DNA from: Chthoniobacteraceae bacterium
GTDB taxonomy: Bacteria > Verrucomicrobiota > Verrucomicrobiia > Chthoniobacterales > Chthoniobacteraceae
NCBI GenBank assembly: GCA_037190965.1
Contig: JBBCKI010000063.1
Location: forward strand, 18,206 to 82,205
Reading direction: 5' to 3'
Length of the DNA stretch: 64,000 nt
The notes under the pieces were generated by a model. The model had not been told where the DNA came from. It saw nothing but the letters and a program-made list of their open reading frames with translations, and did not search any database. The stretch's first letter is position 1, and every line of letters begins with the position of its first letter. The position numbers and the translations under genes are program-made. Shown one piece after another: positions 1 to 64,000 of this stretch.

Positions 1-1
1 G

Positions 2-1765
2 GTGAACGAAAAAATCCTGACCGACATCACCGCGATCCGCGATGAGTCCGACGAGAACACCCGCGTGGTCATCGAGCTCAAGCGCGATGCCAACCCGCGC
101 GTGGTCATCAACAATCTTTACAAGTACACCGCGCTGGAGTCGTCCTTCTCCGTCACGATGCTCGCCATCGACCACGGCCGGCCGAAGCTCCTCTCCCTCA
201 AGGAAGCGAACCATGCCTACATCGAGCACCGCCGCGAGGTTGTTCTGCGCCGCACCCGGTTCGAACTGAAAAAGGCCGAAGACCGCGCCGAAACGCTGGA
301 AGGTTACCTAATCGCGCTGGCGAACATGGATGATTTCATCAGGATCATCCGCGACTCCGCCAACCGCGAAGAAGCCAAAACCCGCCTGATGGCTTACGAG
401 TTCGGCCGCCGCACGGTGGAAGGGCTCGGCATCCTGATCCGTAGCGAAGCCCGCCTGAACGAGAGCGGCCTTTATCTCTTCAGCGAACAGCAGATCAACG
501 CCATTCTCGAATTGCGCCTCTACCAGCTTACCGGGCTGGAACACGACAAGATCAACACCGAATACCAGGAACTGATCGAGCGGATCAAAGATCTCCTCGA
601 TATTATCGCGCGAGAAGCCCGCGTGTTGCAGATCATTAAGGACGAACTGCGCGCCATCCAGGCCAAGCATGCCACGCCGCGTCTCACGCAGATTGTCCCC
701 GACGAAGGCGAGATCTCGCTGGAAGACCTGATCACCAACGAAGGGACGATCATCACGATCACCCACAACGGTTTCATCAAACGCACCGCCGTGAGCGCCT
801 ACCGCGCCCAGCGCCGGGGCGGCAAGGGGGTTAAGGGAATGGTCACGCGCGAAGGCGCGACGGAGGCCGACGAGGATGATTTCGTCGAGCATCTCTTCAC
901 TGCCACGACGCATGACTACTTGATGTTCTTCACCCAGACCGGGCGTTGCTACATTGAGCGCGTCTACGAGATCCCGGAAATGGGCCGCGCCTCCAAGGGC
1001 CGCTCCATCGCCAATATTCTGGAACTCCGCAGCGACGAGAAGATCGCCGCCACGATCCGCATTCAGGCCAAGAGCGTCGGCAGCGGCCCGCTCGCCATCG
1101 ACAATACGTGGGACGAAGCGCTGCACATCGTGTTCGCCACGCAGTCGGGCATCGTCAAGAAATCGAACCTGGCGGACTTCAAGAACATCCGCAAGGGTGG
1201 GCTCATCGCCATCAAGATTGAGGAGGGAGACCGCCTCATTGACGCCAACCTGACCTCCGGCCAGGACGAGATCGTGCTCATCACCAAACACGGCATCAGC
1301 CTCCGGTTCAGCGAAGAAGAACTTCGCGATCAGGGACGCGACACCGTGGGCGTCTGGGGCATCCGTCCCGAGAAGGGCGACGTGGTGATCGGCATGGCGC
1401 TGGTGAACCCAACCTCCCAGCTCCTTGTCGCGGGTGAGAACGGGATCGGCAAGCGGACCCCGTTTGACGATTACCGCACCCAGTCGCGCGGCGGCAAAGG
1501 GATCATCACCATGAAGATGGGCGACAAGACCGGCAAAGTCGTGGGCGCGCTGACCGTCACCGACAATGACGAGATCATGCTCATCACCAATAAGGGCCAG
1601 ACGGTCCGCACCCGCGTCAAAGAGATCCGCGAAACCAGCCGCAACACCATGGGCGTCAAGCTGATGGATCTGCGCGAGGGCGAAAAACTGGGCGGAATCG
1701 CCCCGGTCGTCAGCCAGGACGAGGAAGAGGAGACAACGGCTGCCGAGGAAACCGAACAGCAATAG
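2..1765 (+). CDS. gyrA: DNA gyrase subunit A, 5'-truncated by the window edge
   Basis: The ORF has IRDESD, LKRDANP, the GyrA-box QRRGGKG, beta-pinwheel repeats (GRASKGR, GRDTVGV, SRGGKG, SRNTMGV) and an acidic tail. Confidence 0.97.
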   Translation: MNEKILTDITAIRDESDENTRVVIELKRDANPRVVINNLYKYTALESSFSVTMLAIDHGRPKLLSLKEANHAYIEHRREVVLRRTRFELKKAEDRAETLEGYLIALANMDDFIRIIRDSANREEAKTRLMAYEFGRRTVEGLGILIRSEARLNESGLYLFSEQQINAILELRLYQLTGLEHDKINTEYQELIERIKDLLDIIAREARVLQIIKDELRAIQAKHATPRLTQIVPDEGEISLEDLITNEGTIITITHNGFIKRTAVSAYRAQRRGGKGVKGMVTREGATEADEDDFVEHLFTATTHDYLMFFTQTGRCYIERVYEIPEMGRASKGRSIANILELRSDEKIAATIRIQAKSVGSGPLAIDNTWDEALHIVFATQSGIVKKSNLADFKNIRKGGLIAIKIEEGDRLIDANLTSGQDEIVLITKHGISLRFSEEELRDQGRDTVGVWGIRPEKGDVVIGMALVNPTSQLLVAGENGIGKRTPFDDYRTQSRGGKGIITMKMGDKTGKVVGALTVTDNDEIMLITNKGQTVRTRVKEIRETSRNTMGVKLMDLREGEKLGGIAPVVSQDEEEETTAAEETEQQ

Positions 1766-1783
1766 CCGGCGAAACAATCTACT

Positions 1784-1821
1784 AAAAACCCTGCCATCCT
1801 TACCGGATGGCAGGGTTTTTT
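1784..1821 (+). terminator. Intrinsic terminator after gyrA, possibly bidirectional
   Basis: AAAAACCCTGCCATCC-ttacc-GGATGGCAGGGTTTTTT is a perfect stem with a U-tract. Confidence 0.9.
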
Positions 1822-1924
1822 CTTACACGGACGCAAGGAAAAATACGCAATTTTGCGAAAATGACAGAATGTCAAATAAAATTATTGCTTCTAGAAAACG
1901 TTTCGCTATCTCTTCGCCCTCATT

Positions 1925-2752
1925 ATGAACAACCGATACACATCCCTGCTCGGGAATTTCTTAACCGTGATTTCAGTTGCAGGCCTCTTGCAGAGCACCG
2001 GCCTGGCCGCATCGCTCGAGGTCTACATTTCCGCACCCACCGAACAAGAGACCTACGTTCAGGGCGCACAGACGGAGACCTTTAATTCGCTGACGTCGGG
2101 CACCACGTCGGGAACCTACCAGTCATCGATCGGAACTTACACCTTCACCAACGCGGTAGTCGCGCCGGCCAACCAATACGGTGGAGCCAATAGTTCGCAG
2201 TACATCAATATCGGGGCCCCCACCGATTCGGCGGTTCCCTTCACGCTGAATCTCAATCAGGAAGCCAACTACTTCGGGTTCTGGTGGTCGGCGGGTGATG
2301 ACAAAAACGAAATCACCTTTTTCTACGATGACACCGAGCTCGCCAGCTTCAGCACGAAGGACATTCTGACGCTCCTCGGCAATCGCGAGACCGGCTCGGT
2401 AACAGCCGTCAATCAGACGACCTATGAATCCCTGGACTATTTCGGAAATCCCAATCCGCATCCGCTCGACGAAAAGATGGAGCCGTTTGCATACGTTCAC
2501 ATCTTCAGCATTGGATTGAAGTTCAATAAAATCGTCTTCTCCAACTCAGGCTCGACCGGGACGGGTTTCGAATCCGACAACCACAGCGTCCACAACTTCG
2601 CCGAAGTGCCGGAACCGGAAGGCAGCACCGTTTTCGTCAAGGAAGTGCCCACCACAGCCGTTCCTGAGCCAAGCACGACCGTGCTGCTCGTCGCGGCCGG
2701 CGGAGCCATGCTCCATCAGCTCGTTCGCCGCCGCAAACAGGCCAAGGCCTGA
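1925..2752 (+). CDS. PEP-CTERM (exosortase-sorted) surface protein, Npun_F0296-like
   Basis: It has an N-terminal signal peptide, NQYGGA and YFGFWWSAGD motifs, and a C-terminal VPEPST followed by a hydrophobic helix and RRRK. Confidence 0.88.
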   Translation: MNNRYTSLLGNFLTVISVAGLLQSTGLAASLEVYISAPTEQETYVQGAQTETFNSLTSGTTSGTYQSSIGTYTFTNAVVAPANQYGGANSSQYINIGAPTDSAVPFTLNLNQEANYFGFWWSAGDDKNEITFFYDDTELASFSTKDILTLLGNRETGSVTAVNQTTYESLDYFGNPNPHPLDEKMEPFAYVHIFSIGLKFNKIVFSNSGSTGTGFESDNHSVHNFAEVPEPEGSTVFVKEVPTTAVPEPSTTVLLVAAGGAMLHQLVRRRKQAKA

Positions 2753-2782
2753 TTTGAAAGGTAGCTAACTTTATCAGATGAC

Positions 2783-2822
2783 TGCCGCCTGCCTCTCGAC
2801 TTCCTCGAGAAAGCAGGCGGCA
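2783..2822. terminator. Stem-loop downstream of the PEP-CTERM gene (possible terminator)
   Basis: TGCCGCCTGC..TCTCGA-cttcc-TCGAGA..GCAGGCGGCA is an inverted repeat. There is no U-tract. Confidence 0.4.
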
Positions 2823-2992
2823 AGATCTGACAGTCCCCGTTCCAGAGCGCCCCAACCGTGACTCTCGGAAAATCGATGAGAGGCAGATGCTTCACCTCCG
2901 GGTGAGGCAAGACGCCAAGGATCGTGGCCGTCACGCCAATTCCAAAACCGTTGGCCACGTAACATTCAATCAGGCGCGTCGAATTAACCTCG

Positions 2993-3208
2993 ATGCCGGG
3001 GCGCCATTCGACGCCGAGCTATTCCAAGCCTCGCTGGAAACAAAAGCAGACCGTTTCCCCGGGCGCGAAGGTGATCAATGTCTCTTCGATCGCCTCGTTC
3101 TTCCAAAGATCAGCTCACCGGATCGCGGCGTTCATCGTCGTCCCGATCATCGCGATGCTCGCCTCGTTCCTCTACCAACGTTTTCTGGGATCCCAATCGG
3201 GTGCATGA
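2993..3208 (+). CDS. Possible small membrane protein (71 aa)
   Basis: The ORF fills an intergenic gap and has a basic N-terminus and one hydrophobic segment (IAAFIVVPIIAMLASFLY). No family was recognised. Confidence 0.3.
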   Translation: MPGRHSTPSYSKPRWKQKQTVSPGAKVINVSSIASFFQRSAHRIAAFIVVPIIAMLASFLYQRFLGSQSGA

Positions 3209-3211
3209 CAT

Positions 3212-3370
3212 GGTGCGGCAGCACCGGTAGCCCGCTCGCGCCGTCGAGCGCGGGGCTCGGCTCCCTTAGCTCATGAAGGCCGCATCCCAATACCGACAGC
3301 CCGTCCTGCAGGGATGGACGCCGAACGCGGCTCCTCACCGATCCCGCGCTCTCGGCGAGAGCGGGTTACC
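3212..3370 (+). repeat. Repeat family A copy 1: GTAG-type REP doublet (REPIN-like)
   Basis: Inverted ends GGTAGCCCGCTCGCGCCGTCGAGCGCGGG ... CCCGCGCTCTCGGCGAGAGCGGGTTACC are preceded by a small hairpin GGTGC-ggca-GCACC. Related copies are at 8277, 41219/43288 and 55354. Confidence 0.85.
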
Positions 3371-3448
3371 TTGCCGACCCTTCGAATCTGCGAGGCAGGA
3401 TTAGCCGTTGCGGGCGAAAGGTTTTGTCGTAATCTAGGCACTCACATC

Positions 3449-4912
3449 ATGCGACATCCCGTTTCGCTCCTCCTTCTTTTGTTAACGCTCCAGGTTCGGT
3501 CGTTTGGCATCACCATCCCGGAGATCCGAAAAAGCCTGGTGCGGATTACCACAACCTCGCAGGAGGCGAACTACCGCGTCCCGTGGCAACTGGGCAGCGT
3601 GAGCGGCGGGACGGGGGCCGGCTTCGTCATTAAGGGGAACCGCATCCTGACCAATGCCCACGTCGTCAGCAACGCCCGCTTCCTTTCGCTGGAGCGGGAG
3701 AACGACCCGAAGCGTTACATCGCGCGCGTGGAACACATTGCCCACGACTGTGACCTCGCCGTCCTGACGGTGACCGACCCGAAATTCTTCGAGGGCACCG
3801 CGCCACTCCCCTTCACCAAGAAAATCCCGCAGATTGAGTCATCGGTCTCCGTCTACGGCTACCCGATTGGGGGGAACCGCCTCTCCGTGACCACAGGGGT
3901 GGTTTCACGCATCGACTTCCAGACATACTCCCATTCCGCGGTCGATTCCCACCTCGCTATCCAGACGAATGCCGCGATCAACCCCGGCAACAGCGGCGGC
4001 CCGGTCTTGCAGGAGGGCAAAGTCGTCGGCGTCGCTTTTCAGGGTTACAGCGGCGATGTCGCCCAGAACGTCGGGTACATGATCCCGGTGCCCGTGGTGC
4101 AGCGCTTCCTCAAAGACGTCGAAGACGGGAAGTACGATCACTACATGGATCTCTCCATCGCCACCTTTCCGCTGCTCAACCCCGCGCAACGACGCGCGCT
4201 CGGCCTGCCGAATGACGACAAGGGCATCCTTGTCGGCTCGGTCATTTCCGGAGGCGCATGCGACGGGATACTTCAATCCGGGGATGTGATCCTCAGCATC
4301 GACGGGCATGACGTGGAGGCCGACGGATTCGTGGAGCTCGAGGGCGAACGGGTGGAGATGCCGGAGATTGTGGAGCGCAAATTCAAGGGCGACTCCGTAA
4401 AGTTCCGCATTCTCCGCGACAAAAAGGAACTGACCCTCTCCACCACCTTCGACGAGGCATGGCCTCACCAGCTTCAGGCCAACAAGTACGACATCCGGCC
4501 GCGCTATGTGCTCTTTGGCGGGCTTCTCTTCCAACCCCTCTCCCGCAATTTTCTGGAGACCTACCAGACCGACGATCTGCGGGTCCGCTTCTTCTACAAC
4601 TACTTCCTGGCCGATGAAATCTACAAGGAACGCCCGGACGTCATCGTGCTGAGCGCCATTCTGCCCGACCCGATCAACACCTATCTTGGCGATCTGAGAA
4701 ACGGCATCGTCGACGAGGTCAACGGGACCAAAATCAAGACGCTGCAGGAGCTTTCCGACGCCTTCGCCAAACAGTCCGACGATTACGTCATCAAACTCGT
4801 GGGAGAAGGCCGCCCCATCGTCCTCGAACGTGCCGCCGTGGAAGGCGCGCGGGAGAGAATCAACGCCCGTTACAACGTTCGCGCCGAACAGAACCTGAGC
4901 GAGACGCCATGA
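3449..4912 (+). CDS. HtrA/Deg-type (Deg2-like) serine protease with PDZ domains, catalytically intact
   Basis: A signal peptide begins at MRHPVSLLL (ATG 3449). The triad motifs TNAHVV, HDCDLA and NPGNSGGP are followed by a PDZ region. Confidence 0.92.
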   Translation: MRHPVSLLLLLLTLQVRSFGITIPEIRKSLVRITTTSQEANYRVPWQLGSVSGGTGAGFVIKGNRILTNAHVVSNARFLSLERENDPKRYIARVEHIAHDCDLAVLTVTDPKFFEGTAPLPFTKKIPQIESSVSVYGYPIGGNRLSVTTGVVSRIDFQTYSHSAVDSHLAIQTNAAINPGNSGGPVLQEGKVVGVAFQGYSGDVAQNVGYMIPVPVVQRFLKDVEDGKYDHYMDLSIATFPLLNPAQRRALGLPNDDKGILVGSVISGGACDGILQSGDVILSIDGHDVEADGFVELEGERVEMPEIVERKFKGDSVKFRILRDKKELTLSTTFDEAWPHQLQANKYDIRPRYVLFGGLLFQPLSRNFLETYQTDDLRVRFFYNYFLADEIYKERPDVIVLSAILPDPINTYLGDLRNGIVDEVNGTKIKTLQELSDAFAKQSDDYVIKLVGEGRPIVLERAAVEGARERINARYNVRAEQNLSETP

Positions 4913-6576
4913 AGAGCCCCACAGATCCCAAGCTCTTTTTCTCCTTTCCCAAGCCGCCCTTGCTTATGACTTCCCGCATTGTTTGTCTGATCTGCCTTTT
5001 CCCGCTCTCCGGAGCGTTATCCCCGTCGGCGTTCGGAAAGAAGGCCGCAGAGCCCGTCACCGCCAACACGGTCGCCGTCGTGCTCGACCAGAAGGCCGAG
5101 GTCACCACGGAAAAGCCGCTCTCCGTGATCCGGGTGAACGTGACCAACCAGCCGTACGATTTCTTCCGCCCTTGGACCAAACGCGCCCCGTACCAGCGTC
5201 GCGCCGTCGGTCCCGTGCTGGATGGCCCGGGGGGTAAGCAGGTCCTTGTCACCGGGGAACTCGTGGCCAACGCCACCTATGTGGAACTCGAAAAGCCCGA
5301 TAGCGGCGAAAAGACTCCCGCGATGGTGGTGGCGCTCGACTACGCCTGCAACCTTGCCCTCGTCAAACCGGTCTCCGAACGCTTTCTCGACAGCTTCAAG
5401 GCGCTTGCCCTTGGCGAATCGCGCATCGGCGACGATCTTTTCGTCTGGCAGCTCGAAGGCAACGGGACGCTGCTGAGCACCCGCGCCCTGCTGACTTCGG
5501 CGGAGGTCTCGCGCTACCCGATCGACGACACCTCGCTGCTCCTCTACCGGCTTACCTCCGCCTTGCAGCCGCGCGAAGGGAGCTTCACGACGCCGGTGGT
5601 CCGGGGCGATTTCCTGACCGGAATGGTCGTCCGGTTCGACTCCCGCACTCAGAATGCCGACGCCATTCCCGCCCCGGTCATCCGGCATTTTATCAAATCT
5701 GCCGCCGAGAAATCGGGTGGATTCCCACAGGCCGGGTTCAGCTTCTCCGCCCTGCGCGATCCGCAACTGCGCCGCTACAGCGGCCTGACCAATGGCAATG
5801 ACGGCGTTTACATCACCGAAGTCCAACGCGGCAGCGCGGCCGAAAAAGCGGGGCTTCAGGTGGGCGACGTGCTTCAGAGCATCGGCGACCGGCCCGTGGA
5901 CCGCGACGGGAACTACCTTGACCCCGTTTACGGCAAGGTCTCCATCGTTCACCTTCTTTCCACGCTTCATTTCTCGGGCGAAACCGTCCCGTTCAAAATT
6001 GCGCGACAGGGAGACTCGGTCACGCTCAACGTCACCCTCACCCATGCCGATCCCACCAAATCGGTCATCGAGCCTTACGTGATCGATCGCGCGCCGCGCT
6101 ATCACATCGTCGGCGGGCTGGTCTTTCAGGAGCTTTCCCGGCAGTACCTCAAGGAGTGGGGGCTCGACTGGGTCAAAAAGGCGCCGGACCGCTTCGTTTA
6201 CCTCGACCGCTACCAGTCTGAGCTTTTCAAGGACGATCCCCGGGAACGCGTTGTCATCCTGAGCCAGGTTCTCCCCTCCCCCTGCACGATCGGGTATGAA
6301 GAATTGAGCGGGCTGATCGTCAACGAGATCAACGGTGTAAAACTCAAAAGCATCGCTGACATCGAAAGCGCGCTGACCAACTCCATCGATGGATTCCATC
6401 GCATTCGCTTCCCGGATGGCCCCCGCGAAATCGTCCTGGATGCCAAAGAGGTTGCCGAGATTGAGCCTGATCTGATGAAAAACTACGGACTGCCCGCCCT
6501 CAAATCGGTCGAGCCCGAAGGCGCGGCGACTGCGACGGCCTCCGCAAAGACGGAATCGGGCGCGGCGGGAAAATAA
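4909..6576 (+). CDS. HtrA/Deg-like PDZ protein with a degenerate protease domain (pseudoprotease)
   Basis: The architecture is collinear with the upstream protease, but the triad positions read LVTGELV, YACNLAL and REGSFTTP. It has an ATGA overlap with the upstream gene; an alternative start is at 4966. Confidence 0.8.
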   Translation: MKSPTDPKLFFSFPKPPLLMTSRIVCLICLFPLSGALSPSAFGKKAAEPVTANTVAVVLDQKAEVTTEKPLSVIRVNVTNQPYDFFRPWTKRAPYQRRAVGPVLDGPGGKQVLVTGELVANATYVELEKPDSGEKTPAMVVALDYACNLALVKPVSERFLDSFKALALGESRIGDDLFVWQLEGNGTLLSTRALLTSAEVSRYPIDDTSLLLYRLTSALQPREGSFTTPVVRGDFLTGMVVRFDSRTQNADAIPAPVIRHFIKSAAEKSGGFPQAGFSFSALRDPQLRRYSGLTNGNDGVYITEVQRGSAAEKAGLQVGDVLQSIGDRPVDRDGNYLDPVYGKVSIVHLLSTLHFSGETVPFKIARQGDSVTLNVTLTHADPTKSVIEPYVIDRAPRYHIVGGLVFQELSRQYLKEWGLDWVKKAPDRFVYLDRYQSELFKDDPRERVVILSQVLPSPCTIGYEELSGLIVNEINGVKLKSIADIESALTNSIDGFHRIRFPDGPREIVLDAKEVAEIEPDLMKNYGLPALKSVEPEGAATATASAKTESGAAGK

Positions 6577-6628
6577 GGCAATTGTCGTTTGCAATCGCGC
6601 GGCGGCATTTGCAATATGACCCGCTTCT

Positions 6629-8215
6629 ATGTCCGAGCCCGCCAACGTGTCCAAAATCGTCATTCTCGACTTCGGGTCGCAGTACACCCAGGTCATCGCC
6701 CGGCGCATTCGCGAGTGTGCCGTTTATTCGCAGATCGTGAAGTACGACACGGCTCCGGAGGAGATCGCGAAACTCGGCGCGCGCGGCATCATTCTCTCGG
6801 GCGGCCCGGCCAGCGTTTATTCGAAGGACGCCCCGCAGGTCGATCCCCGGATTTTTGATCTCGGCATTCCGGTGCTCGGCATCTGTTACGGGATGCAGCT
6901 CATGGGCTTCCACTTGGGCGGCAAGGTGGAACACTCCGACCGGCGCGAGTACGGCGCGGGCTCCCTCTTCCTGAAAAACGAGGCGGGCGAACGCACCGGC
7001 CAGTGCGGGCTTTTTGACGGCCTGCCGGACTCCCTCGACGTCTGGAACAGCCACGGTGACAAACTCACCAAGCTCCCCTCCGGCTTTCACGCCGTGGGGC
7101 ATACCGACAACTCCCCCTTTGCCGCCATCGAGAACGCGCAGAAGCGTTTCTTCGGCCTCCAGTTCCACCCCGAGGTGGCACACACCCCGCGCGGCAAGGA
7201 GATCATCCAGAATTTTGTTTACAAGATCTGCGAGTGCAAGATGGACTGGACGATGGGGTCGTTCATCGAGCAGACCTGCGAGGAGATCCGCCGCACCGTC
7301 GGCAAAGATCATGTCGTGCTCGGCTTGAGCGGCGGCGTCGATTCCTCCGTCGCGGCGGCCCTGCTCCACAAGGCCATCGGCGACCAGCTCACCTGCGTGT
7401 TCGTCAACAACGGCCTGCTCCGCGCCAACGAGGCGGAATCGGTGCAGAAACTCTACGGCGACAACTTCCAGATCAAGCTCAAGTATGTCGACGCCTCCGC
7501 CCAATTCCTGGGCAAGCTCGCGGGCGTCACCGACCCCGAGACGAAGCGTAAAATCATCGGCACCGAGTTCATCCGCGTTTTTGAAGATGCCGTGCGCGAT
7601 CTCACCACCGGGAGCGAAAACTTCCGCTTCCTCGCGCAAGGCACGCTGTATCCCGACGTGATCGAGAGCGTCTCCATCTCCGGGAATCCCGCCGCGCTCA
7701 TCAAGAGCCACCACAACGTCGGCGGGCTGCCCGAAGACATGAAATTCGAACTGGTCGAACCGCTTCGGCAGCTTTTCAAAGACGAAGTGCGCCAGGTCGG
7801 CACCCAGCTCGGGCTGCCGAAGGAAGTGGTGCACCGCCAGCCGTTCCCCGGCCCCGGCCTTGCTGTTCGCATCCTTGGCGAGATCACCGAGGAACGCCTC
7901 CGCATCCTTCGCGACGCCGACGCGATCGTCGTCAGCGAGATGAAAGCGAGCGAATGGTACTACCGAGTCTGGCAGTCGTTCGCCGTGCTTCTCCCCGTCC
8001 GCTCCGTGGGCGTCATGGGCGATGAGCGGACCTACGAGAACACGGTCGCGCTCCGCATCGTCGAGAGCCAGGACGGCATGACCGCCGACTGGGTGCGCCT
8101 CCCCTACGAGTTGCTCGCCAAGATCTCTTCGCGCATCTGCAACGAAGTCAAAGGGGTCAACCGAGTCTGCTACGACATCTCCAGCAAGCCACCGAGCACG
8201 ATTGAGTGGGAGTAA
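6629..8215 (+). CDS. guaA: GMP synthase (glutamine-hydrolysing)
   Basis: Motifs [37 protein letters not shown] and C-terminal KPPSTIEWE are present. Confidence 0.98.
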
Positions 8216-8276
8216 ATCCCACCTGGAGAGCACTAAGGAAGACGCACTCAGCCCCTTCTGCTTTCAGTGGAAAAGA

Positions 8277-8446
8277 GGTAGCCCGCTCGCGCCGTCGAGC
8301 GCGGGATCGGTGAAGAGTCGCGTTTGGCGCGCATCCCCCCGCGGGACGGGCTCGACGGGCCGCCGGGATTGGAATGTAGCCGTCATGAAATCACGAAGTC
8401 GATACCCGCGCTCGCGGCGCGAGCGAGCTACCGGTGATGCCACACC
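8277..8446 (-). repeat. Repeat family A copy 2 (reverse orientation)
   Basis: GGTAGCCCGCTCGCGCCGTCGAGCGCGGG ... CCCGCGCTCGCGGCGCGAGCGAGCTACC lies between the convergent guaA and SDR genes. Confidence 0.85.
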
Positions 8447-8491
8447 GGGCTACACCAAGCCACGTCTTCTTCATCAAACATTTGCTGCCCC

Positions 8492-9292
8492 TTACTCGTG
8501 GTAATTCCAAAGCAAACCGCCATCCACAAACACCGTCGTCCCGGTCATATACGCCGCGTCGTCTGAGGCTAGGAACGCCGCCACGCCCGCAACGTCATCC
8601 GTCTCACCCAGGCGACCAAGAGGGATCTGGGAGACCAGCGCGGCCACCTTCTTCTCGTCCTTCAGAAGAGTGACATTGATGGGGGTGCGGATCGCCCCCG
8701 GTGCGATGCTGTTGATGGTAATCCCCAGGGGAGCCAGTTCGACCGCCAGATTGCGCGTGAGCATCCTGACGCCGCCCTTGCTTGCGCAGTAGGCGGCAAA
8801 GCCCGGCAACGGCAGTTCCTCGTGCACCGAACTGATGTTGATGACCCGGCCCGGCTGCCGTGCCGCCTTGAGCGCGCAGACGAAGGCCCGCGTGGTGAAG
8901 AAAACTCCCCTCAGGTTAACGTCGAGCACACGGTCATAATCTTCCTCGGAGACCTCCCAGAACGGCGCTTTGCGTTCGAGCCCGGCATTGTTGACGAGGA
9001 TGTCCACTTTGCCGAAGCGCTCCAGGGTTTTCTCAAAAATGGCCGGAATCTGGCGGGTGTCCCCAAGATCAGCCTGCACGGCCAGTCCCTTCCTGCCTTC
9101 CTCCTCGATCTTCCCGACCGTCTCGGCCGCGCCTTCGGGGTGGCTCCGATAGACCACCGCCACATCGGCCCCGTCCCGCGCCAACCGAATGGCGATCCCC
9201 TGCCCTATTCCCTGGCTGCCGCCGGTCACGAGGGCGACTTTCCCGGCAAGCCTCTGTCCTGATCCTTGTTTTTCGTTCATGGCGATTGCCAT
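8492..9292 (-). CDS. Short-chain dehydrogenase/reductase, glucose 1-dehydrogenase-like
   Basis: Motifs TGGSQGIG, NNAG, NISSVHE and YCASKGG are present. The start may be at 9280. Confidence 0.92.
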   Translation of the reverse strand: MAIAMNEKQGSGQRLAGKVALVTGGSQGIGQGIAIRLARDGADVAVVYRSHPEGAAETVGKIEEEGRKGLAVQADLGDTRQIPAIFEKTLERFGKVDILVNNAGLERKAPFWEVSEEDYDRVLDVNLRGVFFTTRAFVCALKAARQPGRVINISSVHEELPLPGFAAYCASKGGVRMLTRNLAVELAPLGITINSIAPGAIRTPINVTLLKDEKKVAALVSQIPLGRLGETDDVAGVAAFLASDDAAYMTGTTVFVDGGLLWNYHE

Positions 9293-9348
9293 TAAATCGC
9301 GAGCCGCGCCCCTTCAGGTTGGCGTCAGGATTTGGACGCGGTGCTTTG

Positions 9349-9747
9349 CTAAAAGGACGCCCGCACAGGCACGGTCACTTCCAGCACCAGTTCCTGATCA
9401 AAGCGCTGTTGGTACGTGTTTCGAATCTTCTGGATTCGAATACTATCTTCCCGGCTCGGTTGATGAACGAGGAGCAGAAGCCATGTTTTTTCCCGGATCA
9501 ATTTACCCTGTTTGGTGCGCCACTGCCCCTTGCTATCGATAATCGTCAGGCCGTCGGGAAATCGGGGCGTGATCTCGGTATCGAGAAACGACTGCCATTC
9601 CTTTTCCGAAACGGTCCCCCCATTGCCCTTCGTAGCACCGAAGTACAGTTCGGTCTTCACCATGGAACGGGAAGCAGAAGGAAGTGTCGAGCAGCCGCTG
9701 AAGGCGAGAAGCCCGATGGTGAGAAGGCAGAAAAGAGAGGCTTTCAT
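9349..9747 (-). CDS. DUF3574-like lipoprotein
   Basis: It has a lipobox FSGC and motifs TELYFG, FLDTEITPRFPDGLT and YQQRFDQE. Confidence 0.85.
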   Translation of the reverse strand: MKASLFCLLTIGLLAFSGCSTLPSASRSMVKTELYFGATKGNGGTVSEKEWQSFLDTEITPRFPDGLTIIDSKGQWRTKQGKLIREKTWLLLLVHQPSREDSIRIQKIRNTYQQRFDQELVLEVTVPVRASF

Positions 9748-9864
9748 CAGAGTTTGTCAGAGCAATGAGACATTGGGAGATTTCCTCCTCTTGTATCGAC
9801 TCAGGCAAGCCCCGTCCATCTGAACAGCTTGTTGCACGAAGCGCCAAAGATTAGACTCCCGGGC

Positions 9865-10827
9865 ATGCAATACGCGCAACTGGGCACAACGGATCTCAAT
9901 GTTTCCCGAATCTGCTTCGGCACCTGGCAGCTCTCGCCTCGCTTTTGGGGCGAAATCCCGCTGGCCGAATGGCGGGAAGCACTTCATACAGCGTTGGAGC
10001 ATGGTATCAACTTCATCGATACCGCCGACGCCTATGGCGATGGTTTTTCCGAAAGCACGCTGGGCGATGAACTTCGCGCCTCCGGCACACGGGATCGCTT
10101 CGTCGTAGCCACCAAGTTTTACTGGAACATCACGTCGCAATCCCAACATCCCGACACCCGCCGCGACTACATCCTGCGCGCCTGCGAAACCTCTCTAAAG
10201 CGACTGAAGACCGATCGCATCGATCTCTACCAGATCCACGCCTGGGACCCTTTAATGCAGCCCGAAGGCGTCGGCGAGGCGTTCGCGCAGTTGCATCGCG
10301 AAGGCAAGGTCCGTTGGTTCGGCGTCAGCAACTGGAACCCCACGCAAATCTCGCTGGGCCGCCGCCATTTCCAGATCTCCAGCCTCCAGCCCAAATACAG
10401 CCTGCTCTCGCGGGAGATCGAAAAGCAGGAACTCCCCTGTTGTATGGAGCATCGAATCGGCACGCTCGTCTATTCACCCCTCGCCCGAGGGTTGCTCGGC
10501 GGGAAATATAAATCCGGCCAGACATTCAACGACCAACGAGCTTCGGAAATGCTTTTCCAGGGCCCGGCCTTCGAAGCGATCCTCGAAGGGGTGAACGAGC
10601 TTCGCTTGCTGGCCGAGGCAAGCGGGTTGAGCGTCGCCCAATTCGCCATCCGGTGGGTCTTGACCCATCCGGGAGTCACCTCCGCCATCGTCGGCATCAA
10701 GAGCCGCCCTCACCTCGACATTGCATCCGCCGCGGACGGCGTGCTCTCGCAGGAAATCTGGCATCGCGCCGCGGAAATCATGGAGAACGCCAAAGCCAAG
10801 GCCTTGAAAAATCAGGCGAACGGCTGA
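9865..10827 (+). CDS. Aldo/keto reductase
   Basis: Motifs GINFIDTADAYG, VATKF, SLKRLKTDRIDLYQIH and YSPLARG are present. The start was set at MQYAQLG (ATG 9865), 7 nt after TAGACT. Confidence 0.93.
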   Translation: MQYAQLGTTDLNVSRICFGTWQLSPRFWGEIPLAEWREALHTALEHGINFIDTADAYGDGFSESTLGDELRASGTRDRFVVATKFYWNITSQSQHPDTRRDYILRACETSLKRLKTDRIDLYQIHAWDPLMQPEGVGEAFAQLHREGKVRWFGVSNWNPTQISLGRRHFQISSLQPKYSLLSREIEKQELPCCMEHRIGTLVYSPLARGLLGGKYKSGQTFNDQRASEMLFQGPAFEAILEGVNELRLLAEASGLSVAQFAIRWVLTHPGVTSAIVGIKSRPHLDIASAADGVLSQEIWHRAAEIMENAKAKALKNQANG

Positions 10828-10874
10828 AACGTGGCCAAAAAACGGCGATCGGGAAAAAATTTTCGGAAACCCGT

Positions 10875-10903
10875 TTGACAAAACGCCGGTTTCCCGCCAT
10901 TTT
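10875..10903 (+). promoter_or_regulatory. Putative sigma70 promoter of tRNA-Lys
   Basis: TTGACA-17 nt-CATTTT lies directly upstream of the tRNA. Confidence 0.55.
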
Positions 10904-10919
10904 CCACCCCCTCGAAAGG

Positions 10920-10995
10920 GCATCCTTAGCTCAATTGGTAGAGCACGTGACTCTTAATCACTAGGTTCTGGGTTCGAGTCCCAGAGGATGCACCA
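10920..10995 (+). tRNA. tRNA-Lys (anticodon CTT)
   Basis: The cloverleaf has acceptor stem GCATCCT/AGGATGC, D-arm AGCTCAATTGGTAGAGC, anticodon loop CT-CTT-AA, T-arm GGTTCGAGTCC and an encoded CCA. Confidence 0.97.
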
Positions 10996-11098
10996 TTAAA
11001 CTCCTGAAAATCAGGAGCTTACGAGAGCGGCGGCGATTCGCCCGTCGCCCGGTAACTACATTGAACGGGGACTCGCTCTCCCTAGAGAACCTCCGCGA

Positions 11099-12571
11099 CT
11101 ATCGCAAAACCACTTCCGAATCATGTTCGGAGAACGAAACTTCATCTCTGAGACGCCCAAATAGACTCAGAAGTGGACCGGTAAGAGCAGTGGTTACGAG
11201 AGCCATGATCACCAGCATGGTGAAAATACGGGGCGAAAGAATGCCAAGATCGTAGCCGATGTTGAGGGCGATCAATTCCATCAATCCTCGCGTATTCATC
11301 AAGGCCCCCAGTTGGAGAGAGTCTTTCCAACTCATACCGGTAAAGCGGGCGGCAACGGCTGATCCCCCCAGTTTTCCCAAGGTGGCCACGGCGATAATCA
11401 AGAGACAAATCATCCAGTCCTGAAAACCTTCGAGAAGTCCTATCTGGGTTCTTAACCCGGTAAAGGCGAAGAACAAGGGGAGCAAAAGAACAGAAGCGAA
11501 GTTCTCAATGCGAATCCCCAGTTTATGCCGGAAGTTCGAGGTTTCAGGCATGATGGCTCCGGCAAGAAAGGCTCCAAACAAGGCGTGAATCCCCATGACT
11601 TCCGTGCAAAGGGCTGCACCAAGTACCGTGCAAACAACGATGGCGAGCGCGCGCTTGGAAGGATTGGCGGATTCCAGTTCGGCTGCTCCAAGGAGTTTTG
11701 GCAGTGCACCCCGAACACCCCAAACCATTGCCCCGATAAACAAGAGAACCAGTGCAAGGTTGAAGGCAGAGGCGGTCATGCTCGTAGCCCGTGCAATCGC
11801 GACGACAAACGCCAAGGCGCTCCACGCAGTGACATCATCCACCGCCGCGCAAGTCACCGCTGTGTTGCCGAGGTATGTCTTGGATAGATTCCTCTCTTGA
11901 AGGATGCGCGCCAGCACTGGAAAAGCCGTGATGCTCATTGAGATCCCCATAAACAAGGCGAAAGCGGTGAAGTTGGTTCCCGGTTGAGCCAGGCTGCTAT
12001 AGAGGAAGTAGGCTAGGACAACCCCCAGAAAATAAGGGGCAACGATACTAGCGTGGCTAACGACAACCGCCGTGTGTGCCTTGTTCCTGACCTGCTTGAC
12101 GTCAAGCTCCATCCCGACGGCGAACATAAAAAGGCAGACCCCAATCTGGCTCAATAGCTTGAGCGTGCCGAAGGAACTTTCAGGAAAGATAAAATGGAGC
12201 GCCCCTGGAGCCATTAAGCCCAAAAGGGAAGGTCCAAGCAGGATTCCCGCTGTCATCTCGCCAATCACGGCGGGCTGTCCACACTTGGTAAACAACCCTC
12301 CCAAAAGGCGGGATGCCGCAATAATCACCAGCAGCTGAATAAAAAGGTGGCTGAGAGGATGATCGAAGTTGGCTCGCAACCCCTCCAGCATCAATTGCCC
12401 GACAGAATTCGAACCTCCGCCCTCTATCGTTGCAGCTTGTGCCACGGCGGCGACTCCATCGACCCCTGGCAGTGGCGGAGCGGGTAAATGCGCGCCCAGC
12501 CTGATCACGGCCGCGATGGCAAGCCCAACAAACGTAACAAGAACGACATAGAAGACAGTCGTGTTCCTCAT
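11099..12571 (-). CDS. Cation/H+ antiporter (CPA2 / Na_H_Exchanger family)
   Basis: This multi-TM protein has GQPAVIGE..GILLGPS, SITAFPVLARIL, AAVDDVTAW and LMNTRGLMEL. The start MRNTTVFY at 12571 has an ATGA overlap with the upstream gene. Confidence 0.92.
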   Translation of the reverse strand: MRNTTVFYVVLVTFVGLAIAAVIRLGAHLPAPPLPGVDGVAAVAQAATIEGGGSNSVGQLMLEGLRANFDHPLSHLFIQLLVIIAASRLLGGLFTKCGQPAVIGEMTAGILLGPSLLGLMAPGALHFIFPESSFGTLKLLSQIGVCLFMFAVGMELDVKQVRNKAHTAVVVSHASIVAPYFLGVVLAYFLYSSLAQPGTNFTAFALFMGISMSITAFPVLARILQERNLSKTYLGNTAVTCAAVDDVTAWSALAFVVAIARATSMTASAFNLALVLLFIGAMVWGVRGALPKLLGAAELESANPSKRALAIVVCTVLGAALCTEVMGIHALFGAFLAGAIMPETSNFRHKLGIRIENFASVLLLPLFFAFTGLRTQIGLLEGFQDWMICLLIIAVATLGKLGGSAVAARFTGMSWKDSLQLGALMNTRGLMELIALNIGYDLGILSPRIFTMLVIMALVTTALTGPLLSLFGRLRDEVSFSEHDSEVVLR

Positions 12572-14160
12572 ACCTTCATTGTTTCTTTTGAAGACACCGG
12601 TGTGCATGCGACTTCTGGGCACTTGAGGTCCGGAGCAACAGGAGCTTCCGACTCACCCCAGCTCCGCCACCCCTCCCTGATCTCCAGAATCGCCCATTCT
12701 CCCAACATCGTGAATAGGCGCACCGTATCTCTACGATTCAACGTAAAGCCGGGAATCAGGCAGCGGTTCCCCTTGTTCGTTCGCCCCAGCAGCCCCAAGC
12801 GCCGCCGACGCCGGGCAATAGCGGCAAAGCGCCGGTTATAAAGGCTCATCAAGGAAGCGACGATTCCCCCGCCAGGGCGTGTGAAGGGAGGTTCATAAAG
12901 CGCAGTGGCCCCATCACGAAATGGCGGGACCACGACGCCCCAATAATAGAGACTCAAATCAAGCCGAAAGGCGAGACTCATCAAATCCCACTCCCCCATG
13001 TAATGGTATTTGTCTTTGTAGAGGCTCGTAAACCAACGCCGATGACAAGCGCTGAAATCATTGTTGTACTTGGAAAGCAACGGCGCCATCTCCATGCCTT
13101 TGCGCTGCTGGGTAATCAGATTCGCCGCGCTACTGGTCGTAAACGAAATCCAGTCCATACCCGGGCTGTAGAAAGGGTCCATGAACGCAGCCGCATCGCC
13201 GACGAGGACGAAGCCATCACCGGCAAAGGTGGTACTGTAGTAAGCGAGATTTCGCCTCCAGTGGACGTCCTCCTCATCATACTCAGCATCCTGGAGAATC
13301 TCCCGGGCTACGGGATGTTTCATCAGAAATGCCTTGAGGCGCTCTCCAATCTTGCCTTCCGTCTCCCACTGGACAATCCGTTGGTCAAACACAATCCCCA
13401 CACTGGTATCGCCACCCTTCAGAGGAATCCACCAACTCCACCAGCCATCTCCAATAATATGGTTCGTCGCCGTACCGCGAATCCCATAAATCGCCTGTGC
13501 CCAAGCCGGATATTTAGTGGCCAGTTCCAGCCCATCCCAATCCTTCAAGCCTTTCCATCGGGACCACGCCGCCGCCGTCGGATGCTCATCGTTCCGTCTC
13601 CACCATCCGTTCTTCCGTGCCAACAAAGCAGCAACGCCTGAAGCATCAACGACCCAACGGGCTTTGAACGTACGGGTTTCCTCCCCATATTTAACCTCGA
13701 CACGCTGCTGCCCTCCGGCAACCAGCTCCACGTTTCTAATGGTCGCAGGCCGAAGAATCTCAGCTCCGGCAACTCCCGCCCGACGCAGGACCTCTTCATC
13801 AAACGTCGCCCGATCAAGCTGGTACGAGGGGAGTCGCACGAGGTACTTTGCCCCCAGCTCACTTGCCTCAGCAATGGTTTCTACTGCGTCATTCTTGAAC
13901 CAAAACCGCAATCCTTGCTTCGCGATATGATTTTCATTCAGGTAGCGGGTAAGCCCCAGGACCCGCCCCATAAAGAATGCGCTGACCTCGACTGTCGCCT
14001 CCCCGACGCGGCGGGATAGCTTCTCAGACCGCTCGATAATGAGCACCCGAAGACCAGGATTATGCCGCAAGAGCAAAGTTGCCGTTGCGGCTCCGGAGAG
14101 CGCTCCCCCCAGAACAATGACATCATAGTCACCTGCAGGATGCGGGGAGGATGGATTCAT
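12568..14160 (-). CDS. FAD-dependent oxidoreductase, flavin-dependent halogenase-like
   Basis: It has a Rossmann motif DVIVLGGALSG, RVGEATVE, a Lys in HIAKQGLRF, a WSWWIPL (WxWxIP) motif and GDAAAFMDPFYSPG. Confidence 0.75.
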   Translation of the reverse strand: MNPSSPHPAGDYDVIVLGGALSGAATATLLLRHNPGLRVLIIERSEKLSRRVGEATVEVSAFFMGRVLGLTRYLNENHIAKQGLRFWFKNDAVETIAEASELGAKYLVRLPSYQLDRATFDEEVLRRAGVAGAEILRPATIRNVELVAGGQQRVEVKYGEETRTFKARWVVDASGVAALLARKNGWWRRNDEHPTAAAWSRWKGLKDWDGLELATKYPAWAQAIYGIRGTATNHIIGDGWWSWWIPLKGGDTSVGIVFDQRIVQWETEGKIGERLKAFLMKHPVAREILQDAEYDEEDVHWRRNLAYYSTTFAGDGFVLVGDAAAFMDPFYSPGMDWISFTTSSAANLITQQRKGMEMAPLLSKYNNDFSACHRRWFTSLYKDKYHYMGEWDLMSLAFRLDLSLYYWGVVVPPFRDGATALYEPPFTRPGGGIVASLMSLYNRRFAAIARRRRRLGLLGRTNKGNRCLIPGFTLNRRDTVRLFTMLGEWAILEIREGWRSWGESEAPVAPDLKCPEVACTPVSSKETMKV

Positions 14161-14200
14161 TGCTGAGGAAGTGCCGGTTAAAGCGACATCAAGCGTTGCG

Positions 14201-15472
14201 TTAAGGTTTTGGTTCCTTCTTGGGCTCCTTCAGATTCAGCCGGGGTGTGATTGAAATATAACGCTGAAGCCAGCAGACAAAATAGAACTGCCAAACCTGA
14301 ATCCGCAGCCACCAGTTAAGGTCAGTATTCCCCGCGACCAGATTATGAACTCCCCGCTCCATTCCCTTGGGAGGTTTGGGCGTCATGAAGACCTCAAAGG
14401 AATGGTTGTCGTAGAACATCCGGATCATTCGCAGGAAGACCTTGCACATTTTGCCGACCTGCTTGGTGTAAGCACTCTGCTCGCCGAGACTGAGCCCTCG
14501 CCCCTTCTTATCCGCTGCCACGATCTTTTGCGCTGCCAGGTAGCCTGATTTAATCGAAAGCATCACCCCCGAGGAAAAAATGGGATCAATAAATCCGGCG
14601 GCGTCTCCCACCAGAATCCAGCGTTCACCCGCATTGCGGAGGTGACGATAGGTGTAATCTCCCGCGAAGCTGTAGTCGCTTACTCTTTCCGCACCGCCCA
14701 TCCGATCCTGCAATTCGGTCGTCGTTGCCACGACATGCTCATAACACTCCGCGGGCGACATCTTGGTCTGCTTGAAATGTTCAAGGGTTTGGACCAAACC
14801 GACAGAAGTTTTTTCCTGATCAAGGGGAATCATCCAGAACCAGCCAAAATCGAGGCGCACAATGGTGATATGCCCATCGTGTGGCGCAGGATTGCGCTTC
14901 ACATTCTTGAAATGCGCAAAGGTGGCGAACTTCTTGGGCATCCCCAGATCCGTCTTTTCGAGCCCGAACTGCTTCCCCAGGAAAGCATCACGCCCCGTGG
15001 CATCCACGATCCAGCGCGCAGTCAGTTCCTTCGTTTCGCCAAGGTACTCGCACGTTACGGCGAAATGGTCCTTTCCCTCCTGAACGCAAGTCACCTTGCA
15101 TTCCTCCCAGATTTCGCATCCCAGGGAGGCGGAGTGATTGAGAAGCAGGTGATCGAACTTCGACCGTTCCACCTGAAACGTCTGACCATGCTGCGGCTTC
15201 AGATACCGGGCAAAGAGGATCTGGATCTTCGCCATTGCGTTGCCGAGGACAAACTCCGCCCCCAGCTTTGGCATAAAGCCCGCGTTCACCATCTTGTCCC
15301 ACACTCCGATCTTCCGAAAAACGTCGTTTCCAAACGGAATCAACGATTCTCCCACATGGAATCGGGGAAACTTCTCCCGCTCCAGAATAAGCACTTTTTT
15401 CCCAGCCTGGGCCAAAGCGCTTCCGGTGGTACTGCCGCCCGGTCCTCCGCCTATGATGATCACGTCGTACAT
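14201..15472 (-). CDS. FAD-dependent oxidoreductase, flavin-dependent halogenase-like
   Basis: It has GGGPGG, FPRFHVGESL, a Lys in GFMPKLGA, a WFWMIPL (WxWxIP) motif and GDAAGFIDPIFSSG. Confidence 0.78.
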   Translation of the reverse strand: MYDVIIIGGGPGGSTTGSALAQAGKKVLILEREKFPRFHVGESLIPFGNDVFRKIGVWDKMVNAGFMPKLGAEFVLGNAMAKIQILFARYLKPQHGQTFQVERSKFDHLLLNHSASLGCEIWEECKVTCVQEGKDHFAVTCEYLGETKELTARWIVDATGRDAFLGKQFGLEKTDLGMPKKFATFAHFKNVKRNPAPHDGHITIVRLDFGWFWMIPLDQEKTSVGLVQTLEHFKQTKMSPAECYEHVVATTTELQDRMGGAERVSDYSFAGDYTYRHLRNAGERWILVGDAAGFIDPIFSSGVMLSIKSGYLAAQKIVAADKKGRGLSLGEQSAYTKQVGKMCKVFLRMIRMFYDNHSFEVFMTPKPPKGMERGVHNLVAGNTDLNWWLRIQVWQFYFVCWLQRYISITPRLNLKEPKKEPKP

Positions 15473-15633
15473 CGTCGCTCAAATAATCGCTGGAGGGCCA
15501 CGATGAGGTTTTCCCTCATTCATGAGGGTCACCGGGAGCAGCCACTCCACAAGGCGAGGGAATCTACCGAAAAGCCACCTGGATCTGTCAATGCGCATTT
15601 CAGCTTTGGGCTGGCCTCCACATCGAATAAATA

Positions 15634-15667
15634 TTGACGTTAACGTATTTTCAGTAAATACTGAAAA
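15634..15667 (+). promoter_or_regulatory. Promoter overlapped by a palindromic operator of the GbsR/MarR regulator
   Basis: TTGACG-17 nt-AATACT overlaps the perfect 9-2-9 palindrome TTTTCAGTA-aa-TACTGAAAA at 15648-15667. Confidence 0.75.
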
Positions 15668-15669
15668 CG

Positions 15670-16215
15670 ATGAATCAAAAGCCCACCGACGCCAATCAAG
15701 CTGATCGCGCTGCGCTTGTGCAGGCTCGCGATGAGTTTGTGACGCAGTGGGGGGCTATCGGGAACGCATGGGGGATCAACCGGACGATGGCTCAGATTCA
15801 TGCCCTGCTCATCACCACTCCCGTCCCGTTAACCACGGACGAGATTATGGAGGATCTCAAAATCAGCCGGGGTAACGCGCATGGTAATCTCCGCGATCTC
15901 GTCAGTTGGGGGCTTGTCCGGAGCGTGGTGCGAAAAGGCGAACGCAAGGAATACTTCGAGGCCGAAAAGGATGTCTGGAAGATGTTCTGCATCATCAGCC
16001 GTGAACGCCGCCGCCGGGAATTGAGGCCCGCGATGGGCGTGTTGCAGGAATGTGCGGAGCGGACCAAGAATCTCAAAGGACCTGAGGCCGCCGCCTTCAA
16101 CGATCAGATCCGGGCCCTGAGCGATTTTCTCAAAATGGCGGACGATGTCGTTTCAAAAATTTCAGCCTCGCAACAGAGCAGCATCATCCCATGGGCGATG
16201 AAATTTTTGAAATGA
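15670..16215 (+). CDS. GbsR/MarR-family transcriptional regulator
   Basis: Motifs FVTQWGAIGNAWGINRTMAQIHALL, HTH ISRGNAHGNLRDL and GERKEYFEAEKDVW are present. Confidence 0.9.
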   Translation: MNQKPTDANQADRAALVQARDEFVTQWGAIGNAWGINRTMAQIHALLITTPVPLTTDEIMEDLKISRGNAHGNLRDLVSWGLVRSVVRKGERKEYFEAEKDVWKMFCIISRERRRRELRPAMGVLQECAERTKNLKGPEAAAFNDQIRALSDFLKMADDVVSKISASQQSSIIPWAMKFLK

Positions 16216-16245
16216 CCCCGGGTTGGCCCCTTTTTTTGAGCTTAA

Positions 16246-16265
16246 TTTTCAGAAAATACTGAAAC
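16246..16265 (+). promoter_or_regulatory. Second copy of the GbsR-type operator
   Basis: TTTTCAGAAAATACTGAAAC is 18/20 identical to 15648-15667 and lies upstream of the three-gene operon. Confidence 0.7.
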
Positions 16266-16289
16266 TACAAAACATACAGAATAAACCAT

Positions 16290-16691
16290 ATGACACCCAT
16301 CGTCTGGACCTATATCACCTACCTGGCCATCAGCATCGGGCTCACTGTCTGGGTTGCAAAAACGCTGCACAAGAATGGCCGGATTTTTCTGGTCGACACC
16401 TTTCGAGGGAATGAGCCGATGGCCGATTCCATCAATCATCTGTTGGTCGTGGGCTTTTACCTCATCAACATCGGCTACGTCAGCCTGGCCTTGAAGCACG
16501 GTGAAAATGTGAAGGATCTCCAGGGGATCCTGGAAGCCCTCAGCACCAAGGTCGGCGTGGTGCTCCTCGTCCTGGGCGGGATGCACTTCTTCAACCTGTT
16601 TGTCTTCTCCAAGATGCGCCGTCGGGCCATGATCAATACCGCTCCGCCTCCCATCGCCCCGCAAGGGCGGGTCCAGGTTAATGTCCCATGA
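16290..16691 (+). CDS. Conserved hypothetical membrane protein (3 TM)
   Basis: It has hydrophobic helices and the motif NGRIFL..ADSINHLLVVGFYLINIGY. Confidence 0.8.
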   Translation: MTPIVWTYITYLAISIGLTVWVAKTLHKNGRIFLVDTFRGNEPMADSINHLLVVGFYLINIGYVSLALKHGENVKDLQGILEALSTKVGVVLLVLGGMHFFNLFVFSKMRRRAMINTAPPPIAPQGRVQVNVP

Positions 16692-17191
16692 ACCGGCTCT
16701 ACGTGCTCTTTGACGCCACCTGCGGGCTTTGCGTGAATTGCAGGAATTGGTTGAGGGAACAACCCGCGTTTGTGGAGTTGACCTTCATCCCCCTGCAATC
16801 ACCCGAACTTGAGCACCTCTTTCCCGGGATCGAGGTGTTCAACCCCAAAGATCAATTGCTGGTCATCAGCGATGAAGGCGCGGTCTATCAAGGGCCTCAT
16901 GCATGGATCATCTGTCTCTACGCCTTGAAGAACTACCGGGAATGGTCGCAGCGCCTCGCCCAGCCCGCGCTGCTTCCATTCGCCCGGCGGGCGTTCGAGA
17001 TGCTTTCGCAAAATCGGCTGTTCCTCTCCCGTTGGTTCGCGCATGAAAGCCCGGAAGCGCTGAGGGATCACCTCGCCGCCCAGCCTGGGCAGGTTTGCGC
17101 TTCCGATGGGGCATGCAGCAGGCCAAATCCGGAACACCGGGCCATTGCCAAAGTAAATATTATGCCGCGACAACTCAACACAAGGCCATGA
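16688..17191 (+). CDS. DCC1-like thiol-disulfide oxidoreductase (DUF393)
   Basis: It has the N-terminal motif VLFDATCGLC (DxxCxxC) and ATGA overlaps on both sides. Confidence 0.85.
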   Translation: MNRLYVLFDATCGLCVNCRNWLREQPAFVELTFIPLQSPELEHLFPGIEVFNPKDQLLVISDEGAVYQGPHAWIICLYALKNYREWSQRLAQPALLPFARRAFEMLSQNRLFLSRWFAHESPEALRDHLAAQPGQVCASDGACSRPNPEHRAIAKVNIMPRQLNTRP

Positions 17192-18177
17192 AACTAGTCA
17201 TCCCGGGCGGTTCGGGCCAGGTAGGGACGCTCCTTGCACGGGCGTTCCACAAAGATGGCCACGAGGTCGTCGTCCTTAGCCGGCAACCAAACGGAAATGC
17301 CCCATGGCGCATCGTTCCATGGGATGCGCGGACGCTCGGAGCCTGGACGACGGAAATCGAAGGAGCCGATGCCGTCATCAACCTCGCTGGCCGTAGCGTC
17401 AACTGTCGCTATACTCCCGCGAACCGCCGGATCATCAAAGAATCCCGCGTGAATGCGACCAGGGTGATCGGGAATGCGATTGCGCGTTCCAACCAGCCAC
17501 CGCATGTCTGGCTTCAGGCGAGCACGGCGACTCTCTATGCGCACCGCTATGACAAGGCGAACGACGAAGCCAGAGGCATTCTCGGCGGGGATGAACCGGG
17601 CGCGCCGGACACCTGGCGCTTCAGCATCGATGTCGCCAAATCGTGGGAAAAAGCGGCGAGCGAGGCCGGTCCCCTACCCCACACACGCACGGTGCTGATG
17701 CGCTCCGCGATTACCATGAGCCCGGACGCTGGAGGGGCGTTCGATCTTTTGCTAAGGCTGGTTAGGTACGGCCTGGGCGGGCGCTCGGGCGATGGCCGCC
17801 AGTACGTTTCCTGGATTCATGAGGAAGACTTCATCCGCGCTGTCTACTGGCTTATCGAAAACGAAGGAGTGGCCGGGCCGGTGAATCTTGCCGCCCCCGG
17901 GCCGCTGCCGAACGCCGACTTCATGCGCGGGCTTCGCGAAGCCTGGGGCATTCGGCTGGGACTGCCCTCGACCGAGTGGATGCTGGAAATCGGCGCGCGG
18001 CTGCTGCAAACGGAAACCGAGTTGATCCTGAAAAGTCGCCGCGTGGTTCCCGGCTTGCTGATGCAACATGGGTTTGACTTCCAATTCCCCACATGGCCCG
18101 TTGCAGCCCGCGATCTCTGCCGCCGCTGGCGCGAGTTGCGCGCGCGATCATTCGCTGCACAAGGTCACGACCGATAG
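17188..18177 (+). CDS. TIGR01777 / YfcH-like NAD-dependent epimerase family oxidoreductase
   Basis: Motifs MKLVIPGGSGQVG, INLAGRSVNCRY, GDGRQYVSWIH and ELILKSRRVVP are present. Confidence 0.9.
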   Translation: MKLVIPGGSGQVGTLLARAFHKDGHEVVVLSRQPNGNAPWRIVPWDARTLGAWTTEIEGADAVINLAGRSVNCRYTPANRRIIKESRVNATRVIGNAIARSNQPPHVWLQASTATLYAHRYDKANDEARGILGGDEPGAPDTWRFSIDVAKSWEKAASEAGPLPHTRTVLMRSAITMSPDAGGAFDLLLRLVRYGLGGRSGDGRQYVSWIHEEDFIRAVYWLIENEGVAGPVNLAAPGPLPNADFMRGLREAWGIRLGLPSTEWMLEIGARLLQTETELILKSRRVVPGLLMQHGFDFQFPTWPVAARDLCRRWRELRARSFAAQGHDR

Positions 18178-18782
18178 CGAACCAACAGGAAACCAGAGGC
18201 GGGGCTGGAGCCGACATTGGTGATCCTGTGCGGCAGATCGGCGGCGTAGTGGATGGAATCCCCCTTGCGCAGTTGGGTCTCGTGTTCCCCGGAACGAACC
18301 ACGATCGTGCCGCTCACGACGGTCAGGATTTCCTCCGTTCCGCGATAGTGAGGCTCGGAGACCAACTCGCCCTTCGGCTTGAAGGTCAACTCGTAGAACT
18401 CGATCTGCTTTTCGAGATCGAGCGGCGATAGTGTCCGAACGGTGCAACCCGGGTTGGCGGGGAAAAGCGACCGCTCATCGTTCGCGCGGATCGTTCGCCA
18501 GACCCGTGGCGTGGAGGGTTGGCATGGCAGCAGGGTCGTCGGCTCCACCCGCAAGCCGCTCGCGATGCGGAGAAGCACGGCCACGGTCGGGTTCGTCTTC
18601 GATTGCTCAATCTGCGAGAGCATCCCTTTGCTCACCCCGCTGAGCCGGGCGAGGTCGTCGAGCGTGATCCCCTGCCGCATCCGCTCCCCGCGGATGATCT
18701 GGCCCAGCGGAGAGCCGGGGGCTGGGTTTCCCCCCCCATTTCCCCCATCGGAATTCAATATATTAAATTTTTTATTTGCCAT
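18165..18782 (-). CDS. XRE-family HTH + cupin transcriptional regulator (PuuR/SutR-like)
   Basis: It has the HTH TLDDLARLSGVSKGMLSQIE..NPT and a cupin region EPHYRGTEE..GDSIHYAADLPH. It is divergent from tdh. Confidence 0.9.
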   Translation of the reverse strand: MANKKFNILNSDGGNGGGNPAPGSPLGQIIRGERMRQGITLDDLARLSGVSKGMLSQIEQSKTNPTVAVLLRIASGLRVEPTTLLPCQPSTPRVWRTIRANDERSLFPANPGCTVRTLSPLDLEKQIEFYELTFKPKGELVSEPHYRGTEEILTVVSGTIVVRSGEHETQLRKGDSIHYAADLPHRITNVGSSPASGFLLVRYRS

Positions 18783-18803
18783 GACAGGTTCAGTATATTA
18801 AAC
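18753..18803. promoter_or_regulatory. Two pseudo-palindromic operator-like boxes between the XRE regulator and tdh
   Basis: ATTCAATATATTAAAT (18753-18768) and GTTCAGTATATTAAAC (18788-18803) sit in an AT-rich divergent promoter region. Confidence 0.65.
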
Positions 18804-18811
18804 AGCAGAGT

Positions 18812-19870
18812 ATGAGCAATTCGCAAATGCGAGCGATCATCAAGGAGACGGCGGCACCGGGGCTCACCCTCACCGAACGCCCGATTCCCACCCCCGGGCC
18901 GGGTCAGGTCCGGATCAAAGTCAAAGTAGTCGGCATCTGCGGGACCGACCTTCATATCTGGCTTTGGGACAAATGGGCGGCGAGCCGCGTCAAGCCGGGC
19001 ACCATCGTCGGACATGAATTCATGGGCGTCGTGGACGCGCTGGGCGACGGCGTCACCGGCATTTCCGTCGGCGACCGCGTTTCGGGCGAAGGCCATATCG
19101 GCTGTGGCCGCTGTTACACCTGTCGCACGGGGAACTCCCATATCTGCGAGCATGTGGACATCATCGGCATCGATGTCAACGGCTGCTTTGCCGATTACCT
19201 GCTGCTCCCCGCCACCAATGTCTGGCCGCTTTCCGACGACATTCCCGACCACCTCGGGGCGATTCACGACCCGTTTGGCAACGCGATGCATACGGTGATG
19301 AGCGTCCCCGTTTCCGGGAAAACCGTGTTGATCATGGGCTCAGGCATGATCGGGGCAATGGCCGTGGGAATCTGTCGCGCGATCGGCGCTTTCCAGATCA
19401 TTGCGGTCGATCCGAACCCGGAGAAACTCAATCTCGCGCGGCAAATGGGAGCGCACCACACGCTTGATCCCCGTTTGCATGACGTTAAAAAAATCATCCG
19501 TGAATTAACCAAGGGCGAAGGCGTCGACACGCTGCTGGAGATGTCCGGCAACGGAGGGGCGATCCGCTCCGGGCTGGATCTGACGCGCAACGGCGGTCAT
19601 GTCGCCCTGTTGGGAATTCCCGCCGAAGAGGTCTCGCTCGATCTCGCCCGCGACATCATCTTCAAAGGGCTGACCGTGCATGGCATCAACGGGCGGCGCA
19701 TGTATGAAACCTGGTTCCAGTGTACCGGCTTCCTGCGCAACCGCCTGCTCGACCTCTCGCCGATCATCACGCATCATCTCCCCTTCGAGTCGTTCGAAAA
19801 AGGGTTGGAGTTGATGAAATGTGGCAAGGCGGGGAAAATCGTTCTTTATCTCGACAAAACGGAAGCATGA
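18812..19870 (+). CDS. tdh: L-threonine 3-dehydrogenase
   Basis: It has Zn-ADH motifs GICGTDLHI, GHEFMG, VSGEGHIGCGRCYTCRTG and DPFGNAMHT, plus GINGRRMYETW. It is adjacent to kbl. Confidence 0.95.
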   Translation: MSNSQMRAIIKETAAPGLTLTERPIPTPGPGQVRIKVKVVGICGTDLHIWLWDKWAASRVKPGTIVGHEFMGVVDALGDGVTGISVGDRVSGEGHIGCGRCYTCRTGNSHICEHVDIIGIDVNGCFADYLLLPATNVWPLSDDIPDHLGAIHDPFGNAMHTVMSVPVSGKTVLIMGSGMIGAMAVGICRAIGAFQIIAVDPNPEKLNLARQMGAHHTLDPRLHDVKKIIRELTKGEGVDTLLEMSGNGGAIRSGLDLTRNGGHVALLGIPAEEVSLDLARDIIFKGLTVHGINGRRMYETWFQCTGFLRNRLLDLSPIITHHLPFESFEKGLELMKCGKAGKIVLYLDKTEA

Positions 19871-21048
19871 ACCAGACCTTTCAGGACGACTTGACTAGTG
19901 AACTCGCGCGCCTACGGCAGGCGGGTACTTACAAGCACTTTCACACCATCGACTCTCCGCAGGGGCCGCTCGTGCAGATGGACGGAAAGGAAGACGTCGT
20001 CGTCCTCTCTTCCAACAACTACCTCGGCCTGGCAAACAACCCCGAGGTTGTGCAGGCGGGCATTCGCGCGCTGGAGAAGTATGGAGCGGGAACGGCTTCC
20101 GTTCGCTTTATCTGCGGGAAGTTCGGCATCCATCAGGAGCTTGAAGACGAAGTAGCCGCGTTTGTCGGCACGGAGGCTTCCCTCTCCTTCGTCTCCTGCT
20201 GGACTGCGACGGAGGGGCTCTTCCCCACGATTGCGGATGAAAACACCGCCATCTTCTCCGACGAACTCAATCACGCCTGCATCATCGATGCCTGCCGCCT
20301 AGCCAGCAAAGCGAAGCGCACGGTCTACAAACACGCCAATGTCGACGATCTCCGCGCAAAGCTTGAGCTGCATCGGGACACCCATCGCAAGATCGTCGTG
20401 ACCGATGGCGTCTTCAGCATGGAAGGCGACCTCGCCCCATTGCCCGACCTCGTCGAGATCTGCCGCGAATACAATGCCATCCTCGTGGTGGACGATTCCC
20501 ACGGCACCGGCGTCGTCGGCAAGACAGGGCGCGGCGTGGCTGAACACTTCGGGTTGCTCAACGAGATCGACATCATCACGGGAACACTAGGCAAAGCGCT
20601 CGGCGGCGCGGCAGGTGGCTTCGTTGCAGGCCCTCGCCCGTTGATTCAATATCTGGAACAGAAAGCGCGCACCCAACTCTTCAGCAACGCGCTCCCCGCC
20701 ACCGTCGCGGGAAGCGCCCTCGAAGCATTAAGGCAATTGAAGGTGCATCCCGAATGGGTCGAACGCCTGCATGAGAACACCGCGTGGTTCCGCAAGGCGC
20801 TGCGCGATGCCGGATTTGATCCGCTTGAAGGCGACTCGGCCATCGTGCCCGTCATCATCGGTGAAACGGCAGAGGCCATCCGCGTCAGCGAAGAACTTCT
20901 CCGCCACGGAATCTTTGTCACCGGCTTCGGCTACCCGGTCGTGCCCGAAGGCAAAGCCCGAATTCGTTTCCAGGTTTCAGCCGCCCACACCCGCGAGCAT
21001 CTGGAGAAAGCGCTTGCGGCGCTTAAGGCCGTACGGCCGCAGAAATGA
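19867..21048 (+). CDS. kbl: Glycine C-acetyltransferase (2-amino-3-ketobutyrate CoA ligase)
   Basis: Motifs SNNYLGLA, ASVRFICG, TDGVFSMEGD, GTLGKALGG and YPVVPEGKARIR are present. It has an ATGA overlap with tdh. Confidence 0.95.
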   Translation: MNQTFQDDLTSELARLRQAGTYKHFHTIDSPQGPLVQMDGKEDVVVLSSNNYLGLANNPEVVQAGIRALEKYGAGTASVRFICGKFGIHQELEDEVAAFVGTEASLSFVSCWTATEGLFPTIADENTAIFSDELNHACIIDACRLASKAKRTVYKHANVDDLRAKLELHRDTHRKIVVTDGVFSMEGDLAPLPDLVEICREYNAILVVDDSHGTGVVGKTGRGVAEHFGLLNEIDIITGTLGKALGGAAGGFVAGPRPLIQYLEQKARTQLFSNALPATVAGSALEALRQLKVHPEWVERLHENTAWFRKALRDAGFDPLEGDSAIVPVIIGETAEAIRVSEELLRHGIFVTGFGYPVVPEGKARIRFQVSAAHTREHLEKALAALKAVRPQK

Positions 21049-21097
21049 CGCCACACGTCCTGCTCCGATTCTCGTTCACTTCTCCAGAGCAGTTCCA

Positions 21098-21282
21098 AGT
21101 GTCCTGAATCGGAAAAAACCCTCGTTCCCAAACTCCGTTTGGGAACGCCGGTGTCTTCGAAACTCCAGTTTCGCAGCCCTGTCCGTTCGGGCACCCTGCA
21201 CGAGACAAGAAGGCTTTCGAATCAGAGATTCGGGGACAATGGCATTACCAATCTGGAGATTGGTAACGAGGAAAATGCTCTA
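21098..21282 (+). repeat. Repeat family D copy 1: REP-like doublet with MITE-like outer ends
   Basis: The core CTCGTTCCCAAACTCCGTTTGGGAACG ... CATTACCAATCTGGAGATTGGTAACGAG (21121-21270) has a close copy at 48919-49064. Confidence 0.85.
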
Positions 21283-21354
21283 GGGTCGTACGACGCCAAA
21301 CGCCCTACTCCCATTCTCGTTGACTTCTTCATGGCGCTTCCTAGGTTCCTTGCC

Positions 21355-22824
21355 GTGAATTCGGCTCATCCCTCCTTCGCGCATTGCGGAATGCACCTCG
21401 ACCTCCGCGTGCAAGCTCTTACCCGCAAGGCACTCTCCACCCTGGCCCGTGAGGTCGCCGCGCTGGGCCTCAACACACTGATGATCGAATGGGAAGGGAC
21501 TTACCCGTTTGAAAAGCACCCGCTGATCTCCAACGAGTATGCCTACACACGGGAGGAACTGACTAGCTTCATCAAGGAATGTTCCGAGTGGGGCATCGAA
21601 GTGATCCCGCTTCAGCAATGTTTCGGGCACGTGGAATACATCCTGGAGCATGCTCCCTACGCTTCCCTGCGCGAAAGCCGGTCGGACATTTGCCAGATTT
21701 GCCCCTGCAAGGGGAAGGAGGCATTGGCTCTTTTTGAAGAGATCTTCCGTGACATTGCGTCCACCCACCCATCGCCGTACATCCACATCGGCGGCGACGA
21801 AACTTATCTCCTCGGTCACTGCCCGGAATGCCGCGCCAAAGCTGAGAAAGAAGGCAAGTCAAAGCTTTACGTCGACTACTTTAAGGAGATCGCCCGACTC
21901 ATCGTCAAACTTGGCAAACGCCCTCTTCTCTGGGCCGATATGCTGCTCAAAAACCCCGGAGCCGCCAAGGGAATGCCGAAAGAGTGCGTCTTCGTCGATT
22001 GGAACTATGGCTGGAAGCCGAATCACTTTGGCGATCTCGATGAGCTAAAAGATAAATTTGAATTCTGGGGTGCCCCCGCGCTTCGTTCCCACCCGGACAA
22101 CCACTCACTGGCCACCTGGGAAACGCATTTCAATAACCTCCGCGACTTCGTTCCCTTTGCCCGCTCAGCCGGGTATAAAGGATTGATCCTGACCTCGTGG
22201 TCGACCTCGGGCATCTATGGTTACCATTGGGAGATGCCGGGCGACCTGCTGGAACTTCTCCCCATGCGCCGGGTCTATCCTCTCGCGGGCTTTCGCATTC
22301 TGAAAGTCGCGTTTGCCGAGGCAGTCCACCAGCCGGGCTCGTTTGAGCCGGAGGCGTTCGTCACTCGCTATGCACAGGAGACTTTCGGACTCACTGCAGC
22401 AGAAGGCAGCAAACTCTGGAAAGCGCTGACTGCCAATGCCACCGTCGCCACCATCAATGCCGACCTGGACGTCATCGGCAAAGAAACGGCGCAGGCCAGC
22501 CGCACCCTGGCCTCGCTTCAACCACGCCGCAACAAGAGAGAGTTCGAACATCTTCGATTGATCAGCGATTTACGAGACTTTCACGTTCGCTTCCGCAAAA
22601 TCGAAGTCCAAGTGCCGGTCGGACGATCGGCTCCCGCCCTTCTCAAGAAGCTTGTCGCGAAGCTGGAAGCCTTGTTGGAAGAAAACAAGGAACTCAGCCG
22701 CCGATATCTCCGTCTCAATAAAGGTGATCTTTATCCGGCTGAACTTCGAGAAGAGCTCCGTTACCGGACACTAAAGCTGACAAAGCTTCACCGTCGCCTG
22801 ACACGGGCGGGCCGGGTGGATTGA
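21355..22824 (+). CDS. Glycoside hydrolase family 20 (beta-N-acetylhexosaminidase-like), no signal peptide
   Basis: Motifs MHLDLR, IPLQQCFGH, catalytic IHIGGDE, LWADM and DWNY are present. The GTG start at 21355 lies 7 nt after TAGGTT; the longer ORF start runs into repeat D. Confidence 0.88.
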   Translation: MNSAHPSFAHCGMHLDLRVQALTRKALSTLAREVAALGLNTLMIEWEGTYPFEKHPLISNEYAYTREELTSFIKECSEWGIEVIPLQQCFGHVEYILEHAPYASLRESRSDICQICPCKGKEALALFEEIFRDIASTHPSPYIHIGGDETYLLGHCPECRAKAEKEGKSKLYVDYFKEIARLIVKLGKRPLLWADMLLKNPGAAKGMPKECVFVDWNYGWKPNHFGDLDELKDKFEFWGAPALRSHPDNHSLATWETHFNNLRDFVPFARSAGYKGLILTSWSTSGIYGYHWEMPGDLLELLPMRRVYPLAGFRILKVAFAEAVHQPGSFEPEAFVTRYAQETFGLTAAEGSKLWKALTANATVATINADLDVIGKETAQASRTLASLQPRRNKREFEHLRLISDLRDFHVRFRKIEVQVPVGRSAPALLKKLVAKLEALLEENKELSRRYLRLNKGDLYPAELREELRYRTLKLTKLHRRLTRAGRVD

Positions 22825-23908
22825 GGAGATGGGCATCGAACAGGGGGGCTCCGTCGCCGTCGCTCCATTCACAACCCGAACGTTGGCGGCACGAATCGCC
22901 AACAGAAGGTAAAGGCTCAACAGTCTCGATGATGTCGCTCCTGGACGCCGTCACGTTGGGCCTTGGCTGGAGCCATTGAGCATCAGGCACACTCCCCTCC
23001 AGCCAGGCAATCAACGCGGAAGGAAAGTTGGCTCCCGCCCTGTGAGAAAATGGGTAGCCTCCGCCAATGCGCGGATTGAGATCGATCACCCAAAGCTCTC
23101 CCCGGGCCAAAAAAACATCGCAATCAAGAATTCCGATGTGACGCAATCCTTCGCCCAATTTCCTGCCAAGCTCTTCAAAACGGCTATCTTCAAGCGTCGT
23201 CGCCCTGTCAGTCATTCCCGCACGCATCCGGTGTTTGCATCTGACGAAGGTGGTAACATAGCGCCCTTCCAGATCATTGACGACGTCGAGGCCATACTCC
23301 TGTCCCTCAAGACAATTCTGGATGAGGATGCACTGGTTCCGGTCACCGGGACAGTCTCTTGCCAAGCGCTTCTCGAGTAACCGATAGGCCAAAACGAGCT
23401 CCGTCACATCATGCACAATCTCACACCCCTGGGAACTGACACCGAAGCGGGGCTTCAGCATGACCGGAAATGTCAAACTCCCGCAAGCAAGGGCTTCGCG
23501 CGCGCTGGGTAGCGTTGAATAGCTCACCGGCGCCAGGATGCCGCGTTGGTTCAAAAATTCTGCGGCGGCAAATTTATCGTAACATGTCTGTACGATAGAT
23601 GGGGACGAAACGAGAATCGTTGTCCCGATCGCACGAAACAATGTTTGCCGCTGACTCAGGATCAGCAACTCCGGCTCAAAGGCAGGAACGAGAACTCTTA
23701 CCTCTTCTTCAATGCAGATCTCTCTTAAGACCTCGGCATAGGAAGGATGGTCACATGGAGGAACCAGACAGGCAATGTCCGCATGTTTCAAAGAGGGCGA
23801 ATCCACGCTTGAGTCGCAAACGATCACTTTCCCTTTTCCCTTTAGGGCGGCTTTGAAAAATTCGATAAGATATCCCCGCCGCCCGATACAAGTGAGCAAA
23901 ACGTTCAT
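22715..23908 (-). CDS. ATP-grasp domain protein (CarB-like family typical of polysaccharide loci)
   Basis: Motifs MNVLLTCIGRRGYL, CYDKF, KPRFGVSS, GQEYGLDV and IDLNPRIGGGYP are present. The C-terminal tail overlaps the GH20 gene. Confidence 0.82.
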   Translation of the reverse strand: MNVLLTCIGRRGYLIEFFKAALKGKGKVIVCDSSVDSPSLKHADIACLVPPCDHPSYAEVLREICIEEEVRVLVPAFEPELLILSQRQTLFRAIGTTILVSSPSIVQTCYDKFAAAEFLNQRGILAPVSYSTLPSAREALACGSLTFPVMLKPRFGVSSQGCEIVHDVTELVLAYRLLEKRLARDCPGDRNQCILIQNCLEGQEYGLDVVNDLEGRYVTTFVRCKHRMRAGMTDRATTLEDSRFEELGRKLGEGLRHIGILDCDVFLARGELWVIDLNPRIGGGYPFSHRAGANFPSALIAWLEGSVPDAQWLQPRPNVTASRSDIIETVEPLPSVGDSCRQRSGCEWSDGDGAPLFDAHLLNPPGPPVSGDGEALSALVSGNGALLEVQPDKDHLY

Positions 23909-24261
23909 TGATCTTTTCTTTCCGGGTGATTTTCGCAGTTTTTGCCCGAGCACTCATTGGTTTCCTTCATGCATCAGGTTTTCGGGAAAGTGCCTGAATT
24001 TTTTGCCGCAGCTCCCCGGCGGATAATGGCTTTTCGGGGATAAAACATGGATTTTTGGGGTAAAACGACGCAATTAAGGCCCGGCGAATCGAGATTCACC
24101 GGGCTGAGGAGCGACGTTTTGAGCCAAAGAGACGCTTTTAGCCCGATCTCCAATGCTGGAGCGAGCGGAACTGCGCAAGAGCCTGGAGCAGAAACGGTTG
24201 AGGAGAAGCGCGGTCGTATCCTTTGATACGACGCGTTTCGACGAAGTCGTTTATGCCCAGG

Positions 24262-24335
24262 AAATTGCGCAAGGCCGCCGTGATCAACTTCGGAGTTCGG
24301 GTTTAGCACAGGGGTGGCAGGGCGATGGAATTCAC
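24262..24335. repeat. Degenerate copy of the sequence adjoining the tmRNA 3' end (putative att remnant)
   Basis: AAATTGCGCAAGGCCGC-11 nt-TCGGAGTTCGGGTTT matches 32569-32610. It is followed by GTGGCAGGGCGATGGAATTCAC, which resembles the tmRNA 3' end GTGGAGGCGAGGGGAGTTGAAC. Confidence 0.6.
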
Positions 24336-24789
24336 GGGAAGTACCAATCCGACCGCGAGCATCGAAATTTCAACACAGCTATCGCTACAGACATGGCGTT
24401 CGGCCTCAAGTTTTCGCGGAATAAGCTCCCCTTTCGGCGATTTTCAATCATACAAAATAAGAAACCCTTATCAAGATCACCCTCAGTCCTCTAATGTCCT
24501 GATTCCAGAAGCGCAGTTCTCCTCATTTCGGGCGGAAAAGGTCACGGGGGGTATTCACCCCTCTTACGTTGAGACCAAAGCGCCTCCGATAATACGAAAT
24601 CGCTCCCTCCTGAAGAAGAATCTGACGATGTGCCGCGCCAGTGCCTCCGGCTTCAGAAATCAAAGAGGATGGGTTACGGCTTGCAGATTTTGAGGAATCC
24701 GAGCAAAGATGAATCAAACTTTTATAAAACCTTAAAAGCGAGCGCCTCCAAACCGCTCGGAGACAAATATTTAATCCAAATTTGATCCA

Positions 24790-25917
24790 ATGAGGGACTT
24801 ATCCAGTATGCGTTCGGAGCCGACCTCGCAGTTAAAATTGCTGCTGGTTGAGGACGACGCCTCCGTGCTCGCGGCGCTACGGATGTTTTTGAAGTCCGAC
24901 TATGAAATTCATTCGGCGTCCACGGTGAGCGCCGGGATAAATCTCTTCAAAACCCTGCAGCCTGCGCTCGTACTGCTGGACTTGCGCCTTCCGGATGGAG
25001 ATGGACTGAATGCCTTGCGCGAGATACGGCTAATTAGTGCAACGGCCCCCGTGATTATCCTAACCGGTTACGCCTCAATGGGATCCATTGAAGAGTCCCT
25101 GCGCCTCGGAGCTTCCGATTTTCTGCATAAACCGTTCAAGGGATTCGAGCTGAAGTCGCGAATCGATCAATTGACCGGCCGAAATGCACCGCCCCCTCCC
25201 CCTAAAACTCCGGAAGAAAACGAAGAGCAGAAAAAAAAAGAACTGACTGAACTGGAATATCGGGCAAATGCCTCCGCGATGTTTCTGCACGATGCCGCCG
25301 GGCCGGTAACGACCGCGATGACGGCTGCCCAATTTCTAAACGAAGCGATCACCGCATCCCCTGATCACTTCGACCAAAGCTTGCATAAAATGAGCAAGCT
25401 CTTGTGCGATGCGATGAACCTTATCTCGGGGCTGTTTGAACAGAGCCGTTCCATCGAGCAATTATGCGACATGGTGGCCACGGAAGTCCCCGTCTTGAAG
25501 ATTCTCGGCCCGACCATCGACCTGCTGCGCCCGAAAATCAGGAGTCGCGACATTACGATGAATGTTGAGGGAAAGCTTGAACATACTAGGTTGAGAGTTA
25601 ATCATCTTGCATTGATTCGAGTCCTTTCCAATCTCCTGCACAACGCCATCGATGCCGTGGAAGACAATACTGGCAGGGTCAACCTGACCATGAATCTAGA
25701 AAAAAAATGGGTTGAGTTTACCATTCAGGACAATGGTTCCGGCATCCCCCCTCAATACATGGAAAAAATTTTCGAAGCCCATTTTACAACCAAACCGGAA
25801 GGAACCGGCATGGGCCTCTATATCTGCAAACACCTGATAGACAGCATGGAAGGCATGCTTACTGTACGAAATGAACCCGGCCACGGGTGCTGCTTCTCGG
25901 TTAAAATCCCTCGCTAA
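24790..25917 (+). CDS. Response regulator-histidine kinase hybrid (REC-HisKA-HATPase), PhcR-like architecture
   Basis: It has a REC domain (VEDD..LLDLRLPD..KPF), H-box FLHDAAGP, N-box NLLHNAIDA, DNGSG and GTGMGL. An alternative start is at 24808. Confidence 0.85.
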   Translation: MRDLSSMRSEPTSQLKLLLVEDDASVLAALRMFLKSDYEIHSASTVSAGINLFKTLQPALVLLDLRLPDGDGLNALREIRLISATAPVIILTGYASMGSIEESLRLGASDFLHKPFKGFELKSRIDQLTGRNAPPPPPKTPEENEEQKKKELTELEYRANASAMFLHDAAGPVTTAMTAAQFLNEAITASPDHFDQSLHKMSKLLCDAMNLISGLFEQSRSIEQLCDMVATEVPVLKILGPTIDLLRPKIRSRDITMNVEGKLEHTRLRVNHLALIRVLSNLLHNAIDAVEDNTGRVNLTMNLEKKWVEFTIQDNGSGIPPQYMEKIFEAHFTTKPEGTGMGLYICKHLIDSMEGMLTVRNEPGHGCCFSVKIPR

Positions 25918-25919
25918 TT

Positions 25920-27347
25920 ATGACTGCCCCGAACTCTGAAACCGATAATGACAGCATTATCGTTTGCGAAAACAGCCAAGGCGTTACCGTTCGTGCCATC
26001 CTACTCAGGATGACTCGCTATACGGTGAGCTTCGAAGTCTACAATCCTTACAGCATCCTTCAGCTTTCCGAAGTTCTGGGAAGCTTTCGGATCATCATCG
26101 GCGGAAAAATCCTTTACTCAGGGCGAGGGATTGTCTGCAACATGGTCAATACGGGCATCGTGCTCGTTTGCGAAGCCTCGCTCGATGAGGAAAGCTGGCT
26201 TGAGCTTGATCTCCTCGCCCCGTGGGCGCAGGTGGAGCGGCTCGCAAGTGACTTTGAACGCATCGTCTCCGAATGGGGAAAGATGGAGCAGGTGTCACCC
26301 GAGCTCAAGGTGATCGTCTCCGACATGCAGACACTTCTTTCCGACATGCGGCGTTGGCTCGAACAGGTCGAGCTTGCCATTCGTTCGGGCTCTCCCCCCG
26401 AAAGAAGGAAGCTGGAGCTGACGATCATCGAACGGCTCAACACCTTGATTCTTCCGGTCACTCAAAAGCTTTTCGAGCGGTTCGAGGAGATTGCCGGAGG
26501 CACCAAGGACGAAGTTGTGGCGGTGCATCGCGCCTACGCGCGTCGCCAGCTTCACCCTCTCGTGCTTTGCTCCCCCTTCCTGCACCGGACTTTTCAGAAG
26601 CCGCTTGGCTACGCCGGCGACTACGAGATGGTCAACATGATCTTGCGGGATCCCGTCGAAGGCGCCTCTCTCTTCGCCAAGATGCTCAACAGTCACTTTG
26701 TTGGCGTCGCGCCTGCGGAAGCACATCGCAATCGGGTCACCTACCTGACTGAAATGCTCAGCAGGGAGACGCGCCGCCGGGCCAAGCTTGGTTTGAACAC
26801 CAGGTTCTTCAATCTCGGCTGCGGACCCGCCAAGGAAGTGCAGAACTTCCTTAACGATGATGACTTGTGTGATCGCGCCGAGCTGGCATTGCTCGACTTC
26901 AACGACGAAACGCTCGCACAAACAGGAACGCTTCTGACCGACATCAAGATGAAGCTTCGCCGGTCAACACGGCTGCACATGATCAAGCGCTCCGTGCACC
27001 AGATCCTCAAGGAGGGGGCGCGCATCGGGGAAGTCGATACGGGAGCAAAGTACGACGTGGTTTATTGCGCCGGGCTCTTCGACTATCTTTCCGACCGTAT
27101 CTGCCATCGTCTGCTCGAGATTTTCTACGAAATGCTCGCCCCGGGCGGCCTTCTTGTGGCGACGAATGTCGAAGCGTCAAACCCGGCACGGGGGATGATG
27201 GAGTATTTAATGGACTGGCACCTGATCTACCGGACCGGAGATCAACTCAAAGCGCTCGCGCCCAAGGGTGCGCTCCCCGAGAACATCGCCATTACCGCCG
27301 ATGTTACGGGCGTTAACATCTTCCTTGAAGTCACCAAGCCGCAATGA
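25920..27347 (+). CDS. phcB: PhcB-like class I SAM-dependent methyltransferase (3-hydroxy fatty acid methyl ester signal synthase family)
   Basis: Motifs recalled from Ralstonia PhcB run along the whole length: NSQG, EVYNPYSILQLSEVL, VNTG, KPLGYAGDYEMVN, AHRNR, NLGCGPAKE, VYCAGLFDYLSD, MEYLMDWHLIYR and TGVNIFLE. The size (475 aa) is similar. Confidence 0.85.
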   Translation: MTAPNSETDNDSIIVCENSQGVTVRAILLRMTRYTVSFEVYNPYSILQLSEVLGSFRIIIGGKILYSGRGIVCNMVNTGIVLVCEASLDEESWLELDLLAPWAQVERLASDFERIVSEWGKMEQVSPELKVIVSDMQTLLSDMRRWLEQVELAIRSGSPPERRKLELTIIERLNTLILPVTQKLFERFEEIAGGTKDEVVAVHRAYARRQLHPLVLCSPFLHRTFQKPLGYAGDYEMVNMILRDPVEGASLFAKMLNSHFVGVAPAEAHRNRVTYLTEMLSRETRRRAKLGLNTRFFNLGCGPAKEVQNFLNDDDLCDRAELALLDFNDETLAQTGTLLTDIKMKLRRSTRLHMIKRSVHQILKEGARIGEVDTGAKYDVVYCAGLFDYLSDRICHRLLEIFYEMLAPGGLLVATNVEASNPARGMMEYLMDWHLIYRTGDQLKALAPKGALPENIAITADVTGVNIFLEVTKPQ

Positions 27348-30007
27348 ATTTGGTGAAACCGGGAGTCGGGCCGCCTGATTTCTCTTTGGAAGAGAGCGCG
27401 GCCCCCTCAAACGATCTTAAACAGGCTTTCTTTGAGTATAATCGCGACGTCCGCATCGCGAACTCAAAGATCGCCTGCATGCTGGTGATCGTCTTGATGC
27501 CCGTCGGTGTGACGCTCGATTATTTCGTCTATCCGGAACAAACCGGGTTCTTCCTGGTGCTGCGACTGATTTGTTCGGCGCTCGCAGGAGGATTGTGGGC
27601 GCTGCTGGGAACGCCCTTCGGCTATCGTCATTTCCGCGTTCTGGGGATGGGGTGGTTCGTGCTTCCGTCCTTTTTCATCAGCCTGATGATCTTCTTCTCC
27701 GAAGGGGCCAGCTCTCCGTACTACGCGGGGCTAAATCTGGTGTTGATCGCCGTTTCGTGGGTTGCCCAGATCGATTTTGTCGAGAGCTTGATCGCTGTGG
27801 GCTTGACGCTGCTGATGTATACGCTCGCGTGCCTGGGGCATGGAGGAGGCTCCGGCTCAGAGTATTTCAATAGCTTTTACTTCATCATCCTGACGGGCAT
27901 CATCGTCGTCACCGGCAGCTACTTCCTAAACAGCCTGCGTTTTCGGGAATACGCCCTCCGTTCCGAGCTCGACCGCAACCGGCACGAGCTTCAGGAAAGC
28001 AACGCCAAGCTGGTGGAGCTTGATCGCGCAAAATCGGCTTTTTTTGCCAACGTCAGCCACGAACTTCGCACGCCGTTGACGCTTCTCATCGCGCCGCTCG
28101 ACCGTTTACGCCATCGCGACGCGGGCTTCCCTGCTCATGAAGAGGGGGAAATGCTCGACATCATGTACAACAACGCGATGCGGCTCCTGCGCCTCATCAA
28201 TGACCTGCTCGATCTCGTGCGGCTCGATTCCGGCGCCATCCAGATCAAGCGGGAGAAGGTGGAACTGCTCCCATTTTTGGAAGGAATCGCAAAATCGGTT
28301 TCCGTCGTCGCCGAGCAGAGAAAGCTCAAGTTCGAAAGCCGCTTCTCACCTCAAACGCAGACATCGGCCTCGATCGACCGCGACAAGCTCGAGAAAGTCA
28401 TCCTGAATCTCCTCTTCAACTCGTTCAAGTTCACCCCCGAGCGCGGCCACGTCACCTTTACGGGCACCGTGGAAGAGGGACAACTGATCGTGAGCGTAAG
28501 GGACACCGGCGCGGGGATTGCCGCCTCCGATCTGCCGAGGATTTTTGACCGCTTCTGGCAGGCGGAAACCGCAGCAACACGCCGCTATCAGGGAGTCGGT
28601 ATCGGATTGGCGCTCGTCAAAGAATTAACCGAAGCTCACGGTGGCCATGTCACTGTTGAAAGCGAACCAGGCAAAGGAACATGCATCCAAATCACGGCTG
28701 ATATTATGGGAACTCTCCACGAAGAACCAGAACCGGTGCCACAGGAAGTGGTCAATGCCCCAGTTGAATCGGAATGGCTGGTACAGTTATACCGGCGAGC
28801 CGAATTTTTCCCCGCCCACGTATTGGCAGGCAGCCAGACAAACGCTTCTCCGGAGGAATCCAGCCAGGATAAACCGTTGGTGCTCATCGCCGACGACGAG
28901 CCGGAGATGCGGCGATTCCTCACTTCTCAGCTCAGAGGCCGCTACGCGATTCGCGAGGCGCGCAACGGCACCGAGGCGCTGGAACTCGCCCAGAGCCACG
29001 ATTTCATTCTGATTCTGCTCGATCTGATGATGCCGGGCATTGACGGGATCACTCTCACGCGGCAACTCCGCGAGGAAGCCCGCACGGCTGCCGTCCCCAT
29101 AGTCATTCTCACCGCACGCGCCGACGAAGATTCCAAGATGCAAGCCCTCGAAGCCGGGGCGACCGATTTCCTGACGAAGCCTTTCGCCAGCAGTGAACTG
29201 ACGGTACGTTGCCGCAACCTCGTCCTGCAGCAGCAATTGCAACTGACCCTCGCCGGAAAAACCCGGGAGTTGGAAGCTGCCCTGGATCAGATCAAGGAGA
29301 CCGAAGCCCAGCTTGTTCACCAGGCTAAAATAGCCTCGTTGGGACAGTTAAGTGCCGGGCTCATCCATGAGATCAACAATCCTCTCAATTTTGCCAATAC
29401 TGCGGCCCATTTGATCCAGAAACGCTTTTCCAAACTCGCCCCGGAAGAGCGCGAATCCCTGCAACTTCCCATCAAGGATCTTCAGGATGGAATCCGCCGG
29501 GTTTCCGATATTATCAGCAGCCTGCGGTCGTTTACACACCCCGACGTCAGCAACTTCGCCTCCACTCCCCTGCACGAAGTTGCGGAAACATCGGCACGGT
29601 TTGTGCAACTTGACCCCTCGGAAATCACACTCGAGATCAACATTCCGCCCGAGATCGAGGTTTGGGGAAACCGCAACCAACTCATTCACCTTTTCATCAA
29701 CCTTATTCAGAACGCCAGCGACAGCCTCCGCCAAAAGGCCGCACCGGAGAAAAAAATCAAGTTGGAAGCGTCATTGCAAAGTGGCCGCATTCTGGTGATA
29801 TGTGAGGACAATGGCGCAGGGATCGAGACCAACGTTATCAACAAGGTATTTGATGCATTTTTCACCACGAAACCCGTCGGATCTGGCGTCGGCCTGGGCC
29901 TAAGCATCAGCCATCGCATCGTTCAGAACCACCAAGGCGAAATTCGTGTGGAAAGTGAAGCAAACCAATACTGCCGTTTCATTATAACCCTCAATCCTCG
30001 GAGTTAA
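27344..30007 (+). CDS. PhcS-like membrane hybrid sensor kinase (about 6 TM-HisKA-HATPase-REC-HisKA-HATPase)
   Basis: It has an N-terminal multi-TM domain (SSPYYAGLNL), H-box 1 SHELRTPL, a REC domain (DDEP..LDLMMP..KPF), H-box 2 IHEINNPL and two complete ATP-binding domains. It has an ATGA overlap with phcB. Confidence 0.85.
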   Translation: MNLVKPGVGPPDFSLEESAAPSNDLKQAFFEYNRDVRIANSKIACMLVIVLMPVGVTLDYFVYPEQTGFFLVLRLICSALAGGLWALLGTPFGYRHFRVLGMGWFVLPSFFISLMIFFSEGASSPYYAGLNLVLIAVSWVAQIDFVESLIAVGLTLLMYTLACLGHGGGSGSEYFNSFYFIILTGIIVVTGSYFLNSLRFREYALRSELDRNRHELQESNAKLVELDRAKSAFFANVSHELRTPLTLLIAPLDRLRHRDAGFPAHEEGEMLDIMYNNAMRLLRLINDLLDLVRLDSGAIQIKREKVELLPFLEGIAKSVSVVAEQRKLKFESRFSPQTQTSASIDRDKLEKVILNLLFNSFKFTPERGHVTFTGTVEEGQLIVSVRDTGAGIAASDLPRIFDRFWQAETAATRRYQGVGIGLALVKELTEAHGGHVTVESEPGKGTCIQITADIMGTLHEEPEPVPQEVVNAPVESEWLVQLYRRAEFFPAHVLAGSQTNASPEESSQDKPLVLIADDEPEMRRFLTSQLRGRYAIREARNGTEALELAQSHDFILILLDLMMPGIDGITLTRQLREEARTAAVPIVILTARADEDSKMQALEAGATDFLTKPFASSELTVRCRNLVLQQQLQLTLAGKTRELEAALDQIKETEAQLVHQAKIASLGQLSAGLIHEINNPLNFANTAAHLIQKRFSKLAPEERESLQLPIKDLQDGIRRVSDIISSLRSFTHPDVSNFASTPLHEVAETSARFVQLDPSEITLEINIPPEIEVWGNRNQLIHLFINLIQNASDSLRQKAAPEKKIKLEASLQSGRILVICEDNGAGIETNVINKVFDAFFTTKPVGSGVGLGLSISHRIVQNHQGEIRVESEANQYCRFIITLNPRS

Positions 30008-30016
30008 CCTACCATC

Positions 30017-31273
30017 ATGATGAACAACCTGTACGACTACAAAAAGTTTGGACTCCTCTACGTGGATGATGAGGCCCAAACCGCATCGAACTTTAAGGCC
30101 TACTTTTCCGACACCTTTGACGTGGAAGTTGCCACAAGCGGAGAAGAGGCATGGGAGATTTTCTCCGCCAATAAAAACCGCTTCGCCATCGTCATGAGCG
30201 ATCAGCGGATGCCCGGCAGCAGCGGTGTCGAACTCCTGGAAAAAGTGCGTGCCGCCAGCCCCCGTGTCCTGCGTATTCTCGCCACGGCATACTCGGACAT
30301 CGAGGCCGCCATCGCCGCCGTCAACAACGGCGCCATCTATCGCTATGTCAACAAGCCGTGGGACCCGCCCACGCTGGAAATGGAACTCAAGCGCGGCATG
30401 GAGTTCTTCCTGGTTCAGCGCGAACGGGATTCCCTGATGAAGGAAAAACTGTCGGCGCTTCAGCGCATGATGGTGACCGATCGCCTCTTGAGCCTTGGAG
30501 TTTTTGCCGCGGGGCTCAACCATCATTTGCGGAACTCCCTCACCGCAGTGAAAACATTCCTCGATCTCGCTCCCTTCCAGTTGCAGAGCGAGAACATCGA
30601 CATCAACAACCTTCGTAACCCCAACTACTGGCGGGATTTTTACTCCACCGTCCAGGGGCAGATCTGCAAGGTGGTCGGATTGCTTCAGGATATCAACGAA
30701 ATCCCCCAACCCGCCGGAACGCCTTTGGCGGATTCCGTCTCGTTGAACACGCTCGTTCAGAGTGCTTACGACACCCATCGTGGAGCCTTTGACGACAAGA
30801 AGATCGACGTCCGGCTTGAACTCGACCAGATTCCCGAAATCAAGGGCAATCGGCCTCTTTTGGAAAAGGCGCTCAAGCTCCTGTTGGCGGACGAGTCTTC
30901 AAATGTCCCCGCCGCGGGGAAAGTAACGATCAAAACAGCGGCCGACGTCGATAGTGCCGGACGGCAAGGAATCAAAATCGAGCTTCTCGACAATGGCCCG
31001 GGCCTTTCAGCCGCAAAGCTCGACTGCATCTTCGATCCGTTTTTCGTGCGGCAGGACAATCCCAGCGAGTACGGACTCAATCTCCTGACCTGCTTCTTTG
31101 TCGTTCACCACCATAGCGGAAGCATGCTTGTTGATCGCAGTGATGAAGGTGGGGCTCATTTCAAGATATTCTTGCCGCTGCAAGCCAGGGATAGCGACCT
31201 CCGCCAGGAAGAAACCTATTTGGAGCGCGTCTTCGAAATGGAAAAGACCTGGGAAAAGATGTTGATCAACTAA
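30017..31273 (+). CDS. PhcQ-like response regulator with a degenerate kinase domain
   Basis: It has a REC domain (YVDDE..SDQRMPG..TAYSD..YRYVNKPWD) and the linker ERDSLMKEKL. The H-box is atypical (NHHLRN), the N-box Asn is missing and G2 reads EYGLNL. Confidence 0.8.
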   Translation: MMNNLYDYKKFGLLYVDDEAQTASNFKAYFSDTFDVEVATSGEEAWEIFSANKNRFAIVMSDQRMPGSSGVELLEKVRAASPRVLRILATAYSDIEAAIAAVNNGAIYRYVNKPWDPPTLEMELKRGMEFFLVQRERDSLMKEKLSALQRMMVTDRLLSLGVFAAGLNHHLRNSLTAVKTFLDLAPFQLQSENIDINNLRNPNYWRDFYSTVQGQICKVVGLLQDINEIPQPAGTPLADSVSLNTLVQSAYDTHRGAFDDKKIDVRLELDQIPEIKGNRPLLEKALKLLLADESSNVPAAGKVTIKTAADVDSAGRQGIKIELLDNGPGLSAAKLDCIFDPFFVRQDNPSEYGLNLLTCFFVVHHHSGSMLVDRSDEGGAHFKIFLPLQARDSDLRQEETYLERVFEMEKTWEKMLIN

Positions 31274-31319
31274 TAGGCGAGGCCCATCACCTCTCTTGGA
31301 AGAAGTAACATTTCGTGCG

Positions 31320-31349
31320 TGGCCCGGTTTTCCAATGGAAACCGGGCCA
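31320..31349. terminator. Stem-loop between the convergent phcQ-like and ECF sigma genes
   Basis: TGGCCCGGTTTTCCA-a-TGGAAACCGGGCCA is a near-perfect inverted repeat. Confidence 0.65.
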
Positions 31350-31427
31350 TTTGAATTTGATTAGCGCAATCCCCTCCTCCACCGGCCATGGCTACCTGCA
31401 TGAGCAAGGCCTCCAATCATCAACGCC

Positions 31428-32102
31428 TCAACTGAGTAGACGATAAGCCGACTCAGAGAACGCAAGAATATCGCTCCAACCCAATTCGAACGCAGGCTCC
31501 ATTTCCTTAATGAAACGCCGAGTCGAATCGGCAATTTTCTCTTCAGCAGTTGCCAAACGTCGGCCAACGCTGCTCTCGTGACACGCCCACAATACGGCGA
31601 CCTCCCTCCGGGTTAACCCATGACCATGGACAAGTTGAAGGATGACGAGATCCTCCGGATCGCATTCCCGGAAAGCATTGCGAAGGGCTTGTCCGACGAT
31701 TTCGACGGCTACCGGATCGACCAGCCCGTCCGACGCTCCTTCGCTTAAGCTCTCGCTTTCCTGCAACGCCCGCAATTCCTCAATAACTTCGTGGCGAACC
31801 TTCTCGTGCCGCTTTCTTGAAATCCAACGATTAATGGCGATGGCCGCCAGCCATGGCTGAAGGATTGATCTCCCGTCAAATCGGTGAAAAAGAGGAACAC
31901 GGCCGGTATCGCCTGCGAGACAGTCTGCCCAGATCGCCGCAAGAATTTCGTCCGCTTCGCTTTCAGACGCACCGCGCCTCGTCAGGACCGCTCGCAGGTA
32001 AGGACCGTTAATCCTCTGGAGCTCCAAAATGGACTCTGTGTCACCCTCCAGACAACGCTGCACGAGGTTGATGTCACGAATTTCGTCTAACTGTTCACCC
32101 AT
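31428..32102 (-). CDS. ECF-type RNA polymerase sigma factor
   Basis: It has DINLVQRCLEGD, region 2 (EADEIL..RFDGRSILQPWLAAIAIN) and a region 4 HTH (LTRREVAVLWACHESSVGRRL). Confidence 0.8.
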   Translation of the reverse strand: MGEQLDEIRDINLVQRCLEGDTESILELQRINGPYLRAVLTRRGASESEADEILAAIWADCLAGDTGRVPLFHRFDGRSILQPWLAAIAINRWISRKRHEKVRHEVIEELRALQESESLSEGASDGLVDPVAVEIVGQALRNAFRECDPEDLVILQLVHGHGLTRREVAVLWACHESSVGRRLATAEEKIADSTRRFIKEMEPAFELGWSDILAFSESAYRLLS

Positions 32103-32209
32103 CCGGTCTCGATCTTAGGAATTCAAGGTGGGCATACAACGCAAAAGAGGGTGCGAAGCGAGGCAAAAGCTTTTGCAAGCCTGAGCCGGTATGGCGTAGC
32201 CTACAAAAA

Positions 32210-32437
32210 GTGATGACGAATTTTGGCAGCCTATTTCGCCTTCTTGAAACCCTCGACAAGGAGGTTTCGGGCCGACAAGCCGTCACGCCGCCGATGGAAA
32301 TTCAAGGATTGCTCCGCGATTTGATGCAAGGAAACCTTTCTGCGAAACAGCGGAAGGTCATTTGTGAAAAGCTCCTGGAGGAACCGGGGTGGATCGCATG
32401 GTTCGCGGAGGAGATTAAGGCCAATCGCACCCGATGA
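32210..32437 (+). CDS. Small hypothetical protein divergent from the ECF sigma factor
   Basis: This 75-aa ORF is preceded by TTGCAA-18 nt-TAGCCT-7 nt-GTG, a leaderless-type promoter. Confidence 0.6.
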   Translation: MMTNFGSLFRLLETLDKEVSGRQAVTPPMEIQGLLRDLMQGNLSAKQRKVICEKLLEEPGWIAWFAEEIKANRTR

Positions 32438-32568
32438 CGATTGGGAATCGACGAGCGGACGCCGCGTAAGCATACAGGCCTTGCGGTTGAGTGACGGAAG
32501 AATAGCAAGGGTTGCCGCACTATTGCTGACACCCTCGGATTCCACGGAAAACAACGAAGAACCGCGTA

Positions 32569-32610
32569 AAATTGCGCAAGGCCGCTACGAGTGCGTCGGA
32601 GTTCGGGTTT
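32569..32610. repeat. Sequence adjoining the tmRNA 3' end, directly repeated at 24262-24304
   Basis: Blocks of 17 bp and 15 bp are identical to those at 24262-24278 and 24290-24304. Confidence 0.7.
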
Positions 32611-32627
32611 GATTCCGCTTTAAGAAG

Positions 32628-32981
32628 TGGAGGCGAGGGGAGTTGAACCCCTGTCCTATAAACCATCTAGACCCGCTTCTACATGCATATTTGGCCTACT
32701 ATTTAGGATGACGGTTGCGGACCAACGCGCTGCCGGCATCCGAGCGTCCACGAAATTATTTCGCCTTCAGATGCGGTCGCCCCACCTTCCGGCTAGCCTA
32801 CTGTCATCGCTCCCGGCTGTAGTAGGCGTCCGGCCGGGAACGTCACGGTCAATTAAGCCGCGAGAGCGAGGTCGTTAGACTCTGCATTTATTTGTTTTGA
32901 TCCGGTTATTAACGAGGCCAACGAATCATCCTCGGCATGCGGCGTGAATTTCAGATTTGTAGTCGAAACCAGTACGCCCCC
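32628..32981 (-). ncRNA. ssrA: tmRNA
   Basis: The 5' end is GGGGGCGTACTGGTTTCGAC and the 3' end is GGGGTTCAACTCCCCTCGCCTCCA. The tag frame at 32885-32853 encodes AESNDLALAA*. Confidence 0.96.
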
Positions 32982-33075
32982 TTAACGGAGTCAATTTTAC
33001 GCAATTATGGGGCTTGTGCAAGCGCTCAAGCAAAAATCGCTCGACTCTTCTCCCGCAAGGCATGATTTTCCGGGC

Positions 33076-33513
33076 GTGCGAATTTCCCGCAAGTCCGAAT
33101 ACGCCATCCGCTCCCTCGTGGCGATGGCCCGCCAGCAGCGCTCCTGGAGCATCCAGGAGCTCTCCGGGCAGGAGGCGATTCCCGTGAAGTTTCTGGAGCA
33201 AATTCTCCTGACATTGCGCCACGCGGGTTATCTTTCCGCGAAGCGTGGTGTGGGCGGCGGCTACACCCTTCGGGCCGCTCCCTCCACCATCAAGGTCGGC
33301 GACGTGATCCGCACGATGGATGGGCCGATCGCCCCGGTTCCCTGCGCGGCGGCGCAGCCTTCCGAAAATTGCACCTGCCCCGATCCCAAGACCTGCCCGC
33401 TACGGCTCCTGATGACGGAAGTACGGGTGGAGATCGCAGGAATGCTCGACTCGCGGACGATCGACGACCTCGTCCAAATGCACCCGGGCAATGCGCTGGC
33501 GTTTGAGATTTAA
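33076..33513 (+). CDS. Rrf2-family transcriptional regulator (4-Cys type)
   Basis: It has (M)RISRKSEYAIR, KFLEQIL, SAKRGVGGGY and APVPCA..CTCPDPKTC. The GTG start is at 33076. Confidence 0.9.
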   Translation: MRISRKSEYAIRSLVAMARQQRSWSIQELSGQEAIPVKFLEQILLTLRHAGYLSAKRGVGGGYTLRAAPSTIKVGDVIRTMDGPIAPVPCAAAQPSENCTCPDPKTCPLRLLMTEVRVEIAGMLDSRTIDDLVQMHPGNALAFEI

Positions 33514-33534
33514 GGGTAAACTCCCCTCTCCCGC

Positions 33535-34299
33535 CTACACCTTCCCCGTTCCCCAGCGGCGATGCAACAACCGCTCCCAGGGTGAGAAGAGGATCTTGTC
33601 GGCCAGCAGGCCGATCACCACGATGATCAGCATGACCCCAATGACCTGATCCATCGCATGGAGGTTACGCCCATAGTCGAGAAGCTGGCCTAGGCCAAAG
33701 CCGGTGAGAATAGTAACAAAAATTTCCGCCGCCATCAGCGATCGCCAGGCGAAGGCCCATCCCTGTTTCATCCCGCTGACGATGAATGGAGCCGAGGCGG
33801 GCAATGTCACGTGGGTCAGGGTGTAAAACGGACCCGCACCCATGGTACGGGCGGCCCGGGCATAAATTGGCGGAACGTTGCGCACGCCGTTGTCAGTCGC
33901 GATGATCACCGACCAAACCGTTCCCATTACGACCACAAAAAGCATGGCGGCCTCCGTCTGCCCGAAGCCGATCAGGGCCAGAGGCACCCAGCAAACGCTC
34001 GGCAGCGTTTGAAGCCCGAGCGCAAGCACACCGACCGTATCTTCCATGAGCTTGAAACGCGCGACAAGCATCCCCAGCGGAAGCCCCACCGCGATCCCCA
34101 TGAAATAACCGGTCAGGAGCCGCCTGAGCGTCACCCAGGTCGCCTGTGGCAACGTGCCGTCCAGCGTGGATTCCTTGATATAATCCCACACGGCCAGCGG
34201 ATCGGGCACCATCACGGGGTTCACCTTGGCTGCTGCCACAAAGTGCCAGGCCACCACGAGCGCGATAAAAAAGAGGACGGAAGAAAAAAAACGTTTCAT
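33535..34299 (-). CDS. ABC transporter permease, SsuC/TauC/NitT family
   Basis: It has LQTLPSVCWVP, an EAA-loop equivalent RAARTMGA and AWRSLMAAE. Confidence 0.9.
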   Translation of the reverse strand: MKRFFSSVLFFIALVVAWHFVAAAKVNPVMVPDPLAVWDYIKESTLDGTLPQATWVTLRRLLTGYFMGIAVGLPLGMLVARFKLMEDTVGVLALGLQTLPSVCWVPLALIGFGQTEAAMLFVVVMGTVWSVIIATDNGVRNVPPIYARAARTMGAGPFYTLTHVTLPASAPFIVSGMKQGWAFAWRSLMAAEIFVTILTGFGLGQLLDYGRNLHAMDQVIGVMLIIVVIGLLADKILFSPWERLLHRRWGTGKV

Positions 34300-34319
34300 T
34301 TGCTGCGATGACTCTGCCG

Positions 34320-35123
34320 CTATTCTGCCTCCTGAGCGTGAACGTACCCCTTAAGCGCGCGGGTGATCCGCGTGGCATATCCCGCAAGTTCCACGCTGTT
34401 GATGTCGCGCGGACGCGGCAGATCGATCTCAAACTCCTCCCGGATACGCCCCGGATGCGGTGAAAATAGAACCACGCGATTCCCGAGACAGACCGCCTCG
34501 CGCACGTTGTGTGTGACGAAAACGATGGTCTTCTTTCGCTCCGCCCAGATCTTCTGGATATCGCCGTAGAGCTGTTCGCGCGTCAACGCGTCGAGCGCGG
34601 CAAAAGGCTCGTCCATCAGGAGCACGCGCGGGTTTGGGGCCAAGGCGCGCGCCAGGGCAACCCGCTGCTTCATGCCACCGGAAAGCTCGTGGACATTCGC
34701 GCGAGTGAATTTTTCCAATCCCACCAGTTTGAGATAAAACCGGGCGACTTCCTTGCGCTCGTTGCTGTTGAGATTGGGCTTCAGCTTCAACCCGAATAGA
34801 ACGTTGCCCAGCACATCGAGCCATGGAAAAAGCGCTGACTCCTGGAACATGACCATGCGGTCTCTGCCCGGCTCGGCGATCTCCTTCCCGTCCATGAGCG
34901 TCTGTCCGCTGTCGGGCTGTTCCAACCCGGCGATGATGTTGAGAAGGGTCGATTTTCCGCAACCGCTTGGCCCCACGAGGCAGACGAAGTCCCCCTCCCC
35001 GATCTGGAGAGAAACTTTATCCAGGGCATGCACGGTCCCGCGGTTGGTGCGGAACACCTTGGATACATCCTCAATCGCCAATTTGGCCGGTGTCGCGGCC
35101 TGAAGTTCGTCCGAAAGTGTCAT
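34320..35123 (-). CDS. ABC transporter ATP-binding protein, SsuB/TauB/NrtD family
   Basis: Motifs GPSGCGKST, LSGGMKQR, LLMDEPFAALD and FVTHNVREA are present. Confidence 0.93.
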   Translation of the reverse strand: MTLSDELQAATPAKLAIEDVSKVFRTNRGTVHALDKVSLQIGEGDFVCLVGPSGCGKSTLLNIIAGLEQPDSGQTLMDGKEIAEPGRDRMVMFQESALFPWLDVLGNVLFGLKLKPNLNSNERKEVARFYLKLVGLEKFTRANVHELSGGMKQRVALARALAPNPRVLLMDEPFAALDALTREQLYGDIQKIWAERKKTIVFVTHNVREAVCLGNRVVLFSPHPGRIREEFEIDLPRPRDINSVELAGYATRITRALKGYVHAQEAE

Positions 35124-35147
35124 TGAAAAGTCAAAGCGTCGATGCGT

Positions 35148-35314
35148 TGGAGCGTTTTTGAGTTAAATGTTTACAATTATTTGCGAGCGCCGTGGGTTGG
35201 TGCGCGGTTTTTCAAGCAAAGTGGCTGTATTTCCAATACTGCCCGAGCTTGAAAGGCCCCGCAACGACCGGCGCCGCCGCAAAAAATGTAAACAGGAAAT
35301 TCAAAACCGTTCTA
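35148..35314 (+). mobile_element. Repeat family B (MITE-like) diverged copy inside the ABC operon
   Basis: The core TTTGCGAGCGCCGTGGG..GTGCGCGGTTTTTCAAGC..CAATACTGCCCGAGCTTGAA is shared with 41335-41503 and 42727-42895. The ends are decayed (TGGAGCGTTT / AAACCGTTCTA). Confidence 0.8.
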
Positions 35315-35318
35315 AAAT

Positions 35319-36284
35319 TCAGGGCTTGGTCACGGGATTCACGACCAGACGCTGGAGATCCGGCACCTTTCGCAAGAACCCCGCTTCCTTCGCATTCTTC
35401 ACGTAAGTCTCCAGACTCTTCATGTCGACCTCATTGGTCAAGATAATGCGAGGCCAGGCCGCCGCAATCAGCTCCGGGGAGATCTTCGACTTCGTCTCCT
35501 CGGAGAGTTCCGCCACCACGCGCCGCTGGGCTTCCTCCGGATTGGCCTTGACCCAGTCCGTCAGCTCCCGATGGGCTTTGACGAGTTTCTCCAGAAGCTT
35601 CGGTTGCTCTTTCTGAAACTTGACGCTGGAGACGAGCACTGTCGTCACGGCATCCCGATCTTCCACAAAAACGACTCCGCCCGCATCGCGAACGAGCCGG
35701 GAGACCCACGGCTCGACGGTCCACGCGGCGTCGATCTTTCCGGCGCTGAAGAGCGCAAACTGGTCAGGATTTGCCGTCGGGATCACCTGGGCGTCCCCGC
35801 CGAGCTGCGTGATCTTGAGCCCCTGCTCTTTCAACCACGCCCGGGCAGCCACGTCCTGAGTATTACCAAGCTGCGGCGTCGCAATTCGCTTCCCTTTGAA
35901 ATCCGCGCCGGTTTTGATCCCGGCATCCGGTCGAACCACCAGGGCCTCGCCGCCATTCACAGAGCCGGCAACGATACGAACCTCTTCGCCCTGCGATTTG
36001 GCAAACGCGTTGATGGCGGGACTGGGGCCGACGTAGGTTACATCAATGCTTTGCGCGAACACCCCCTCCATCGCGCTCGGGCCCGCGTTATAAATGTACC
36101 AGTCGATCTTGACGTCCGGTCCAAGCCGTTCTTCAAACCAGCCTTTGCCTTCGCGAGAGAAATTATGGGCAATGAGGGCCTGCACATGCGTGACATTCGG
36201 GAAGTGCCCGACGCGAATCCGCGTCTCCGCCTGTGCTCCCGCCAAGGTAAGGGCCCAAAGTGCGGCTGCGATGAGTGGTTTCAT
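35319..36284 (-). CDS. ABC transporter substrate-binding protein, SsuA-like (aliphatic sulfonate/nitrate type)
   Basis: It has a signal peptide and motifs GHFPNVTH, NAGPSAME, YVGPSPA, ATPQLGNTQDV and WTVEPW. Confidence 0.88.
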   Translation of the reverse strand: MKPLIAAALWALTLAGAQAETRIRVGHFPNVTHVQALIAHNFSREGKGWFEERLGPDVKIDWYIYNAGPSAMEGVFAQSIDVTYVGPSPAINAFAKSQGEEVRIVAGSVNGGEALVVRPDAGIKTGADFKGKRIATPQLGNTQDVAARAWLKEQGLKITQLGGDAQVIPTANPDQFALFSAGKIDAAWTVEPWVSRLVRDAGGVVFVEDRDAVTTVLVSSVKFQKEQPKLLEKLVKAHRELTDWVKANPEEAQRRVVAELSEETKSKISPELIAAAWPRIILTNEVDMKSLETYVKNAKEAGFLRKVPDLQRLVVNPVTKP

Positions 36285-36320
36285 AAGAGGAATGATCGGT
36301 TCTTCGAACTACCGCGTTTT

Positions 36321-36965
36321 CTATCGTGTCTTTGAGGCCCGGCTTTTACTCTTGGGCGCGTCGGCCTTGGCGCGGAGCTTCAAGGAGGCTTGTTTGCCAA
36401 CTTCCTTCTCCTTGAGCTTCGCCTTTGGTCTCACCTTCGAACCCAATCGGGCACCCCCGGTCACCGCCGGGCTTTCCGAGATCGGCCTGCTCAACAGCCC
36501 CTCGATAAAAGGAATCTCCGGCTTGTTGCGGCGGATTTTCTTGAGCGTCATCGACACCGTGTCTTCCAGGGTGAAACGGTCGAGAATATTGGCGATGGCG
36601 TTGCGTACGTCGTTCATCAACATCCGCAGGCCGCAATGCTCCTCGTCGGGACAACTGCACCGCTCGTAGGCCGTATGACTCACGCAGGCAATCGGGGCCA
36701 GCGGACCATCGATGAGACGAATCACCTGGCCAAACTTGATCTTGGGGGCGGGCATCAAGAGGAAATAACCGCCCAGCTTCCCGCGTTTGCTATCAATATA
36801 GCAGGCCTCCTTGAGCTGGGTCAGGATCTGCTCCAGAAACTTGATGGGGAGATTCTCTTTTTCGGCGAGTTCTCCGATCTGGACAAGAGGCCGCCCCAGT
36901 TCATGCGCGATCCCGATATTGATCAACGCGCGGAGTGCATATTCGCCTCGTTTGGAAACTTTCAT
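36321..36965 (-). CDS. Rrf2-family transcriptional regulator (4-Cys type) with a Lys-rich tail
   Basis: It has MKVSKRGEYALRAL, KFLEQIL, SKRGKLGGY and APIACVS..YERCSCPDEEHC. The start was set at 36965. Confidence 0.9.
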   Translation of the reverse strand: MKVSKRGEYALRALINIGIAHELGRPLVQIGELAEKENLPIKFLEQILTQLKEACYIDSKRGKLGGYFLLMPAPKIKFGQVIRLIDGPLAPIACVSHTAYERCSCPDEEHCGLRMLMNDVRNAIANILDRFTLEDTVSMTLKKIRRNKPEIPFIEGLLSRPISESPAVTGGARLGSKVRPKAKLKEKEVGKQASLKLRAKADAPKSKSRASKTR

Positions 36966-37226
36966 GGGAAGAGAGGCAAACCTATGGACGCGGCCCTCTC
37001 GAAGCAACCCCTTTTCGCTCCAAAACGGTTCCCTCGCCCAGAGGCGGCCTAGAGAGTTGGAATCAGGGACAAGATACAACATCTTGTGGTTTCCGCCCTG
37101 GCGCGGCGGCTAGATTGTGCTTGCGAGCAGTTCCCCCCTCCTCTACCGTGCCGATTCAGCGCTCCCTGAGGCGATTTGCCCCGACGGTTGCGCCGCCGTT
37201 CGTTTTAACCCACCTTTTCCCAGCCT

Positions 37227-40200
37227 ATGTACCTCCAGTCGCTCGAAATCTTCGGCTTCAAGTCGTTCGCTGCAAAGACGGTTCTCCAGTTTCACCGGGG
37301 AGTCACCGTCATTGTCGGGCCCAACGGTTGCGGGAAGTCGAACGTGCTCGACGCGATCCGGTGGGTTCTGGGGGAACAATCCGCCAAGGCGCTCCGGGGC
37401 GGCGAAATGGCGGACGTCATTTTCTCCGGCACTGATTCCCGCTCCGCCCTCGGCATGGCGGAAGTCTCCATGACGTTCGCGGACTGCGAGAAAGACCTCG
37501 GCGTGGCATGGAACGAGGTGACCATCACCCGCCGTGTTTTCCGCGACGGCCAGGGCGAGTACCTGCTCAACAAGACCCCCTGCCGGTTGCGCGACATCAA
37601 CCAGCTCTTCATGGACACCGGCGTGGGCCGGAGCGCCTACTCGATCATGGAGCAGGGCAAGATTGACCAGATTCTTTCCTCCCGCCCGGAGGATCGCCGC
37701 GCGATCTTCGAGGAAGCCGCAGGAATCACAAAATTCAAGGCGCAGCGCAAGGAGGCTCTTCGCAAGCTGGAAGCCACCGAAGCCAATCTGCTCCGGTTGA
37801 CGGACGTCATCCGCGAGGTGAAACGCCAAATCGGGTCCCTCCAGCGGCAGGCCGCCAAGGCACGCCGTTACAAGGGCCTTCTCCATGACGTCCGTGTGCT
37901 GGAGACACACAACGCCAAGCGCCTTTACGACGAACTCGACGCCCAGCGCAACACCGCCGCCGACGCGATGGCGCGGCTCTCCAGCGACCAGGGGCTGCGC
38001 GAACGCGATCTGCAAGAACAGGAGCGTACCGTGGGCGAGCAGCGGATGGAGTTGGAGATCATGGAGGAGAAGCTCACCGAGGCGCGCCAGGCGGTGAACG
38101 AACTCAAAAACCGGATCACCCAGGGCGAGAGCCGCATCGGCTTCAACGGAGAACGGGTGGCGGAATTTGCCGGGCTGGTGGAGCGGTACGAGCGCGACAT
38201 CGCCGGGGCCGAGGAGAAACTGGAGTTCCAGCAGACGCAGATCGAAAACGCAGATGTCGAGTTGGAGACCATCCAGCAGAGCCTCGCCAGCGAAGAAGCG
38301 TTGCTTGGCGAACGGCAGGCTTCCGCAGGAAACCTCGTCGCCGAGCGCGCCGAGACGGAACGGCGTTACCAGGGCATTTTTTCCCAGATCACCGGGATCG
38401 AGGGGCGTCTCTCCTCGCTCCGCAGCGAGATTGCCGCCAGCGTCAACACCCGCGACGGCGCGCATGCGAGAATGGCCATCCTCGCCGAGGAAATCGAAAA
38501 ATTCAACGGGGCCGCCGACGCGCTGGAGGCGAAAAACCTCGAACTGACCGCGCAGGTGGAACAAACCACCGGGCAACTCGAAGCGCGCAAGTGCGAGGTC
38601 GGCGAAGCCGAAGTCCTCGCGCGCAACACCCAGGCGGAACTCTCCGAGATCGACAAAACCGTTCACACCGAGGGCCGCCGTTTACAGGAACGCGAGTCAA
38701 AGCTCGACGTGCTTCGCCAACTGAACGCGGACGGCGAAGGCTTTTCGCAGGGAACACAGGCCGTCCTGAAGGGACTCGACGATCCGTCGTTCTACAAACC
38801 GGCGGTGATGGGTGCGCTGGCGCAGTTCATCGAGGTCGGCTCGGCTTTCATTACGCCCATCGAAGCCGCGCTGGGGCAGAACCTTCAGGCGATCGTCATG
38901 AAGGACACAATGATCGCCGAGGCGGTGGTCAAAAATCTCGTGCAGAAGAAGCTCGGGCGTGCCTCCCTCGCCTTACGGCAGCTCTGGCCGGAGAACGCCT
39001 CCCCTGCCCCCGTTACCGCGCTCGACCTCCCGGTCGGCGCGCTCGGATGGGCGGCAGACAAGGTGAAAGCCCAACCCGAAGTCGAACCGCTCGTGAAGCG
39101 GCTCTTGGCCGGAACGGTGATTGTCGAAAATCTTGAAACGGCGGTGCGTCTCGCGGCATCCGGCGCATCCTGGCAATTCGTCACGCTGGCGGGCGAACTC
39201 CTCACCCGCGAAGGCATTGTTCAAGGCGGACAAAACAAAGACGGCGGCACCTCCGTGCTCCAGCGCAAGTCCCAGATCACGGAGTTGGAGACGGAATCCC
39301 AAAGCATCCGCGCCGCCCTGGCCGAACTCACCGAACGCCGCGGCGATACCGCGTCCCGGCTTGAGTCCGCACAGGCCCGGCTTCAGGAGGCCCGCGACGA
39401 TTCCCAGACGCTCAACCTGACGCTCACGCATCTGCGCGGGCAACTGACCACCGTCGAACGCGAAATCAAAGAGACCGGCAGGAAAGCCCTCGCGCTCACC
39501 GCCGAGCGGGAGGCCATCGAACGCCGTCACGACGAAGCCGCCGCCAAACTTGGGCAACTCGACGAAGAGGCGGAGGCCGCCGCAGCCCAAATTTCCGAAC
39601 TCCAGGCGCAGCAAGGCGAACTTAACGATTCGCTTGCGGCCCTGCGGGAGAGCGAATCGATGCTGACCGGCGAGCTCAACGAAATGCGCGTGCGGGTCGC
39701 CACGGAGAAGCAGCGTTTTTCCTCGCTCCAGAATCAACGCCAACCGATGCATGCGCGGCTCTCCGAGTTGCGCGAGATGATCGAGCAGCGCCGCCGCGAC
39801 ATTGAAGGATACAATCTCAAGAGCACGCAACTGGCGGAAGACTCCGAGAACGTCCGCGCGGGTGTCACGCAGGCGCAGGGGCGACTGGGCGAAGCCGAGG
39901 AACGCGTGCAAACCCTGCTGACCGAACGTTCACAATTGGCGGCGCAGGTGGAAACGCAGGAGAACCTCCTGCGACAAACCCGGCACGATCTTGGCAAGAC
40001 CCACGAGCAGCGCACGCAACTGGAAGTGCGCGGTTCGAAGCTGCAACTGCGGCTGGAGAATCTCTGCGAGCATGTGCAGCGCCGCTATCAGTTCGACATC
40101 AAAGAGTTCGAGCCCGACACCTACGCGCTGCTGACCACCATCCGGGAGCAGAAGAAACGGCTCAAGGGCGGCCCCGTGGAAGAGAACGATGCGCCCCCGC

Positions 40201-41177
40201 GCGTCTTCTCCTCGGAGACGGATGCGAACGCGGCACCCGAGGCCAAAGCCGATCCCGAAACCGATGCCGTCGAACCGGTCGCCAAGGAAGTTGTGGAAGC
40301 CGTCGATGAAGCACCCGTTCCCATCGACGAACCGGTGGACTGGGAGTTCGTCGAGCGGATCGTCAAGGAACTCGACCAGAAGCTCGAATCGATGGGTCCC
40401 GTCAACATCGACGCCATTCAGGAGTACGACGAACTCGAAGAACGCTACAAATTCCTGGAACAGCAGAACACCGACCTCAACAACTCCAAGGCAGAGTTGC
40501 TGGAGGTGATCGCGAAGATCAACACCACGACGAAGACTCTCTTCGCCGAGACGTTCGAAAAAGTCCGCGTCAACTTCCAGGAGATGTTCACGGAACTCTT
40601 CGGCGGCGGAAAGGCCAACCTCGTGCTCCTCGACGAGAGCGATCCTCTGGAGAGCGGCATCGAAATCATCGCCAAGCCTCCCGGCAAACAGTTGACCTCG
40701 ATCACGCTGCTTTCCGGCGGTGAAAAGACGATGACGGCGGTGGCCCTCCTTTTCTCGATCTACATGGTCAAGCCCTCGCCCTTCTGCGTGCTGGACGAGA
40801 TGGACGCTCCGCTGGACGAATCGAACATCAACCGCTTCATCAAGATCCTCGACCGGTTTTCCTCGCAGAGCCAGTTCGTCGTCATCTCCCACAACAAGCG
40901 CACCATCGCAAAGGCCGACATCATCTACGGTGTGACAATGGAAGAGCACGGCGTCTCGAAACTGGTCGGCGTGAAGTTCACCAAACGCGAGGATTCCCAG
41001 CAAGGATCCGACGTGATCGGCGCGGGCAATCCCGCCCCGATCCCCAGCGTCGCCGAGAGCTTCGGCAAGCATGGCGATCTCCACAGCGAGCGGCAGCAGG
41101 CGCAGGCCGCCCCCGCCCAAGAGAAAGAGTCACCGGCCTCCGAAACCGCCTCCGAAGAAACGGAAGAGACCGCGTGA
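37227..41177 (+). CDS. smc: Chromosome segregation protein SMC
   Basis: It has GFKSFA, Walker A GPNGCGKSN, long coiled coils with a hinge, LSGGE and Walker B/D-loop VLDEMDAPLD. Confidence 0.97.
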   Translation: MYLQSLEIFGFKSFAAKTVLQFHRGVTVIVGPNGCGKSNVLDAIRWVLGEQSAKALRGGEMADVIFSGTDSRSALGMAEVSMTFADCEKDLGVAWNEVTITRRVFRDGQGEYLLNKTPCRLRDINQLFMDTGVGRSAYSIMEQGKIDQILSSRPEDRRAIFEEAAGITKFKAQRKEALRKLEATEANLLRLTDVIREVKRQIGSLQRQAAKARRYKGLLHDVRVLETHNAKRLYDELDAQRNTAADAMARLSSDQGLRERDLQEQERTVGEQRMELEIMEEKLTEARQAVNELKNRITQGESRIGFNGERVAEFAGLVERYERDIAGAEEKLEFQQTQIENADVELETIQQSLASEEALLGERQASAGNLVAERAETERRYQGIFSQITGIEGRLSSLRSEIAASVNTRDGAHARMAILAEEIEKFNGAADALEAKNLELTAQVEQTTGQLEARKCEVGEAEVLARNTQAELSEIDKTVHTEGRRLQERESKLDVLRQLNADGEGFSQGTQAVLKGLDDPSFYKPAVMGALAQFIEVGSAFITPIEAALGQNLQAIVMKDTMIAEAVVKNLVQKKLGRASLALRQLWPENASPAPVTALDLPVGALGWAADKVKAQPEVEPLVKRLLAGTVIVENLETAVRLAASGASWQFVTLAGELLTREGIVQGGQNKDGGTSVLQRKSQITELETESQSIRAALAELTERRGDTASRLESAQARLQEARDDSQTLNLTLTHLRGQLTTVEREIKETGRKALALTAEREAIERRHDEAAAKLGQLDEEAEAAAAQISELQAQQGELNDSLAALRESESMLTGELNEMRVRVATEKQRFSSLQNQRQPMHARLSELREMIEQRRRDIEGYNLKSTQLAEDSENVRAGVTQAQGRLGEAEERVQTLLTERSQLAAQVETQENLLRQTRHDLGKTHEQRTQLEVRGSKLQLRLENLCEHVQRRYQFDIKEFEPDTYALLTTIREQKKRLKGGPVEENDAPPRVFSSETDANAAPEAKADPETDAVEPVAKEVVEAVDEAPVPIDEPVDWEFVERIVKELDQKLESMGPVNIDAIQEYDELEERYKFLEQQNTDLNNSKAELLEVIAKINTTTKTLFAETFEKVRVNFQEMFTELFGGGKANLVLLDESDPLESGIEIIAKPPGKQLTSITLLSGGEKTMTAVALLFSIYMVKPSPFCVLDEMDAPLDESNINRFIKILDRFSSQSQFVVISHNKRTIAKADIIYGVTMEEHGVSKLVGVKFTKREDSQQGSDVIGAGNPAPIPSVAESFGKHGDLHSERQQAQAAPAQEKESPASETASEETEETA

Positions 41178-41218
41178 CGTCGACGGAGGATTGCGACCTT
41201 TTCAGTGGAATCCAAGGC

Positions 41219-41323
41219 GGTGCGGCAACACCGGTAGCACGCTCGCGCCGTCGAGCGCGGGGTTCGGTTCCCGTGGCTTCATGAGGGCCGCATCCCAATC
41301 CCAGCAGCGCATCCTGCGGGGAT
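41219..41323 (+). repeat. Repeat family A copy 3, left part (interrupted)
   Basis: GGTGCGGCAACACC-GGTAGCACGCTCGCGCCGTCGAGCGCGGG...TCCTGCGGGGAT is present, then the similarity stops. Confidence 0.8.
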
Positions 41324-41334
41324 CCCCGTACAGA

Positions 41335-41503
41335 TAGAGCGTTTTAAGTAAAGATGTAGCCGTTGATTTTGCGAGCGCCGTGGGCTGGTGCGCGGTTTTT
41401 CAAGCGAAGTGGCTGTATTTTCAATACTGCCCGAGCTTGAAGGGCCGCGCAACGGCCCGCGCCGCCGCAAAGCAATGGCTACAGAATTAATTAAACCGCT
41501 CTA
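41335..41503 (+). mobile_element. Repeat family B MITE (169 bp, TA-flanked)
   Basis: The terminal inverted repeats are TAGAGCGTTTTAA / TTAAACCGCTCTA. It differs at only 2 positions from the inverted copy at 42727-42895. Confidence 0.88.
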
Positions 41504-41735
41504 AGCGGTATCAAAACAGTTGCCACCCCGTTCAAAAAAAGAAGTCGAAGAGATCGAAAGCGCAGGACTCGGAAATATCGCCTCCTATCAAACGCCGTCC
41601 CCAATACCAGTCGCGAAACCGGCTTGGCAAGATGGGGAACGGTTTGATGACTGGCCGGTTTCAAGGATCCGGTAGGGACATGCTGTAGGCGATACGGGAA
41701 CCCAGCCTACATTTTCAATCACTCTCAAGTAAGGA

Positions 41736-42659
41736 TCAACCCGGGCGTTTCCCAGTGGAAATTTCGGAATGGATCTTTAAAAAGCGCTCACGGATTTCCG
41801 CTACGGTTCCTATGGTGAAATAGGCATCGTAAGAATACCGCAACCCGGGAGTGAGCGCAAATGTGCGAATCGGGGCTACATAAGAACAGTTCACATCGCC
41901 CCCATTCTTGTCGCGAAATCGATAGCAGGTGGCCTCAATAACAGAGGGCACATAGGCACCAACACCGTGCCCCCTTTCATTAACATAAGCCACCCAATTC
42001 TCGGTCATTTTGATATACTCATTCGTCAGGCCGGGAGCGATATTTGTAACAGGGTTATTCATCCATGGAGTTTCCCCATCATAGGTCACCAGTGTATCCA
42101 GCGAAGCATCAAGAAAAATCGCCGGCAACTCCTGATGCCGGGGCTCATGAGTTTTAGTGCCGTTATACGTAAATACATACCGCACATGCATCACGTTTTC
42201 CTCAAACGAGATCCATTGCTCCATCAGGCACTCCGAAAGCTCCTCTCCGCTGGCCCAATGGAGCGGAATGGACCTTGCGTATAGCGAATCACCTTCCTTC
42301 GTGATTTCCGGTATGGGAGGGGATTTTCCTTAATAGTCACCTCCTTGCACGGGAGTATAGCGCCACTCCTTAGTCACCCATCTGCTCCCGTCAACGTCTC
42401 CATAGTACGACTGTTGAACCAGACGTCCACGATCATAGTGATTTAAGAGATTCTTGGTGGAGCCTGCCTTGGAAAAGTAGCCTATGCCTGCGCCCGAGTT
42501 CTTAAGGATCCCAACCTTAAGGTCAGAATTTCTTAAATAGATCCAATCGCTTGCGGCTCCTGAAACGCTATCGGCCACCCCTTTGCTCAAAGGAAATGCG
42601 ATCGCGAGAGACGTCAAAAGAAATCTGACGTTAGAGAAAAATATCAAACAGATCCTCAT
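41736..42659 (-). pseudogene. Secreted hypothetical protein gene interrupted by one in-frame TAA
   Basis: ORFs 42330-42659 and 41736-42224 are in the same frame. Reading through TAA (42330-42332) gives ...PVQGGDY*GKSPPIPEITKEGDSLYARSIPLHWASGEELSECLMEQW... The region is AT-richer than its flanks. Confidence 0.75.
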
Positions 42660-42726
42660 GAATAAATGAGCTATTTTACAGAATTTCGTTATCGATTTTC
42701 AACGGCTTTTCGCCGCCCAAGTGATT

Positions 42727-42895
42727 TAGAGCGGTTTAATTAATTCTGTAGCCATTGCTTTGCGGCGACGCGGGCCGTTGCGCGGCCCTTCAAGCTCGGG
42801 CAGTATTGAAAATACAGCCACTTCGCTTGAAAAACCGCGCACCAGCCCACGGCGCTCGCAAAATCAACGGCTACATCTTTACTCAAAACGCTCTA
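42727..42895 (-). mobile_element. Repeat family B MITE, inverted copy
   Basis: It is the reverse complement of 41335-41503 with 2 substitutions. Confidence 0.88.
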
Positions 42896-43055
42896 ATGTC
42901 CTGTCAGATTAATACTTTAAATAAGTCCGAGGTGATTTTTCGAATCTCCAAGGCGCGAGTAAGGGCGGTATCTGAAGATACCGACCGCACGAGCAACGCC
43001 GGAGATTCGGAAAAGCGCCCGGAATTATGACAAGGATTTGGCTGACAGGACACTA
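42894..43055. mobile_element. Family C MITE-like element with IS630-style ends
   Basis: The terminal inverted repeats are TAATGTCCTGTCAG / CTGACAGGACACTA, and internal inverted repeats include CGAATCTCC/GGAGATTCG and CGGTATCT/AGATACCG. It shares its TA with the adjacent B copy. Confidence 0.65.
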
Positions 43056-43056
43056 A

Positions 43057-43284
43057 GGACACGCTGATTTAATCGGAGCTAGGCAAAGGAGACCGAACGA
43101 GTCAGAATGAAGGAATGAACCGTCAGATGAGTTTTTCGGAGAGCGAATTTGCGAGCAGAAACGGGTGACAAAGAAGGAAGCGTTTCTGGCGGTGATGGAG
43201 GAAGTGGTTTCTTGGGAAGCGATTATAGGGCGGATTGAGCCATATTACCCCAAGGGAGAGCGAGGGCGTCCGCCGAAAGGACTG
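43057..43284 (+). pseudogene. IS5-family (IS5 subgroup) left end with a truncated, frameshifted transposase
   Basis: CTAA is followed by GGACACGCTGATTTAAT. From ATG 43115 it reads MNRQMSFSESEFAS, then after a frameshift KRVTKKEAFLAVMEEVVSWEAIIGRIEPYYPKGERGRPPKGL, a typical IS5 transposase N-terminus, before breaking off. Confidence 0.85.
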
Positions 43285-43287
43285 CGT

Positions 43288-43375
43288 ATCCCAATCCCAG
43301 CAGCCTGTCCTGCGGGGATGAGCGCCAAACGCGACTCTTCATCGATCCCGCGCTCGACGGCGCGAGCAGGCCACC
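43288..43375 (+). repeat. Repeat family A copy 3, right part
   Basis: The sequence ATCCCAATCCCAGCAGC..TCCTGCGGGGATGAGCGCCAAACGCG..CCCGCGCTCGACGGCGCGAGCAGGCCACC completes the element begun at 41219. Confidence 0.8.
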
Positions 43376-43455
43376 TGGCGCGCGCCTCCCCTTGAGAAAT
43401 GGCTTTGCCGTGCCTCATCTCCTCTCTAAGATTCCGCCGCGCGCTTACAATTTTT

Positions 43456-44046
43456 ATGAGTCTCCAGATCCCCGAAGGTGAATTCGACGGTTATGTTTTC
43501 GATTGCGACGGCACCCTTGCCGACACGATGCCGCTGCATTACCAGGCGTGGTGCGCCGCGTTGGCGGAGCACGAGTGCGATTTCCCCGAGGCATTTTTCT
43601 ATGAGCTCGGCGGCGTTCCGACGGAAAAGATCGTCGAGATCCTGAATGAACGCCACGGTTATCAGATGCCCGTGGAGGAAACCGCGCAATACAAAGAGAG
43701 CCTTTTCCTCCAGAAAATCCCGGAGATTCTCCCCATCGAACCGGTCGTGGCCCTCGTCCACGAACTCTACGGAAAAAAGCCGCTCGCCGTGGCGTCGGGC
43801 GGACACCGCGCCATCGTCATCAAGACGCTCACCGCGCTCGGCATTGCGGACAAATTCGAGACCATCGTTGGCGCGGAAGATTACAAAAACGGCAAACCGG
43901 CTCCCGATCCCTTTCTCGAAGCCGCGCGGAGGCTAGGCATCCCGCCGGAGAGATGTCTTGCCTTCGAAGACACGCAGGCGGGCGTCACTTCGGCGCAGGC
44001 TGCCGGAATGCAAACCGTTCTCGTCCCGCCTCCTCACCGGAAATAG
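43456..44046 (+). CDS. HAD-superfamily phosphatase (YqaB / beta-phosphoglucomutase-like)
   Basis: Motifs FDCDGTLADTM, VASGG, GKPAPD and FEDTQAG are present. Confidence 0.92.
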   Translation: MSLQIPEGEFDGYVFDCDGTLADTMPLHYQAWCAALAEHECDFPEAFFYELGGVPTEKIVEILNERHGYQMPVEETAQYKESLFLQKIPEILPIEPVVALVHELYGKKPLAVASGGHRAIVIKTLTALGIADKFETIVGAEDYKNGKPAPDPFLEAARRLGIPPERCLAFEDTQAGVTSAQAAGMQTVLVPPPHRK

Positions 44047-44082
44047 CGCTCATCAGCCAGGTCCGTCCCCGGGTACGACACG

Positions 44083-44784
44083 ATGATTTGCCTCCGATGG
44101 TTCAAGCACGGTGCCAATAACCGTCCCGGGCAAGGGCTCTTGGGATCCCCGCTATTGACAGGCGCGGCTTTCCTTTTGTGGCTGGCCGCAGTCACAGCCG
44201 GTATCGGAGCGTTGTGGCGTTATAGCGGCACGCCGGGAGAAAGCCGGTACGCCCTGACACAATGGCCGGATGGGAGCAGGCTCGAACTTTCCACGCAAAA
44301 GCCGACTTTAATTATGTTCCTGCATCCCCACTGCCCTTGTTCACGGGCCACCATCGGGGAGCTTGCTGTTTTGCTCGGCCGAAACGGGGGCGACTTCGCA
44401 ACGCAAATCGTCTTCCTTCAACCGGAAGACAAACCCGCGACATGGAGTAACACGCCGCTTTGGCGTGCGGCCTCTTCCTTGCCGCGGGTGGCGACCATTG
44501 AAGACGAGGGCGGCAGGGAGGGCCGCCTCTTCCAGGCGGAGACCTCGGGGGAGACATTCTTGTTTGAACCGGGAGGGAAGTTGGTTTTCCACGGCGGCAT
44601 GACCGTGGCTCGCGGACATTCCGGCGACAACGACGGCCTTCGCGCGCTGGTCGCGATCCGGGAGCACAAAGCGCTCACAGCGTCACCGACTTCTTCGACT
44701 CCGGTTACATCCACTCCGGTCTTTGGCTGTCCGTTAAACGGACAATGCTCGCTGTCAGAACCCAATCCATCGTCCCCCCCATGA
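44083..44784 (+). CDS. RedB-like membrane-anchored thioredoxin-fold protein
   Basis: It has a TM helix, PTLIMFLHPHCPCSRAT, ETSG, FHGGMTVARGHSGDN and C-terminal PVFGCPL. Confidence 0.72.
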   Translation: MICLRWFKHGANNRPGQGLLGSPLLTGAAFLLWLAAVTAGIGALWRYSGTPGESRYALTQWPDGSRLELSTQKPTLIMFLHPHCPCSRATIGELAVLLGRNGGDFATQIVFLQPEDKPATWSNTPLWRAASSLPRVATIEDEGGREGRLFQAETSGETFLFEPGGKLVFHGGMTVARGHSGDNDGLRALVAIREHKALTASPTSSTPVTSTPVFGCPLNGQCSLSEPNPSSPP

Positions 44785-47423
44785 GTACCACGGTGCAGCA
44801 TAGTATTGACGCCAAGAGGGAGGTTTATTTCAGGGAACAACAGGAAACGGTTTATCGCAATACCGATAAACTCTTTGTTCCATGCCTGATCATCCAATGG
44901 CTCTTCGGCGTCCTCATCGCCGTTTGGGTGACCCCGCGCACCTGGGTGGGCGAGCAAAGCGAGACGCATCCCCACGTTTGGGCGGCATTATTTCTGGGCG
45001 CTTTGATCGCCGCATTCCCGATCGTCCTGGCGTGGCGAATGCCCGGACAGGCGGCGACACGTCATTCCATCGCCATCGCTCAGATGCTGGCGGGGTCTCT
45101 CCTTATTCATCTGACGGGAGGGAGAATCGAAACGCATTTCCACGTCTTTGGTTCACTCGCCTTTTTGTCCTTCTACCGGGATTGGCGTGTACTTGCCACA
45201 GCGTCGTTCGTGGTGGTCGCAGATCACTTTTTACGAGGAATTCTGTGGCCGGAATCCATCTACGGCGTGATCAATGCGTCCGTCTGGCGGACGATGGAGC
45301 ATGCGGGCTGGGTGGTGGTCGAAGATATCTTTCTCTTCTTCGCCATCCGGCAGGCGCATCAGGAAATGCGGAGGATGGCAGGAAAAAAGGCGGCGCTTGA
45401 AGCGCTCAATGACGAGGTGGAATCCCGCGTGATTATGCGCACCCGCGAGTTGGCCGCCAGCGAAGAGCGGTTCCGAATGCTCAGTTCCACGGCTCCCGTC
45501 GGCATCTTCCAGACGGATGCTGACGGGAACTGTTTTTACACCAACCAACGCTGGACGGAAATCTCCGGCCTCTCCGAGCAGGAAAGCCTGGGAATGAATT
45601 GGTCCAAGGCCATTCTTCTCGAGGATAGGGAACGGGTGCTCAAAGAGTGGCAAAACGCGACCCAGGGAGGCCGCGAATACCTGTGCGAATACCGGATGCT
45701 CTGGCCCAATAACGAACAGCGGTGGGTCCTGGCTCGCGCCAAGGCGATGTTCTCCGCGCAGGGGGACTTCATCGGCCATGTGGGCACCGCCGAAGACATC
45801 ACCTTCCGCAAGCATCACGAGACCGAGATCGCGCAGGCTCGCGATTCCGCCCTGGAATCCGTGCGGCTTAAGTCGGAATTCCTGGCCAACGTCAGCCACG
45901 AAATTCGCACCCCGATGAACGCCGTTATCGGCATGATCGGCCTGCTGCTCGATACATCGCTCACACCGCAGCAACGCAAGTTCGCCACCACGGTCCACAA
46001 AAGCGCCGAGACGCTGCTCACGCTCCTGAACGACATCTTGGATTTCTCAAAAATCGAAGCGGGCAAGCTTACTTTCGAGGTGGACGATTTCGACCTGCAG
46101 GAAACGGTCGAGAATACCCTGGATCTGCTTGCGGATTCCGCCCACGCCAAAAACCTTGAGCTCATCGGTTTTCTTAAACCGGGCACTCCCCGGTATCTTC
46201 GCGGCGATCCCGGTCGGTTGCGGCAGGTGCTTGTGAATCTGATCCATAATGCCATCAAGTTCACCGAACAAGGCGAAGTCGTCCTGAGCGTTTCCCTGGA
46301 ATCCAGTGACGGAGCCGACCAACTCATCCGGTTTGAAGTGACGGATACCGGCATCGGCATCGACTCTGAAACCCAGGCAAAACTTTTCCAGGCCTTCACC
46401 CAGGCGGACGGCTCCGGCACGCGGAAATACGGCGGGACGGGGCTTGGGCTCGCTATTTCCCGCCGCCTCGTAGAGCTCATGAACGGGCGCATCGGCATTA
46501 GAAGTGCGTTAGGCGAAGGCTCCACCTTCTGGTTCACGGCTTGCATGGAAATCGCATCGCCCCCCTTCGCTTGCAATAGGATCGACCAGGCGTCACTGGC
46601 CGGTCTGCGGGTATTGACCGTGGATGACAACGTCACCAATGCCACGATGCTCCATCATCAACTGGAGAACTGGGGAATGCGCGACAGCCACGCGCTTCAT
46701 GCCGATGAAGCCATGCGCCTTCTCCACGCCGCGGTGGCCGCCGGAGATCCGTTCCGCCTCGCGATTCTGGACATGCAGATGCCCGACGTCAGCGGGCTCA
46801 CTCTCGCCTGTCGTATCCAAGCCGACAAAACGCTGGCTGATACCCGTCTCATCATGCTCACATCTCTGGGAGCGAGGCTCGACCCGCGAAGCCTGCGCGA
46901 GGCAGGCATCCTGGAATGCCTGCTCAAGCCCGTCAAGCAAGCCCGCTTGTTTGAATGCATCGCCCGCGTCTTTAACGATCTCTCCGACTCCAAAAACGCC
47001 GCTGGCACCTGGAAAGACCTGGAGGTTCTCCCTGCCAAACCGCACAACCTGCAGATCCTTGTTGCCGAGGATAACCCTGTAAACCAGAAGGTCGTCCTCT
47101 TCCTGCTCAAGAAACTCGGCTACATCGCCCACATTGCGGCGGACGGCCTCGAAGTCCTCGCCGCATTGAAGCGCACCTGCTACGACATCATCTTCATGGA
47201 TTGCCAAATGCCTGAAATGGATGGCTATGAGGCGACCCGGTGCATCCGGGAGCAGGAACTTTTAAGCCCCTCCCGCACGTATATCGTCGCGCTTACCGCC
47301 AATTCCATGAATGGCGACCGCGAAAAATGCATCGAAGCCGGCATGGACGATTATCTCCCCAAGCCCCTTCGGCAAGACGATCTGGTTGCCGCCATCCAGC
47401 GCTATGTGGATGGGCGCGGATAA
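44781..47423 (+). CDS. Hybrid sensor kinase: RedC-like membrane domain, PAS, HisKA, HATPase and two REC domains
   Basis: It has LLIHLTGGRIETHFHVFGSLAFLSFYRDWR, EHAGWVVVED, a PAS domain, SHEIRTPMN, YGGTGLGL and two receivers (LDMQMP, MDCQMP). It has an ATGA overlap with the RedB-like gene. Confidence 0.88.
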   Translation: MSTTVQHSIDAKREVYFREQQETVYRNTDKLFVPCLIIQWLFGVLIAVWVTPRTWVGEQSETHPHVWAALFLGALIAAFPIVLAWRMPGQAATRHSIAIAQMLAGSLLIHLTGGRIETHFHVFGSLAFLSFYRDWRVLATASFVVVADHFLRGILWPESIYGVINASVWRTMEHAGWVVVEDIFLFFAIRQAHQEMRRMAGKKAALEALNDEVESRVIMRTRELAASEERFRMLSSTAPVGIFQTDADGNCFYTNQRWTEISGLSEQESLGMNWSKAILLEDRERVLKEWQNATQGGREYLCEYRMLWPNNEQRWVLARAKAMFSAQGDFIGHVGTAEDITFRKHHETEIAQARDSALESVRLKSEFLANVSHEIRTPMNAVIGMIGLLLDTSLTPQQRKFATTVHKSAETLLTLLNDILDFSKIEAGKLTFEVDDFDLQETVENTLDLLADSAHAKNLELIGFLKPGTPRYLRGDPGRLRQVLVNLIHNAIKFTEQGEVVLSVSLESSDGADQLIRFEVTDTGIGIDSETQAKLFQAFTQADGSGTRKYGGTGLGLAISRRLVELMNGRIGIRSALGEGSTFWFTACMEIASPPFACNRIDQASLAGLRVLTVDDNVTNATMLHHQLENWGMRDSHALHADEAMRLLHAAVAAGDPFRLAILDMQMPDVSGLTLACRIQADKTLADTRLIMLTSLGARLDPRSLREAGILECLLKPVKQARLFECIARVFNDLSDSKNAAGTWKDLEVLPAKPHNLQILVAEDNPVNQKVVLFLLKKLGYIAHIAADGLEVLAALKRTCYDIIFMDCQMPEMDGYEATRCIREQELLSPSRTYIVALTANSMNGDREKCIEAGMDDYLPKPLRQDDLVAAIQRYVDGRG

Positions 47424-47486
47424 ATCACATCCGCCGGAAATGGCTCGCGGCAAACGGCGGGAGAGGCTCTTATATTAGCAACACCC

Positions 47487-47837
47487 ATGAACGATTCGAT
47501 CCGTGCCGTCACCGAAGAGATCCGCGCGTTCCGAGACGCGCGCGACTGGCTGCAATTTCACAATCCGAAGGAACTTGCCGTCGCCATTTCGGCGGAGGCC
47601 GGAGAGTTGCTTCAACACTTCGTCTGGCAAAGCGCGGAGCAGTCGGATCGGCGCGCGAAGGAACGAAAGGGAGAAATCGGCAGCGAAATCGCCGACGTGG
47701 CAATCCTTCTCTTCGAACTGGCGAACAACCTCGGGATCGATCTCGCGGCCGCGATGCGGGCGAAGCTCGCCAACAATGAACAACGTTACCCGGTGGCAAA
47801 AGCTCGCGGCTCCAACAAAAAGTACAACGAACTGTGA
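47487..47837 (+). CDS. MazG-like nucleotide pyrophosphohydrolase (DCTPP1-like)
   Basis: Motifs FRDARDWLQFHNPKEL, EAGELL, EIADV and KLANNEQRYP are present. Confidence 0.9.
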   Translation: MNDSIRAVTEEIRAFRDARDWLQFHNPKELAVAISAEAGELLQHFVWQSAEQSDRRAKERKGEIGSEIADVAILLFELANNLGIDLAAAMRAKLANNEQRYPVAKARGSNKKYNEL

Positions 47838-48886
47838 CCGACCAGCCCGCTTCCGACGATTCCACGCCCCTGCGCCCAAAACGGCGGCCCCGGTATTCTG
47901 GAAAAAACCCGCGCCGCTTCGAAGACAAGTATAAGGAACGGGCGCCCGAGCGGTATCCGGACACGGTGGCCAAGGTCCTCGCGTCCGGGAAAACTCCGGC
48001 GGGAACGCATCGGCCCATCATGGTTGCGGAGATCCTCGAAGTCCTCCGGCCTCAACCTGGGGAGTGCGCGGTCGATTGCACGCTTGGTTACGGCGGCCAT
48101 GCGCAGGAACTGCTCGCCCGTTTGCAGCCGGGCGGACGGCTCATCGGTCTCGACGCGGACCCGATCGAGCTTCCAAAAACGGAAGCGCGATTGCGCGCGC
48201 TCGGGTTCGGCCCGGAAGCCCTGACGACGCACCGGAGCAACTTTGCGGGCTTGCCGAAGGTTCTTGCGGCGGAAGGCCTCGCAGGCGGAGCCGACCTGAT
48301 TCTCGCCGATCTCGGCGTCTCTTCGATGCAGATCGACGATCCGGCGCGCGGCTTCTCCGTCAAGATGGAAGGGCCGCTCGATATGCGGATGAATCCACGG
48401 CGAGGGCAATCCGCCTCGGAGCTCTTACAGCGTACCAACGCGACCGATCTGGCGGCGATGCTCAAGGACAATTCGGATGAACCGCACGCGGCGGTATTGG
48501 CGGAGGCATTGGCGGGACGCCCGATGGCGACAACAGCGCCGCTGGCTCTCGCAATCCGGGCCGCGTTGCCTCGAACCAAAGAGGAAGAGGTGACCTTGAG
48601 CGTGCGTCGGGTGTTCCAGGCGTTGCGGATCGCGGTCAACGAGGAATTCACCGCGCTCGAAACTTTCCTGCGAAATCTCCCCGCTTGCCTGCGCGAGAGG
48701 GGCCGCGTAGCCGTGTTGACGTTTCATTCCGGAGAAGACCGCCGTGTAAAAAAAGCGTTCGAAGCCGGGTTGCGCGACGGCCTTTACAAGGAGATCGCCC
48801 GGGAGGTGATCCGTCCCAGCCCGGCGGAATGCGGAGCCAACCCTCGAGCCACGCCCACGAAGCTCCGTTGGGCGATCCGGGCATAG
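47834..48886 (+). CDS. rsmH: 16S rRNA m4C1402 methyltransferase RsmH homolog with a basic N-terminal extension
   Basis: Motifs HRPIMVAE, DCTLGYGGH, DLGVSSMQID, GPLDMRMN, FQALRIAVNEE and TFHSGEDR are present. Confidence 0.85.
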   Translation: MTDQPASDDSTPLRPKRRPRYSGKNPRRFEDKYKERAPERYPDTVAKVLASGKTPAGTHRPIMVAEILEVLRPQPGECAVDCTLGYGGHAQELLARLQPGGRLIGLDADPIELPKTEARLRALGFGPEALTTHRSNFAGLPKVLAAEGLAGGADLILADLGVSSMQIDDPARGFSVKMEGPLDMRMNPRRGQSASELLQRTNATDLAAMLKDNSDEPHAAVLAEALAGRPMATTAPLALAIRAALPRTKEEEVTLSVRRVFQALRIAVNEEFTALETFLRNLPACLRERGRVAVLTFHSGEDRRVKKAFEAGLRDGLYKEIAREVIRPSPAECGANPRATPTKLRWAIRA

Positions 48887-49090
48887 TGTCCTGAGTCAGA
48901 AAAATCTCGTAATATTCTCTCGTTCCCAAACTCTGTTTGGGAACGCCCCTGTCTTCGAAACTCCAGTTTCGAAAACCCGTACCGGCACCCTATATGAGAT
49001 GACAAGGCTTTCGAATCAGAGATTCGGAAACAATGGCATTACCAATCTGGAGATTGGTAACGAGGAAATATTAAAACGTCCGGAGCACTA
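48884..49090 (+). repeat. Repeat family D copy 2 filling the whole gap between convergent genes
   Basis: The core at 48919-49064 matches 21121-21270. The outer ends are TAGTGTCCTGAGTCAG and CCGGAGCACTA. Confidence 0.82.
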
Positions 49091-50971
49091 TCCCCGCTGC
49101 GCCATGGGGTCGCATAGCCCGGCAATGGCCCGCTGAAGTGTTTGGAAATCGACCGGCTTGGTAAGGTGACGGTCAAACCCGGCCTGAAGACTATTCTCCA
49201 CGTCACTATCCATCCCGAATCCGCTGAGCGCGATGGCCTGAAAATCGCTGTGGGCGGCGCGGTAATGCCTGATGACGTCGATCCCACTTCCGTCGGGCAA
49301 TCCAATGTCGCTGACCAAAAGATCGATCGGCTGGTCGTCAAAAGCCAGCGCTTCCCTCACACTGGCGGCCATGCGAACCTCATGCCCGCGCCGGCGCAAA
49401 AGGCGGGCCAGGACGAACGCCGTCGGCTCATGGTCCTCCACCAGCAGAATGCGCAACCGGGTCCCGCTCTCATCATGGACAGGTTGAGGAGCCGAAGCGG
49501 TCTGGGGAGGACCTTCGAAAGCAGGAAGCATAAACTCAAAAACAGCTCCCCTTCCAACACCGGGGCTATTCGCGTGAATGCTGCCTCCATGAAGTTCCAA
49601 CAATGACTTGGCAATGGCCAAACCGAGCCCCAGGCCCCCAAAACGGCGATGCGTGGCGTCAGCCTGCTCGAAAGCATCGAAGATGGAGGTGAGCGATTCC
49701 GAAGCGATGCCAATACCGGTGTCGCTGATCCCCACCCATACAAAATCCCCCCTGCATTCAGCCCGCACCGTGATGCTGCCGCCGGACTGCGTAAACTTGA
49801 GAGCGTTGCCGAGGAGATTCAGAACGACCTGCTTGATTCGGGAGCGGTCCGCGTTGATATACCGCCGGTAACCGCGCATCTCCATGCCGATTTTGACCTC
49901 CTTCGCATTCGCTTCGGAGCGCACCATCTCCACAGCGGAGACCAGGATATCATGGATATCCACCAGATGCCGTTCCAGGTGCAGCTTTCCTTTCTCGATG
50001 CGCGTCAGATCGAGCAAATCATCGATAAGGCGGGCCTCCAGCGCGACATGCCGCCGCATCATGGCCGCGTCGATACGAAGGGTGGAAGGAAGACCAGGAT
50101 GGGATTCAAGCGACTCCGCCAGCATTAGCACGGGAGTCAGCGGCGTGCGGAGTTCGTGGCTGAGCACGGCAAGGAAACGATCCTTGGCGAGGTTGGCGGC
50201 TTCGGCCTGTTCCTTGGCATTGCGCAATTCCTCCAGCGCGCGCCGCCGCTCGGTGATGTCTTCATTGACAATCACGGCACCAAGAATCGGCCCGTCGCCG
50301 ATGCGGAGAGGCATCGCTGAAATGAGGATATCCTTGCGCCCACCGGTGAATGGCTCGATCTCGATCACTTCATTGAGGATTGTTTCGCCGCTCAAGGCAC
50401 GGACGCCCGGGTAGTCCGGCACTTCAATGAGCTTCCCGGTTTCCGAAGACCACATTTTGTACTGCCCGTAATCCTCAACGCCGACGTATCGCGCCCCTCC
50501 CCAGATTGTCCGGACCGCCCGATTCGTGGTGATGACAGTCCCATTCTGATCGGTGAGCCAGATCCCCACCGGCAAAGCATCGATGACGGTTCTCAGTTCC
50601 TGCTCCCGTTGCTCCAGAGCCCGGCGGGCGATCACCCCCTTTTCATGGCTTTGGCAATTGGCGTGGGCCACGTAAAGGATGCTGGCCGACAACACCAAGA
50701 AAAGAAGGATGTGAGGAAGAAGCTCGGTAAACGGTCCACCCACCGTGAGCGCAAAAAAGCCGATCCCGAAGATCATGCTTAATACCGTTGCAAAAACGCC
50801 CGGGCCGGTGCCCGCAAAAAGACCGCTGATGAGGATCGCAATCGAAAACGGAAGCAGCGGGGAACGGTCCGTCAGCCACGGCTCGAAAACGGTCCGGATC
50901 GCCGCAGCAAGGCAGACTGACGCAAAGGCGAGAGCGTATCGTGATATCGTCGTTTGGGGCCCGGGAATCAT
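49088..50971 (-). CDS. Hybrid sensor kinase (DUF4118-like TM, PAS, HisKA, HATPase, REC)
   Basis: It has an N-terminal 4-TM segment, a PAS domain, LSHELRTPL, FGGLGLGL and a REC domain (LVEDH..SDIGLPD..KPV). Confidence 0.9.
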   Translation of the reverse strand: MIPGPQTTISRYALAFASVCLAAAIRTVFEPWLTDRSPLLPFSIAILISGLFAGTGPGVFATVLSMIFGIGFFALTVGGPFTELLPHILLFLVLSASILYVAHANCQSHEKGVIARRALEQREQELRTVIDALPVGIWLTDQNGTVITTNRAVRTIWGGARYVGVEDYGQYKMWSSETGKLIEVPDYPGVRALSGETILNEVIEIEPFTGGRKDILISAMPLRIGDGPILGAVIVNEDITERRRALEELRNAKEQAEAANLAKDRFLAVLSHELRTPLTPVLMLAESLESHPGLPSTLRIDAAMMRRHVALEARLIDDLLDLTRIEKGKLHLERHLVDIHDILVSAVEMVRSEANAKEVKIGMEMRGYRRYINADRSRIKQVVLNLLGNALKFTQSGGSITVRAECRGDFVWVGISDTGIGIASESLTSIFDAFEQADATHRRFGGLGLGLAIAKSLLELHGGSIHANSPGVGRGAVFEFMLPAFEGPPQTASAPQPVHDESGTRLRILLVEDHEPTAFVLARLLRRRGHEVRMAASVREALAFDDQPIDLLVSDIGLPDGSGIDVIRHYRAAHSDFQAIALSGFGMDSDVENSLQAGFDRHLTKPVDFQTLQRAIAGLCDPMAQRG

Positions 50972-51133
50972 CGTCTGAAATCGCTGATTAAAAGCGACAG
51001 GAAGCGAATAGCCCGTGACGATTTAGATCAGTGGTCTCGAAAAAGAAAACGTCATGCGAACGCAAATGCCAGTTGAGAAACCCCGGTTCCAGACATCAGG
51101 AAAACCCTGATGCACTGTTGCCGCCCCGTAGGT

Positions 51134-51871
51134 TCATCGATCGCACGAAACCTTCGCGACGAGGCGTCGCACCATGATGGCGTCTTTGAGCATCTTAAGA
51201 CTGTCACGGACGATGTTCACCCGCGAATCGGGGGAGTTCGTCCACCGAACCGGCAACTCCCGCGTGGTGTAGCCAAGTTTCTCCGCCAGGAGGAGCACTT
51301 CCACGTCGAAGGCAAAGCCATCCAATTGCTGCCGGGAGAAGATCGCCTCCGCGGCCGGTTTGCGGAATGCCTTGAACCCGCACTGCGTGTCGCGCACGCG
51401 GATTCCCGCCACACGGCGCAAAATCCAGTTAAAGATTTCCCCCATCCTCTGACGCAGCCAGTTCTGGCGTTTAAGAATCCGGCTTTGCGCGTGTTTGCGG
51501 CTACCGACGAGGACATCCGCCTCTGGGTGAGCCTCAAAGAACCCGAGAAACACCGCCACCTCCTCAGGGGGAACGCTCAAGTCCGCGTCCATAAACAGGA
51601 TGATACGTCCTCGGGCCTCCAGCACCCCGCGTCGGACGGCGGCACCCTTGCCCCGGTGTACCCGGGTGTCGATCACCCGAAAATTGGCTTGGCTCTTCGA
51701 GGCCTCCGTCGCTAACTCCAAGGTTTCGTCCCCGCTTTTTTCCACCACGACCACCACTTCCCACGTGCTTTTCAATTCGTTGCAAAACGCGGCAAGCTGC
51801 CGGAGTGTGCCCGGCAAACGCCGCGCCTCGTTGAAAGCGGGGATTACGATGCTGAGATCAGGATCGTCCAT
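51134..51871 (-). CDS. GT2 glycosyltransferase (dolichyl/polyprenyl-phosphate glycosyltransferase-like)
   Basis: Motifs SIVIPAFNE, GKGAAVRRG, FMDADLS, DTQCGFK and FAFDVE are present. Confidence 0.9.
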   Translation of the reverse strand: MDDPDLSIVIPAFNEARRLPGTLRQLAAFCNELKSTWEVVVVVEKSGDETLELATEASKSQANFRVIDTRVHRGKGAAVRRGVLEARGRIILFMDADLSVPPEEVAVFLGFFEAHPEADVLVGSRKHAQSRILKRQNWLRQRMGEIFNWILRRVAGIRVRDTQCGFKAFRKPAAEAIFSRQQLDGFAFDVEVLLLAEKLGYTTRELPVRWTNSPDSRVNIVRDSLKMLKDAIMVRRLVAKVSCDR

Positions 51872-51981
51872 TGCGTTAAGTCATCATGAAAACCGTTTTT
51901 TTCCAGTCGTGAACACCCGTACAATGACCGCGCTCAACCCGCGTCGGCAACCCTTTTCCCGCCGCTCCGCGATTCCTTGCC

Positions 51982-53565
51982 ATGAGTGAATCCTCCTCAC
52001 GCCTGGCTCACGAGCCCCTCGCCGTCGGCGGCCTTCCCGGGAGGGATTCCTACCGCCGGGCCGTGTGGTTGATCGTCGGGCTTGCCTTGGGGCTGCGCCT
52101 GCTGTGGCTGGGCATGAAGCCCCCTCATTTCGACGAGGGCGTCAACGGATGGTTTATCGATCAAATGACCCGGACCGGGTTTTACCACTACGACCCCGGC
52201 AATTACCACGGCCCCTTCCATTTCTACGTCCTCTTTCTTGCCCAGACGCTCTTTGGCCGGGAGATCGTCGCCTTTCGATTGCCGCTGGTGCTCATCAACG
52301 CGGCCACCGTCTGGCTGATCCTCCAATACCGGCGTTTCCTGCCATGGCGGGTCTGCACGATTGCCGCGCTGGCGTTCGCCCTCTCGCCCGGGATGCTCTT
52401 TTTCTCCCGCTACGCGATCCATGAGGCGTGGCTGGTCTTCGCGATGGTACTGGGAATCTGGGGGGTGGCCGAGCTTTGGACGCGAGGCACCGCCCGGGGG
52501 CTGTGGGCGGGGGTGATGGGAGTCGTCCTCATGATTTTGACGAAGGAGACCTACCTCGTGCATCTCTTTGCCTTCGCGCTGGCGTGCGGAACGCTCCTTC
52601 TGCTGGAGGTCTTTTCTCCCTCGTCGCGGGAAATTTCGGTGCGTCCCGTAAAGCAACGCTGGAACGTGGACACGCTGAACGCGACGCTTTTTGTTGGGGT
52701 TCTCTCAATCGTCTTCTTTTATTCAGGCGGCTTTCTCGACCCTTCCTCGCTTTCAGGCCTGGTGAAGACGTTTGCGATCTGGTCGAACACGGGCGTCGAC
52801 GGGAGCGGCCATGGCAAGGCGTGGTATTACTGGTTTGAACTGATGGGCCGTTACGAATGGCCCGCCTTGATCGGGATCGCCTTCAGCCTGCGCGCGGTCT
52901 GGCCCGGCATGAACCGGCTCAGTCGCCTGCTTGCCATTTACGGATGCGGCGCGCTGACGGCTTACAGCATCGTCAACTACAAGACGCCGTGGTGCATCAT
53001 CGCCATCATCTGGCCATTCTTCTTTCTCTTCGGCGATGCGGTGGATTCGGCTCTTCGATGGACCGAACGCAGGCCTCATTTGCGCTGGCTGAGCATTCCA
53101 ACCGCAGTGATCGCCATGGCAGCCGTTGGCGTCTCGGCGGCGGTGGGAATCCGGCTCAACTACTTCCGCCCCACCGATCCGAAGGAAAAATACGTTTATG
53201 TTCAGACCATGAACGATCTTTTCAAACTCACGGCTCCCCTTGAAAAGCTCGTGGCGCAGGATCCCGCCGCATATCATCTCCGAGGCCATCTGCTTCTTTC
53301 CGACTACCACCCCCTTCCCTGGGTGCTCGGTGATTTCACTGGCGCGATCATTTACCCCAGCCGGGACTCCCGGCCTCCGACCATGGATGCCTCCTTCCTC
53401 GTGGTGGAAGAAGAGCGGATTGCCGAAGTGGAGAAGGAATTGACGCAGCCTTACTTCGTCGACACCTTCCAGCTTCGCGACGGGTTGGTGCCGGGCAAGC
53501 TTTACCTCGACGCGGAGAAGTTCGCCCCGTTCTTCCCCGGTCGAACCCCCGAATTTTCGCCATGA
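51982..53565 (+). CDS. TIGR03663 / Agl23-like GT-C-type membrane protein
   Basis: It has HFDEGVNGWF, YHYDPGNYHGP, FSRYAIHE, TKET and YKTPW, plus many TM helices. Confidence 0.75.
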   Translation: MSESSSRLAHEPLAVGGLPGRDSYRRAVWLIVGLALGLRLLWLGMKPPHFDEGVNGWFIDQMTRTGFYHYDPGNYHGPFHFYVLFLAQTLFGREIVAFRLPLVLINAATVWLILQYRRFLPWRVCTIAALAFALSPGMLFFSRYAIHEAWLVFAMVLGIWGVAELWTRGTARGLWAGVMGVVLMILTKETYLVHLFAFALACGTLLLLEVFSPSSREISVRPVKQRWNVDTLNATLFVGVLSIVFFYSGGFLDPSSLSGLVKTFAIWSNTGVDGSGHGKAWYYWFELMGRYEWPALIGIAFSLRAVWPGMNRLSRLLAIYGCGALTAYSIVNYKTPWCIIAIIWPFFFLFGDAVDSALRWTERRPHLRWLSIPTAVIAMAAVGVSAAVGIRLNYFRPTDPKEKYVYVQTMNDLFKLTAPLEKLVAQDPAAYHLRGHLLLSDYHPLPWVLGDFTGAIIYPSRDSRPPTMDASFLVVEEERIAEVEKELTQPYFVDTFQLRDGLVPGKLYLDAEKFAPFFPGRTPEFSP

Positions 53566-55337
53566 AAGGCACTGTCTCTCTCCTCGTCGGCATCTGCATT
53601 TCCATCATCGCCGCCCTGATTTTGGGATATATGGGCGAAGGTCTTGGGGGGGCCTCCGCGCGGATTGCGCTCGCGATGGGCGTTGCGGGAGGTCTTCTGG
53701 CGTGGTTCTCCATTCCCGACTCCGCAATCCCCAAAGCCAGGCTGCCTCGGAGTTGGGCCGCCTGGAGCGTCCTTGTCATTTTCGCCCTTTTCTCGCTACG
53801 GGCTTTTTGTTGGGTCGTTTACTTCAAGGACGGAGAAATCGCCTTTCTTTCCCCCAATAACCTCGGCGACCTCTCGCTCCATTTCACCTTTACCCGCTAT
53901 TTCGCCAACGGGGTCCCCTTCTGGCCGGACAACCCAATCTACTCGGCGGCAGCGCTCCATTACCCCTTCGGCATGGATCTCTTCAACGCGCTCCTGTTGC
54001 TGATGGGGGTGGACCTGATTCGCGGGTTTGTCTGGGCGGGACTCATCGGCGCGCTCGCCACCGGCATCATGCTGTGGCGCTGGGGCGGGGCGTTTGCGAT
54101 CGCGGGGTTTCTCTTCAACGGCGGCTTCGCGGCGTGGAAGATTTTCAGCGATGGGAATCTCGACGATTTTCAGAGCCAACTCGCCTGGAAGAGCATTCCC
54201 CTTGCGCTTTTCGTGACGCAGCGCGGCTTGCTCTATGCCATCCCCGCCGGGCTGGCGCTTCTCTGGAGCTGGCGGGCCCGCCTCTTTCGCGGCGAACGCG
54301 GGCTGCCGGTATGGATCGAGGTGCTTCTCTACAGCACCATGCCGATCTTCCACCTTCACACCTTTCTGTTCCTCTCCGCCATGCTGGGAGGGTGGTTTGC
54401 ACTCTCATTTTGGGGACCGGTCTGGCGCATGGGGCTTCCTTCCGCTTTCAGGCAAAAAACGCTCCGGATCGTCGGATGGTCGGTGGCGCCCGCGACGGTG
54501 CTCATCTGGCTGCTGACAGGCGGCTTTCAAAGCGGCAACACTATCCATCTCAAGCCGGGATGGATGCAGGAAGAGCAAAACCCGTTTGTTTTCTGGTTCG
54601 AAAACTTCGGGGTCATGCCGCTCTGTATCGTCGCTCTTTTTGTCTGGTTCTGGCGAAGGAGAACCGCCCCGGGAGAGCTACCGAAGCTTGCCGAACAGTC
54701 GGCCATTGTCATCCCGGCGGTTGCGGTTTTCCTGATTGGTTGTTTTGTCATGTTCGCTCCTTGGGAATGGGACAACACCAAGCTGTTCCTCTGGAGCTAC
54801 CTGACCGTTCTTCCCGTGCTTTGGGCCATGCTTCGCCTCGCGCGGCCATGGCTGCGAGGGGCAACTTGTTTCGCCCTGTTTTTCTCGGGAGCCGTGGCGC
54901 TGGTGGGAGGGCTTGACGGTCGGCACCAAGGGTACACGCTGGCGCGGCGCAGCGAGCTGGACGGGTTGAAGGCCCATCTCGATGCCCTCCCCTCCACCGC
55001 CACCTTTGCCTGTGTACCCACCTACAATCACCCGCTTCTGCTCCTGGGCAGAAAAGTCGTCGCCGGCTATGAGGGACACCTCTCCAGCCACGGCATCGAC
55101 TACATGAAAAACAAGATCGACCTGGAGACGCTGCTTCGCGGCGAGCCGGGATGGGAAGATCGCGCGCAGAAACTCGGCGTCGATTACCTTTTCTGGGGCT
55201 CTCTCGAAGAAAAACGATTTGGCTCCTCCCCCGCCCCATGGACGGAGCAGGCGGAGTTGATAGCCCAGGGCGAGTGGGGGAAGATCTACGATCTCCGGCC
55301 TTTCGTGATTAAACGCGAAGGGCTCCGCGATCGTTAG
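53562..55337 (+). CDS. Multi-TM membrane protein, possible GT-C glycosyltransferase
   Basis: It has many TM helices, a first loop with GDLSLH..PDNP..LHYPF, a WEWDNTK motif and a soluble C-terminal domain. It has an ATGA overlap with the upstream gene. Confidence 0.6.
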   Translation: MKGTVSLLVGICISIIAALILGYMGEGLGGASARIALAMGVAGGLLAWFSIPDSAIPKARLPRSWAAWSVLVIFALFSLRAFCWVVYFKDGEIAFLSPNNLGDLSLHFTFTRYFANGVPFWPDNPIYSAAALHYPFGMDLFNALLLLMGVDLIRGFVWAGLIGALATGIMLWRWGGAFAIAGFLFNGGFAAWKIFSDGNLDDFQSQLAWKSIPLALFVTQRGLLYAIPAGLALLWSWRARLFRGERGLPVWIEVLLYSTMPIFHLHTFLFLSAMLGGWFALSFWGPVWRMGLPSAFRQKTLRIVGWSVAPATVLIWLLTGGFQSGNTIHLKPGWMQEEQNPFVFWFENFGVMPLCIVALFVWFWRRRTAPGELPKLAEQSAIVIPAVAVFLIGCFVMFAPWEWDNTKLFLWSYLTVLPVLWAMLRLARPWLRGATCFALFFSGAVALVGGLDGRHQGYTLARRSELDGLKAHLDALPSTATFACVPTYNHPLLLLGRKVVAGYEGHLSSHGIDYMKNKIDLETLLRGEPGWEDRAQKLGVDYLFWGSLEEKRFGSSPAPWTEQAELIAQGEWGKIYDLRPFVIKREGLRDR

Positions 55338-55353
55338 GCCATCAGAGGTCTGT

Positions 55354-55510
55354 GGTGCGGTAGCACTGGTAGCACGCTCGCGCCGCCGAGCGCGGGTTTC
55401 GGCTCCCGTGGCTTCATGAAGGCCGCATCCCCAACACCACCGTCCTGCGGGGATGGGCGCTAAACGCGGCTTGTAAATCCATCCCGCGCTCGCGGCGCGA
55501 GCGGGCTACC
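55354..55510 (+). repeat. Repeat family A copy 4
   Basis: GGTAGCACGCTCGCGCCGCCGAGCGCGGG ... CCCGCGCTCGCGGCGCGAGCGGGCTACC lies between convergent genes. Confidence 0.85.
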
Positions 55511-55548
55511 TTGTTTTCCCATCGCCCCGCTCCTTTACCGCCTTTTGA

Positions 55549-57459
55549 TTAACCGGAAGCGGCAGCGAGTTTGATTCCTTCCAGTTCCTCCCATCGGGCA
55601 TAAAGCGCTTCCAGACGATGGCGCGAAGCCTCGATTTCGTCGTGCAGCGCCTGGGCCTGGTTTCCATGCTTGGCGTGGAACCCGGGGTCGGCAAACATCG
55701 TTTCGATCTCGGCGATCCGCTCCTCAACGGCCAGGATCCCCTCCTCCATTCCCTCCAGTTCGCGGGCTTCCTTGTAGCTCAGCTTGCGGGCCTTCTCTTT
55801 CTTCTCCTGCGAGGCAACCGGTTTCGGCTTTTCCACCGGCGCGGGCCCGGGATCGGGGCCGAAAGCCTCCAGAAGGCGCTGCCGTTTCTCCCAGTAATAG
55901 TCGTAGTTTCCCACGCTATAGGTAAGTTGCCCATCCCCCTCAAAGGCGAGGATGCCGGTGCAGATCCGGTTCAGGAAATAACGGTCGTGGCTCACCACCA
56001 GTACCACGCCGGTAAAGGCAAGCAGCGCTTCCTCCAGAATGCGAAGCGTGGAGAGATCGAGATCGTTCGTCGGCTCGTCGAGGATTAGGAAGTTCCCGCC
56101 GTTCTTGAGGATCCGGGCCAGCAACAGACGGCTCCGTTCCCCGCCGCTGAGAAAGCGCACCTGCGTGATAAGCCGGTCGTCGGTGAAAAGGAAACGCTTC
56201 AGGTAACCACGCACGGGGAGCTTCTGCCCGCCGAAGGTGACATGCTCGCTCCCGTCGCTCATCGCCTCGATGACGGTATCGTCATCGTTCAACTGGAGTC
56301 GCGCCTGATCGACGTAGTTGAACCGGGTCAATTGCCCGATCTTCACTTCACCCATCGTCGGCTCAAGCTGCCCGAGGATGATCTTGAGCAGCGTCGTCTT
56401 CCCCAGGCCGTTGCGCCCCGTGATCCCGATGCGCTGCCCGGCCTCGAACTTGAAGTCAAACCCCGAAAAGAGGGTACGATCCCCCATTTCCATTCCGACG
56501 CCGATCAGTTCCGCCACCCGGTTGCCCAACTGCGGGGCGGGAGGGATGACGAAATCGACCTCGCGATCGATCTCGGGCGGGGCCTGGGCGGCGGTGTCGA
56601 AATAAGCGTCCAGACGGCTCTTCGATTTGGTGCGGCGGGCCTCTGGTGAGCGGCGCACCCATTCGAGTTCCCGCTTGAGGAACATCTGCCGCTTGTGCTC
56701 GGCGGTCTCCGCGGCGGCCAGCCGCTCCGCGCGCTGGACGAGGTAACCGGTGTAGTTCCCTTCGTAGGAAATGAAGTTCCCGCCGGTCAGTTCGGTGATC
56801 TGGTTGGTCACCCGGTCGAGAAAATAGCGGTCGTGCGTGACGACGATGAACGCGCCCGGGTAGGCATCGAGATAGCCGATGAGCCATTCGATCGACTCGG
56901 CATCGAGATGGTTCGTCGGCTCGTCCAGAATGAGCAGGTCGGGCTGTGAAACCACCGCGCGGCAAAGCGCGACGCGCCGCTTCTCTCCGCCGGAGAGATG
57001 GGCAATGCGGGCATCCCCGGGCGGCGCAAAGAGCTTCGACATGGCGGTCGCGATGCGGCGGTCGAGCGTCCACCCGTCCAACAAGCCGATGCGGGCCTCC
57101 AGTTCATCGTGCCGACCGGTGTGCCCGGGCAGCGATTCGAACTCCGCAATGAGATCGAGCACGTGACGCGCCCCTTCGCGGATGTTTTCCTCCACCGTCA
57201 GTTCGGGATTGAGCGCGAACTCCTGGGGCAGATATCCGGCGACCAGCCCCCGCCGCCGGGCGACGGTTCCCGTATCGGGCTGCAACTCTCCGGCGAGAAT
57301 CCGGAGGAAAGTCGACTTACCCGACCCGTTGCGGCCCACGAGGCCGATGCGGTCTCCTTCGTGGATGGAAAGCGAAGCGTGGTCGAGAACGACCTGTTCG
57401 TTGTATCGGACGTAAAGATCCTGTGCGGTGAGAATACTGGCGGAACCGGGCTGGGCCAT
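55549..57459 (-). CDS. uup: ABC-F family ATPase, Uup-like
   Basis: It has two ABC domains (GRNGSGKST/LSGGE and GRNGLGKTT/LSGGE), no TM segment, and a C-terminal KLSYKEAREL coiled-coil domain. Confidence 0.85.
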   Translation of the reverse strand: MAQPGSASILTAQDLYVRYNEQVVLDHASLSIHEGDRIGLVGRNGSGKSTFLRILAGELQPDTGTVARRRGLVAGYLPQEFALNPELTVEENIREGARHVLDLIAEFESLPGHTGRHDELEARIGLLDGWTLDRRIATAMSKLFAPPGDARIAHLSGGEKRRVALCRAVVSQPDLLILDEPTNHLDAESIEWLIGYLDAYPGAFIVVTHDRYFLDRVTNQITELTGGNFISYEGNYTGYLVQRAERLAAAETAEHKRQMFLKRELEWVRRSPEARRTKSKSRLDAYFDTAAQAPPEIDREVDFVIPPAPQLGNRVAELIGVGMEMGDRTLFSGFDFKFEAGQRIGITGRNGLGKTTLLKIILGQLEPTMGEVKIGQLTRFNYVDQARLQLNDDDTVIEAMSDGSEHVTFGGQKLPVRGYLKRFLFTDDRLITQVRFLSGGERSRLLLARILKNGGNFLILDEPTNDLDLSTLRILEEALLAFTGVVLVVSHDRYFLNRICTGILAFEGDGQLTYSVGNYDYYWEKRQRLLEAFGPDPGPAPVEKPKPVASQEKKEKARKLSYKEARELEGMEEGILAVEERIAEIETMFADPGFHAKHGNQAQALHDEIEASRHRLEALYARWEELEGIKLAAASG

Positions 57460-57477
57460 TGATAAAACTCCAAAAAA

Positions 57478-58044
57478 CTACTTCAGGCGCGCCACCTTGG
57501 CGTGCCGGGGACAATCGACGAGATGATCGTTCACCATCCCGACCGCCTGCATGAGCGCGTAGCAGATGGTGGTACCGACGAATTTGAACCCCCGCTTCAA
57601 CAGATCTTTGCTCATCGCGTCGGACTCCGCCGTGCGCGTTGGGATTTCGCTCAGGGAGCACCGGGTGTTCCGGATCGGTTTTCCGCCGACGAACTGCCAG
57701 AGATAAGCGTCAAAGGTGCCGAATTCCTTCTGCACGCGGAGAAACGCCGCCGCGTTGCCGATGGCGGCAGCCACCTTGAGGCGGTTGCGGATGATTCCCG
57801 GGTTGGCCAGCAATTCGGCCACCTTGGCATCGCCGTATTTGGCGATCTTCGCGGCGTCGAACTGATCGAACGCCTCGCGGTAGGTTTCCCGCTTTTTGAG
57901 AATCGTCTCCCAGCTCAAGCCGGCCTGCGCTCCTTCCAGAATCAAAAATTCGAACAAGGCACGATCGTCGTGCAAAGGCACGCCCCATTCCATATCGTGG
58001 TATGGAATCGAGAGATCGGTTTTGGCCCAGGGACATCTTGTCAT
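57478..58044 (-). CDS. tag: DNA-3-methyladenine glycosylase I
   Basis: Motifs RCPW, YHDMEWG, LEGAQAGLSW, IIRNRLK, GFKFVG and NDHLVDC are present. Confidence 0.95.
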   Translation of the reverse strand: MTRCPWAKTDLSIPYHDMEWGVPLHDDRALFEFLILEGAQAGLSWETILKKRETYREAFDQFDAAKIAKYGDAKVAELLANPGIIRNRLKVAAAIGNAAAFLRVQKEFGTFDAYLWQFVGGKPIRNTRCSLSEIPTRTAESDAMSKDLLKRGFKFVGTTICYALMQAVGMVNDHLVDCPRHAKVARLK

Positions 58045-58097
58045 CGCCTACCTTTACCGTGAAGAGGCGGCGATGCCAAATTTTCCTGTTTGCGGGC

Positions 58098-58122
58098 GCA
58101 ACTTTTCCTCTAAAATCGCGTT
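58098..58122 (+). promoter_or_regulatory. Putative ECF-sigma promoter
   Basis: GCAAC-16 nt-CGTT lies just upstream of ATG 58134. Confidence 0.45.
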
Positions 58123-58133
58123 CCATCAACGTC

Positions 58134-58574
58134 ATGAAACACCCGCGAGAGAATCTTTCCGACGATTTCGAGAGCGATCCGCTCTGGGATCTTCTCGGCA
58201 AAGCTGATCAGCCTCACCCGGCCCAGGTCTCCCCGTATTTTGCGCGCAACGTCGTGCGCGAGATCCGCCTCTCCACGGAAAAGTCCCGGCAGAAGCCTCA
58301 ACTCGCCCAACTCGCTCAACCTGACCGGTTTTTCGCCACCTTCTCCACCCTGTTGGGGCGCTGGCGCGCCCTTGCCTCGAGCGTGGCGGCGGCGGGCATC
58401 ATTGCCCTTCTTTACAGCAGCGTGACGCTCAATGGGCCGGAAGCCGATTCGCTAACCGCATCAGCAGGCCTGGCCCAATCGCCGTATGCAGGTGACCTGG
58501 AGGTGATCAAGAACCTCGACGAACTTCTCGACATCGATACCGTATGGCTCGACTCCACTGTTTCCGTTCACTAA
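58134..58574 (+). CDS. Single-TM hypothetical protein, anti-sigma-like
   Basis: It has DPLWDLLGKA..VSPYFARNVVREIR, one TM helix and a C-terminal DLEVIKNLDELL. Confidence 0.65.
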   Translation: MKHPRENLSDDFESDPLWDLLGKADQPHPAQVSPYFARNVVREIRLSTEKSRQKPQLAQLAQPDRFFATFSTLLGRWRALASSVAAAGIIALLYSSVTLNGPEADSLTASAGLAQSPYAGDLEVIKNLDELLDIDTVWLDSTVSVH

Positions 58575-59170
58575 CGCTGCTCGCGCTGCTGGCGGCTCCG
58601 CTTGCTTCCGTTTCCCTGGCGCAGGAACCGGAGACTCCCCCGCCAGCCCCTAAGGAAGCGCCGGAAGCGCCGCCACGGCCCCCTCGCCCTCCAACCCATC
58701 CTCGCCGTGAGGACCGTGAACGGTGGTTCAAAAATGAAAAGTTGACGCCCGAACAGCGCAAAAAGTTCGAGGAGAACTATAACCGCTGGAAGGAAATGCC
58801 TCCCGAGCTTCGCATGGAATTGCGAAAGAACGATGAAAACCGCCGGATGCGGATGCGCAAGGAGATCGACGACGCCATTACCAAGAGCGGGCTGGAACTC
58901 AGCCCGGAACGCCGCCGTCTCTTTGTCGAAAAATTTACCCGCGAACGCCGCTCCATCGAAGAGCGGCTTCGGAAAGAGATGGACAAAAAACGAGGGGAAG
59001 AGGTGAAGCAATTGATCGAAAACCTCACCGGAGAATTCAAGGCCATGCCCCCGGAGCCGCCCCCTGAGGAAAAGGAAGCTCCAACCGCTCCGAAGGCGGA
59101 GCCAAAGCCGGAACCAAAAACCGCGCCTGAGCCCGCCGCCGAAGAAAAGGGCGCAGAAAAAAGCCCGTAA
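58544..59170 (+). CDS. Secreted helical protein, DUF3106/Spy-like
   Basis: It has a signal peptide, Pro-rich linkers and repeats LTPEQR / WKEMPPELR / LSPERR. Confidence 0.65.
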   Translation: MARLHCFRSLTLLALLAAPLASVSLAQEPETPPPAPKEAPEAPPRPPRPPTHPRREDRERWFKNEKLTPEQRKKFEENYNRWKEMPPELRMELRKNDENRRMRMRKEIDDAITKSGLELSPERRRLFVEKFTRERRSIEERLRKEMDKKRGEEVKQLIENLTGEFKAMPPEPPPEEKEAPTAPKAEPKPEPKTAPEPAAEEKGAEKSP

Positions 59171-59218
59171 CGAAGGCGAGACGCCGTCGGTTACAGGCCC
59201 CTTTCTCACCTCCGGACC

Positions 59219-62200
59219 TTACTCATTCAAATTCGGCGCGAGCCATTTTTTGATGAACTCCACGCTCTCCCCCTTGCGGACGGCGTATTCCTCCACCTGG
59301 TCGCTTTCGATCTTGCCGACGCCGAAATACTTCGCCTCGGGGTGCGAGAAATAGAGACCGCTGACCGCCGCGCCGGGCCACATGGCACATGATTCCGTCA
59401 GCGTGACGCCCGCGTTCTTCCCGGCCTCCAGCAATCGGAACAGAAGCGGCTTTTCGGTATGATCGGGCGAAGCCGGGTAGCCTGCCGCTGGGCGAATCCC
59501 CTGGTAGCGTTCGCGAATGAGGTCTTCCTTCGACAGCGCCTCGTTCTTCCCATAGCCCCACGCGATGCGCGCCTGAAGGTGGAGGTACTCGGCAAAGGCT
59601 TCGGCAAACCGGTCGGCCAGCGCCTTGGCCATGATGGAGTTATAGTCGTCGTGAGCGGCTTGGAATTCCTTCGCAAACTCGTCGCCCCCGTGGATCCCCA
59701 CCGCGAAGCCGCCGAGGTAATCGGCGATCCCGCTTTCCTGCGGTGCGACGTAATCGGAGAGCGCGTGGTTGCGCTGATCGGCGGGCTTCTGCATCTGCTG
59801 GCGCAGGAACCGGAACGTGGCCAGGGGTTCGCAACGTTTTTCGTCCGTGTAAACCGCCACGTCGTCGCCCACCGCGTTGGCAGGCCAGAGGGCATAGACG
59901 CCGCGGGCGGTGAAACGCTTCTCCGCGATGATCCGCTTCAGGAGCGCCTGCGCATCCGCAAAGAGATCCTGCGCCTGCTTGCCCACCACTTCGTCTTCGA
60001 AAATCGCCGGGTAGCGGCCCCGCAGTTCCCAGGTATGGAAAAATGGCGACCAGTCGATGAAATCAACGAGCGTCTCCAGCGAAGGCTCTACGACGCGGAC
60101 CCCGGTGAACTCGGGCTTCGGCGGCTGGTACGCACTCCAGTCAATCTCGGTACGGTTGGCGCGGGCATCCGCCAGCGTCAGCATCTTTTTCTCCCGCGTG
60201 CGGTTGGCGTAATCTTCCCGCAGTTTCTGATAAGCCGCCTTCGTTTCCGCCACAAAAGCGGGGCGCTGCTCGTCGCTCAAAAGCGCGCTGACGACCCCGA
60301 CTGCCCGCGAGGCGTCGAGCACATGGACCACCGGCTCCGCGTAATGTTGGGCGATCTTTACGGCCGTATGGGCGCGGCTGGTCGTCGCGCCGCCGATGAG
60401 AAGCGGGAGCTTGAACCCCTCGCGCTGCATCTCCTGCGCCACATGCACCATTTCGTCGAGCGACGGCGTGATCAATCCGCTCAGGCCAATCATGTCCGCA
60501 CTGTGTTCGCGGGCGGCCTCCAGGATCTTCTCGCAGGCGCACATGACGCCAAGGTCGATCACCTCGTAATTGTTACACTGCAAGACCACGCCGACGATGT
60601 TCTTGCCAATGTCGTGAACGTCGCCCTTCACGGTCGCCATCACTACCTTCCCCTGCGCCTTGGAGTCCGCCGTCTTTTCGGCTTCCATGAACGGCATCAG
60701 ATAGGCGACCGCCTTCTTCATCACGCGCGCGCTCTTAACCACCTGCGGCAGGAACATTTTCCCCGCGCCGAAGAGATCGCCCACGATGCTCATCCCGGCC
60801 ATCAGCGGCCCTTCGATGACATTGAGCGGGCGCGGGTATTTCTGGCGCGCTTCCTCGGTATCCTCGTCGATGTAATCAACGATCCCCTTCACCAGCGCGT
60901 GCGAGAGCCGTTCTTCCACCGAAGCATTGCGCCACGCTTCGTCCTTCACGATCGTCTTGCCGGCCGACTTCACGGTCTCCGCGAACTCGACCAACCGTTC
61001 GGTCGCCTCGGGGCTGCGGTTGAAAAGGACGTCCTCCACCAGCGTGAGGAGGTCCTTCGGGATCTCCTCATACACCGCGAGCATCCCCGCGTTGACAATC
61101 CCCATATCGAGCCCCGCCTTGATGGCATGATAGAGGAACGCGGCATGCATCGCCTCGCGCACCGGGTTGTTGCCGCGGAAGGAAAACGAAATATTCGAGA
61201 CGCCGCCGCTCACTTTGGCCCGGGGCAGATTCGCCTTGATCCACCGGGTCGCCTCGATGAACGAAACGGCGTAGTTGTTATGCTCCTCAATGCCGGTCGC
61301 CACCGTGAGGATGTTCGGGTCGAAAATAATGTCTTCCGCCGGGAAACCGACCTCCTCCGTCAGAATACGATACGCGCGGGTGCAGATTTCGATGCGGCGT
61401 TCGAGATTGTCAGCCTGTCCGGTTTCATCGAACGCCATGACGACGGCCGCCGCGCCGTAGCGCCGGATGAGCCGCGCCTGCCGCTTGAACTCCTCTTCGC
61501 CCACCTTGAGCGAGATCGAGTTCACCACGCATTTCCCCTGCACGCATCGGAGCCCCGCCTCCAGCACGTTCCAACGGGAACTGTCGATCATGATCGGGAT
61601 GCGGGAGATGTCGGGCTCGCTCGCGATCAGGTTAAGAAAACGGGTCATCGCCCCTTCGGAGTCGATCATCCCCTCGTCCATGTTGACGTCGAGAATGTTC
61701 GCCCCGCCCTCCACCTGCTGCCGGGCGACCGCAAGCGCGCCTTCAAAATCGCCCGCGAGAATCAGCTTCGAGAACTTCGGCGACCCGGTAATATTCGTCC
61801 GCTCGCCGACCATCAGAAAACCGGTCTCCGGCGTGATGACCAGCGGTTCCAGGCCGCTCAGGCGCGTATAGGGCGCAACCTCCGGCAACGGACGAGGAAC
61901 GCAGGGGCGAATCTGTTTCACCATCTCCGCGATGTGCGCGGGGGTGGTGCCGCAACAGCCGCCCACGATGTTGAGCCACCCCTGCTCCGCCCATTCGCGG
62001 ATCTGCGGGGCAAGCGATTCCGGCGTTTCCGGGAACCCGGTGGGCGAAAGCGGGTCGGGCAACCCGGCGTTTGGATAGCAGCTTACCGCCATCGGCGCGA
62101 GCCGGGAAAGTTCGCCGATATAAGGGCGCATCTCCTTGGGCCCGAGCGCGCAGTTCAAGCCGATGCTCAGGATCGGCGCGTGCGCGATGGAGATCAGAAA

Positions 62201-62887
62201 CGCCTCCACCGTCTGCCCGGTCAACGTGCGTCCGCTCAGGTCGGTGATCGTCCCGGAAATCATGATCGGGATCTGGCCGTGAGGAATGCCGAGATCATCG
62301 AACGTCTCCAGAATGGCAAAAATCGCGGCCTTGGCGTTGAGCGTGTCGAAAATCGTCTCCACCAGCAGGACATCCACCCCACCCTCGATCAACGCCTCCA
62401 CCTGCTCGCGATACGCGGTCTTCACCTCCTCGAAGGTTACCTCGCGCTTTGCGGGGTCGTTGACATCGCGGGAAATGGAGAGCGTCTTGCTCATCGGCCC
62501 GATGGCCCCGGCGACAAATGCCTTGCGCCCGCAGCTCTTCACCGCACGGCGCGCACATTGGGCGGCGGCGAGGTTAAGCTCGCGCACGATCGGCTCCAGC
62601 CCGTAGTCGGCCTGGGAGGTCGTCTGCGCGTTGAAAGTATTCGTCTCGATGATATCCGCCCCCGCCGCGAGATACTGGGCGTGAATCTCTTCAATCACCT
62701 CCGGCTTCGTGAGGCAAAGAAGGTCGTTGTTCCCTTTGAGGTCGCTCGGGTGATCGGCAAACCGGGCACCGCGATAATCGGCTTCCTGCAACTTGTACCG
62801 CTGCACCATCGTCCCCATCGCCCCGTCGAGAAAGACGATGCGTTCTTTCAGAAGCTGGGCAAGCGGATGTTTTGCAAGAAGAGACAT
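59219..62887 (-). CDS. metH: Cobalamin-dependent methionine synthase
   Basis: It has LDGAMGT, GGCCGT, VGERTN, the cobalamin motif [20 protein letters not shown] and an activation domain (RPAAGYP). Confidence 0.98.
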
Positions 62888-62893
62888 CCCCGA

Positions 62894-62922
62894 AGAATAC
62901 CGGGCGACCCCTCGGTTTTCAA
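62894..62922 (-). promoter_or_regulatory. Putative leaderless sigma70 promoter of metH
   Basis: The minus strand reads TTGAAA-17 nt-TATTCT-6 nt-ATG. Confidence 0.6.
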
Positions 62923-62972
62923 CGACAAATTATCCCATCATGATGCAACGATGGATCAGCAGATCGTTGTCA

Positions 62973-63636
62973 TTACTCAGGATTGAGCGGCACCTGATCC
63001 GGGGCCAGCCAGCCGGGTGCCGGTTTGAAAAGGTCGATCTGTTTGCGCGTGCCGTCGCGGCCGTAAACGCGCCCGTCTTCGCCGATTTTGGTGCGCATCC
63101 CGGAACCGTCATTGCGGACTACTGCCACGCCCCCGGCTGGACCTCTTTTCTTGGTTTTGGGATCAAAGGGATACGTGCCTGGCGTTCCCTTGCCGAAGCC
63201 GCTGGCGATCAGAGGGAGATTGAGATTGCTTTTGAACGAAGTCTGGTGCGGAACGTAGGCAAAGCAATTTTCCCCCGCAGCCAGTGTTTTCCCTCCCCCG
63301 ATTTTCCCGTCGGGTGCCTTGGGAGTCCAAGCGGATCTCTTGGAATAAAAGATCTTTTCATCCCGGATGTAGTCAGGCACCAGCAGTCTGAAGACTTCGT
63401 TGGAATTTGGAAAAGGAGTGCCATCTAATCGTTTGCCGGGATAAGCGTCGCCGTGATCCATCGCATACATCTTTAACCCGAGATAGATCTGCTTCGCGCC
63501 GCTTAACTCCTTGGTGGAATGGTTCACTTCAATGGGGTGCATAGGAGGCACGCACAACCCAACCAAAAGAAACAAACAACGTTCCAAACACCACCGCCCC
63601 CACCACTCTTTGCAGCCATCGTCCTTTTGCTGACAT
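62973..63636 (-). pseudogene. Pilin/pseudopilin-like protein gene, probably frameshifted near its 5' end
   Basis: The body KELSGAKQIYLGLKMYAMDHGDAYP resembles Verrucomicrobia type II secretion/pilin-like proteins. An upstream ATG (63636) encodes MSAKGRWLQRVVGAVVFGTLFV in a different frame that stops at 63529. Confidence 0.5.
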
Positions 63637-63779
63637 GGGAATCAGGTTAATCTTTTTTTCGGGCCTATCGAACACTGAAAAAACATTGGTTTCCAGCCGC
63701 TTTTAACGCCTGTCACGATTTCCCCGCCGGGGATGAATCCTTGCCAAAAGGATTATCTCCGCCCAAGGTACCGGCGCTT

Positions 63780-64000
63780 ATGAAACTTAATCCTTATTTT
63801 CTGACTCTCGCAGTCGTTACATCCTTCGGTCTTGCTGCCTGCAACAAGCCGGCTTCTGAAAAGACCGAAAAGGCCGCCGAGAAAGTGAAGGAAGCAGCCG
63901 AAGCGACCAAGGAAGCCGCCAAGGAAAAGGCGAAAGAGGTCAAGAAGGAAGCCTCCGAAGCTGCTGCAACCGCAAAGGAAAAAGTCACCGAAGCGGCTGA
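63780..64000 (+). CDS. Ala/Lys/Glu-rich lipoprotein, 3'-truncated by the window edge
   Basis: It reads MKLNPYFLTLAVVTSFGLAAC (lipobox LAAC) followed by EKAAEKVKEAAEATKEAAKE repeats and stays open to the end of the window. Confidence 0.8.
   Translation, partial: MKLNPYFLTLAVVTSFGLAACNKPASEKTEKAAEKVKEAAEATKEAAKEKAKEVKKEASEAAATAKEKVTEAA

Follow-up and report, generated by a model that had tools for sequence, protein, structure and literature searches.

Does a verrucomicrobial operon encode a signal synthase together with its own receptor and, if so, would the signal be one that Ralstonia also uses? The operon lies in a window of 64,000 nucleotides (the whole stretch of DNA that was analysed) and was singled out, in the original prediction, as a Phc-like quorum-sensing cassette. 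In Ralstonia, the product of PhcB is methyl 3-hydroxypalmitate or methyl 3-hydroxymyristate, PhcS senses this ester, and the LysR regulator PhcA is the output of the system; both Phc and the Lvr system of Leptospira have been studied as virulence regulators. We consider it likely that the four genes described here are a phc-type signal synthase/receptor operon.

The four co-directional open reading frames (ORFs) span positions 24790-31273 of the + strand in the ORF list and are as tightly coupled as predicted, with 2 nt between ORF1 and ORF2, a 4-nt overlap between ORF2 and ORF3, and 9 nt between ORF3 and ORF4 (Table 1). The next gene past the terminator-like hairpin (31428-32102) lies on the opposite strand, and a sigma-70-type scan of the upstream non-coding region found no promoter-like site on the + strand. 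None of the four genes encodes a DNA-binding protein, so the target regulator would be encoded elsewhere. The assignment of the host to Verrucomicrobiota holds, since the Tdh encoded near the cassette shares 87% identity with a Chthoniobacteraceae MAG protein, 77% within Chthoniobacterales, and 74% with a Verrucomicrobiota MAG, falling to at most 60% in other phyla.

Table 1. Features of the operon and its products (nucleotide positions refer to the window; residues refer to the protein named)
Feature	Position	Strand	Basis or remark
Non-coding upstream region, presumed promoter region	23954..24789	+	Between divergent ATP-grasp gene and ORF1
ORF1 (P0001, 375 aa), receiver-controlled histidine kinase REC-DHp-CA, LvrB-like architecture	24790..25917	+	Pfam, NCBIfam
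ORF2 (P0002, 475 aa), PhcB-family SAM-dependent methyltransferase	25920..27347	+	BLASTP, AlphaFold2, Foldseek
ORF2 N-terminal PilZ-like beta-barrel	residues 12-88, nt 25953-26183	+	AlphaFold2 model
ORF2 helical domain	residues 101-289, nt 26220-26786	+	AlphaFold2 model
ORF2 class I methyltransferase fold	residues 294-472, nt 26799-27335	+	AlphaFold2 model
ORF3 (P0003), whole, 887 aa	27344..30007	+	ORF list
ORF3 residues 1-205, PhcS-type multi-pass membrane sensor domain	27344..27958	+	Hydrophobic segments, PhcS alignment
ORF3 residues 206-887, kinase 1-receiver-kinase 2	27959..30007	+	Pfam, NCBIfam LvrA
ORF3 kinase 1	HisKA residues 229-297, HATPase residues 345-452	+	Pfam
ORF3 receiver	residues 513-622	+	Pfam
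ORF3 kinase 2, PhcS-like	residues about 649-887	+	Pfam, PhcS alignment
ORF4 (P0004, 418 aa), receiver + degenerate kinase-like domain, PhcR/PhcQ family	30017..31273	+	Alignments, profile-profile
Terminator-like hairpin, operon end	31319..31350	+	14-pair stem, 8 G-C pairs, then T-rich tail

The original prediction proposed a reciprocal search of the methyltransferase against Ralstonia PhcB, for which we used the PhcB-locus protein of Ralstonia sp. R-29 (the gene preceding phcS in a species that does not belong to the named R. solanacearum complex). By BLASTP, residues 1-472 of ORF2 align with residues 1-462 of this protein at 40% identity (189 of 474 columns; E = 3e-111), each being the best and single hit of the other. 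All six motifs quoted in the original prediction are present along the translation, namely EVYNPYSI (residues 39-46), KPLGYAGDYEMVN (227-239), AHRNR (268-272), GCGPA (300-304), YCAGLFDYLSD (382-392), and TGVN (463-466), and their aligned counterparts in the R-29 protein are identical or nearly so. Across 52 sequences from two phyla, 49 columns are invariant, including the methyltransferase motifs GCGPA, LLDF, and YCAGLFDY; the SAM-binding motifs of ORF2 are intact, and Pfam returned a sub-threshold match to Methyltransf_12 alone (25.8 bits; cut-off 30). Judged from these alignments, ORF2 belongs to the PhcB methyltransferase family along its full length, and the homology extends beyond the SAM fold.

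Membership of the family should not be confused with membership of the Ralstonia branch. In a quick maximum-likelihood tree, all 18 Burkholderiales sequences group together in a single clade (support 100), and ORF2 sits in a separate 14-row clade with Pelagicoccus-type sequences (support 99), so that a placement within the Ralstonia/Cupriavidus PhcB clade is rejected. The root of this tree is uncertain owing to the great length of the outgroup branches. Of the outcome that would have counted against the original prediction, a methyltransferase outside the PhcB clade with SAM-fold similarity alone, the first half was thus found, although the homology nonetheless covers the whole protein.

The AlphaFold2 model of ORF2 (pLDDT 88) has three domains, and the best Foldseek matches of its methyltransferase fold are small-molecule methyltransferases. 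This bears on the alternative that ORF2 is a CheR-like protein methyltransferase that tunes the adjacent kinases rather than a small-molecule synthase, an idea that gains from the embedding of the gene among signalling proteins and from a distant relative of shorter length, encoded on a Deinococcus plasmid and annotated as "chemotaxis protein CheR." That label is uncurated, however, and the protein lacks the N-terminal third; no CheR Pfam family matched ORF2 itself, and PhcB, its full-length homologue, is reported to synthesize esters in the abstracts of PMC9197120 and PMC8578825. We consider a CheR-like role highly improbable and treat ORF2 as a candidate synthase.

The N-terminal barrel should be interpreted with caution. 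Residues 1-100, when modelled separately (pLDDT 86.8), have the PilZ proteins VCA0042, PP4397, BcsA, MrkH, YcgR, and Alg44 as their top structural matches, with a TM score of about 0.6 and all E values at 2e-3 or above. PilZ domains bind c-di-GMP through RxxxR and D/NxSxxG motifs. On reading the translation and the alignment by eye, no RxxxR was seen ahead of the barrel, and NSQG, which is conserved, misfits the usual D/NxSxxG; the Pfam PilZ model matched none of 42 N-terminal segments at E ≤ 1. We, therefore, reject a true PilZ domain and retain a weak likeness of fold to the PilZ c-di-GMP receptors. Because the barrel is common to ORF2 and the Ralstonia protein, it is a trait of the family and not peculiar to this cassette.

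The first 200 or so residues of ORF3 contain several hydrophobic segments, are covered by no Pfam family, and align to PhcS residues 6-185. Six-frame searches of the whole genomes of two Ralstonia and one Cupriavidus necator returned exactly one match to this domain per genome, in each case the gene directly 3' of the PhcB homologue (E = 4e-19 to 1e-23); the same post-methyltransferase position was matched in 8/8 Burkholderiales loci examined (of 80 fetched) and in a plasmid locus. On this sequence evidence the membrane domain and the PhcS sensor domain are homologous, and the likeness is specific to PhcS. The remainder of ORF3 reads HisKA-HATPase_c-REC-(HisKA)-HATPase in Pfam; its kinase 2 shares 33% identity with the PhcS kinase core (E = 2e-45), and identity between ORF3 and PhcS ranges overall from 27% to 33%. 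The predicted receptor, therefore, stands as a PhcS-type sensor directly after the synthase, but not as a protein with the single-kinase architecture of PhcS, since it carries an extra kinase and receiver.

ORF4 is the one PhcR/PhcQ-like gene in the operon and matches both proteins, of which PhcR joins a receiver to an active kinase and PhcQ has a C-terminus that is no kinase behind its receiver. Pfam finds REC and a weak HisKA/HATPase_c; the alignment to the PhcQ receiver and linker has 36% identity (E = 1e-37), that to PhcR 25% over 390 columns (E = 3e-29), and profile-profile comparison gives E = 4.9e-52 for PhcQ and 6.7e-55 for PhcR, all of which upholds membership of this group. All of 45 family members have the receiver Asp, and their kinase half is degenerate: the ATP-lid Asn position holds D or E in 36 and N in two, 31 retain the H-box His, and a single Gly is left of the G2 box. 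The description of ORF4 as a REC-pseudokinase was, therefore, apt.

ORF1 possesses the architecture of PhcR (REC 81.5 bits, HATPase_c 95 bits), and its H-box His and N, G1, and G2 boxes are readable in the translation, though its similarity to PhcR/PhcQ is generic. Its profile was mixed with other receiver-kinases and was excluded from the profile-profile comparison. Receiver-controlled kinases have been described, with PhcR as an example, in an excerpt of PMC13269768. An equivalent of ORF1 lies directly upstream of the methyltransferase in 6/48 related metagenome loci. ORF1 is best classed, from its domains and alignments, as a generic receiver-controlled kinase and a lineage-specific addition, and not as specifically Phc-like.

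When the operon is set beside phcB-phcS-phcR-phcQ of Ralstonia and Cupriavidus, both have a synthase of the same family, a sensor kinase gene right after it with a homologous membrane domain and kinase core, a PhcR/PhcQ-group receiver protein next, and no DNA-binding protein. They differ in the kinase and receiver that ORF3 inserts between its membrane domain and its PhcS-like kinase, in the single PhcR/Q-like gene where Ralstonia has two, in the degenerate kinase half of ORF4 (the R-29 PhcR keeps its N and G boxes in the alignment), in ORF1 upstream, and in the separate clade of the synthase.

The closest parallel for the inserted part comes from Leptospira, where LvrA is described as PAS-DHp-CA-REC-DHp-CA and phosphorylates LvrB (excerpt of PMC5863495). 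The cytoplasmic part of ORF3, DHp-CA-REC-DHp-CA, has the order of LvrA, and ORF1, REC-DHp-CA, that of LvrB. The NCBIfam models align end to end with both proteins: LvrA (NF047465) pairs ORF3 205-883 with model positions 177-816 of 819 at 299.8 bits (cut-off 1200), and LvrB (NF047466) pairs ORF1 14-374 with 3-375 of 377 at 70.5 bits (cut-off 500). Scores so far under the cut-offs speak for architectural likeness and not for family membership, which we reject. LvrA, moreover, resides in the cytoplasm and has a PAS domain, whereas ORF3 carries a membrane domain of the PhcS type, and the excerpt describes no methyltransferase alongside Lvr. The cassette can be viewed as a Phc-type sensor that has been naturally fused to a relay of the Lvr type.

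The synteny survey suggested with the original prediction was run on 80 metagenome loci, with denominators that vary with the length of DNA available. A sensor with the PhcS-type domain directly follows the methyltransferase in 60/61, the sensor-kinase-REC-kinase layout is kept in 37/38 loci with enough DNA, and an ORF4-like gene comes after the sensor in 32/32. The methyltransferase gene was present in 14/400 other sampled Verrucomicrobiota genomes, all 14 loci having both the methyltransferase-sensor pair and the ORF3 layout, and in 4/400 other sampled genomes of the Ralstonia phylum. The three-gene core of methyltransferase, sensor, and ORF4-like gene stays together across many genomes of two phyla; here, then, is a conserved relative of Phc in another phylum, with a fixed architecture of its own. 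Some of the surprise is tempered by the family being widespread (644 clusters at E ≤ 1e-30) and auto-named after PhcB, JGI pipelines already labelling many members as 3-OH-PAME biosynthesis protein.

In the relatives, the neighbouring genes suggest that the molecule is hydrophobic or a lipid. The methyltransferase is adjoined by a gene for a FadL/TodX-type outer-membrane channel in 15/43 related loci (in seven on the same strand and directly upstream), and genes for a ketosynthase, a ketoreductase, and a phosphopantetheinyl-transferase lie upstream of it in 2/43. The genes flanking the present operon are conserved in 0/94 related loci and so offer no hint of the regulated function.

Since ORF2 and the ORF3 sensor are true relatives of the Ralstonia signal maker and receptor, it is probable that the operon both produces and perceives a signal akin to a fatty methyl ester. 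By analogy, ORF2 would methylate the carboxyl of a fatty acid that bears a hydroxyl or some other modification, yielding a hydrophobic, diffusible ester, which would bind the membrane domain of ORF3 and change the activity of kinase 1. Phosphate would then pass to the internal receiver, which would control kinase 2, a relay logic shown biochemically for LvrA/LvrB in the excerpt of PMC5863495. The kinases of ORF3 may feed the receivers of ORF4 and of ORF1, the latter a predicted active receiver-controlled kinase. The dead kinase half of ORF4 may work by protein binding, as has been reported for PhcQ and PhcA. Of the proposed synthase-plus-receptor system on a methylated lipid, the homology and the pairing of the two proteins are borne out, and the lipid signal is argued by analogy with Ralstonia.

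Quorum sensing is defined by its dependence on cell density. The same machinery might also work without population sensing, the methyl ester being a private or envelope-bound cue by which the maker cell senses its own product, so as to gauge fatty-acid or lipid A precursor supply, confinement, or diffusion. Synthase and receptor are translationally coupled through their overlap, no FadL-type channel gene was found in this genome (97% complete), and the modelled PilZ-like barrel may suggest intracellular gating of synthesis. The FadL-type channels beside the module in related loci fit outer-membrane passage of the compound, however, and an excerpt of PMC10653808 describes the homologous systems of Ralstonia and Cupriavidus as working through diffusible signals. 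We find a private cue rather unlikely and continue with a released ester as the working reading.

Would that ester be identical to those of Ralstonia and Cupriavidus, so that the verrucomicrobium eavesdrops on, or talks to, these Betaproteobacteria? ORF2 and PhcB have their whole-length architecture and most conserved residues in common, the ORF3 sensor domain is homologous to that of PhcS, and the DNA is from a soil metagenome (a habitat label only). Ralstonia strains with PhcB/PhcS pairs far more alike than these, however, already differ in chain-length specificity, and the tree puts ORF2 in another clade than any of its 18 Burkholderiales sequences. At 40% identity to PhcB and 27-33% to PhcS, homology does not fix the substrate of ORF2 or the ligand of ORF3, and the cross-talk originally envisaged is not inferable from such values; we judge an identical signal improbable.

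A chemically distinct signal fits into a broader picture, which we offer tentatively: the verrucomicrobial form, with its synthase, its PhcS-type sensor fused to a kinase-receiver-kinase relay, and its receiver-pseudokinase, might be a widespread and possibly older version of cross-phylum lipid-ester modules whose signal is unlike the two Ralstonia esters, and Ralstonia Phc would be its trimmed-down offshoot. If so, many non-Proteobacteria of soil and water would carry an unrecognized quorum-sensing language. A literature search found no paper treating phc genes in Verrucomicrobiota, in keeping with the original claim that the system lacks an experimental description in this lineage; should the product be a diffusible ester, it would represent chemical communication in a phylum for which that search found no such signalling study. 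ORF2 is small and easy to express, which makes the signal directly discoverable.

The logic of the cassette has counterparts among unrelated proteins. In CqsA/CqsS and LqsA/LqsS, an enzyme-made fatty-chain signal is sensed by a multi-pass membrane histidine kinase encoded next to the synthase, and these alpha-hydroxyketone synthases are PLP-dependent acyltransferases. The Lqs system is described in the excerpt of PMC10653808. The sole PLP-dependent acyltransferase encoded near the cassette is rejected as an autoinducer synthase (211 bits; cut-off 428) and passes the glycine C-acetyltransferase model with 478.8 bits (cut-off 460).

The four-gene cassette is a genuine operon, truly related to the Phc system, and its receptor and relay follow a distinct, conserved design; the mechanism of the cassette, as read here from homology and genomic context, should be regarded as predicted. 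All four ORFs of the original prediction were found where it had placed them (see the table), with a spacing of 2 nt between ORF1 and ORF2, an overlap of 4 nt between ORF2 and ORF3, and a spacing of 9 nt between ORF3 and ORF4. The gene beyond the hairpin that follows ORF4 is convergent to the cassette. The host had been called a probable Verrucomicrobiota, and this assignment holds because the neighboring Tdh protein is 87% identical to one from a Chthoniobacteraceae MAG and at most 60% identical to any outside the Verrucomicrobiota. The source genome comprises 4.21 Mb in 73 contigs and is 97% complete; the sequencing runs containing the window stretch are all labelled soil metagenome, DNA, and belong to one study.

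Coordinates of the cassette genes and of other features in the window
Feature	Position	Strand	Remarks
Threonine dehydrogenase and glycine C-acetyltransferase pair	18812-21048		Ordinary threonine breakdown
ORF1, receiver-controlled kinase	24790-25917	+	375 aa
ORF2, PhcB-family methyltransferase	25920-27347	+	475 aa
N-terminal barrel of ORF2	25953-26183		PilZ-like fold by weak Foldseek matches
ORF3, sensor-kinase-REC-kinase	27344-30007	+	887 aa
ORF4, receiver with degenerate kinase half	30017-31273	+	418 aa
Terminator-like hairpin	31319-31350		After ORF4; 14-pair stem
ECF-like sigma-70 factor	31428-32102	-	41.3 bits vs superfamily cut-off of 42.9; convergent with cassette
1316-aa ORF	37227-41177	+	

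Pfam gives ORF2 only a sub-threshold Methyltransf_12 match. Comparators were taken from a profile scan of species genomes, which returned 80 Betaproteobacterial loci, including nine from Ralstonia and several from Cupriavidus; because its first alignment row came from a Paraburkholderia plasmid, its ranking was skewed to Betaproteobacteria. The PhcB-type match in Ralstonia sp. R-29 precedes ORFs of 447, 384, and 339 aa, in the phcB-S-R-Q order described in an excerpt of PMC10653808. ORF2 aligns end to end with the R-29 protein (189/474 identities, E 3e-111), all six PhcB motifs named in the original prediction are kept in this alignment, and each protein is the other's sole match in the partner genome. 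In an alignment of 52 PhcB-family sequences from the two phyla, 49 columns do not vary. The AlphaFold2 model of ORF2 (pLDDT 88) has three domains, a beta-barrel at the N-terminus, a helical one, and a class I methyltransferase, and its Foldseek matches are small-molecule methyltransferases; a profile search for a solved PhcB structure found none, with a lysine methyltransferase as the top match (E 0.0012). The barrel is common to the whole PhcB family, including the proteins of the genus Ralstonia and of Cupriavidus. Modelled alone (pLDDT 86.8), it has PilZ proteins as its top structural matches, all weaker than E 1e-3, and Pfam PilZ matched none of 42 N-terminal segments of the family.

The original prediction had named clustering outside the PhcB clade with only SAM-fold similarity as one outcome that would speak against it. 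The similarity is not confined to the SAM fold, given the full-length alignment, reciprocal matches, invariant columns, and three-domain model; the placement outside the Burkholderiales clade, by contrast, is what the tree gives. In this quick tree, 18 Burkholderiales sequences form a single clade and ORF2 falls in another well-supported clade with Pelagicoccus-type proteins. The ORF2 homologues of Pelagicoccus, a genus with cultivable carriers, are 59-67% identical. A recent transfer from Burkholderiales is rejected on the basis of this tree, the 40% identity, and the differing receptor architecture. When short, distant methyltransferases were used as the outgroup, the Burkholderiales clade was nested among verrucomicrobial sequences; this rooting is taken as a lead only, because the outgroup branches are very long.

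ORF3 has a HisKA-HATPase_c-REC arrangement followed by a second kinase core in Pfam, and its N-terminal ~200 residues carry several hydrophobic segments without Pfam annotation. Residues 22-200 align to the membrane part of the Ralstonia protein in the PhcS position, and for the second kinase core the best alignment is to the kinase of PhcS (33%, E 2e-45). To control for matches driven by composition, only the membrane domain (205 residues) was searched against four whole genomes; besides itself, it found exactly one match each (E 4e-19 to 1e-23) in two Ralstonia genomes and one of Cupriavidus necator, always the gene directly 3' of the PhcB homologue. Unlike PhcS, ORF3 has a kinase-plus-receiver unit inserted. 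In its cytoplasmic part the domain order is DHp-CA-REC-DHp-CA, which matches that of Leptospira LvrA as given in an excerpt of PMC5863495, although the NCBIfam alignment is far below cut-off.

Pfam matches in ORF4 are REC and weak kinase matches. It shares 36% identity with the receiver and linker of PhcQ and 25% with PhcR across 390 columns, and profile comparison gives E 4.9e-52 for PhcQ and E 6.7e-55 for PhcR. All 45 members of its family keep the receiver Asp; 36 have D or E in place of the ATP-lid Asn, only 31 retain the H-box His, and the G2 box has been lost; by these losses ORF4 is a conserved pseudokinase, as had been guessed. ORF1 (REC and HATPase_c in Pfam) has intact kinase boxes and the same REC-DHp-CA order as LvrB, and its similarity to PhcR and PhcQ is generic only. 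Its family profile gathered 62 receiver-kinases of mixed kinds, and the hhalign results from it were set aside.

Gene order was compared in 80 metagenome loci (45-92% identity). Where enough sequence was available, the gene immediately after the methyltransferase encodes a sensor with a PhcS-type domain in 60 of 61 loci, the complete ORF3-type architecture is present in 37/38, and an ORF4-like gene comes next in 32/32; only 6/48 have an ORF1-like gene immediately upstream, and these six belong to the closest relatives. Of the other Verrucomicrobiota genomes in an even sample, 14/400 carry the methyltransferase, each with an adjoining sensor gene, and these represent 9 of 185 genera, the window's own counted; none of the nine same-order genomes sampled carries it. 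A sample of the Ralstonia phylum gave 4/400 other genomes. The PhcB-like family as a whole comprises 644 clusters at 50% identity (E <= 1e-30).

Variant layouts include a sensor that is short and Ralstonia-like, its membrane domain joined directly to a PhcS-like kinase (L194:206-4249), an ORF4-like gene immediately 3' of the methyltransferase without a sensor (L162:957-3287), and an additional full-length sensor gene 5' of the methyltransferase (L148:273-8468). The Paraburkholderia graminis plasmid pPHS1_P, a conjugative plasmid of 494 kb, holds a phcB-phcS-like cluster that is complete and has two response-regulator genes (L001, 6995-11370), so Phc-type modules can travel on mobile replicons.

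Homologues of ORF2 are labelled plain methyltransferases by NCBI. The JGI label [quoted passage not shown] is borne by 27/120 among the homologues listed and by members of 6/10 sampled clusters. An excerpt of PMC10653808 describes the phc cluster as narrowly distributed in Betaproteobacteria, on a search of Pseudomonadota only, and the co-mentions looked at in a literature search for phcB with Verrucomicrobi* were incidental.

For hints on the signal molecule, upstream neighbors in 43 related loci were scanned (97/110 ORFs; the 13 dropped were edge fragments or resembled ORF1). In 15 loci (L103, L127, L129, L134, L158, L160, L163, L168, L171, L178, L186, L188, L193, L196, and L197), the PhcB-like gene adjoins one for an outer-membrane channel of the FadL/TodX family (PF03349), and in seven of them the channel gene is directly upstream on the same strand; the source genome, at 97% completeness, had no FadL match. 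Fatty-acid or polyketide-type genes lie upstream in two of the 43 (L166:1569-5928 and L189:694-2265), where a ketosynthase, a short-chain reductase, and a phosphopantetheinyl-transferase stand just 5' of the PhcB-like gene, which suggests that some variants have dedicated acyl-chain synthesis. These neighbors are consistent with a lipid-like product, and the channel gene with a hydrophobic signal that would have to cross the outer membrane.

The flanking ECF-like sigma, ATP-grasp, and Rrf2 genes and three small ORFs had no match in 94 related loci; since these flanks are common to none of them, the cassette moves as a unit. The convergent sigma factor was rejected as the output of the cassette, as it is not kept beside it in those loci. 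The upstream aminotransferase was likewise rejected as a CqsA-like autoinducer synthase because it scores as a glycine C-acetyltransferase and adjoins threonine dehydrogenase. Its listed start overlaps the latter by ~150 nt and the family match begins at residue 50; the true start is therefore probably later than listed. Further along, raised G+C (0.633) and a strong positive AT skew (0.263) mark the stretch that contains the 1316-aa ORF, and positions 52001-56000 have a strong negative AT skew (-0.25).
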